Shown here: piece after piece, positions 1 to 15,599 of the stretch
How the letters are laid out: each line of letters opens with the position of its first letter
How positions within the stretch are numbered: position 1 is the stretch's first letter
Source of the DNA: a virus
DNA length: 15,599 bases
Virus record (IMG/VR): IMGVR_UViG_3300037175_000342
Coordinates: 1 to 15,599 of that record
Reading direction: 5' to 3' (one strand)
Position numbers and translations under genes: made by a program
The notes under the pieces: generated by a model
Told to the model about the DNA's origin: nothing
Databases searched by the model: none
What the model saw: only the letters and a program-made list of their open reading frames with translations

Positions 1-69
1 AGCATGTTCTTCTCCTAGGAGTTGATTTTGGTCCGGCCAGGTTTTACTGCGTTATTGCATTATTACGTT

Positions 70-273
70 TTAAACGGTGTCGATGGTGTCGAGCTGCGCT
101 GCAACGGGTTCCTTTTCTGCCCATGCATTCAGCGCGTTGGCCAACTCTTGATGTTCTCCAGCGTCGCCAGGATTTCCAGCCTTCAAAACAAGGCCAATAC
201 GGTCTTCCGTATCCATGCAAAGGTAGCTGCCATCCCGCGACAAATGCACATACGCTGATCTGATGAACTTCAT
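70..273 (-). CDS. hypothetical small protein (67 aa)
   Basis: Track ORF is 70..333. I prefer the internal ATG at 273 (MKFIRSAYV...). It follows GAAGGCGGA (SD-like), and the 60 nt upstream are a heptad-repeat tract rather than protein-like sequence. Another AGGAGAAGAAC-ATG start at nt 5..3 runs off the window edge. Confidence 0.5.
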   Translation of the reverse strand: MKFIRSAYVHLSRDGSYLCMDTEDRIGLVLKAGNPGDAGEHQELANALNAWAEKEPVAAQLDTIDTV

Positions 274-286
274 TCCGTGTCCGCCT

Positions 287-321
287 TCACTGTTCACTGT
301 GAACTGTGAACTATAAACTGC
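287..321. repeat. phased heptad tract x5
   Basis: Plus strand reads tcactgt tcactgt gaactgt gaactat aaactgc. Sense RNA reads GCAGUUU AUAGUUC ACAGUUC ACAGUGA ACAGUGA, i.e. (C/U)AG-N4 x5. It lies in the spacer between the 245-aa and 67-aa genes. Confidence 0.85.
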
Positions 322-336
322 GGCGTAAAGCACCGC

Positions 337-1074
337 CTACCACCAGTTCCACCCAATGCCCCGTGCGCGCCGCGCGTTCGACCCGGCCCGCGCCGTCATG
401 CCCTGTTTTTGTCGCACAATCTTCGCCACAATATCATCGGCGGCCGCTTCGCAGTCGGCCACCATCGATTGATAACTCGGATTTCCCGCTTCCACCCCAA
501 TCAGCGGAATCGTGCCCGCCGTCACGCAAATCTCCATGTCGGGGTCCACCACCAGCACATCTTCATCCTTCACCAGCACCGGCGGATTAAATCGCCCATC
601 CACCAAAATATCGATTGGCGCGTTCATCGGCGTCACAAAGATCTGGTTGGCTCTCCAGGTCCAGTCCATACCGCCGCTGATAAACCCCGCTCCAGAGTAC
701 GCTCCAGGCACGGCAACGCCCGGCAGGATGGTTTTCTTCTGCCGCGCCTCCCGATAGAACCGCTCTTGGCTTCCCGCCGGCTTCCACCACACATAGAGCG
801 GCTCGTAGAGGCCATTCAGCGGCTTCCCTGCCTGCTGGTACACCGCCAGCGACGTCAACCCCTGGTTGGTGGGGTTCATATCCACATCGAACGCGTTGGG
901 AATCTCCACCATCTGTTCCAGGTTCGATCCTGTTGACCTCTTGATGTAAAGTGTTTGGCGGCGGTACGCGAAGTTGATCTTCGGCCCCAGGTAGCCTTCC
1001 TTCAGCCATCCGTTCGGATCATCGTCGCCGATGATCGATCGTACCGTCGCTTTCACATCAAAGTAGGTATTCAA
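337..1074 (-). CDS. hypothetical virion-module protein (245 aa)
   Basis: Track ORF. The start is TTG (1074..1072), 6 nt after GGAG (sense AAGCGGAGCGAAC-TTG). The sequence is non-repetitive and I recognise no family motif. A head-completion, neck or tail role is inferred from position only. Confidence 0.65.
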   Translation of the reverse strand: MNTYFDVKATVRSIIGDDDPNGWLKEGYLGPKINFAYRRQTLYIKRSTGSNLEQMVEIPNAFDVDMNPTNQGLTSLAVYQQAGKPLNGLYEPLYVWWKPAGSQERFYREARQKKTILPGVAVPGAYSGAGFISGGMDWTWRANQIFVTPMNAPIDILVDGRFNPPVLVKDEDVLVVDPDMEICVTAGTIPLIGVEAGNPSYQSMVADCEAAADDIVAKIVRQKQGMTARAGSNARRARGIGWNWW

Positions 1075-1116
1075 GTTCGCTCCGCTTGGTAGCCCAAGGC
1101 TTTAGCCCTGGGTCGG

Positions 1117-2352
1117 TTATTCTTCGCCCGGAAGAGCCGTCGTTTCGGCCACCGGAATCTCTTTGTTCGGGTCGATCGCTTCCGCGCCGCCGCGGGCACG
1201 CTTCTTGTACGGCCCACGGCCCGAGTGTTCCTGCACTGCCGGCGTAGGCGCCGGGCTTTCTGGCCACTGCACACTGTTCCCTGTTCCCTGTTCTTCAAAC
1301 CCTTGCATCCGCATCTTGCGCTCGTTCATGGCCACTTCGCGCTCTTCGCCGCGCAAACTCATCAGCCAAGCGTCCGCCACGGGGTACCCGGCCATGTACG
1401 TTGCGAACGTGTCGATCGGCGATCCGCAACTGCAGAATGGTGTGTCCGGCTCCGGCTCCAGTTTGCGGCAGCTCTGGCACTTGCGCAGTCGGCTGTCTGG
1501 CTTCGCCTCGTTCGACTCGCCCACCATGCTCAGCATCTCGTTCAGCCAGGTCTTTTCGCCAGCCTTCGGCTTGGCCGCGTAGCCCATGTTGATCGCCCAG
1601 CGGTACCAGATGCGGTCCGACTCGGAAATCTCGCGGATCGACTGATCTTCGCTCCACTTCTGCTGCGCGCGCCCAATCGTCGCATCGGCAAACCGCTTCT
1701 GGCCGATGAACATCCGGTCTAGGTACTCCTGTAGATTGTAATTCACCGTGCGAAAGGTCTTGTGCGGCGTCTTGCCGATCATCGTCAACTGCGCCACCGG
1801 CACCTGGACAATCTGCCGTGACACGTCTTCCTCGGCCAGCAACCGCTCAAGCGTGTGCACATCGCCCTTGAAGGCCAGCACACCGTAGAACTTTCGCGCG
1901 GCCTTCGGCGCGGGCGGCAGCAGCAGCCCGTCCGGCGCCATAAAGATCGGCGAAAAGTGCTCGAGAAACGTGTATGCAATCGAAATCGGCAACTGGTATT
2001 GCACCTCCTGCTGCGGCACCACCTCGCCCGGCGCGCCCAGGCCCTGAGCCCCGATCATCTTGCCGTACATCTTGGGCGAGCGGCAGGTCCACAGGTGGCC
2101 CACACGCTCCTTGCCCTCATACGGAAGCCGAATGCGGCACACGTCGGCGGGCAGGCGGGTATCGTAGGGCGATGGCACTTTATACTGGCGCAGAAGCCCC
2201 TGCAAGCCAATCTCCACTGGGTTAAAGTTCACAATACTGTAGGGCTCGCATTGGCCCGTCGCCATCAATTCTTCGTACTTCGCCTTCACCTGCTCGCTAA
2301 AAAGCTGCTGAGCCGCGCCGATCGTATCGATTGCCAGTCCTGCTGAGGTCAT
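1117..2352 (-). CDS. hypothetical virion-module protein (411 aa) with CxxC-x11-CxC knuckle
   Basis: Track ORF. ATG 2352 is preceded by AGGAGAACCGGC. A Cys knuckle (CQSC...CSC) lies at nt 1426..1479. The last ~60 codons follow an in-ORF heptad tract (1260..1294), so the true 3' frame and end are less certain. Confidence 0.7.
   Translation of the reverse strand: MTSAGLAIDTIGAAQQLFSEQVKAKYEELMATGQCEPYSIVNFNPVEIGLQGLLRQYKVPSPYDTRLPADVCRIRLPYEGKERVGHLWTCRSPKMYGKMIGAQGLGAPGEVVPQQEVQYQLPISIAYTFLEHFSPIFMAPDGLLLPPAPKAARKFYGVLAFKGDVHTLERLLAEEDVSRQIVQVPVAQLTMIGKTPHKTFRTVNYNLQEYLDRMFIGQKRFADATIGRAQQKWSEDQSIREISESDRIWYRWAINMGYAAKPKAGEKTWLNEMLSMVGESNEAKPDSRLRKCQSCRKLEPEPDTPFCSCGSPIDTFATYMAGYPVADAWLMSLRGEEREVAMNERKMRMQGFEEQGTGNSVQWPESPAPTPAVQEHSGRGPYKKRARGGAEAIDPNKEIPVAETTALPGEE
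1260..1294. repeat. phased heptad tract x5, inside the 411-aa ORF
   Basis: Plus strand reads ctggcca ctgcaca ctgttcc ctgttcc ctgttct. Sense reads CAG-GGAA-CAG-GGAA-CAG-UGUG-CAG-UGGC-CAG. It encodes EEQGTGNSVQWPE. Confidence 0.8.
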
Positions 2353-2364
2353 GCCGGTTCTCCT

Positions 2365-2441
2365 AAAACAGTTGTCAGGGGACAGTGATCAGTGGTCAGT
2401 GAAAAATACCCTATTCCCTGTTTCCTATTGCCAATTCCCTG
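2365..2441. repeat. phased heptad tract x11, bipartite
   Basis: Plus strand reads aaaacag ttgtcag gggacag tgatcag tggtcag tgaaaaa tacccta ttccctg tttccta ttgccaa ttccctg. All 77 nt are in one phase and fill the 95-nt spacer between the 225-aa and 411-aa genes. Confidence 0.85.
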
Positions 2442-2447
2442 CCAGCG

Positions 2448-3125
2448 TCATCCGGCCGACAAGTGACTATTTGAACCCATCCCCGCCATCAACCCATCGC
2501 GCACACTCTGCGCCGTGCGGCCAATGGTGGCCAGCGTCGGATCGCTCACCGCGCGGTGAATCTGGTTCACTTGCTCCAGAAATTCCTCGCGACGCCGCTC
2601 TTCCGCCACCCGATGCCGGTACAGCGCCAGCCGCAGCCGCGACACCTCGTCCATTTCCATCTCGGCGCGCGCGCGGATCCACTTCAAAATCTCTTCCTTC
2701 CAAAAGTCCGTAGGCGGTAACTCGGCGTAAAACTCATCGTTCGCCATCTGGTAGTCTCCGTGCCGCGGAAACTCGCCCATCATCTGTGTCACGCCGTCCT
2801 GGCTGGTCTCGTGTTCCCAGTCCGCCAGCGCGCCCCACGTCGACGCCGGGAACCACCGCTCCAGGCAGTAGCCCTTCCCCTCGTAGCGCGGTACCCACAT
2901 CTCGCCGGCACTGAATCCTTCTGGCTCGATTTCCATATCGGGGGTTACGTAATCGACGTTCACCTGCGGCATGTGCCGCATCTGGCCAAAGCGCTGATCA
3001 AATACATTCTGCGCTAGCACCACGCGCCACACCGGCCCGCCAAACGGGTTCAGGCCGCCAAAGCGAGTAATCTCTTTGGTAAGCGCCGGCCGTATGTCGA
3101 GCAGTGCCCGTTCACGCGGATGCAT
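2448..3125 (-). CDS. hypothetical protein (225 aa)
   Basis: Track ORF. ATG 3125 is preceded by GGAGAACTA and sits immediately after the post-capsid hairpin and U5 run. No recognisable family. Confidence 0.65.
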   Translation of the reverse strand: MHPRERALLDIRPALTKEITRFGGLNPFGGPVWRVVLAQNVFDQRFGQMRHMPQVNVDYVTPDMEIEPEGFSAGEMWVPRYEGKGYCLERWFPASTWGALADWEHETSQDGVTQMMGEFPRHGDYQMANDEFYAELPPTDFWKEEILKWIRARAEMEMDEVSRLRLALYRHRVAEERRREEFLEQVNQIHRAVSDPTLATIGRTAQSVRDGLMAGMGSNSHLSAG

Positions 3126-3136
3126 TAGTTCTCCAG

Positions 3137-3175
3137 AAAAACCGGCTGGGACGGCAGGTTCGCCGCCCCGCCCGG
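3137..3175 (-). terminator. intrinsic terminator after the capsid-like gene
   Basis: Sense sequence is CCGGGCGGGGCGGCG-AAC-CTGCCGTCCCAGCCGG-TTTTT. The pairing is 4 bp, a 2x2 mismatch, then 9 bp (two G:U), followed by U5. The next RBS comes directly after. Confidence 0.55.
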
Positions 3176-3180
3176 TTGTT

Positions 3181-3215
3181 AGCTAAAAGCTGAAAGCTGA
3201 AAGCTAATAGCTGTT
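3181..3215. repeat. phased heptad tract x5
   Basis: Plus strand reads agctaaa agctgaa agctgaa agctaat agctgtt. Sense reads CAG-CUAU-UAG-CUUU-CAG-CUUU-CAG-CUUU-UAG-CUAA. It starts 1 nt after the capsid-like gene's stop codon. Confidence 0.85.
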
Positions 3216-3216
3216 C

Positions 3217-4521
3217 TTAAACCGCGTCCGCAAAGGCAGGGTTGATGCCCAGCGTGGTGATGACGCCGTTCCACCAGGGCAGCTTGCCGTAGTAGTTACT
3301 GCTGTCCTGGTAGTACATGTCGAACTCGCTCAGCCAGCGGCCGTTCGGGTCCATCTTCGGCCACCAGAGACTCTGGCCCCCGCCAAAGGGCAAAAACTTC
3401 TGCGAACCCGGATACCGCACGGCCCGCAAACCGCTCTTGCGCAGCGAGTACAACTTGTCGATCGCGGCAGTCGATTCCGTGATCACCTTCCGGCCAGAAA
3501 TCACCCACTCGTCGGTGCCCCGCGGCCCAATGTCGTAGTTGGCATTCTTGCCGTTCTCCAGGAAGTACGTGCTCTTCGCAAAGCCCAGCGTCTCAGCCGA
3601 GGTCGCCTGCGCAAAGTGGGTGTACCAGAAGCAGTCGTCGCCGCCGTCCATCCAGCTTGCGGTACCCAGGGCCTGCTGCTGCCGCGCCTTGAAGATCGAT
3701 ACGGTACCCAGCGTCAGGGTGCCGTTGGCCGCATTCAGCGCCGGTGCCTGCACCCAACTCAGGCTGCGGTCCACGCCGTCGTAGTCGCCCACGTTCGACG
3801 GGTCCACAATGTACTCGAGGCCTTGCAGCCACAGCGGCGTGCCGCTGGTCACGCCCGTCGGGATAAAGTTGCATCCCGCGGCCAGGCCAACCGGCACGTT
3901 GTCGATGGTCACCGTATCCCCGGCGCCGATCGACGTTGAGAATTTGTCGGTGGTGGTTACCGTGCCAATCACGTTCAGGTTGGCGTCGGTCACCTGGTAT
4001 TTTTCGTAGGCGTCAATCAGGCGCGCGCCAAAGCTCACGTTCGCCATCGGCACAATGTTGCCGCCGGCATACGACGCGTCCACGGTGCCAAGCACGCCGT
4101 TGTTGAAGCCCTGCAGATAGGTGTCGCGGCTGTGGCCGTGCTTTGTTTTGGCGTCGTTCACCATGCGCGCCACCGGATCCACGGCGCTGATCTGTTTGCC
4201 GCCCTCGGCAATCCACTTCATCAACTGGGTCGCATTCCAGGCAGAAATCACCGGCACGGGCGAGATAATGAACTGCGAATAGCCGGGGCCAATGCCCTGG
4301 GGCAACGAGCCGCCGTCCGGCTGCCAGCCTCCGGAGTGGCCGCCAATCGAGAACTGAATCCCGTGACGGTATTCCTGGAGGGATACGTCGGAGCCTTTTT
4401 CCACTCCAAACATCTTTTCGAGCGCGCCGTCCATGTTCTGGCTCAGCTCGATATCGTCCGCTACAACCTGCAAGTCCAGCGGCAACTGCGCAACAGCAGT
4501 GCCAAAATCTTGAACGGCCAT
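3217..4521 (-). CDS. putative major capsid protein (434 aa)
   Basis: Track ORF. ATG 4521 is preceded by AAGGAGAATGCG. The call rests on size and position: after the scaffold-like gene, behind a 300-nt leader, and followed by a hairpin+U5 terminator. There is no motif-level proof. Fold recognition (HK97 fold) is needed. Confidence 0.5.
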   Translation of the reverse strand: MAVQDFGTAVAQLPLDLQVVADDIELSQNMDGALEKMFGVEKGSDVSLQEYRHGIQFSIGGHSGGWQPDGGSLPQGIGPGYSQFIISPVPVISAWNATQLMKWIAEGGKQISAVDPVARMVNDAKTKHGHSRDTYLQGFNNGVLGTVDASYAGGNIVPMANVSFGARLIDAYEKYQVTDANLNVIGTVTTTDKFSTSIGAGDTVTIDNVPVGLAAGCNFIPTGVTSGTPLWLQGLEYIVDPSNVGDYDGVDRSLSWVQAPALNAANGTLTLGTVSIFKARQQQALGTASWMDGGDDCFWYTHFAQATSAETLGFAKSTYFLENGKNANYDIGPRGTDEWVISGRKVITESTAAIDKLYSLRKSGLRAVRYPGSQKFLPFGGGQSLWWPKMDPNGRWLSEFDMYYQDSSNYYGKLPWWNGVITTLGINPAFADAV

Positions 4522-4548
4522 CGCATTCTCCTTGGCGGCCGTTGCATA

Positions 4549-4611
4549 CAGTGGTCAGTGGTTAGTGGTCAGTCAAAAACGCCGCCTGCTCACTGTTCAC
4601 TGCACACTGGC
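4549..4611. repeat. phased heptad tract x9, bipartite
   Basis: Plus strand reads cagtggt cagtggt tagtggt cagtcaa aaacgcc gcctgct cactgtt cactgca cactggc. Sense is CAG-N4 x4, then GCGUUUUU, then CUG/CUA-N4 x4. It ends 27 nt upstream of the capsid-like ATG. Confidence 0.85.
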
Positions 4612-4821
4612 CTTCGGCCAGGTCTATGGTTTTGTACTCGCCAAAGGCCGATTCGCCTTTAGCGGACGACACGCTGGTCCAACCATTGCCCTGCCAAGTT
4701 GATGCGATGTTCCACGTGAAACCTTTTCAAATCCTTCGTGCGCCTGAGCCCCCCGGTAGGGCGATACGCGGTGGCGCGGATTCGGTTTGGTTTCAATCCT
4801 TCCGTATTCTACCCCCGATTG

Positions 4822-6531
4822 CTACTTCTTGCGCAACCGGTGAAATTGCGTCAGTAGCATTGCCTGCCGGTCATGCGGGTTCGCGCCCGCCCACTCCGGC
4901 AACTTGCTGGCCGCTTCCTCCGCAGCCTTCAATACCTGTTCGCGGCTGGCATTCTGCGGCAGGCTCGAGCCGCCTGTCGAGGGCTCCGGCTGCGCCGCCT
5001 GGTTCCGCGCCTTCAGCCGCTCGCCCATCTTCTCCTGGTCCACCTTCACCAGGTTCTGGATGCGCTCCACCTCCGCATCGACCAGCCGCGGGATGATGTC
5101 CGCAGCCTTGCGCGCGTAGTACTCCTGCCGAATCTTGCGGGTTTGCTCGTTCGCCGGCAGCAACTGGTGCTGCGTAATTTCGTAGAGCGTCTTTGATCCC
5201 GGCTTCATCAGTTCGTTTTCAAACTGAATAAAGATCTCGGCGGCAATGCGCGGCGTGTTCCACTCCTGGCCATTCTTGTTGCGATACTTTTCCTGTTTGT
5301 ACATCTCCGGAATGTAGGCCCCGGACTCTTCCACCTTTGCCAGCGCCTCGGCAATCATCTTGCCGGCTGTGGTGCCCATGTCGCCGCGCACGGCAGTGTT
5401 GAACTGCTGAGCCTGCGCCGCTCGCTCTTCCTTGCCGGCGCCCTTCTTCTTATCTTCCAACTCCTGCCGCTGTCGCGCCAGTTCCGCCTGCTGCTGCTCA
5501 AACCACGCTTTCTGCTCTTCCGTCGCCCCCTCGGGGAGCGCCGGCGGACCCACTTCAAAGAACGACCCATCGCGGATCTGGTCAATCACGTCCAGCGCCA
5601 ACTGGGCGTATTTCAAGTTCTCCAGCCGCTGTGCGTCCAGCGCCCGTGCCGCTTCGCTCGGGTAGTGCCCCGCCAGCTTCGTCTCCAGTTGCTGAATTTC
5701 GTTGGCGTTCTTCGTCGACCACTTTCCAATCTCGCGGTTTACCAGGCCGCCCACCACCGCCTGATGATCTGGGTCGAACACGGGGTTGCCCTGCGTGTCC
5801 ACCACCGGCTTGCCTTCGGCGTCCACCTGCTGAAACTGCTGGTCAAACAGGTTCAGAAACTCCGGCACGCTCTCGGGGTTGTCGATCGTCCGCAGGCTGG
5901 CCGTCTTCAGCGCCACTTGGTTAGAGGCCTGCTCCTGCAAAAACTGCGCATCGCCCACCGTCGGGGCAATGGCTAGAATCGGCTCCGCCTCGGCCAGTTT
6001 CCGCGCCAAGGCAAATACGGGCCCCTTCACCTCCGGATGCGCTTCCATAAACGCGCCAAACTCCGGCGACTTTTCCATCAGCTCGGCCAGTTGCCGCGGC
6101 GTGGCCGGTGCGGCCTCCGCCGCCGGAGCAGCGGGCTCCGTTCCGTCCGCCGGCTTCGCGGGCTCCGTCGCGCCCGGCTCTCCGGGGGCCTTGCCTGGTT
6201 CCGTCGCCTGCTTTGTAGCCGCGCCGGTATCGGCAGCAACCTGTTCCCTGTTTTCTGTTCCCTCGTCCTGCTTCAGCGATTCGCCGGGATGCTCGCGCCG
6301 CCAGTTGTGCACGGCGGTCAAAAACTCGCCTTGCTTGTCCGGACCGTAGTCCGAGGCCTTCGGTGGTCCCTGCGGCGCCGGTGCGCCAGCGCTTGGCTGG
6401 CTGGTGCCGGTTATGGCCGCTGGGGGAGCCGCATTCCCCTTCGTTGCCGTGCTGGGGGCCGAACCAGAAGCCGGCGCAGCGGCAGGAGCCGCCGGAGCCG
6501 GAGCCGAAACAGGTGCTGCTGGAGTTGCCAT
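4822..6531 (-). CDS. putative scaffolding-like protein (569 aa)
   Basis: Track ORF. The N-terminal ~150 aa are Ala/Pro/Gly/Thr low complexity. The rest is Glu/Gln/Lys/Arg-rich and helical (e.g. EQKAWFEQQQAELARQRQELEDKKKGAGKEERAAQAQQ). It lies between the portal-like and capsid-like genes. The function is positional inference. Confidence 0.45.
   Translation of the reverse strand: MATPAAPVSAPAPAAPAAAPASGSAPSTATKGNAAPPAAITGTSQPSAGAPAPQGPPKASDYGPDKQGEFLTAVHNWRREHPGESLKQDEGTENREQVAADTGAATKQATEPGKAPGEPGATEPAKPADGTEPAAPAAEAAPATPRQLAELMEKSPEFGAFMEAHPEVKGPVFALARKLAEAEPILAIAPTVGDAQFLQEQASNQVALKTASLRTIDNPESVPEFLNLFDQQFQQVDAEGKPVVDTQGNPVFDPDHQAVVGGLVNREIGKWSTKNANEIQQLETKLAGHYPSEAARALDAQRLENLKYAQLALDVIDQIRDGSFFEVGPPALPEGATEEQKAWFEQQQAELARQRQELEDKKKGAGKEERAAQAQQFNTAVRGDMGTTAGKMIAEALAKVEESGAYIPEMYKQEKYRNKNGQEWNTPRIAAEIFIQFENELMKPGSKTLYEITQHQLLPANEQTRKIRQEYYARKAADIIPRLVDAEVERIQNLVKVDQEKMGERLKARNQAAQPEPSTGGSSLPQNASREQVLKAAEEAASKLPEWAGANPHDRQAMLLTQFHRLRKK
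6241..6268. repeat. short heptad tract x3-4, inside the scaffold-like ORF
   Basis: Plus strand reads ctgttcc ctgtttt ctgttcc ctcgtcc. Sense reads GAG-GGAA-CAG-AAAA-CAG-GGAA-CAG. It encodes DEGTENREQ. Confidence 0.55.
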
Positions 6532-6657
6532 GATCTCACATTCCTCTCAAAACGAAACTGCCGCGCCACTTTCGTTATTCGGGAATTCACCTGCCAATTG
6601 TTTCGTGATCCCCAAAGTGTGCCGTCCTACGAATTTTCATACCTCGCGCTAACGGCG

Positions 6658-7443
6658 TCAAGCCTTAATCGTAACGCGGCCAGCACTCGCCCGAGTTGCC
6701 GTCAACTGCGCCACACCTGATATGTTGTTGCTGACACCAGTCAATTCCGCCATCTTCTGTTCTCCGGCAACCGCATCCAGATCGGCCGCAGACGGTTTGC
6801 CGTTATCGGCATATGATTTGTTATCGGGCTGCGGAGGCGCTTCAGTTGGCTTCTGATTGAGAATTGCCTGCTGGCTCTCAGCTAGTACGGTTAAGTCGGC
6901 AACTCGCGCCGTCAAACCTCTCAGCAACTGCGCGGCACTAATCAACGTGCCCGTCATCGAAATGTCCAATATGTCGTCAATCTCAGCAACCGTCTTGCCG
7001 AGTTCGATCAAATGCGGCAACATTTCTTCCACAATCACGTCATTCTGGTTTTTCGGCGCTGCAACAGAAGTCTCCACCGGCCGCCATCCAATCTTCCGCG
7101 GGTTAGCCTTCACAAACTCCAAATTGGCGGCCACAATCTTCTCCCGCTCGCCCGGCGTCTTCCCGGCCTCTTTCCAAGCCGGATCATGCGCGGCCGCGGC
7201 CTCAGCAACCGCCAGCAGGTGCTCGTCGTCCACCGCCGAGCCCACCAGCGGCGCGGCCTTCACCGTCACCGGCACAGCCAGTTCGTTCAGATAGATCAGG
7301 TTCAGAAACAGGCTGCCCAACTTCGCTCCGCTGTTGTATCCCTCTGTGGGTGCTCCCAGCGCCATCGCGCTGTACTCCTTGTCCGCCGCCGCATACACCA
7401 CAGGTTCACCCAACTTGATGTTCTTCATCTCCGTTGTCGTCAT
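6658..7443 (-). CDS. hypothetical protein (261 aa)
   Basis: Track ORF. ATG 7443 is preceded by AAAGGATTGAACC. It lies between the portal-like and scaffold-like genes. No family recognised. Confidence 0.65.
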   Translation of the reverse strand: MTTTEMKNIKLGEPVVYAAADKEYSAMALGAPTEGYNSGAKLGSLFLNLIYLNELAVPVTVKAAPLVGSAVDDEHLLAVAEAAAAHDPAWKEAGKTPGEREKIVAANLEFVKANPRKIGWRPVETSVAAPKNQNDVIVEEMLPHLIELGKTVAEIDDILDISMTGTLISAAQLLRGLTARVADLTVLAESQQAILNQKPTEAPPQPDNKSYADNGKPSAADLDAVAGEQKMAELTGVSNNISGVAQLTATRASAGRVTIKA

Positions 7444-7467
7444 GGTTCAATCCTTTCGTTTTGCTTT

Positions 7468-7502
7468 TTCTGATCACTAACCACTGTGCACTGATCACTG
7501 CT
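7468..7502. repeat. phased heptad tract x5
   Basis: Plus strand reads ttctgat cactaac cactgtg cactgat cactgct. Sense reads CAG-UGAU-CAG-UGCA-CAG-UGGU-UAG-UGAU-CAG. It overlaps the portal-like gene's stop codon and precedes the 261-aa gene's RBS. Confidence 0.85.
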
Positions 7503-10053
7503 TTAAAAGCTGCGTTTCCACCTTGCCCGCAGTGTCGATTACCTTGCCGGCCGCCGCTACCTGGCCCGTAATCGTCCCTGAAGTCATCGCCGGATCAATC
7601 GCCGCCAGCCGCTCGCACAGCAGCACCATGTCCGCCGCCGCGCTACGCAGCATTCCCAAAGTCTGCTGCTGTACGGGCGCGTTCGGATCCGGCGGCTGGC
7701 TGGCAGCCTTCACCTTCAAGTCGAGCCCCGCCTTGCGCACGCCCTGCTGCGCCTGCATATCCTGACACATGCCAAAGTACTGCTCAATCTGGCTGTAGCC
7801 CACCGGATTCTTGATGCGCAGATCGGCGTTCTCAATGTAGAACTCGGTGATGGTCGGAATCACCACATCGAAGTTCTCCATGATTGAGGGTTCCACCGGC
7901 AGCTTCGACCCGATCGAGCCGTCGTCGTTCATCACCGGCATCGCCGTCTGCTCCAGCAGCGTGTTCATGTCCTCGAGCGTCTTGGCCCGCTGCGCGCTCA
8001 CTGGGCTCACAATGCCGGGGTAGAGTGTTGCTCCAATCACTTCCTGATTTGCCGGAACGTCGAAGATCGCCTGCGCCACCGGATTGCCCGCACTTAGCTC
8101 CTTCACCAGCATGTTGAAGCTCTCGCGGATCTGCTGCGGCGTCTGCGGCAGGCTCTGGTCTTCGTCCGGATACACCTTCACGCGGCCCTGCATCTTTTGC
8201 AGGTTCACATAGTTGGTGCGGAACTGCGCACCCTTATCCTGGATAACTTCGCTGATCTCCTGTGCCGCGCCGCACTTCAGCAGCACGGTCAGGCACTCAA
8301 TCGCGTTCTGGGCTGCTGCCGCGTGCTCTTCCTTTACATTCTCCCAGAAGGGCTCCAGGCCTGTCTGCCCGGATTGCTGCTGAATCTCCTGGCCGCCCAG
8401 CGTCTCCACGCCCGGTGTCGTGCCGTTGCCCGCCAGTTGCGCCGGCAGTCCGTTCAGCATCTGCGCAAAGTTCAGCAACATGCTCGGATACATCCCAAGC
8501 GCCGGATTGACCGGAATGTCGTAGTGCAAAAACGCTTCCTGCAAAGTCCGCTGCGATGCGCCAAACTTTGTGGGCACCGGTATCACCGTCGCCGGGGCCA
8601 GCGTGTTGCCCTTCCACTGGTCGCTGTCGATCATCGCCGCGTCAATCAGGTTCAGGCCGCAGCTCGCGCGCATCATCCAGTCGTCGTAGAGATACATCGC
8701 GTTGTTAAACCGCTCGTTAAAGCTGGTCACATTCTCGGCGATGCTCTGGGAGTAGATGCCGAAGTTCTCAAACAGCCGCCCCAGCGTCCACTCCTTCGTG
8801 AGGACGGCTTTCTTCACGCCCACCACTTCGCCGCCGATCATGGTCAACTTCAACCCGTCCGGCGCCGCCGCCATCATGCGCGCGGCATACTCGCGGTCGC
8901 CGGTGCGCATGTAGCTGGTCGGCTGCATCCACGCCTGGCCATACGTTGGCTTCTGCTGGTCCGTGTCGCTCGTGTATCCGGTGCCCATGGAGTAGCTTTC
9001 GCTTCTCCGTAGCTTGTCATAGCTCGCGTTCTCCGCGGTCGTCGACTCGGCGCCTTCCTTGATCTGGCCCCAGGCGTCCGGAAACATCATGCGCGCTTCG
9101 CCGATGTCGATTTCATAGTCAAAGGCCAGAATCGGCGTGCCGTCCAGGTCCTTTGCCATCGGGTCGCAATCCACCTCGAGCGGCGAGTGGATCGTTTGCT
9201 TCACCATGGCGCGCGGAATCTTCTCCATCTGCACCACGCCGAGCCGCGCCTTCGTCTCGCTCGGGTAGAAGCTGTCCTCGCGCATCTGCCGCTTGCAACC
9301 GGGGCACTCGGCGCCACTCTCGTCCATTTGCAGATCGTCGACCGGGGTTTCCCGGCCGCACCCCAAGCACCGCATCCGGTCGGGCAGTTTGATCTGCATC
9401 TCGCCCATCACCGGCTGAGTGTCGTATCCGCTCCAGCGTCCGTCCAGCACGCCGCGGGTGAATTTAAAGTAGGTCCCGTAGAGATACAGCATTTCAAACT
9501 CGCCGCGCACCATCTGGCGAATCTTGTTGCGCCGCTCAATGATACCCACCGCGTCCTGCGCCGCCGCCGCCGTCGTAATGTCGGCCAGGATGCGCGCGTC
9601 TTGCGGCTTCACCACGGTGTTGGGCACCTCGCGGCTCATGTTACCCACAAAGGTCTGCCCCAGTAATAGCGTCAACGGATGGATAAAGCGCTGCAGGTGC
9701 ACGCTCTCGCCGTCGCGCACTTTATCCGAGCCCTGATACCATGCCAGCGCGTCCACCCAGTTGCCGGTGTCCTGATTCCAGTCAATCACCTGAATGTTGC
9801 GGTAGAACATAACGTTTTTCAGCCATATCTGCATCCGCCGCAACCGGTCCGTGCCCCACTGGTTGCGATACATGCTGATGATCTTGACGCATTGCTGAAT
9901 GTCTTCTTTCGTCAAGTCGAGCTGCATCCACTGGTCTTGCCCGGTGCCCTGCGCGGGGTTCTCCGGGCTGACCGCGGCAACCTCGCTCGCCTGTGATCGC
10001 CCAGGGTCGGCGTTCGGCACCTTCATCGGCAACAGACTCGCTCCAGCGGCCAT
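7495..10053 (-). CDS. putative portal protein (852 aa) with inserted CxxC-x17-CxxC zinc ribbon
   Basis: This is the largest ORF. ATG 10053 is preceded by GGAGTGAGCTA. It lies directly upstream of the scaffold- and capsid-like genes. I found no Walker A motif, so it is not a terminase. The zinc ribbon CLGC...CPGC is at nt 9295..9369. The portal call is positional. Confidence 0.5.
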   Translation of the reverse strand: MAAGASLLPMKVPNADPGRSQASEVAAVSPENPAQGTGQDQWMQLDLTKEDIQQCVKIISMYRNQWGTDRLRRMQIWLKNVMFYRNIQVIDWNQDTGNWVDALAWYQGSDKVRDGESVHLQRFIHPLTLLLGQTFVGNMSREVPNTVVKPQDARILADITTAAAAQDAVGIIERRNKIRQMVRGEFEMLYLYGTYFKFTRGVLDGRWSGYDTQPVMGEMQIKLPDRMRCLGCGRETPVDDLQMDESGAECPGCKRQMREDSFYPSETKARLGVVQMEKIPRAMVKQTIHSPLEVDCDPMAKDLDGTPILAFDYEIDIGEARMMFPDAWGQIKEGAESTTAENASYDKLRRSESYSMGTGYTSDTDQQKPTYGQAWMQPTSYMRTGDREYAARMMAAAPDGLKLTMIGGEVVGVKKAVLTKEWTLGRLFENFGIYSQSIAENVTSFNERFNNAMYLYDDWMMRASCGLNLIDAAMIDSDQWKGNTLAPATVIPVPTKFGASQRTLQEAFLHYDIPVNPALGMYPSMLLNFAQMLNGLPAQLAGNGTTPGVETLGGQEIQQQSGQTGLEPFWENVKEEHAAAAQNAIECLTVLLKCGAAQEISEVIQDKGAQFRTNYVNLQKMQGRVKVYPDEDQSLPQTPQQIRESFNMLVKELSAGNPVAQAIFDVPANQEVIGATLYPGIVSPVSAQRAKTLEDMNTLLEQTAMPVMNDDGSIGSKLPVEPSIMENFDVVIPTITEFYIENADLRIKNPVGYSQIEQYFGMCQDMQAQQGVRKAGLDLKVKAASQPPDPNAPVQQQTLGMLRSAAADMVLLCERLAAIDPAMTSGTITGQVAAAGKVIDTAGKVETQLLKQ

Positions 10054-10069
10054 TAGCTCACTCCGTTCG

Positions 10070-10097
10070 CAGTGGTCAGTTCACAGTGCACAGTAAT
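10070..10097. repeat. phased heptad tract x4
   Basis: Plus strand reads cagtggt cagttca cagtgca cagtaat. Sense is CUG-N4 x4. It lies in the spacer between the 133-aa gene's stop and the portal-like RBS. Confidence 0.8.
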
Positions 10098-10498
10098 TAG
10101 TTTGCCTTCCCCGAGAGCCCGTAAGTGCCATCCTTGATGGCTTCTCGGACTGCCCGGTGCACATCGTCAAAACTCGCGCGCCGCTCGGGCATCGGCGGCA
10201 CCGCAGTGGGTTTTTCCGATTCACGATCCCTGACTTCCGCTGTGTCTCGCTTCTGGTAGATTGCTGGTTGTCCGCTCAACTGCACAATGCGATCGGTCAG
10301 CAATTCCCGCTTCGCTTCACTTGCCATCAGGTCCGCGCGTAGTTGCTTGATCTCGTCCTTCAACTCCACAACCTGCGCCGCGGCCAGATCCCGGTAGCGT
10401 TCGCCGTCCCGAGTATTCGCCTCAATAATCAGGCTGAGCGTCTTTTCGCGCGTCAGCGCAGCATCCAGTTCCGTTCGGCCTACCCAAGGACTTCTCAT
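10097..10498 (-). CDS. hypothetical coiled-coil protein (133 aa)
   Basis: Track ORF. ATG 10498 overlaps the stop of a 22-codon ORF (TCATGA). It has a heptad-like helical stretch (AAAQVVELKDEIKQLRADLMASEAKRELLTDRIVQL). Confidence 0.6.
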   Translation of the reverse strand: MRSPWVGRTELDAALTREKTLSLIIEANTRDGERYRDLAAAQVVELKDEIKQLRADLMASEAKRELLTDRIVQLSGQPAIYQKRDTAEVRDRESEKPTAVPPMPERRASFDDVHRAVREAIKDGTYGLSGKAN

Positions 10499-10563
10499 GA
10501 AAACAACCCCATCAAAAACGCTTTAAACCATTCCTTTTGCTCATCTTTCGCTGGTTTCTTCAT
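10495..10563 (-). CDS. candidate 22-aa micro-ORF (MKKPAKDEQKEWFKAFLMGLFS)
   Basis: Not in the track because it is too short. The sense strand reads TGA-GGAGAAC-ATG AAG AAA ... TCA TGA. It has a strong SD at correct spacing. It starts right after the upstream gene's stop and ends in an ATGA overlap with the next gene. Confidence 0.3.
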   Translation of the reverse strand: MKKPAKDEQKEWFKAFLMGLFS

Positions 10564-10570
10564 GTTCTCC

Positions 10571-10954
10571 TCAGATCCATTCAGTTACGACAATCGCTGT
10601 TGCAGTCGCTGTCTGGCTGGTTACCTGTGCGATCGGTGTGCCCAATCCCGCCGGACCACCAGGCCCAATCGGCTGGCCGCCGGAGCCGCCGTTCCCGATC
10701 GGAACCGTGTTGGGCGGATGATCGCCCGGATAGCCGGAAAACTCGTATTGTCCGGAGGTGTCCACCAGTTGAGCCGGCCCCACATCGTATTGTCCGAATG
10801 GCTTGGCCTTCAGTTCGTTCACAATCAACCCCTGGGGATTCCCACCCGGCGATTGAAGTTCCTGGATCAGCATCTTGCTTGACAACTCTGTGCACCGGAC
10901 AATGAATGGAGCGCTGCCAGCCGCCGGCACGTTATATTGGGATACTTTCTGCAT
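10571..10954 (-). CDS. hypothetical Gly/Pro-rich protein (127 aa)
   Basis: Track ORF 10571..10978 starts at a TTG. I prefer ATG 10954 (MQKVSQYN...), 5 nt after GAGGAG. The C-terminal half is Gly/Pro-rich (GNGGSGGQPIGPGGPAGLG). Confidence 0.6.
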   Translation of the reverse strand: MQKVSQYNVPAAGSAPFIVRCTELSSKMLIQELQSPGGNPQGLIVNELKAKPFGQYDVGPAQLVDTSGQYEFSGYPGDHPPNTVPIGNGGSGGQPIGPGGPAGLGTPIAQVTSQTATATAIVVTEWI

Positions 10955-11080
10955 CGCAACTCCTCTTGACCTGAACAAGTTTGCCGGGCTGTGAGGGAGG
11001 TCGGCCCACCAGCCCGGCTCCTGCGCCGACCCACGTGGTGGGTGCTCCGCCAGCCTTCCCCGAGCCGGCTCTGCGCAAGC

Positions 11081-11560
11081 CTAACTATTTGTGCCCAACA
11101 ACTCATGGTACTTCGCTTCGAGTGTAGCCATTGAGTGCCCCCCCTGTCCATATGCGTTTCCAGGGAAGCTCGCCCAAATGTTTGCGCAGGCCTCAATTGC
11201 CCCGCCAATATCGCCCGCCTCAATCTTTTCCAACGCGCCGCGTTCCTTCATTTGCTGCAACGCCACCGCATCCTGACTGTTCGGGCTAAAGTCCGGTAGA
11301 TGCAACTGCTTTTTGTAGGCGCGCCAGTATCGCGCAAGAATCTGATAGCGGCCGGCGGCCGACGACACCAGTCGCGGCGATTCACGCACCACCACCACAC
11401 CGCCCAACGCAAACGGATGGTCGGCGTAGTTTGTGAACACGGACGGACCCTCCACGCCGGTCACAATCACGTCGTAGCCTTGATTCTCCGTGAGCGGGCT
11501 CGTGCTGGTTCCCTCACTCCATCCAATCAAGTCGAAAAACGCTTTTTGCTTGGCGTCCAT
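11081..11560 (-). CDS. endolysin, phage lambda R-like lytic transglycosylase (GH104)
   Basis: The 159 aa match lambda R (recalled from memory) along the whole length. Matches include KAFFDLIGWSEGT (lambda KAFLDMLAWSEGT, catalytic Glu), GYDVIV, AGRYQILARYWRAYKKQLHLPDFSPNSQDAVALQQMKERGAL and IWASFPG. The RBS GAAGGAATTGA precedes the ATG. Confidence 0.9.
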   Translation of the reverse strand: MDAKQKAFFDLIGWSEGTSTSPLTENQGYDVIVTGVEGPSVFTNYADHPFALGGVVVVRESPRLVSSAAGRYQILARYWRAYKKQLHLPDFSPNSQDAVALQQMKERGALEKIEAGDIGGAIEACANIWASFPGNAYGQGGHSMATLEAKYHELLGTNS

Positions 11561-11573
11561 TCAATTCCTTCGC

Positions 11574-11918
11574 TCAAAAACCAACAGCCGTCGTAAGCTG
11601 CGGCTGTTGGCCGTTACGGCGCCTTTCAAGCTCTTCCGGAGAAAGGAATCCGATATGTTTGCCGCGTGTCTCAATCACCCAAGCGATCTCGGTCATTTCA
11701 TACAAGGTGAGCTTTCCCTGCTCCACAAATCGGTTACATTCGGCGATCTGTGTTCTGATCACCGGGGCTCCCTGTAAAGCGTCGCAGCGTTTTTCTTCTC
11801 TGCCTGTCAATGCACTGCGCCGTCGCAGGCAGAAACGGCAACTTACGCAGGCATCAGCCGATCCCTGTACGGTCGCACCTTGAATCTTTCCAACCAGCGG
11901 ATTTGCATTGATATTCAA
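11574..11918 (-). CDS. hypothetical Cys-rich protein (114 aa)
   Basis: Track ORF is 11574..11978. I prefer TTG 11918 (MNINANPLVGK...), 6 nt after GGGAG, which removes the 49-nt overlap with the upstream gene. It contains CVSCRFC plus two more Cys. Its last codons form a terminator hairpin. Confidence 0.5.
   Translation of the reverse strand: MNINANPLVGKIQGATVQGSADACVSCRFCLRRRSALTGREEKRCDALQGAPVIRTQIAECNRFVEQGKLTLYEMTEIAWVIETRGKHIGFLSPEELERRRNGQQPQLTTAVGF
11576..11610 (-). terminator. intrinsic terminator overlapping the last codons of the Cys-rich gene
   Basis: Sense sequence is CCAACAGCCG-CAGCTTACGA-CGGCTGTTGG-TTTTT. This is a perfect 10-bp stem, a 10-nt loop and U5, ending in the TGA stop 14 nt before the endolysin ATG. 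Confidence 0.5.
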
Positions 11919-11929
11919 CTTCAACTCCC

Positions 11930-12205
11930 TCAGTAGTGCCGCGCCGCGATACGGTTGGACACGAGCGCATCCAGCCAATGATTCCAGAAATGGACGTGGT
12001 AGAACTGCTGGACGGGCGGACCGCGCTGGTTCTGCGGGGCGGCCGCGATTAGCTCAAACTCGTTCGGCCAGTAGCAGGAGTTGATTCCGGCGATTGCTTG
12101 GGCGCCGGGGTCCGTCTTTGTGGGGTCCGGCATGGACTCGTAGCGCGGAGGCGTCCTGTCCTCATTGGGCAGGAGGAACGGGTAGCAAATGTCGAATGAA
12201 CTCAC
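11930..12205 (-). CDS. hypothetical 91-aa protein, weak GH108-like (lysozyme N-terminal domain) resemblance
   Basis: The GTG start forms a GTGA overlap with the upstream stop. FDICYPFLLPNED...DPTKTDPGAQAIAGIN...FYHVHFWNHWLDAL loosely follows the GH108 pattern (F..a..fvL.hEGG...dp.DpGG.T.yGI ... Y....W..l). The EGG and GG signatures are degenerate here. Confidence 0.4.
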   Translation of the reverse strand: MSSFDICYPFLLPNEDRTPPRYESMPDPTKTDPGAQAIAGINSCYWPNEFELIAAAPQNQRGPPVQQFYHVHFWNHWLDALVSNRIAARHY

Positions 12206-12471
12206 TGCGGGATTCCCTCAATTTTCTTGGCGAACGCATTCATCACGTCCTGCTCACAGTGGAATCCGGCCAGTTTGAGCGCCCAGCCGAATACGGGCAC
12301 CGCGATCGTGACGGTCAGCACAGGAACGGCTAACAGCCATGAGAAGTTGATGCCATAGGAGGAATCGCTACCGTCCTCGCTGTCGATGGTCAGGCCGGCG
12401 TCGGAGTGCATGACCTGTTTGATGGCCTGCCAGCGCTCAGGAGTGATGCCCTGGAATGTCTGAGTAATCAT
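12202..12471 (-). CDS. hypothetical membrane-anchored protein (89 aa)
   Basis: Track ORF is 12202..12507. I prefer ATG 12471 (MITQTFQG...), preceded by GGAGGAAGGATTCT and in an ATGA overlap with the DUF3307 stop. It has one C-terminal hydrophobic helix (FSWLLAVPVLTVTIAVPVFGWAL). Confidence 0.6.
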   Translation of the reverse strand: MITQTFQGITPERWQAIKQVMHSDAGLTIDSEDGSDSSYGINFSWLLAVPVLTVTIAVPVFGWALKLAGFHCEQDVMNAFAKKIEGIPQ

Positions 12472-12800
12472 AGAATCCTTCCTCCGTAAACTACCAGAAT
12501 CGCCCATAAAATCTTACAGCCGTAATGAATCGCCTGATCTTGATTGAAGTCGATTAGCTTCTCGCACTTGGCCCAATCTGTCAGCCAGTGAATCACCAGT
12601 TCTACAATGCCGAGTATCAATGACCCCGTGATGAGATAAACCGCCGCAGCCTGAATCAACGCATGGGCTGTGAGGAGTTGCCACCATGCCATTCCCGGAA
12701 TCGGCGTGTGTCGATTCTTACCCTTGGCTAAAAAATCGCCCTGCAACGGGTAGTCGCAGAGCGCGTGTGCAGCGAACATTAAGAAGATCAAACGAAACAT
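12468..12800 (-). CDS. DUF3307-family membrane protein (110 aa)
   Basis: The N-terminal AAHALCDYPLQ matches the DUF3307 signature H..(L/x)DYxLQ as I recall it. It has about 3 hydrophobic helices. ATG 12800 is preceded by GAGGTGAGTT. Spot GC is ~48%, lower than the structural genes. Confidence 0.7.
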   Translation of the reverse strand: MFRLIFLMFAAHALCDYPLQGDFLAKGKNRHTPIPGMAWWQLLTAHALIQAAAVYLITGSLILGIVELVIHWLTDWAKCEKLIDFNQDQAIHYGCKILWAILVVYGGRIL

Positions 12801-12812
12801 AACTCACCTCGC

Positions 12813-12851
12813 AAAAGGCGGCGGCCCGGCTGTTTGAGTGACCGAGCCGCC
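12813..12851 (-). terminator. terminator- or attenuator-like hairpin upstream of the DUF3307 gene
   Basis: Sense sequence is GGCGGCTCGG-TCACTCAAACAG-CCGGGCCGCC-GCC-TTTT. This is a 10-bp stem (one G:U), a 3-nt spacer and a short U4 run, followed by GCGAGGTGAGTT-ATG. The short U run makes it weak. Confidence 0.3.
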
Positions 12852-12884
12852 TGTTAGTCCCGGTGCGTCCGGGGTGAAGGTTTT

Positions 12885-12990
12885 GCGCGTCCAGCCGGAA
12901 TGGTTTCTCACCACCGACCTTCGGGTTTCCAGCCCGATGCTCTAGCAGGTTTCTATCGCCTGCCGCTTCTGAGCTACAGCTGAAACGCGC
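12885..12990 (-). ncRNA. candidate structured RNA, tRNA-like four-way cloverleaf (not a canonical tRNA)
   Basis: The closing helix is GCGCG-UUU-CAGC / GCUG-GA-CGCGC. Arm 2 is GCUC...GAGC capped by GCAGG-CGAUAGAAA-CCUGC. Arm 3 is UCGGG-CUGGAAA-CCCGA, a 5-bp stem with a 7-nt loop (U at position 2, purine after GGA). Arm 4 is CGGUGGU-GAGAA-ACCA(UU)CCG. UAGCUCAG and AGGUC are tRNA-like. It lacks a TPsiC loop, GG in the D loop and a 7-bp acceptor with CCA. Confidence 0.3.
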
Positions 12991-12997
12991 AAACTCG

Positions 12998-13548
12998 TTA
13001 CTCGCTGTGATGCTTCAGCGCGTACACCCTGTTGAATGCCCTTTTCGCAGCGCTCGGTGTAGCGCTCGGAGTCCCAAAAAGCTGGTGCGACAGTCCCGCG
13101 CTGATGGTGTAGAACTGATCCTGTCCAATGAGTCCTCCGCCAGCATAGCCGCCCGTGAAGGTAGTTGCGGGAGTAAGGGCAACCTGAAAGTTTAACCTGC
13201 CCTCCAGCCCCGGCTTGGTCGTGCCGTTCGGCAACGTCGCCACGCCGCCGGCAAAGTCGATGCTGAGGCTCACCTGGTCCGGGTTGAAATTCATCTTGCT
13301 CAAGATGGGTGTCAGGTCCGGCTGGTAGTTCAGGAGGCCACCGTACAGCTCAAAGGCACCCGGAACGAGAAGATGTTGTTTTTCTGCGCTCCGGCGTAGA
13401 AGACGGGAACCTGGAAGGGCGTCAACTCAGTCCCCATATTCCAGCCATGCTGGTAGTAGACTGCCGAGGCTGTGCCGCCCGCGGTCACTTGCGCCACGGC
13501 GGGAATGCTCAATGCGAGAATGCTGCAAATCAGGATGATGCGTTTCAT
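12998..13548 (-). pseudogene. signal-peptide, Gly/Thr-rich beta-rich secreted or outer-membrane-like protein, split by a frameshift
   Basis: ORF 13330..13548 (MKRIILICSILALSIPAVAQ|VTAGG..., strong AGGAGAAACCC RBS) stops at 13330. The frame of ORF 12998..13303 is already open from ~13425. It reads ...LLVPGAFELYGGLLNYQPDLTPILSKMNFNPDQ with no stop. One extra A in the A5 run (13379..13383) would fuse them into ~180 aa. Confidence 0.5.
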
Positions 13549-13562
13549 GGGTTTCTCCTATT

Positions 13563-13847
13563 TCAGATTGTAAGCCCCATTTTCTTCATGAGGATCAAAT
13601 CTTCCGTCGTGAATTCTGAACCGGGATACTCGATGCCTTGTTCCGCCAAGATAGCATCCATTGACAATATCTTGACATAGGGTTGGTATCTTTCCATCAA
13701 CTCTGGAAAGTCCTTCCACCGCCGCATGTGGTTTGCCTTAGACATCTGCGCACCGCGCCATGTTGAGCAAACCTTTGTTCCCTCAAGTTTTCTGCGGCTG
13801 AAATGGAGCACAAGGTATTTCGCATCCCCCAAAACAGGCTCTGCCAT
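13563..13847 (-). CDS. hypothetical protein (94 aa)
   Basis: Track ORF. The ATG overlaps the peptidase stop (TAATG). The segment is AT-richer (rows 13601-13720 are 42-52% GC by my count). No family recognised. Confidence 0.55.
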   Translation of the reverse strand: MAEPVLGDAKYLVLHFSRRKLEGTKVCSTWRGAQMSKANHMRRWKDFPELMERYQPYVKILSMDAILAEQGIEYPGSEFTTEDLILMKKMGLTI

Positions 13848-15599
13848 TAGAGTGCTTTCTGCGCCGCCAGCAGCGCGTTGAGATCGACTCCCGAAGGCGT
13901 CTGGCCGGTTTCAGATTCAACCCATGCGGGGGTCGTTACTATGTAGTCTTCATCTGCCAGTTTCAGCGAGAACTCCCAGGTGCCCTTGATCCAGAGGCCC
14001 CATGAGCCAATGTGCCAGCCTGCCCCACCTTGGCCGGCGCGATTGATGCCGTGACCACCCACGATAGGAGAATCCGGAACATAGGTCCAGTTAGACGTGT
14101 CGTCCTCAGCAGATCGCGGGCACTGGATGCCCATCAGCGTCCCGCCGAACAGGTCGCAGGCATACCGTTGCTGTGCGACCGAACCCAGATCGAGCGATGC
14201 CCAGCCAAAAATCTGATGAATGACTTCCTTGCCGTTCTTGTCGAGCAGCGGGATGCCGTGCTTCTTCCAATAGGCCAGCGCGTCGGTCCAGGCGGTGCCC
14301 TGGTCTGTACTTGGGTCTTTGGGGTCGTATCCGGTGATAGCTGAATAGACCTCAACGGTTAGTTGCCTTGTTGGGGTCAACGGGTTGGACGTGTTCGCCG
14401 TCTCTTCCTGCGCGTAGTGCATCATGGCGGCGATAACGCAGTTATGTGATATAATGCCGTCAGACACATACCATCTTGATTCAGATGAAAGGTCGTAAAT
14501 ATGGCCCACAAACTGATCCACTTCAACCTTGACCACGCGATCAAACTCTACGAGTCCGGGAAATCTCTGGCTCAGGTTGCCGACGAGATCGGCATCTGTT
14601 CTTACGCCACCATCGGCAGAAGGATGATCAAAGCTGGCATCAAACTTCGCACGATGGAGCGAGTGGCTAGCTTGCGTCTCACCAAGAGAATGGAAGATGT
14701 CATCGCCCGTGGGGTGGGACGCTACTTGGCAGGCGAGACGATAAATGATCTCTGCGCGGAACTGGGCGTTGGACGGCGACTTTTTCAAAAGGCCGTTATT
14801 ACTGCTGGCTACGAACTGAGAACCCAAGCGAGGTCCTTGGGCTTGCGCTACAACCGAATGAGTCTTTCCGAACGAGCCGCCATCACTACTGCCGCCAACG
14901 CCGCTATGAGGGGCAAGCCTGCTTCTGCGGGACGCATGGCGCAACGCGCCGCCACGAACGAAAGAACGCTCCAACTTGCCAGCCGAGCGGATCTCATCCT
15001 GAGTGTTTGGCTGGCTCAGAGAGGAATCCAGTTCACCGCGCAAAAGGCGCTCGGCCCGTACAACATCGACATTGCCATCGATGAACTCTCCGTCGCCGTG
15101 GAAGTAAACGGGGGATGGCACTACTTTGAGGGGAGAGCGGTCCCTGAGGCGCAACGCAGAGAATACCTCTTCAACCGGGGATGGCGTCTTATTGAAGTCA
15201 AGCTCACCGCGCCGGAGCTTAAGGTTTGGAAGTGGCTGCGCCCCGCGTGTGCCGACAAGGTAGTCGCCCTTCTTAATGAACTTCGCCAAGGCGAACCCGC
15301 TTGGGGTAAGCATTGCGTGCTTGGGGGTGACGGCGAGGTTCTTTCCTGATTCTGTCCAGATGCGAACAATGGGACCGCTATACGAAGCCCTGTACCCGGC
15401 CTGAATCCCCTCGCCGCTGACCGCCGTTCCCTCTACACAGCAATCGCCTAAAGTATCATTACCGAGAATATCCAACTTGTTCGCCGGGACAGCGTATTCC
15501 CAGCCGCGGGGATTGACTGCCGGCCAGGTTGTCGCCTTATCGAGAAAGTCTCCGAAAGCGGGCGTAGTCAGCAGCCGCTTGGGGTCTAGTTTTCCGAGC
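13847..15599 (-). CDS. papain-like (clan CA-like) cysteine peptidase, intein-containing, 5' partial
   Basis: The frame stays open upstream of the track's TTG (15475) to the window edge (LGKLDPKRLLTTPAFGDFLDKATTWPAVNPRGWEYAVPANK-LDILGND...). With the intein removed, the extein reads GNDTLGDC(C)VIAAMMHYAQ, then VGGHGINRAG, then IGSWGLW. These resemble the papain-family Cys, His and (N)SWG motifs. Confidence 0.75.
   Translation of the reverse strand, partial: LGKLDPKRLLTTPAFGDFLDKATTWPAVNPRGWEYAVPANKLDILGNDTLGDCCVEGTAVSGEGIQAGYRASYSGPIVRIWTESGKNLAVTPKHAMLTPSGFALAKFIKKGDYLVGTRGAQPLPNLKLRRGELDFNKTPSPVEEVFSALRLRDRSPLKVVPSPVYFHGDGEFIDGNVDVVRAERLLRGELDSSLSQPNTQDEIRSAGKLERSFVRGGALRHASRRSRLAPHSGVGGSSDGGSFGKTHSVVAQAQGPRLGSQFVASSNNGLLKKSPSNAQFRAEIIYRLACQVASHPTGDDIFHSLGETQASHSLHRAKFDASFDHPSADGGVRTDADLVGNLSQRFPGLVEFDRVVKVEVDQFVGHIYDLSSESRWYVSDGIISHNCVIAAMMHYAQEETANTSNPLTPTRQLTVEVYSAITGYDPKDPSTDQGTAWTDALAYWKKHGIPLLDKNGKEVIHQIFGWASLDLGSVAQQRYACDLFGGTLMGIQCPRSAEDDTSNWTYVPDSPIVGGHGINRAGQGGAGWHIGSWGLWIKGTWEFSLKLADEDYIVTTPAWVESETGQTPSGVDLNALLAAQKAL
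14447..14455 (+). promoter_or_regulatory. extended -10 promoter element TGaTATAAT for the endonuclease gene
   Basis: It is a perfect TG-n-TATAAT, 46 nt upstream of ATG 14501. There is no good -35, which extended -10 promoters tolerate. It is the reverse complement of the intein block G codons ATT ATA TCA (Ile-Ile-Ser). Confidence 0.4.
14501..15349 (+). CDS. free-standing homing-endonuclease-like protein: 2 HTH-like repeats + DUF559/Vsr-like PD-(D/E)xK nuclease domain (282 aa)
   Basis: This is the only credible plus-strand gene. The ATG follows AAAGG (8-nt spacer) and an in-frame stop. There are two repeats: SLAQVADEIGICSYATIGRRMIKAGIKLRT and TINDLCAELGVGRRLFQKAVITAGYELRT. The C-terminal LILSVWLAQRGIQFTAQKALGPYNIDIAIDELSVAVEVNGGWHY...AQRREYLFNRGWRLIEVK follows the DUF559 pattern (f..Q..ig.y.vDf...iaiEvDG..H...R...L...Gw.vlR). 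EVNG replaces the usual E.DG. The gene lies wholly inside the intein. Confidence 0.75.
   Translation: MAHKLIHFNLDHAIKLYESGKSLAQVADEIGICSYATIGRRMIKAGIKLRTMERVASLRLTKRMEDVIARGVGRYLAGETINDLCAELGVGRRLFQKAVITAGYELRTQARSLGLRYNRMSLSERAAITTAANAAMRGKPASAGRMAQRAATNERTLQLASRADLILSVWLAQRGIQFTAQKALGPYNIDIAIDELSVAVEVNGGWHYFEGRAVPEAQRREYLFNRGWRLIEVKLTAPELKVWKWLRPACADKVVALLNELRQGEPAWGKHCVLGGDGEVLS

Follow-up and report, generated by a model that had tools for sequence, protein, structure and literature searches.

Seven-base tandem repeats between the head genes of an uncultured phage probably belong to a known class of bacterial intergenic repeats

The spacers between phage head genes in the window (the whole 15,599-nt stretch of viral DNA analyzed here) hold genuine 7-base tandem repeats. 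We consider it fairly probable that these tracts are known bacterial intergenic heptanucleotide repeats of the host type, carried in the head module of an uncultured HK97-type phage, and not a conserved regulatory code encoded by the phage. On this reading, a heptamer repeat class long known from bacteria is now seen borne by a phage. The tracts are repeats at the DNA level, in which a CAG(T) core is kept and a 3-nt filler is variable. Among related phages the arrays turn over rapidly by gain, loss and replacement. Their unit types are matched beside ordinary genes in Acidobacteriaceae MAGs, and they share the dyad-symmetric polarity of the bacterial arrays.

We scanned the 15.6-kb window for phased [CT]AG/CT[GA] triplets and found nine period-7 arrays of at least four units, while the same scan gave no array of at least four units at periods 5, 6, 8 or 9. 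For C[AT]G alone, five arrays were observed, compared to a mean of 0.05 and a maximum of 1 in 300 second-order Markov simulations. The period-7 phasing described in the original prediction is real. TRF called period-7 or period-14 repeats at 286-320, 1274-1293, 2369-2401, 2409-2440, 3181-3213, 4549-4573, 4586-4609, 6240-6263, 7470-7500 and 10065-10094, and 14-nt higher-order units were present among the tracts. Seven of the nine arrays were located in spacers, which make up 8% of positions 1-10100 (eight spacers, summing to ~811 nt). Every gene in 1-10500 is on the minus strand. The phased scan found no array in 10100-15599, in line with the lack of tracts that the original prediction describes for the gene boundaries of 10498-15599. 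The units of the window are CAGTGGT, CAGTGAA, GGGAAT-type and AGCTGAA, with a GC content of 59%. The features are listed below, with the methods that identified them in parentheses.

274-336, 2353-2447, 3126-3216, 4522-4821, 7444-7494 and 10054-10096: the six tract-bearing spacers
1075-1116 and 6532-6657: the two remaining spacers of 1-10100
287-321: heptad array between a 245-aa gene (stop 337) and a 67-aa gene (start 273) (TRF, phased scan)
1260-1294: in-ORF heptads, residues 353-365 of a 411-aa protein, in an indel-rich linker (phased scan, alignment)
2365-2401: CAG-type array on the + strand, abutting the RBS/start (2352) of the 411-aa gene (TRF, phased scan)
2409-2441: CTG/CTA-type array on the + strand, on the mRNA 3' of the stop (2448) of a 225-aa gene (TRF)
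3181-3215: AGCTGAA/AGCTAAA array, immediately 3' of the capsid-gene stop (3217) (TRF, phased scan)
3217-4521: HK97-fold major capsid protein gene, minus strand (AF2 model, Foldseek)
4549-4573: CAGTGGT array, left arm of a CAG-array/CTG-array pair, beside the capsid RBS/start (4521) (TRF, phased scan)
4586-4611: CTG-type array that forms the right arm of this pair (TRF, phased scan)
6234-6268: in-ORF heptads, ~residues 88-97, in the low-complexity N-terminal region of a 569-aa protein (TRF, phased scan)
7468-7502: CTG-type array on the + strand, overlapping the stop (7495) of an 852-aa gene (TRF, phased scan)
10065-10097: CAG-type array on the + strand, filling the 43-nt spacer from a 133-aa gene (stop 10097) to the 852-aa gene (start 10053) (TRF, phased scan)

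The capsid gene places the tracts in the phage head module. The AF2 model of its product (pLDDT 75.6) matched the phage capsids Mic1 (6j3q), A-1(L) (7f38) and SU10 (7z48) in the PDB by Foldseek, with E values down to 2e-9. All eight tracts that had been proposed were confirmed by sequence inspection, TRF and the phased scan, and at the window spacers they do abut stop codons or RBSs; canonical AGGAG RBSs are retained downstream of the arrays. Other details needed revision. The tracts at 2365-2441 and 4549-4611, which had been described as unbroken single arrays, are each made up of a CAG-type array followed, on the + strand, by a CTG-type array of opposite polarity. The phase is indeed unbroken across 2365-2441, but shifts by 2 nt within 4549-4611 (CAG at 4570, CTG at 4586). 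An in-ORF tract had been placed at 6241-6268; it exists, and its better limits are 6234-6263.

In mRNA sense, the array at 287-321 reads GCAGTTT ATAGTTC ACAGTTC ACAGTGA ACAGTGA and is self-complementary because of its GTTCAC/GTGAAC units (RNA fold of spacer 274-336, z = -3.1); homology and JGI gene calls both back the start at 273. The in-ORF heptads at 1260-1294 (mRNA sense, AGAACAG GGAACAG GGAACAG TGTGCAG TGGCCAG) form an insertion of ~6-8 residues in the 411-aa protein, shared among the aligned orthologs only by the closest relative, L001. Those at 6234-6268 (mRNA sense, GGAACAG AAAACAG GGAACAG) lie in the 569-aa protein, whose relatives are alignable only from residue 128-166 on. On the + strand, 2365-2401 reads CAGTTGT CAGGGGA CAGTGAT CAGTGGT CAGTG, which on the mRNA is a CUG-type array immediately ahead of the RBS. 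Its neighbor at 2409-2441 (+ strand, CCCTATT CCCTGTT TCCTATT GCCAATT CCCTG) is GGGAAT-type on the mRNA, a unit type shared with the GGGAATC repeats of Xanthomonas, and the RNA structure of spacer 2353-2447 was not significant (z = +0.4). The array at 3181-3215 is followed on the mRNA by a GC-rich stem-loop and a U run (~3136-3176), and its unit type recurs at an Acidobacteriaceae MAG locus (L043:5316-5356). The arms at 4549-4573 (CAGTGGT CAGTGGT TAGTGGT CAGT) and 4586-4611 (CTGCTCA CTGTTCA CTGCACA CTGG) form an imperfect hairpin (RNA fold of 4522-4625, -38.1 kcal/mol, z = -2.8). On the mRNA, 7468-7502 reads AGCAGTG ATCAGTG CACAGTG GTTAGTG ATCAGAA, downstream of which come an A-rich run and then the RBS of a 261-aa gene, and 10065-10097 reads ATTACTG TGCACTG TGAACTG ACCACTG, followed by an RBS; neither showed RNA structure (z = +0.7 and +0.3, respectively).

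The arrays were found to follow a polarity rule: the strand read outward from the abutting gene is (CAG-N4)n, regardless of the strand of that gene. Among non-seed arrays, counted in gene sense, 56 CAG-type and 6 CTG-type arrays were located near gene 3' ends, compared to 5 CAG-type and 33 CTG-type arrays near gene 5' ends. The rule is valid in tandem, convergent and divergent gene contexts, and the six window arrays that have a clear side all follow it. Array orientation tracks the side of the spacer and not the direction of transcription. On a polycistronic mRNA, the array that follows a stop codon is thus CAG-type and the one ahead of an RBS is CUG-type, and any two arrays in one spacer automatically form an imperfect inverted repeat. 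Distinct CAG-then-CTG pairs separated by at most 60 nt numbered 88, while no pair in the reverse order was closer than 171 nt. In non-seed arrays called by motif-blind TRF, the per-position mismatch was 0.046 for C, 0.037 for A, 0.019 for G and 0.044 for the fourth position, compared to 0.155, 0.105 and 0.187 for positions 5-7. The CAGN core is thus conserved 3-8 times better than the rest of the unit.

We compared the window to eight related phages that are syntenic and have 64-91% capsid identity. The orthologous spacers of five of them (L002, L004, L005, L006 and L254) lacked any heptads, whereas in the other three (L001, L003 and L255) heptads were present but differed in unit or in junction, including (GGGGATC)n in L001. 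At the capsid-upstream site, the CAG-array/CTG-array pair is retained in both the window and L001, although the fillers differ. When L002 and L004 are compared, the array at 4549-4573 is an insertion that separates a conserved leader from the RBS, with no visible target-site duplication. Across six contigs from six samples (at least 99.9% identity), no tract had an indel. Phase-variation contingency repeats were rejected on this ground, together with the imperfect units and the head and housekeeping neighbors. Array-bearing spacers were also seen to double as insertion sites of morons and homing endonucleases in the relatives.

Arrays of four CAGTG-N2 units were found in more than 120 stretches of GTDB genomes, and likewise in more than 120 from IMG/VR viral contigs. 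Carriers among the genomes included Acidobacteriota, Planctomycetota, Chloroflexota, Cyanobacteriota, Bacteroidota and Verrucomicrobiota. In the related loci, 77-82% of CAGTG-type arrays fell outside called genes. The nearest cellular matches of the window units were in Acidobacteriaceae. In MAGs of this family, read as 8-kb seeded windows, all three unit types of the window (CAGTGGT/CAGTGAA, GGGAA-type and AGCTGAA) adjoin housekeeping genes. Acidobacteriaceae/Terracidiphilus arrays of CAGTGGT/CAGTGAA/CAGTGAT, GGGAACA and AGCTGGA/AGCTAAA were located at stop codons or RBSs of lysC, dapB, truB, a PhoU-domain gene, and genes for a peptidase M16, HlyD and an MFS transporter. These matches suggest that the phage host is probably a lineage of Acidobacteriota, and the unit dialect of the phage is apparently that of this host. 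No array was present in 50 kb sampled without bias from Granulicella tundricola pACIX901, a replicon of a cultured member of the Acidobacteriaceae, so the repeats are patchy within the family. The original prediction had held that the same heptads throughout host intergenic DNA, whatever the gene context, would speak against its regulatory reading. This pattern was found qualitatively, but not at equal density: the nine arrays in 15.6 kb of the window exceed the density of seeded host loci, and seeded viral loci had 542 arrays in 1043 kb compared to 225 in 867 kb of seeded genome loci. The cultured phages N-1 and A-4L of STRR-rich cyanobacteria had no arrays. In some viral contigs, small genes are flanked by a CTG-array on one side and a CAG-array on the other (CTG-array, gene, CAG-array), and in one viral contig group an asymmetric center, CAGTAAAGGCAAAAACTG, recurs as the joint between both arms.

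The window arrays have the 7-nt unit, the non-coding bias and the polarity of the bacterial intergenic heptanucleotide class (STRR/LSSR), and the dispersal beside unrelated cellular genes that also marks this class was seen at the Acidobacteriaceae MAG loci (8-kb seeded windows). The comparison to the STRR of heterocystous cyanobacteria, made in the original prediction, was the right one. Classical STRR units are CCCCAGT, TTGGTCA and CAACAGT, of which CCCCAGT and CAACAGT contain CAGT, and the "long simple sequence repeats" described by Mrazek in 2007 are reportedly of the same heptanucleotide kind. STRR are likewise tandem 7-nt intergenic units, often capable of forming hairpins between genes, including genes of one operon, and have been ascribed no function (PMC2670836). 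In contrast, the arrays here are phage-borne and come from another lineage (probably Acidobacteriota, ~59% GC). They are not cyanobacterial STRR in the strict sense, as the units differ (CAGTGGT, CAGTGAA, GGGAAT-type and AGCTGAA) and the nearest cells are Acidobacteriaceae. The GGGAATC and GGGGA(C/T)T repeats of Xanthomonas and Nostoc are ~90% intergenic, with an ORF close by on their 5' side whatever its orientation, which equals the polarity found here (Rehm et al. 2015, PMC4692102). They also occur as paired inverted arrays, differ in length and sequence between close relatives, and neighbor genes of no functional class (PMC4692102). The array at 2409-2441 and the (GGGGATC)n of L001 have that unit type. 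However, the study of those repeats centered on G-quadruplex formation, with four as the preferred copy number, and no phage was considered (PMC4692102), whereas most units here (CAGTGGT, CAGTGAA, AGCTGAA) are incapable of forming G4. The TAACTGA direct repeats, patchily distributed across phyla (marine Beggiatoaceae, Cyanobacteria, Bacteroidetes), are also heptamers with an ACTG core; 147 of 170 sets are directed at a start codon, similar to the CTG-type arrays before starts here, and reverse-oriented sets follow stop codons in Flexibacter and Cyanothece (MacGregor 2015, PMC4679880). There, a single unit replaces the RBS, whereas here several units occur per genome, AGGAG RBSs are kept and arrays also follow stops.

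The arrays likely arise by slippage-type expansion in DNA, as suggested by the 14-nt higher-order units and by published 7-nt indels between strains carrying TAACTGA repeats (PMC4679880). The responsible process or factor may be supplied by the host lineage, which would explain why the phage carries the repeat dialect of its host, and the arrays may be tolerated between cistrons, where they might even serve as spacers or stem-loops. A slippage-generated class had been offered as the alternative in the original prediction, and comes close to this; its restriction to one lineage does not hold, since many phyla and viral contigs carry the repeats. Pure slippage does not explain the better-kept core and the strict polarity, and a purely passive host dialect would not predict the higher density in the window and viral loci.

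A rival view takes the tracts to be simply neutral, microsatellite-like slippage products, unconstrained and functionless, that persist in spacers only since genes do not tolerate them. The rapid turnover among relatives, the 14-nt duplications, the confinement of in-ORF copies to indel-rich linkers and the indels between Cyanothece strains all fit this view, as does the polymerase-footprint hypothesis attributed to Mrazek. We nevertheless regard it as unlikely, given the position-specific conservation of the core, the 88 pairs against none in reverse order, a CAGT core common to phyla of differing GC content, and a copy number constant over six near-identical assemblies. The retention of the CAG(T) core and the capsid-upstream pair shared with L001 keep some sequence-specific reading alive.

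On the mRNA, an oligomeric or cooperative RNA-binding protein (HutP/TRAP-like, or OB-fold CSD/S1 trains) would read the arrays and tune translation, antitermination or stability of late transcripts. HutP, a hexamer encoded in the operon itself, binds a single leader that has UAG-N4 repeats in two sets of three, and TRAP (MtrB) binds 9-11 (G/U)AG triplets 2-3 nt apart. Both resemble the arrays in having periodic NAG triplets with short spacers in an RNA leader, HutP with the same 7-nt spacing, but theirs are single conserved leader sites in one sense, read by a dedicated protein encoded nearby, whereas the arrays are many, unconserved and in both senses. A HutP-type antitermination site was rejected on these counts, with mostly CAG/CUG instead of UAG triplets, and a TRAP site by the 4-nt spacing and the lack of arrays at periods 5 and 6; the 20 window ORFs scanned against Pfam contained no HutP, MtrB or other RNA-binding family, and an Rfam search gave no family match. 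The arrays adjoin stop codons and RBSs and are clustered in the module with the highest expression, which is consistent with such a protein, and binding of S1, Csp or CsrA has been proposed for TAACTGA (PMC4679880). We consider this reading very unlikely. The spacers of five of the eight relatives are array-free, and polarity is independent of gene strand, with the consequence that a single DNA rule yields CAG in some transcripts but CUG in others. RNA structure was lacking in three of the six spacers, no common RNA motif exists beyond the triplet, and 49 hairpins had no sense-strand advantage (-41.1 versus -43.0 kcal/mol; G.U pairs, 114 versus 174). The original prediction had put forward binding arrays for an oligomeric RNA- or ssDNA-binding protein that coordinates late-gene expression; as a phage-specific regulatory system, this is not supported, as the arrays are absent or different in relatives, lie beside bacterial housekeeping genes and are oriented independently of transcription.

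At the DNA level, a polar sequence-specific system could make or use the arrays, as a heptad-reading DNA-binding protein, by templated repeat addition at breaks, or as cassette boundaries. A precedent for the first is the omega ribbon-helix-helix repressor, which recognizes 7-bp heptads of pSM19035, and templated addition to 3' ends at spacer breaks would make the CAG-then-CTG order automatic. Such a system would account for the transcription-independent dyad symmetry and the retained 4-nt core, and the enclosed small genes, the insertions at array-bearing spacers in relatives, the recurrent center and the apparent enrichment of viral over cellular loci point the same way. We still hold it to be quite unlikely: no candidate protein or enzyme was found, the arms are not mirror copies (0.123 versus 0.158), the capsid-upstream insertion shows no target-site duplication, and a single mobile element is disfavored by the variation of units among the spacers of any one genome. 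REP/BIME/REPIN elements of proteobacteria, which are copies of one conserved 20-40 nt imperfect palindrome mobilized by a RAYT transposase, are also intergenic, mostly at gene 3' ends, form inverted hairpin-forming pairs and are scattered over the genome next to unrelated genes. They were rejected, as the arms here are spacer-specific tandem heptads and not mirror copies, and no transposase or RAYT was seen in the window. In near-identical contigs, the sequence just past the window's left end holds an extra (CAGTGGT)4 array (L007:12827-12872).

At period 7 the window contains nine arrays of four or more phased (C/T)AG or CT(G/A) triplets, whereas periods 5, 6, 8 and 9 give no such array. Five arrays contained only CAG or CTG triplets, against a mean of 0.05 in 300 second-order Markov simulations of the window. 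The eight heptad tracts of the original prediction were all borne out by sequence inspection, with a period-7 or period-14 array detected by TRF at each. Every gene in 1-10500 lies on the minus strand, and the predicted lack of arrays further right was confirmed, with none in 10100-15599. Seven of the nine arrays were located in spacers, which total ~811 nt (8% of the first 10.1 kb), and heptads make up about one third of the head-module spacer sequence in this region. Two tracts were located inside ORFs. Near-identical contigs have an additional (CAGTGGT)4 immediately to the left of where the window starts (L007:12827-12872). The tracts at 2365-2441 and 4549-4611, each described earlier as a single array, do consist of heptads, but each is in fact a pair of arrays with opposing polarities. 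The phase in 4549-4611 is not unbroken as claimed, since the triplets shift by 2 nt at the junction of the two arrays. TRF also revealed 14-nt higher-order units in the arrays. Canonical AGGAG-type RBSs were present downstream of the arrays, which are no substitute for them, and a sigma-70 promoter and terminator scan gave no signal above shuffles. We also observed A5/T5 runs at the inner ends of the window arrays (4570-4583, 2395-2408 and 7458-7475).

We then searched GTDB genomes and IMG/VR contigs for exact matches to four consecutive CAGTG-N2 units. This search uncovered at least 120 stretches in GTDB and at least 120 in IMG/VR, where some contigs had 7-8 matches per 9-10 kb. The GTDB matches listed came from Acidobacteriota (Terracidiphilus, Acidobacteriaceae and Pyrinomonadaceae), Planctomycetota, Chloroflexota, Cyanobacteriota, Bacteroidota, Verrucomicrobiota and other phyla. 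A set of 240 loci was analyzed, each ascertained by one CAGTG-type (seed) array; this biases densities, and non-seed arrays were used where possible. Genes in these loci were called with a simple ORF-length/GC3 heuristic, and array pairs were de-duplicated by sequence, some viral loci being mutually related. Phased arrays were concentrated at period 7 in both the genome loci (225 versus 7-22 at other periods) and the viral loci (542 versus 2-41), and TRF found 1103 period-7 arrays versus at most 220 at any other period.

To describe array direction, we denoted an array F when the plus strand reads (CAG-N4)n and R when it reads (N4-CTG)n. Within 40 nt of a stop codon, read in gene sense, CAG-type arrays outnumbered CTG-type arrays 56 to 6 among non-seed arrays and 58 to 16 and 43 to 12 among seed-type arrays. 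Within 40 nt of a start codon the ratio was reversed, with CTG-type to CAG-type counts of 33:5 (non-seed), 57:13 and 20:11. Where two arrays shared a spacer, the order was always F then R (88 distinct pairs, gaps of at most 60 nt). Among the seeded loci, no R-then-F pair was closer than 171 nt, and at 171 nt the pair brackets a small gene. Where only one array was present, it was closer to the gene on the left if of type F and to the gene on the right if of type R. The polarity was kept for co-directional genes on either strand, for convergent genes and for divergent genes. Because the rule holds in all gene orientations, the polarity is dyad-symmetric in the DNA, with a strand reading CAG-N4 away from the adjacent gene. 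Each of the six window arrays that could be assigned to one side follows the rule, and the two that fill short spacers are ambiguous.

The original prediction had noted that the triplet is kept while the filler differs. Mismatch rates from motif-blind TRF arrays, seeds excluded, agreed with this: rates were low at C (0.046), A (0.037), G (0.019) and the fourth position (0.044), and higher at positions 5-7 (0.155, 0.105 and 0.187). In one group of IMG/VR contigs (L140, L145, L152, L155 and L157), the arms of array pairs with units CAGTAAT/CAGTGAT were joined by a recurring asymmetric centre, CAGTAAAGGCAAAAACTG. There is a hint, short of proof, that arrays in general end distally in an A-run; this is the case in the window clade, but one contig group dominates the pooled profile.

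The polarity makes any two arrays within one spacer an imperfect inverted repeat, and we considered hairpin formation as a function. Three of the six array-bearing spacers folded better than shuffles: 4522-4625 (-38 kcal/mol, z = -2.8), 274-336 (z = -3.1) and 3126-3216 (z = -3.8, mainly from a distinct GC stem-loop that carries a U run). The spacers 10054-10096, 7444-7494 and 2353-2447 had no structure above shuffles, and a hairpin was rejected as a general function. An origin of the pairs by inverted duplication was likewise rejected, as the arm fillers are not mirror images (mirror-position identity 0.123 in the 88 pairs versus 0.158 in unit-order shuffles). Selection on a sense-RNA hairpin was unsupported: in 49 pairs between co-directional genes, the antisense RNA folded equally well or better (-43.0 versus -41.1 kcal/mol for sense), with 174 G.U pairs versus 114 in sense. 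The mRNA fold thus carries no selection signature. With fillers not mirrored and no sense-RNA advantage, hairpin potential is a consequence of the polarity and not evidently its cause.

The loci from Acidobacteriaceae metagenome-assembled genomes (MAGs; 56-66% GC, compared with 59% in the window) contained all three unit types of the window:
CAGTGGT/CAGTGAA/CAGTGAT
GGGAACA
AGCTGGA/AGCTAAA

Placement was as in the phage, with an array following the stop codon and an array preceding an AGGA-type RBS. Neighbouring genes included lysC, dapB, truB, a PhoU-domain gene, peptidase M16, HlyD, an MFS sugar transporter and a GDSL lipase. These unit-type matches make Acidobacteriaceae the probable host. 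Qualitatively, the same heptads are present in intergenic DNA of this inferred host, a result that the original prediction had named as counting against its own proposal. Not all Acidobacteriaceae carry arrays, as none was found in 50 kb of Granulicella tundricola pACIX901. Arrays are also not universal in phages whose hosts are rich in repeats: Nostoc phage N1 and Anabaena phage A-4L, cultured cyanophages with their own DNA polymerase, had none, and their host-type plasmid had arrays, a tentative observation that bears on the DNA-level mechanism considered below. In a Terracidiphilus MAG (L080:1277-1839), lysC and dapB are separated by an inserted gene for a '23S rRNA-intervening sequence protein', which an array pair flanks. 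In viral contigs, small genes were often flanked in the order CTG-array, gene, CAG-array.

To determine how the arrays vary, we compared the window with related phages that share its gene order (L001-L006, L254 and L255; capsid identity 64-91%). Five of these (L002, L004, L005, L006 and L254) had no heptads, and their orthologous junctions consist of overlapping TGATG, short RBS-only spacers, GC-rich stem-loops or inserted small genes. L001, L003 and L255 had some arrays, partly at other junctions, with the units CTGAAAA, GGGGATC, CAGGGAT, CAGCGGT and CAGGAAC. Upstream of the capsid gene, the window and L001 have an array pair with unrelated fillers inserted between a conserved leader and the RBS; in L002 and L004 a small hairpin runs directly into the RBS. 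The in-ORF tract 1260-1294 lies in an indel-rich linker and is common to the window and its closest relative only. The leader 5' of the capsid gene is conserved in the clade (…CCGCGCCACCGTGTAnCGCCCTACCGGGGGGCTCAGGCGCA…TTGGCAGGGCAATGG…) and had no Rfam match; a 36-aa ORF called by JGI over part of it is probably spurious. The heptad spacers of the window were also observed to be sites of inserted genes in relatives. The leader and the inserted genes are located as follows:
Window 4612-4821 (minus strand), L001:9712-9940, L003:6230-6420 and L005:9789-9900: capsid leader, kept across the clade
L004:5515-6396: GIY-YIG-like ORF between homologues of the 852-aa and 261-aa genes
L003:5890-6488: GroES/Cpn10-like gene 5' of the capsid gene
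L255:1961-2356: GroES/Cpn10-like gene after the capsid gene

Six contigs from six samples were at least 99.9% identical to the window and had no indels in any tract, so that contingency-locus behaviour is unsupported. Since relatives differ and near-identical contigs do not, turnover occurs on the scale of protein divergence, and the arrays are neither hypervariable nor needed by the module. The only indels among the near-identical contigs were two microhomology-type deletions outside the heptads (window 60-100; L009 and L011), which hit the spacer and the 3' end of the 67-aa gene and alter its C-terminus to give 60, 67 or 81 aa. L254 (70% capsid identity) lies inside a 523-kb contig (ENA ERZ27254832 k141_176154) and is probably a prophage; if so, at least part of the clade is temperate.

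The tracts are a phage-borne case of the bacterial intergenic heptanucleotide-repeat class, and the comparison drawn earlier with STRR, the short tandemly repeated repetitive sequences of heterocystous cyanobacteria, was right. The window tracts have the polarity of this class and Acidobacteriaceae unit types, and they are not conserved in related phages. Judging from the 14-nt higher-order units and published 7-nt indels, the arrays probably expand by slippage. A host-lineage factor or process probably sets the array dialect, and between cistrons the arrays are probably tolerated, or of mild use, as spacers and stem-loops.

The RNA-binding regulator first proposed fails as a phage-specific code, because the arrays lack conservation, have a symmetric polarity and also flank host housekeeping genes. 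The other proposal, a slippage-generated class specific to this lineage, holds for slippage but not for lineage specificity, given the many phyla and IMG/VR contigs involved. Neutral slippage alone is hard to reconcile with the arrays, as it accounts for neither the kept core nor the 88-to-0 polarity; strict polarity and a conserved core point to some factor at work. A host factor may read CAGT at 7-nt spacing. Another possibility is a polar mechanism at the DNA level, with three candidates: a DNA-binding protein that reads heptads, templated addition to 3' ends at breaks, and arrays that mark cassette boundaries. It is tentatively favoured by the arrays per kb in seeded viral loci, about twice those in seeded genome loci, densities that are biased by ascertainment of the loci through an array. 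We consider it quite unlikely that the CAG(T)-core arrays are left by a single DNA-level system, polar and sequence-specific, that is common to several bacterial phyla and their phages, whether a binding protein that reads heptads or an activity at gene boundaries that adds templated repeats or carries out repair. If they were, phages replicating in such hosts would acquire or exploit arrays at a density above that of the host, and the 35-year-old STRR puzzle would become a tractable phage-host question.

Earlier publications already describe the heptanucleotide class, its polarity and the absence of any known function for it. Heptanucleotides are the most abundant or over-represented long simple repeats in many prokaryotes, with polymerase slippage suggested (Mrazek 2007, as cited in PMC4679880 and PMC4692102). 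The GGGAATC and GGGGA(C/T)T repeats of Xanthomonas and Nostoc are ~90% intergenic and have a nearby ORF at their 5' side, 'irrespective of the ORFs orientation' (Rehm et al. 2015, PMC4692102). The polarity of the GGGAATC-type repeats is the same as that of the window arrays, and window tract 2409-2441 and the (GGGGATC)n of L001 belong to the unit type of these repeats. TAACTGA sets point toward a start codon in 147 of 170 cases; in Flexibacter and Cyanothece, sets in the reverse orientation follow stop codons, and strains differ by 7-nt indels (MacGregor 2015, PMC4679880). All these findings are consistent with the polarity rule. In the library searched, we found no literature on such arrays in phages or Acidobacteriota, which is not proof of absence. 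Our results add that heptanucleotide repeats colonise phage genomes too, with similar arrays in many IMG/VR contigs, and that a phage carries the unit types of its probable host lineage. They also extend the polarity of the Xanthomonas/Nostoc GGGAATC repeats to CAGT-core units, at least six phyla and viruses, with no exceptions in 88 pairs. Arrays could be used to mark the host lineage of uncultured phages.

The nine head-module ORFs (70-10498) had no match in Pfam or PHROGs, the capsid and the 852-aa protein had none in a PDB sequence search, a tblastn of the capsid against INPHARED phages found none, and Rfam at gathering thresholds placed no family in the window. The 'virion module' label of the original prediction is nevertheless sound, because the AlphaFold2 model of the 434-aa protein (pLDDT 75.6) resembles the HK97-fold capsids of cyanophage Mic1, A-1(L) and SU10 (E down to 2e-9) and six syntenic relatives are present in IMG/VR. 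On the right, residues 24-345 of a 542-aa ORF (13847-15475, minus strand) form an intein splicing domain (35.4 bits, just below the Pfam cut-off of 35.8), and each end of this ORF matches a PHROG (phrog_15127, 'head protein', and phrog_19005, unknown function). The intein part fully encloses, on its other strand, a 282-aa ORF (14501-15349, plus strand) that has three HTH motifs and a DUF559/Vsr-like endonuclease domain (25 bits, cut-off 20.6). This 282-aa ORF looks like a homing-endonuclease gene antisense to the intein. The motif GGCAGGGCAA was observed just 5' of several clade genes, for example at window 4686-4695, 2434-2443 and 5786-5795, and in several spacers of L001-L005. It has 14 matches in the window with at most one mismatch (5.7 expected), 12 of them on the sense strand, and may be a phage promoter or operator. 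An uncalled 21-codon ORF, MKKPAKDEQKEWFKAFLMGLFS (10498-10563, minus strand), was read by eye; its RBS is GAGGAG, and it overlaps the 133-aa gene start by ATGA.

Follow-up and report, generated by a model that had tools for sequence, protein, structure and literature searches.

Full inteins of actinobacteriophages have been reported to carry anti-sense VSR-like endonucleases (Gosselin, Arsenault & Gogarten, bioRxiv 10.1101/2025.01.02.630785). Among the host genes of these inteins are those for minor capsid (MuF-like) proteins and DNA polymerase, and several groups of VSR-like inteins show a vertical-looking inheritance (Gosselin et al., bioRxiv 10.1101/2025.01.02.630785). An anti-sense LAGLIDADG endonuclease in the dnaX intein of Synechocystis (Gorbalenya 1998; Gogarten et al. 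2002) is cited in the same preprint. A study of fractured genes described Vsr-like endonucleases as ‘not known to be present in inteins’ (Dassa et al. 2009, PMC2677866). The two-strand intein architecture is therefore already described, and the view of the initial annotation of our locus that no example existed does not stand; what the locus adds is a new host gene.

The locus lies in a 15,599-nt stretch of viral DNA (hereafter the window), in which we consider it highly probable that a mobile intein is built on both DNA strands, with a peptidase host frame on the minus strand and an endonuclease on the plus strand. Both frames exist and are open, carry the expected family, fold and motifs, and are each under selection in their own zone. 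The host minus frame is open from 13847 past the window end, with 583 codons visible in the ORF list and translation; its stop codon is 13847-13849 and its N-terminus falls outside the window. The minus-strand translation, ...GNDTLGD/CCVEGTAV...LAVTPKHAML...VGHIYDLSSESRWYVSDGIISHN/CVIAAMMHYAQ... (slashes mark the junctions), is exactly as first read. The insert, extending from the first Cys codon (15442-15440) to the terminal Asn codon (14443-14441), is confirmed at the sequence level as a contiguous class-1 intein, as originally claimed. Pfam Intein_splicing (PF14890) scores 37.3 bits on the intein alone against a cutoff of 35.8, and 35.2 bits, slightly under that cutoff, on the whole visible ORF; TIGR01443 (intein_Cterm) scores 16.3 against 15.6 on a linker-deleted construct, and TIGR01445 (N-terminal region) remains below cutoff (15.8-17.3 vs 24.5). 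PF14890 is also listed among precomputed Pfam matches for most of homologues P0001-P0029. The window intein has the full set of canonical class-1 residues (Cys1, TPKH, GHIYDL, SHN and Cys+1); blocks F and G and the +1 Cys read GHIYDLSSESRWYVSDGIISHN/C, with the intein ending in His-Asn. The choice between Cys12 and Cys13 as junction is settled by two intein-less homologues (P0019 and P0031), which align on either side of the missing 334 residues and read GDCVEA at the junction; the boundary is therefore the first Cys, and the +1 Cys is a conserved host residue. No stop codon occurs in the host frame across the intein, which, with the endonuclease on the opposite strand, rules out a fractured gene or split intein.

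The plus-strand ORF is supported by sequence families and structural models as a putative homing endonuclease of Vsr/DUF559 type (EDxHD-like), and the composition first proposed for this 282-aa protein, two HTH repeats and a DUF559/Vsr core, was borne out. It matches DUF559 (PF04480) at 25.0 bits (cutoff 20.6) together with several HTH families, and falls under the cutoff of PF18741 (22.3 vs 38.2 bits). Two HTH modules (about residues 10-44 and 81-101) are followed by a helical middle and then by the nuclease core (about residues 165-235, 14993-15205), while a folded C-terminal extension lies opposite the intein N-lobe. Profile matches include 2lvs (tandem HTH, Cbp1-like; E 7e-8) and 3hrl (DUF559; E 0.012), and the HTH modules also match NCBIfam HTH_Cbp1. 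The AlphaFold model has a mean pLDDT of 88.2, and its top Foldseek matches in the PDB are Vsr (1cw0/1vsr) and I-Bth0305I (3r3p), both with a probability of 1.0; these matches are modest (E 2e-3 to 6e-3; TM 0.52-0.60 on target and 0.23-0.31 on query, the latter low because only the core aligns). Across relatives N188, D190 and E201 are invariant and H207 nearly so (YNxDxA...VAVEVNGxWH), and the conserved acidic and His residues align with the DUF559 motif of 3hrl. The initial annotation had placed this gene within filler separating the splicing halves. That holds for the middle of the intein, where the host frame is predicted to be disordered (AlphaFold pLDDT about 27) and where the 167 residues encoded at 14600-15100 match no Pfam family at E<=10; the host-frame middle is kept open, but by all indications of sequence its protein is not conserved. 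It does not hold for the ORF as a whole, which lies opposite intein residues 33-314 and so overlaps block B and begins opposite the His codon of block F. The features of the locus are collected in Table 1.

Table 1. Coordinates of the host gene, the intein and the predicted antisense endonuclease cassette in the window.
Feature	Position	Strand	Evidence or remark
Host ORF, intein-interrupted precursor of a papain-fold putative cysteine peptidase	13847..15599	-	ORF list, translation
N-extein (partial), C-terminal end ...LGNDTLGD	15443..15599	-	Alignment with intein-less P0019, P0031 (GND..GDCVEA)
Class-1 intein, 334 aa	14441..15442	-	PF14890, intein-less alleles, splicing blocks
Block A, CCVEGTAV	15419-15442	-	Sequence
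Block B, TPKH (in LAVTPKHAML)	15317-15328	-	Sequence
Host-frame middle of intein, predicted disordered (precursor residues 118-335)	14594..15247	-	pLDDT about 22-35
Block F, GHIYDL	14489-14506	-	Sequence
Block G, VSDGIISHN	14441-14467	-	Sequence
+1 Cys codon	14438..14440	-	C-extein nucleophile and invariant host Cys (likely catalytic)
C-extein, 197 aa, papain-like core, GGHG and SWG motifs	13850..14440	-	pLDDT 70-90; Foldseek papain-family matches
Candidate extended -10, TGaTATAAT (TATAAT 14450-14455)	14447..14455	+	Antisense to G-I-I-S of block G, intein-internal
Putative ribosome-binding site AAAGG, 8 nt upstream of ATG	14488..14492	+	Antisense to D-L-S of block F
Predicted endonuclease start codon ATG	14501..14503	+	Reverse complement of block F His codon CAT
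Putative antisense homing-endonuclease gene, 282 aa and TGA (15347-15349)	14501..15349	+	DUF559, HTH families, fold matches

The candidate -10, Shine-Dalgarno sequence and ATG that had been ascribed to the endonuclease gene are all present in the sequence. The predicted promoter, ribosome-binding site and start codon appear to sit antisense to blocks F and G and to be kept there by a bias towards rare codons. The family consensus for the ribosome-binding site is GGAGG, antisense to D-L-Q, compared to which the AAAGG of the window is weaker. Among relatives, the promoter-like motifs are TGnTATAAT ending 45 nt, or TTGACA-17-TATAAT ending 26 nt, upstream of the start; in most HN-type relatives the distance from the end of a TATAAT or TACAAT to the start codon downstream is exactly 45 nt, and a perfect 12/12 match to TTGACA-17-TATAAT recurs at a single fixed position in eight loci. 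We measured codon usage beneath these signals in 55 distinct inteins. At the -10, Ile is encoded by ATA in 16/18 cases (background 14%) and by ATT in 22/27 (26%), and Val by GTA in 7/10 (10%); TTA accounts for 12/17 codons in the signal region against a background of 3.6%. The block F Leu codon is CTC in 45/54 (background 25%, p=7e-19), giving GGAGG or GGAGA, and the block F His codon is CAT in 42/47 (background 0.38, p=4.5e-13) and CAC, giving a GTG start, in the other 5/47; these p-values treat the inteins as independent despite their shared ancestry. The main competing account, which we regard as unlikely, is that the gene lacks a promoter of its own and depends on read-through or antisense transcription from outside, the TATAAT, GGAGG and ATG being by-products of protein conservation in blocks F and G, which are conserved as protein anyway. 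It draws on the candidate -10 of the window, which has no -35 match and for that reason was not called by a generic sigma-70 promoter scan (whose promoter grammar may not be that of the host bacterium), and on three relatives (L006, L010 and L046) that match the -10 poorly at the fixed position. However, the bias falls on synonymous sites and favors rare codons (ATA, GTA, TTA, CTC and CAT), so amino-acid conservation cannot explain it, and the eight perfect promoters at a fixed position also argue for signals belonging to the gene itself. Signals located inside splicing motifs would give the expression of a hidden endonuclease a concrete and testable account.

The endonuclease family comprises 1195 clusters at E<=1e-30 in a profile search, and the antisense module was counted in 218 IMG/VR loci and 70 unannotated GenBank phages. 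Its carriers are phages of Salmonella (Jersey-like), Pseudomonas, Klebsiella, Aggregatibacter (Aaphi23), Vibrio and Gordonia as well as many metagenomic viruses, and tblastn also matches MuF and protease genes of Gordonia and Mycobacterium phages. Annotation covers the host gene alone in both GenBank records inspected, as it does in all listed matches outside the Rhizobium phages. Of 69 distinct relatives, 68 have the endonuclease gene nested antisense within an intein, and the codon phase is the same in every case. The same splicing blocks flank it in related loci wherever these are readable, complete inteins were recovered from 71 of 85 loci, and in all 71 inteins analyzed the ORF overlaps block B and starts opposite block F. 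The module occupies genes for MuF-like head proteins (HPN/CRC), the papain-fold peptidase (GD/CV), a PolA/UDG protein and a capsid protease. The initial annotation had suggested an intermediate between classical inteins and fractured genes, a view that is not favored; because phase and layout are kept down to 27% endonuclease identity, across several host genes and with fixed expression signals, the arrangement looks like a stable, long-lived design and not a passing stage. The antisense Vsr-like intein is accordingly a large, conserved design that extends well beyond actinophages.

A slightly less probable alternative than outside transcription concerns function: the endonuclease may be active but no longer, or not only, a homing enzyme, having been domesticated as a regulator or as a nuclease directed against competitors while the intein is inherited vertically. 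The tandem HTH resembles DNA-binding regulators (2lvs and HTH_Cbp1, above), the module is long-lived and highly diverged, and the inheritance reported for several VSR-like intein groups by Gosselin et al. points the same way. Against this, the same intein-endonuclease pair occurs in unrelated host genes and sites while close homologues are intein-less, and D190 and E201 are invariant and H207 nearly so. Moreover, one free-standing relative (L081) adjoins a MuF gene that lacks the intein and keeps its HPNCRC motif intact, i.e. an empty target site. These observations together fit a homing enzyme.

The host protein is a putative cysteine peptidase with a predicted papain fold. The extein matches PHROG 19005, and the spliced extein has no match in Pfam. 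The full-length protein was taken from homologue P0001 (610 aa, 98% identical), and its AlphaFold model, built from 14 sequences and only moderately confident in the intein N-lobe, finds xylellain (3ois) and cathepsins K/S/L as best PDB matches in Foldseek (E 3e-5, probability 1.0, TM on target 0.5-0.58). Residues C387 and H516 are invariant in 14/14 aligned homologues, intein-less ones included; C387 begins helix 387-400 of the model, and we infer that it is equivalent to papain Cys25. This upholds the proposal of a contiguous intein in a papain-fold protein, immediately preceding its likely catalytic Cys, and at that position the intein would make peptidase activity dependent on splicing. 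That the insert does not splice, and instead is tolerated as a loop in the mature protein or inactivates the gene, is very improbable. The penultimate His is replaced by Ser or Lys in many related inteins, and a non-splicing read-through insertion hiding an out-of-frame HNH gene has a precedent in ShiLan (PMC11855218); yet the class-1 residues are complete in the window, the blocks are under purifying selection in the host frame, and the insert directly precedes the invariant Cys that starts the core helix of the papain fold, so that 334 retained residues would be incompatible with that fold.

The overlap of the two frames was followed along the intein. In the window alone, 3.15 codons generating a stop on the host strand (TTA, CTA or TCA in the endonuclease frame) would be expected and 0 are present, P(0) being about 0.04; an antisense frame open here is thus only mildly unlikely and weakly significant, and the strong evidence comes from the relatives. 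Across the 68 nested endonuclease genes there are zero such codons against about 275 expected, whereas the free-standing L081 contains 10 in 265 codons. The antisense frame is open over the whole endonuclease match in 84/85 loci, down to 27% endonuclease identity, and the codon phase in these loci always sets position 2 opposite position 2. Frame-specific selection was measured in nine close pairs by codon-position divergence and by amino-acid divergence in the two frames. At the intein ends the host codon position 3 is most variable (0.26-0.28 vs 0.07-0.13 at position 1); in the center it is host position 1, equivalent to endonuclease position 3 (0.32-0.46 vs 0.17-0.36), and amino-acid divergence there is 0.34-0.55 in the host frame and 0.21-0.44 in the endonuclease frame. 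Over intein residues 33-80 both frames are constrained in these pairs. These substitution patterns show the middle evolving as endonuclease coding sequence and the ends as intein coding sequence, and the codon counts show that the open host frame and the predicted antisense signals are maintained by codon choice. That the plus ORF is a shadow frame, arisen by chance or in decay, opposite a real in-frame intein domain, with no endonuclease made, is the least credible reading of all: this antisense phase is often open by chance in G+C-rich DNA and gene callers annotate one strand only in GenBank phages, but curated families match the plus frame, which is modeled with a fold at pLDDT 88, while the minus-frame center has neither, substitutions in this center fall mainly at endonuclease codon position 3, the family numbers over a thousand clusters (above), and 0/68 nested genes carry a frameshift or stop. 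The antisense Vsr-like intein is a clean natural case of long antisense dual coding, with a fixed phase, avoidance of stop-generating codons and a change of selection regime within a single stretch of DNA, and it could be useful for benchmarking overlapping-gene methods and improving phage gene callers.

Under the preferred reading of a mobile two-strand intein, the 334-aa insert would be translated together with the host protein, about 220 of its middle residues being disordered and read from the complement of another gene, and would presumably be removed by protein splicing to restore GD-C-V. The endonuclease appears to be made from its own plus-strand transcript, and because the -10, ribosome-binding site and ATG are written antisense to blocks G and F, the whole putative cassette (14447-15349) lies inside the intein. 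The most likely targets of the enzyme are host-gene alleles without the intein, carried by co-infecting phages; recombinational repair after the cut would then copy in the intein with its endonuclease gene, i.e. homing. More broadly, we lean towards the view that this Hint clade and the Vsr-like endonuclease family form an old, near-obligate and mutually locked two-strand module, far commoner than the ‘rare’ of the 2025 preprint. If so, the endonuclease cassette (sigma-70-type promoter, GGAGG and ATG) is encoded antisense to blocks F and G, the endonuclease's C-terminal part is dual-coded with the N-lobe of the intein, the intein's catalytic motifs and endonuclease expression are locked to each other, and the unit could invade any gene independently of local signals. 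Endonucleases with tandem HTH modules would also represent a pool of possible sequence-specific nucleases.

Among known systems, the inteins of Gosselin et al. are the closest, both being contiguous inteins with an antisense VSR-like endonuclease (theirs EDxHD-like, with an HHpred match to 3R3P). The host gene here is instead a papain-fold peptidase in an uncultured, non-actinophage contig, and candidates are described for the promoter, Shine-Dalgarno sequence and start codon, which the preprint does not mention. The cyanobacterial dnaX intein likewise carries its endonuclease in a non-intein frame, with purifying selection that is frame-specific and a host frame under relaxed constraint where the two overlap (Phillips et al., bioRxiv 10.64898/2026.09.14.751524), but its nuclease is a LAGLIDADG enzyme, its host gene is cellular, and it is unlinked to the MuF or peptidase inteins. 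Canonical inteins share the Hint blocks and the extra sequence between N- and C-terminal splicing lobes; in these, the LAGLIDADG or HNH nuclease is an in-frame intein domain expressed with the host protein, whereas here it would be a separate protein of the other strand. In fractured genes (Dassa et al. 2009, PMC2677866), a free-standing endonuclease gene of Vsr-like or GIY-YIG type separates the halves of a split intein; such genes differ in having three ORFs on one strand and a host gene made as two trans-splicing polypeptides, while here a continuous host frame is paired with an inverted endonuclease gene. I-Bth0305I (3r3p; Taylor et al. 2011, PMC3239194), the second-best structural match to the nuclease core of the plus ORF, is likewise modular, combining a Vsr-like catalytic domain with a region that binds DNA (PMC3239194). 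It is an EDxHD enzyme of a phage recA group I intron, located on the same strand and about 14% identical in sequence, whereas the catalytic strand here is VAVEVNG..H (DUF559-like), with no demonstrated EDxHD motif. Finally, the ShiLan insertion (Arsenault et al. 2025, PMC11855218) also hides an alternative-frame endonuclease gene in an insert that is open in the host frame, but it interrupts a phage methylase, encodes an HNH nuclease on the same strand and has no detectable splicing domain (PMC11855218).

The minus strand of the window is open from 13847 to beyond its end at 15599, with 583 codons visible in the ORF list and translation, and retranslation was identical to the reading and intein motifs of the initial annotation (...LGNDTLGD CCVEGTAV...LAVTPKHAML...VGHIYDLSSESRWYVSDGIISHN CVIAAMMHYAQ...). 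The annotation had left the junction undecided between two adjacent Cys residues. We aligned the precursor with 11 homologues of common architecture (576-610 aa) and two homologues without the insert (P0019 and P0031). Both insert-free proteins read GDCVEA across the junction, so the intein runs from the earlier Cys codon of the pair (15442) to Asn (14441), 334 aa in all, and the Cys at 14440-14438 is assigned to the host protein; as DNA, an intein-less junction would read ...GGCGAT/TGCGTTATC.... The intein alone exceeds the threshold of the Pfam Intein_splicing profile PF14890 (37.3 against 35.8 bits), bearing out the splicing-domain assignment, while the whole visible minus ORF falls slightly under it (35.2 bits); the NCBIfam intein C-terminal model scores above threshold (16.3 against 15.6 bits) on a construct with the middle deleted. 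A split intein or fractured gene is ruled out by the host frame, which runs without a stop. An in-frame endonuclease domain was likewise rejected: a Pfam search with precursor residues 167-333 (DNA 14600-15100) gave no family at a cutoff as loose as E<=10, and residues 118-335, the minus-frame translation of the intein middle, have a pLDDT of ~22-35, about 27 for the segment, in the AlphaFold model of the 583-residue precursor.

The spliced extein gave no match in Pfam; the papain assignment depends on the fold search. The best PDB matches of the precursor model (pLDDT 70-90 in the C-extein and ~60-70 in the intein N-lobe) are papain-family peptidases, with xylellain at an E of 3e-5 and a TM on target of 0.5-0.58 for cathepsins K, S and L. 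C387, the +1 Cys, and H516 are invariant in the alignment of the host-protein family, and C387 is the first residue of the core helix in the model. Fold and conservation together support the original proposal of a papain-like peptidase with an intein at the predicted catalytic Cys. The peptidase stop TAA (13849-13847) and the ATG (13847-13845) that opens the next minus-strand ORF overlap as TAATG, an arrangement characteristic of translational coupling. A nucleotide search of 13600-15599 against GenBank phages returned no match, and nine of the ten neighbouring window ORFs scanned against PHROG were without a match, including an 852-aa ORF at 7495-10053; the phage lineage is probably poorly sampled.

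The 282-aa plus-strand ORF (14501-15349), antisense to the intein, matches DUF559 above threshold (25.0 against 20.6 bits), consistent with the nuclease family first proposed for it, and additionally matches several helix-turn-helix (HTH) families. Its sequence profile identifies the tandem-HTH protein 2lvs (E 7e-8) and the DUF559 structure 3hrl (E 0.012). In the AlphaFold2 model from 21 input sequences (mean pLDDT 88), the protein has a pair of HTH modules, a helical middle region, a nuclease core of alpha/beta type and a C-terminal extension that is also folded. Top-ranked in the PDB for this model are Vsr of E. coli (1cw0, 1vsr) and the I-Bth0305I catalytic domain (3r3p), with a probability of 1.0 each. 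Within the endonuclease family N188, D190 and E201 do not vary, and H207 is almost invariant.

The host and endonuclease frames lie with codon position 2 opposite position 2, a phase in which host-strand stops correspond to TTA, CTA and TCA codons of the endonuclease gene. The window gene has none of these where 3.15 are expected from the codon usage of flanking genes (P(0) ~0.04), and an open antisense frame, judged from the window by itself, is weak evidence against chance. The relatives settle that the arrangement is beyond chance. Scanned with the endonuclease alignment, IMG/VR yielded 218 relatives, from which 80 loci were retrieved; the window and four loci found by exact protein match bring the set to 85. 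The antisense frame is open over the entire endonuclease match in 84 of the 85 loci, always in the same phase, giving ORFs of 338-1377 aa, with endonuclease identity as low as 27%. Of the 69 distinct genes, 68 are nested, and these lack TTA, CTA and TCA codons altogether against ~275 expected; the sole exception, a free-standing gene at locus L081, has 10 in 265 codons. The possibility that the open frame is an artefact of G+C content was rejected on these family-wide counts and on the free-standing control. Blocks A, B, F and G flank the endonuclease gene in related loci with readable flanks, and complete inteins were delimited in 71 of the 85 loci, with regex-based boundaries that are wrong in a few (e.g. 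L003/L004) and were used for pooled statistics only.

L081 (2866-4345) is the one relative among the 69 without intein nesting. Its endonuclease gene is convergent to an intein-less MuF-like gene, with a 14-nt overlap at the 3' end of the latter, and the locus thereby serves as a natural control. The MuF gene ends ...HPNCRCCLTFKVD / ...RHPNCRCCLTFKVD, placing the endonuclease just beyond an empty intein target motif, and this copy may resemble a free-standing ancestor. The conserved C-terminal GGDGE motif of the nested endonucleases (window 15317-15349 and equivalents) is the exact antisense of block B L-A/T-V-T-P, and the L081 copy has GAGA in its place. This suggests that part of the apparent conservation of the endonuclease is imposed by the intein rather than by its own function.

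Codon-position comparison of nine pairs (62-90% nucleotide identity) separates the intein into zones. The intein ends evolve as host-frame coding sequence, with differences at 0.26-0.28 of host position 3 sites and at 0.07-0.13 of host position 1 sites. Across intein residues 81-295 the order is the opposite: differences amount to 0.32-0.46 at host position 1 (endonuclease position 3) and 0.17-0.36 at host position 3, and amino-acid divergence is greater in the host frame (0.34-0.55) than in the endonuclease frame (0.21-0.44). The intein middle thus stays open yet unconserved as protein, while the endonuclease is conserved as protein. The initial annotation confined the endonuclease gene to the linker between the splicing halves, which does not hold: the window ORF lies opposite intein residues 33-314, and in each of the 71 inteins analysed the endonuclease stop codon falls on the N-terminal side of the block B His. 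Residues 33-80, where the Hint N-lobe and the folded C-terminal extension of the endonuclease lie opposite each other, are constrained in both frames (0.16, 0.05, 0.20), so that ~48 codons encode structured parts of both proteins.

Candidate expression signals of the endonuclease, identified as consensus matches, are embedded in blocks F and G. In an upstream alignment of 57 distinct sequences, the block F His codon, read in reverse complement, supplies the start codon: 42 of 47 are CAT, which yields ATG, and 5 are CAC, which yields GTG, against a 38% background use of CAT (p=4.5e-13). The family ribosome-binding site (RBS), GGAGG 8 nt before the start, is the reverse complement of the D-L-Q codons, and the block F Leu codon is CTC in 45/54 against 25% background (p=7e-19; both tests are binomial and ignore shared ancestry). 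The candidate promoter has two layouts, each at a fixed position. In HN-ending inteins, including the window, TATAAT or TACAAT ends 45 nt upstream of the start, often with an extended -10 TG; this element is antisense to G-I-I/V and is kept by rare codons (Ile ATA 16/18 against 14%, Val GTA 7/10 against 10%, Ile ATT 22/27 against 26%). In SN- or KN-ending inteins, TTGACA-17-TATAAT ends 26 nt upstream, matching 12/12 positions in eight loci, with Leu TTA at 12/17 against a background of 3.6%. The predicted window cassette (14447-15349) lies wholly within the intein (14441-15442), and its candidate promoter has no -35. The -10 at 14450-14455 escaped a generic promoter/terminator scan, whose sole calls were an internal hairpin at 14578-14594 and a weak site at 15432-15459 that is unrelated. 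The hairpin, terminator-like in the sense strand of the endonuclease ORF (TGCCGACGAGATCGGCA then a T-rich run), is probably due to chance, since such sites are no more numerous than in shuffled controls.

The endonuclease is found by tblastn in 70 GenBank phage records, within MuF-like, head-morphogenesis or protease genes of phages including those of Gordonia, Mycobacterium, Rhodococcus, Pseudomonas (P. aeruginosa vB_Pae_CF/BR), Salmonella (Jersey-like), Klebsiella, Cronobacter, Vibrio, Idiomarinaceae and Aggregatibacter/Haemophilus (Aaphi23). Searching 1.84 billion representative proteins with a profile returned 1195 clusters at E<=1e-30. Among the matches listed, Rhizobium phages excepted, the underlying features bear the names of host genes or hypothetical proteins and never that of an endonuclease; in the two records inspected, Vivi2 and Aaphi23, annotation is confined to the host gene, on the opposite strand. 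The reverse occurs in a Deltaproteobacteria MAG (L087:2626-4035; GCA_031285295.1, JAITWK010000033.1), where NCBI calls the endonuclease (P0058) a "hypothetical protein" and leaves the 469-aa intein-containing MuF-like ORF on the opposite strand uncalled. In NBSal007 the annotation of the host gene, "NAD+--asparagine ADP-ribosyltransferase", points to a possible MuF-toxin fusion. Very long host ORFs (999-1377 aa, measured stop to stop, with some frames running off the locus) occur at L037, L038, L045, L054, L067, L082, L062 and L021 with the intein near residue 700-1000, and suggest MuF domains fused to large N-terminal regions of portal-MuF or polymorphic-toxin type. Cultured carrier phages are ready experimental systems.

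Features of the window and related loci, and host genes of the intein-endonuclease module
Feature	Location or insertion point	Strand	Basis or remark
Window: candidate extended -10, TGaTATAAT	14447-14455	+	sequence
Window: candidate RBS, AAAGG	14488-14492	+	sequence; weaker Shine-Dalgarno (SD) than family
Window: endonuclease start, ATG	14501	+	sequence
Window: endolysin-like ORF, 159 aa	11081-11560	-	phrog_17029 E 3e-53; phrog_90 E 6e-50
Window: next minus-strand ORF, 94 aa	13563-13847	-	
L081: endonuclease ORF, 328 aa	2866-3852	+	
L081: MuF-like gene, intein-less	3839-4345	-	
Gordonia phage Vivi2: antisense endonuclease	KU963250.1 9316-10074		
Aaphi23: antisense endonuclease	AJ560763.1 24657-25334		
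Host: MuF-like head-morphogenesis proteins	HPN/CRC		commonest host
Host: peptidase family of the window	GD/CV		
Host: UDG/PolA protein			
Host: mycobacteriophage capsid maturation protease			

The structural reading of the initial annotation, a contiguous intein with an inverted endonuclease gene, was right. Both frames, the family and fold of each, the codon biases and the pattern of selection are observed here; splicing, transcription, translation, cleavage and homing are inferred. We consider a two-strand intein/endonuclease architecture the most likely mechanism and hold it with good confidence, with less for each functional step. The phage would make the peptidase precursor from the minus strand, and the Hint lobes would fold around a disordered loop of ~220 residues, splice and restore the active-site Cys. 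Host RNA polymerase would separately transcribe the endonuclease from the block G promoter, and the translated enzyme may cut intein-less alleles in co-infecting phages, where repair would copy the module in. The suggestion that the layout is an evolutionary intermediate is not favoured, because it is stable across deep divergence.

The layout is also not undescribed, as had been supposed. An antisense endonuclease in an intein was described by Gosselin, Arsenault & Gogarten in a survey of actinobacteriophage inteins (bioRxiv 10.1101/2025.01.02.630785), who trace an earlier anti-sense LAGLIDADG case, in the Synechocystis dnaX intein, to Gorbalenya (1998) and Gogarten et al. (2002); selection in that dnaX case is frame-specific according to a 2026 preprint (bioRxiv 10.64898/2026.09.14.751524). 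No account of such a layout was found in Kelley et al. (2016). Dassa et al. (2009; PMC2677866) described Vsr-like endonuclease genes located between the two halves of split inteins, all on one strand, and stated that the family was not known in inteins; Arsenault et al. (2025; PMC11855218) reported an HNH out of frame within a non-splicing insert. L081 fits an origin in which a free-standing endonuclease gene invaded a mini-intein, the route proposed by both Dassa et al. and Gosselin et al. The window is a further case of this known architecture, found outside actinophages and in a host gene new to it, and it adds some mechanistic detail. Absent from the text of Gosselin et al. and reported here are the candidate expression signals within blocks F and G, and the fixed phase and stop-codon avoidance, for which there is a free-standing control.

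What the first reader, a model, noticed from the sequence alone, without database searches (positions are those of the whole stretch)
14501..15349. 849 nt open on both strands in exact codon register
Plus codons start at positions congruent to 2 mod 3. Minus codons span the same triplets, so plus residue j faces minus residue 326-j. In this register a stop on one strand requires TTA, CTA or TCA on the other. By my count the plus ORF has 32 Leu and 12 Ser. The facing minus segment (residues 44-329) has about 28 Leu and 29 Ser. None of these uses the three forbidden codons. The plus ORF is bounded exactly by two minus-strand TCA Ser codons (Ser43 and Ser330). High-GC genomes do generate long shadow ORFs in this register, and several occur elsewhere in this window. 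Those translate to Arg/His/Pro-rich junk. Here the plus product is family-like and the minus product is the junk-like one, yet the minus frame must stay open for the peptidase to be made at all. The nuclease core (plus residues ~160-235) faces the linker. Only the plus termini face the intein splicing domains: residues 1-20 face blocks F/G, and 236-282 face block B. Real two-strand constraint is therefore confined to the ends.
Basis: partly seen in the sequence, partly recalled or inferred. Interest (0 to 1): 0.75.

Follow-up and report, generated by a model that had tools for sequence, protein, structure and literature searches.

The report
Antisense homing endonuclease inside an intein
One 849-base stretch is read on both DNA strands: one strand encodes a self-splicing intein in a phage gene, and the other encodes the DNA-cutting enzyme that spreads the intein, an arrangement first described in 2025 and here found in a new host gene.

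Summary
The + ORF 14501-15349 and the minus frame use the same triplets, and both are stop-free.

**What it is**
- The minus strand encodes a 334-aa intein (14441-15442). It sits immediately before the invariant Cys of an uncharacterised phage protein (phrog_19005 family).
- The + ORF lies wholly inside the intein. It encodes a 2xHTH + Vsr/DUF559-like homing endonuclease.

**Chance or selection**
- In this window alone the double openness is only mildly unlikely (p about 0.02). An ordinary gene here has a 304-codon antisense-open run.
- Across relatives chance is excluded. In 85 of 86 loci, plus 7 of 7 genome loci (GC 38-73%), the minus frame is open in the same register.
- About 482 TTA/CTA/TCA codons were expected in the endonuclease ORFs. 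None was seen.

**Which strand is constrained**
- Substitution patterns show protein-level selection on the + strand in the core.
- Over the last ~45 + codons the driver flips to the minus strand (intein block B).

**Expression and mobility**
- The endonuclease's ATG, Shine-Dalgarno site and a promoter-like element are written antisense in intein blocks F and G.
- The intein is identical (0/1002 differences) on contigs whose flanks differ by 10-16%. This indicates recent homing.

**Novelty**
The architecture was published by Gosselin et al. (bioRxiv 2025, "VSR -1 ORF") for actinophage MuF proteins. This is a new member in a new host gene.

The parts
13847..15599 (-). Host gene of the phrog_19005 family, function unknown, carrying the intein. 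Its 5' end lies beyond the window. The stop codon is at 13847-13849.
   Evidence: phrog_19005, E 2.6e-19 for the spliced extein. One search found 161 homologs, mostly 250-280 aa and without an intein.
15443..15599 (-). N-extein, partial, ending ...NDTLGD.
   Evidence: Intein-less alleles read LGD|CVIAAMMHY.
14441..15442 (-). Intein of 334 aa, CCVEGTAV...GIISHN. It has Cys1, block B TxxH, blocks F and G, and a terminal His-Asn.
   Evidence: Pfam Intein_splicing at 35.2 bits, just under the 35.8 cutoff. Boundaries fixed by alignment to intein-less homologs. Coordinates.
13850..14440 (-). C-extein of 197 aa. Its first codon (14438-14440) is the +1 Cys, which is invariant in the extein family.
14501..15349 (+). 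Homing endonuclease gene of 282 aa, wholly inside the intein, facing intein residues 32-314 codon for codon.
14528..14803 (+). Two helix-turn-helix DNA-binding modules, at + residues about 10-44 and 72-101.
   Evidence: Pfam HTH_23, HTH_7 and HTH_28 hits, all below their cutoffs. PDB profile hit 2lvs. AF2 helices.
14927..15205 (+). Vsr/DUF559-like nuclease domain (+ residues 143-235). Contains YNIDIA (15059-15076) and VAVEV (15092-15106).
   Evidence: Pfam DUF559 at 25 bits against a 20.6 cutoff. PDB 3hrl, E 1.1e-5. Foldseek 1cw0 and 3r3p, probability 1.00. Y187, N188, D190, E201 and G227 are invariant or nearly so.
15209..15346 (+). C-terminal tail of the endonuclease (+ residues 237-282). 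Its sequence is dictated mainly by the intein N-lobe on the other strand.
   Evidence: Here first codon positions diverge more than third positions (d1 0.61 > d3 0.45), and minus amino-acid identity (0.47) exceeds plus identity (0.31).
15305..15328 (-). Intein block B, TPKHAMLT.
   Evidence: Minus T, H, N and T are invariant across 71 loci.
15152..15178 (-). Intein helix PVEEVFSAL, facing the last nuclease helix on the + strand. This is a doubly constrained stretch.
   Evidence: column 213, minus Glu in 57 of 72. (helix, pLDDT about 68).
14600..15142 (-). Minus-strand linker (intein residues 101-281). It is kept stop-free, has no recognisable fold or family, and is predicted with low confidence.
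   Evidence: One search gives minus amino-acid identity 0.21 against plus identity 0.36.
14489..14506 (-). Intein block F, GHIYDL. The His codon CAT is the antisense of the endonuclease ATG.
14441..14458 (-). Intein block G, GIISHN.
14447..14455 (+). Extended -10 promoter-like element TGaTATAAT. It is the antisense of the Ile-Ile-Ser codons of block G and lies 46 nt upstream of the ATG.
   Evidence: Sequence. Family enrichment. The consensus scan did not call it because there is no -35 element.
14488..14492 (+). Weak Shine-Dalgarno-like AAAGG, 8 nt before the ATG. It is the antisense of the Asp-Leu-Ser codons of block F.
   Evidence: The family consensus is ttGGAGGTcatAaACATG.

Best explanation
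The region is a composite selfish element: an intein with its homing endonuclease gene written on the opposite strand, in exact codon register.

**How it most likely works**
- The phage host gene on the minus strand is translated straight through the element.
- The N-terminal Hint lobe (the splicing fold; intein residues about 1-100) and the C-terminal lobe (about 282-334) fold together.
- The roughly 180 residues between them are the antisense reading of the endonuclease gene. They act as a tolerated, probably disordered linker.
- The intein then splices itself out at GD|C, restoring the host protein.
- From the + strand, a 282-aa protein (two HTH modules plus a Vsr/DUF559-type nuclease) is made from signals that also lie inside the intein. 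The ATG is the antisense of the block F His codon. The ribosome-binding site is the antisense of the Asp-Leu codons of block F. A -10 element is the antisense of block G codons.
- This endonuclease cuts intein-less alleles of the host gene near ...GGCGAT|TGCGTTATCGCC... Repair from the occupied allele copies the intein and endonuclease into the empty site.
- Because both products are needed, neither strand may use TTA, CTA or TCA, and every indel must be a multiple of three. That freezes the register.

**Shown**
- Both open frames and the shared register.
- Homology and predicted fold of the endonuclease.
- Intein boundaries.
- Selection for double openness across relatives.
- + strand purifying selection in the core, with the driver strand flipping at the 3' end.
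- An identical intein in diverged extein backgrounds.

**Inferred**
- Splicing activity.
- Nuclease activity and target site.
- Promoter function.
For: **Identity of the two products**
- Register and openness.
- + ORF: DUF559 above the Pfam cutoff plus HTH hits. JGI names its homologs 'very-short-patch-repair endonuclease'. AF2 mean pLDDT is 88.2. Foldseek top hits are Vsr 1cw0 and homing endonuclease I-Bth0305I 3r3p, both probability 1.00.
- Intein: block motifs and Pfam Intein_splicing. Intein-less homologs up to 91% identical align seamlessly across LGD|CVIAAMMHY at protein and DNA level.

**Family evidence**
- Homologs of the + ORF lie antisense inside uninterrupted annotated CDSs in 7 of 7 GenBank phages inspected. 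Hosts are Gordonia, Idiomarinaceae, Aggregatibacter, Pseudomonas, Salmonella and Vibrio.
- In 85 of 86 loci (GC 0.384-0.732) and in 7 of 7 bacterial-genome loci, the minus frame is open across the whole endonuclease in the same register. It is never open in the other two minus registers.
- Host-gene codon usage predicts about 482 TTA/CTA/TCA codons in 72 unique endonuclease ORFs. None is observed. The host genes outside the overlap have 674 in 29,650 codons.

**Which strand is selected**
- In the core, third positions of + codons diverge most (d3 0.66 > d1 0.53 > d2 0.45), and amino-acid identity is 0.357 on plus against 0.210 on minus.
- In the last ~45 codons the order reverses (d1 0.61 > d3 0.45), and identity is 0.312 on plus against 0.471 on minus.

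**Expression signals**
- Of 39 full-length loci, 25 have a perfect TATAAT within 75 nt upstream of the ATG. Background is 0.010 per 75 nt.
- 13 of these have a -35 element matching at least 5 of 6 at 16-18 nt spacing, 7 have the extended TGn, and 25 have GGAG or GAGG.

**Mobility**
- Four metagenome contigs carry the identical intein (0 of 1002 differences).
- Their flanking extein DNA differs by 10-16%. Only 29 and 38 nt next to the intein are identical.

**Literature**
- The same class is listed as 'VSR -1 ORF' for Malisha, Vivi2, Angelicage, Affeca and Fosterous in Gosselin et al.. These phages are my tblastn hits H1-H8.
Against: - There is no expression, splicing or cleavage data for this or any member of the family.
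- Within the window alone the double openness is only p about 0.02, and an ordinary gene here shows a longer antisense-open run.
- The window's own signals are weaker than the family consensus. The Shine-Dalgarno-like site is AAAGG, there is no -35 element, and the generic promoter scan missed it.
- The AF2 model of the intein used only 6 sequences and has mean pLDDT 44.5. Low confidence in the linker is therefore weak evidence of disorder.
- Pfam Intein_splicing scores 35.2 bits, just under its 35.8 cutoff.
- The loci are related by descent, so counts over loci are not fully independent. Most pairs are under 50% identical at the nucleotide level, which limits this concern.
- The mirror test (+ frame open given the minus codons) is circular, because matches were defined inside open + ORFs.
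Confidence: 0.85

Rival explanations
1. The + ORF is a chance shadow ORF. A fairly GC-rich gene that rarely uses TTA, CTA or TCA leaves its codon-aligned antisense frame open, and the + ORF encodes nothing.
For: Forbidden codons make up only 1.07% of codons in this window's genes. The gene at 7495-10053 has a 304-codon antisense-open run, and several shadow ORFs of 160-271 aa exist in this register. The single-locus p value is only 0.022.
Against: The + product passes Pfam DUF559, folds confidently into a Vsr-like nuclease, and has homologs at 25-56% identity. Substitution follows the + frame pattern d3 > d1 > d2. The arrangement also persists at 38-45% GC, where 10-17 forbidden codons per ORF are expected.
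Confidence: 0.02
2. The endonuclease gene is a non-functional relic. The intein is effectively a mini-intein with a long insert, is inherited vertically, and no longer homes.
For: There is no biochemical evidence. Gosselin et al. note that several VSR-like groups look vertically inherited. The window's ribosome-binding and promoter signals are weaker than the family consensus.
Against: The conserved nuclease residues are intact. The + frame shows purifying selection. The intein is 100% identical over 1002 nt on contigs whose flanks differ by 10-16%, with short identical tracts next to the intein, as expected from recent gene conversion. Intein-less alleles coexist in metagenomes.
Confidence: 0.08
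3. This is a fractured gene with a split intein, as in Dassa et al. 2009. The host gene would be translated as two polypeptides that are joined by trans-splicing, and the minus frame across the endonuclease would not be translated.
For: The same endonuclease type (Vsr-like) sits between split-intein halves in published fractured genes.
Against: There is no stop codon anywhere in the minus frame here, nor in 85 of 86 plus 7 of 7 relatives. Without read-through translation there would be no reason for complete avoidance of three sense codons in the + ORF. The published fractured genes are defined by a stop and a restart brought in with the endonuclease gene.
Confidence: 0.02
4. The minus-strand 'linker' is itself a functional in-frame domain, such as a degenerate endonuclease or DNA-binding domain, so both strands encode folded functional proteins across the core.
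For: Third-position bias at alignment columns 183 and 188-191 and at column 213 fits conserved minus residues G, G-D-G-H and E inside the + catalytic region. H, G and D are invariant in the six-sequence minus alignment.
Against: The central 133 aa have no Pfam hit even at E <= 10. AF2 gives pLDDT < 50 over intein residues 101-281. Minus amino-acid identity across the core is 0.21 against 0.36 for plus, and the substitution pattern is the reverse of what a coding minus frame would give. Gosselin et al. also found no recognisable structure there.
Confidence: 0.03

Closest known systems
Anti-sense VSR-like homing endonuclease inteins ('VSR -1 ORF') of actinobacteriophage MuF-like minor capsid proteins (Gosselin, Arsenault and Gogarten, bioRxiv 10.1101/2025.01.02.630785)
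   Same: The intein ORF is contiguous and a Vsr-like endonuclease ORF lies on the antisense strand in frame -1 between the splicing blocks. The window's endonuclease is a detectable homolog (28-31% identity, E down to 7e-18) of those in Malisha, Vivi2, Angelicage, Affeca and Fosterous. The structural matches are the same (Vsr 1cw0, I-Bth0305I 3r3p).
   Different: The host gene is a different family: phrog_19005, inserted at GD|C, rather than MuF at HPN|CRC. The source is a metagenomic phage-like contig of about 59% GC whose nearest relatives are not actinophages. The nearest named relative is in a Dormibacterota MAG. The main text of the preprint does not mention stop-avoidance statistics, the flip of the driver strand, or expression signals embedded in blocks F and G.
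Fractured genes: split inteins with a free-standing Vsr-like endonuclease gene between the halves (Dassa et al. 2009, PMC2677866)
   Same: The endonuclease superfamily is the same, it is inserted in the intein between the N and C splicing lobes, and the elements occur mostly in phages.
   Different: In fractured genes the host gene is broken into two ORFs and trans-splicing is needed. Here the host frame is uninterrupted.
Anti-sense LAGLIDADG endonuclease inteins (Gorbalenya 1998; Gogarten et al. 2002; cited in the preprint)
   Same: The endonuclease is encoded on the strand opposite to a contiguous intein.
   Different: The nuclease family is unrelated (LAGLIDADG rather than Vsr/PD-(D/E)xK-like). 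I did not examine those sequences.
I-Bth0305I / EDxHD homing endonucleases (Taylor et al. 2011, PMC3239194) and E. coli Vsr
   Same: The catalytic-domain fold matches (Foldseek probability 1.00; target TM-score 0.60 and 0.52).
   Different: I-Bth0305I is encoded in a group I intron. Sequence similarity is very low (14-21% identity). The N-terminal 2xHTH region is not shared with either protein.

Membership tests
Intein (class 1, Hint fold) | Nucleophile at position 1 (Cys, Ser or Thr) | tested here: met
   Cys1 (codon 15440-15442) directly follows ...LGD of the extein. The boundary is fixed by intein-less homologs.
Intein (class 1, Hint fold) | Block B TxxH motif | tested here: met
   TPKH at 15317-15328. 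T and H are invariant on the minus strand in 71 loci.
Intein (class 1, Hint fold) | C-terminal His-Asn followed by a +1 Cys, Ser or Thr | tested here: met
   ...GIISHN|C. The +1 Cys is invariant in the extein family.
Intein (class 1, Hint fold) | Profile match to an intein splicing domain | tested here: inconclusive
   Pfam PF14890 scores 35.2 bits against a 35.8 cutoff, E 1.4e-8. TIGR01445 scores 15.8 against 24.5. The AF2 beta-strands are confident only in the two lobes.
Intein (class 1, Hint fold) | In-frame insertion absent from orthologs, whose removal restores a contiguous conserved host protein | tested here: met
   The spliced extein aligns end to end with 250-280 aa homologs at up to 91% identity, and with DNA of an empty allele.
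Intein (class 1, Hint fold) | Protein splicing activity | not testable with these tools
   Requires expression of the precursor.
Vsr/DUF559-like (EDxHD-related) homing endonuclease | Profile match to DUF559/Vsr-like nuclease | tested here: met
   PF04480 scores 25.0 bits against a 20.6 cutoff. The PDB profile hit is 3hrl, E 1.1e-5.
Vsr/DUF559-like (EDxHD-related) homing endonuclease | Vsr-like fold of the catalytic domain | tested here: met
   AF2 pLDDT is 88. Foldseek gives 1cw0, 1vsr and 3r3p at probability 1.00, with E-values of 2e-3 to 6e-3.
Vsr/DUF559-like (EDxHD-related) homing endonuclease | Conserved acidic and His catalytic residues present | tested here: met
   D190 (in YNIDIA), E201 (in VAVEV) and H207 are present, and are invariant or nearly so in the family. 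Their catalytic role is assigned by analogy only.
Vsr/DUF559-like (EDxHD-related) homing endonuclease | Site-specific cleavage of the empty allele | not testable with these tools
   Indirect support only: the intein is identical in diverged flanks.
Anti-sense VSR-like HEN intein ('VSR -1 ORF', Gosselin et al. 2025) | Uninterrupted intein/extein ORF | tested here: met
Anti-sense VSR-like HEN intein ('VSR -1 ORF', Gosselin et al. 2025) | Complete Vsr-like ORF on the opposite strand, frame -1, inside the intein | tested here: met
Anti-sense VSR-like HEN intein ('VSR -1 ORF', Gosselin et al. 2025) | Homology to the published members | tested here: met
   tblastn hits to Malisha, Vivi2, Fosterous, Affeca and Angelicage. 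These are listed as 'VSR -1 ORF' in the preprint's table.
Fractured gene / split intein (Dassa et al. 2009) | Host gene broken by a stop and a restart flanking the endonuclease gene | tested here: not met
   There is no stop in the minus frame from 13850 to 15598.
   No Pfam, NCBIfam or PDB-sequence match. Only the invariant GDC...GGH pattern is seen. The fold was not predicted.

The most novel reading that the evidence does not exclude
The conserved protein-splicing motifs of this intein lineage may double, on the complementary strand, as the complete expression cassette of the endonuclease.
- Block G codons would spell a sigma-70 promoter. Many members have TTGACA-N17-TATAAT. The window has TGaTATAAT.
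- Block F Asp-Leu-Gln codons would spell the Shine-Dalgarno site GGAGG.
- The block F His codon would spell the ATG.
- A short stretch of the nuclease active site (V-A-V-E) would be co-encoded with a conserved minus-strand H-G-D-G motif.

On this reading the whole endonuclease family would be obligately nested antisense in register -1. It would be a three-layer overlapping code kept over GC 38-73%.
Probability: 0.45. Interest if true: 0.7.

Novelty: new member of a known kind. Interest (0 to 1): 0.55.

Why it matters
- **Rare kind of overlap.** Long same-register antisense overlaps in which both strands are demonstrably under selection are rare in bacteria and phages. Claims of this kind are usually hard to separate from shadow ORFs. 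Here the constraint can be measured: three sense codons are completely absent across hundreds of expected occurrences.
- **Division of labour is visible.** One strand is selected for its protein, and the other only to stay open. The roles swap at the 3' end of the endonuclease gene.
- **Annotation.** Annotation practice assumes one frame per locus, so these endonucleases go unannotated in GenBank phages of Salmonella, Pseudomonas, Vibrio, Aggregatibacter and Gordonia. The inteins then look like decaying or mini-inteins.
- **Intein evolution.** It supports the view that inteins acquire endonucleases by capturing free-standing genes. It also shows the composite can move to a new host gene, from MuF to the phrog_19005 family.
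- **Engineering.** It shows a Hint domain that tolerates a roughly 180-residue arbitrary insert.

Tried and rejected
- **DNA search of GenBank phages.** blastn of the region found nothing. Only protein-level searches found relatives.
- **Genome scan with alignment A1.** I repeated it with the closer alignment A3.
- **Early literature searches.** Searches for 'opposite strand', 'antisense' with DUF559, and MuF gave nothing useful. The search 'Vsr + free-standing + intein' found the key preprint.
- **Generic promoter scan.** It found no sigma-70 site upstream of the ATG. The extended -10 element was seen only by reading the sequence and comparing loci.
- **Host protein annotation.** Pfam, PHROGs, NCBIfam and PDB sequence searches gave only phrog_19005, of unknown function.
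- **Deep alignment for the intein.** Only 5 database homologs were found, so the AF2 model is weak. I did not run a fold search on it.
- **The mirror statistic.** I dropped '617 forbidden codons expected in the minus linker, none observed' as evidence. It is circular, because the matched region was defined inside an open + ORF.
- **Rivals considered and rejected.** Chance shadow ORF, split intein, and an in-frame nuclease domain in the minus linker (see rivals).


Full report
**1. The observation**

- The + ORF runs from ATG 14501 to TGA 15347-15349 and encodes 282 aa.
- The minus strand is stop-free from 13850 to the last complete codon of the window at 15598.
- Both strands use triplets that start at positions congruent to 2 mod 3, so each + codon faces one minus codon. 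The other four frames carry 9-20 stops over the same span.
The + ORF has 32 Leu and 12 Ser, the facing minus segment has 27 Leu and 29 Ser, and none uses TTA, CTA or TCA.
- The + frame is bounded by two TGA codons that are TCA Ser codons on the minus strand.
- One correction: the minus gene does not start at TTG 15475. Its frame runs off the window, and homologs together with contig L086 place the start upstream of 15599.

**2. Chance, judged within the window**

- Thirteen minus-strand ORFs of the window give TTA+CTA at 8.4% of Leu codons and TCA at 8.2% of Ser codons.
- Resampling the synonymous codons of the + ORF with that usage keeps the antisense frame open in 2,161 of 100,000 trials, p = 0.022.
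- As a control, the ordinary 852-codon gene at 7495-10053 contains a 304-codon run without the three codons. Shadow ORFs of 160-271 aa in this register are common in the window.
- Length and openness alone would therefore not justify the finding.

**3. What the two strands encode**

*Plus strand*
- The product passes Pfam DUF559 (25 bits against a 20.6 cutoff) and has two HTH modules.
- Database homologs at 41-56% identity are named 'very-short-patch-repair endonuclease' by JGI.
- With a 21-sequence alignment, AlphaFold2 (AF2) gives mean pLDDT 88.2 and no low-confidence segment.
- The best PDB matches are Vsr (1cw0, 1vsr) and the homing endonuclease I-Bth0305I (3r3p), all at probability 1.00.

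*Minus strand*
- The product is an intein inside a protein of family phrog_19005.
- Intein-less homologs, mostly 250-280 aa and up to 91% identical, read ...LGD|CVIAAMMHY....
- This fixes the intein as the 334 residues CCVEG...GIISHN, at 14441-15442. It sits immediately before a Cys that is invariant in the host family.
- An intein-less allele also aligns across the junction at the DNA level.
- The + ORF lies wholly inside the intein, facing intein residues 32-314. So 849 of the intein's 1002 nt are read on both strands.
- The 'peptidase' label is unsupported. Pfam, NCBIfam and PDB sequence searches found nothing for the host protein.

**4. Relatives decide the question**

- tblastn of the + product hits 53 GenBank phage records.
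- In all seven I inspected, the homolog lies antisense inside an uninterrupted annotated CDS, usually a MuF-like head protein that contains an intein. The phages are Gordonia Vivi2 and Malisha, Idiomarinaceae 1N2-2, Aaphi23, Pseudomonas BR313c, a Salmonella phage and a Vibrio phage.
- A profile scan of IMG/VR found 287 relatives. I analysed the best 80, the five phage loci and the window together.
- In 85 of these 86 loci (GC 0.384-0.732) the minus strand is stop-free across the entire endonuclease match, in the same triplet register, and continues into flanking host-gene sequence. The other two minus registers are never open.
- Seven loci from bacterial genomes and MAGs show the same arrangement. 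They come from Streptomyces, Anaerolinea, Bacteroidales, Saccharibacteria, Actinomycetes, Dormibacterota and an uncultured, unclassified bacterium.
- For each locus I took codon usage from its own host gene outside the overlap. That predicts about 482 TTA/CTA/TCA codons in the 72 unique endonuclease ORFs. None is present. The host genes outside the overlap use them at 2.3% (674 of 29,650 codons).
- Loci were ascertained by + strand protein similarity only, so this test is not circular. The mirror test is circular, and I do not use it.
Only L079 qualifies. There the MuF gene has no intein (...HPNCRCCLTFKVD*), and the endonuclease gene sits free-standing and convergent just downstream. It still carries the mirror image of block B. 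L079 is a derived free-standing copy, not a broken host gene.

**5. Which strand is under protein-level selection**

- I built a codon alignment of 72 unique loci on the endonuclease profile (282 profile columns).
- In the core (columns 15-204), divergence by + codon position is d3 0.66 > d1 0.53 > d2 0.45. Mean amino-acid identity is 0.357 on plus and 0.210 on minus.
- In the tail (columns 237-278) the order reverses: d1 0.61 > d3 0.45, with identity 0.312 on plus and 0.471 on minus.
- Per-column entropies show the invariant minus residues T, H, N, T, G and G of block B (TPNHPxLT..GW) in the tail.
- The apparently conserved + motif YxVIRGxGE is therefore just the antisense image of TPNHPI.
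- Conversely, the minus 'motifs' FHGD and VDVV are images of the + nuclease motifs VAVE and YNIDIA.
- The AF2 model of the intein used only six sequences. It is confident only for intein residues 17-68, 86-100 (the helix PVEEVFSAL) and 282-334. Residues 101-281 score below 50. The central 133 residues have no Pfam hit even at E <= 10.
  1. Stop avoidance constrains all 849 nt.
  2. The doubly constrained 3' zone begins near + residue 215, not 236.
  3. Columns 183, 188-191 and 213 show a third-position bias that the + strand alone does not explain. Third-position entropy (H3) there is 0.0-1.2, against 1.6-2.0 at other conserved Gly and Ala columns. The bias fits conserved minus residues G, G-D-G-H and E. 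I leave this unexplained.

**6. Expression signals hidden in the splicing motifs**

- In full-length members, the endonuclease ATG is the antisense of the His codon of block F (G-H-V-Y-D-L-Q).
- The upstream consensus ttGGAGGTcatAaACATG is the antisense of those same codons, so it supplies a Shine-Dalgarno site 8 nt before the ATG.
- Of 39 full-length unique loci, 25 carry a perfect TATAAT within 75 nt upstream. Background is 0.010 per 75 nt.
- Of those, 13 have a -35 element matching TTGACA at 5 of 6 or better with 16-18 nt spacing, and 7 have the extended TGn. All of these lie in block G codons. In addition, 25 of the 39 loci carry GGAG or GAGG 6-17 nt upstream of the ATG, in block F codons.
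- The window has TGaTATAAT at 14447-14455, the antisense of Ile-Ile-Ser of GIISHN. It also has AAAGG at 14488-14492 and the ATG at 14501. It has no -35 element, and the generic scan did not call a promoter.
- Function of these signals is inferred, not shown.

**7. Mobility**

- The exact + protein occurs on four short JGI metagenome contigs from different samples.
- Against the window, their inteins show 0 differences in 1002 nt.
- Their flanking extein DNA differs at 16 of 156 positions on the N side and 17 of 106 on the C side. Only 38 and 29 nt next to the intein are identical.
- This is the pattern expected from recent homing with short co-conversion tracts. Empty alleles coexist in metagenomes.

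**8. Comparison with what is known**

- Gosselin, Arsenault and Gogarten (bioRxiv 10.1101/2025.01.02.630785) describe contiguous inteins with an anti-sense VSR-like endonuclease in actinophage MuF-like minor capsid proteins.
- Their supplementary table labels Malisha, Vivi2, Angelicage, Affeca and Fosterous 'VSR -1 ORF'. These are exactly my top tblastn hits.
- According to that paper, antisense LAGLIDADG inteins have been known since 1998-2002.
- Dassa et al. 2009 described the split-intein ('fractured gene') version with Vsr-like endonucleases.
- The window is therefore a new member of a known kind.
- What differs or is added here:
  - a different host gene and insertion site: phrog_19005, GD|C, shared with L006, L007 and a Dormibacterota MAG;
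  - occurrence well beyond actinophages;
  - the quantitative proof of stop avoidance;
  - the flip of the driver strand;
  - the embedded start, ribosome-binding and promoter signals. The terms 'promoter' and 'ribosom' do not occur in the preprint's main text, and 'register' does not either.

**9. Verdict**

- The mechanism is an intein plus an antisense homing endonuclease with enforced double openness. My confidence is 0.85.
- Splicing, cleavage and antisense transcription remain untested.

Noticed in passing
L079:2866-4345: This is the only locus where the minus frame is broken. The endonuclease gene is free-standing and convergent. It overlaps by about 14 nt the end of an intein-less MuF gene (...HPNCRCCLTFKVD*) and has its own strong GAGGAGG ribosome-binding site. 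Its C-terminus still carries YKVIWG, the mirror of intein block B, so it seems to descend from an intein-embedded copy.
   Followed up: partly
window 15059-15106 (alignment columns 183-191) and 15137-15139 (column 213): Inside the + driven nuclease core, third codon positions are unusually fixed. Column 188 has C in 66 of 66 loci. This fits conserved minus-strand residues G, G-D-G-H and E opposite the + motifs. It may be a genuinely dual-coded motif. The cause is unexplained.
   Followed up: partly
L013, L046, L049, L070 and others, about 30-60 nt upstream of the endonuclease ATG: Many relatives carry a consensus sigma-70 promoter (TTGACA-N17-TATAAT) written antisense in the Leu-Ser-Ser and Leu-Tyr-Ile codons of intein block G. 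This holds even in 60-65% GC phages, where ATT, ATA and TTA codons are otherwise rare.
   Followed up: partly
L086-L089 versus window 14335-15598: The 1002-nt intein is identical on four contigs from different metagenomes. The flanking extein DNA differs by 10-16%, and only 29 and 38 nt next to the intein are identical.
   Followed up: yes
window 7495-10053 (and 4822-6531, 3217-4521): Ordinary genes here have antisense same-register open runs of 304, 259 and 239 codons. Examples are the + ORFs at 8197-9012 and 6037-6720. These are shadow ORFs with no family match to their parent genes in Pfam or PHROGs. They are a caution against calling dual coding from openness alone.
   Followed up: partly
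window 337-10498: Nine ORFs on the minus strand (133-852 aa) have no Pfam or PHROG hit at all. Only 11081-11560 matches an endolysin family (phrog_17029 and phrog_90). The window looks like a poorly charted phage structural/lysis module.
   Followed up: no
window about 11500: GC skew changes from about -0.1 to -0.2 (positions 1-11500) to about 0 (11500-15599), and GC falls from about 0.60 to about 0.56. This may be a module boundary.
   Followed up: no
L005, L012, L040, L041 and others (profile start near column 52): About a third of the relatives are shorter forms that lack the first HTH module. Their start codons were not determined.
   Followed up: no
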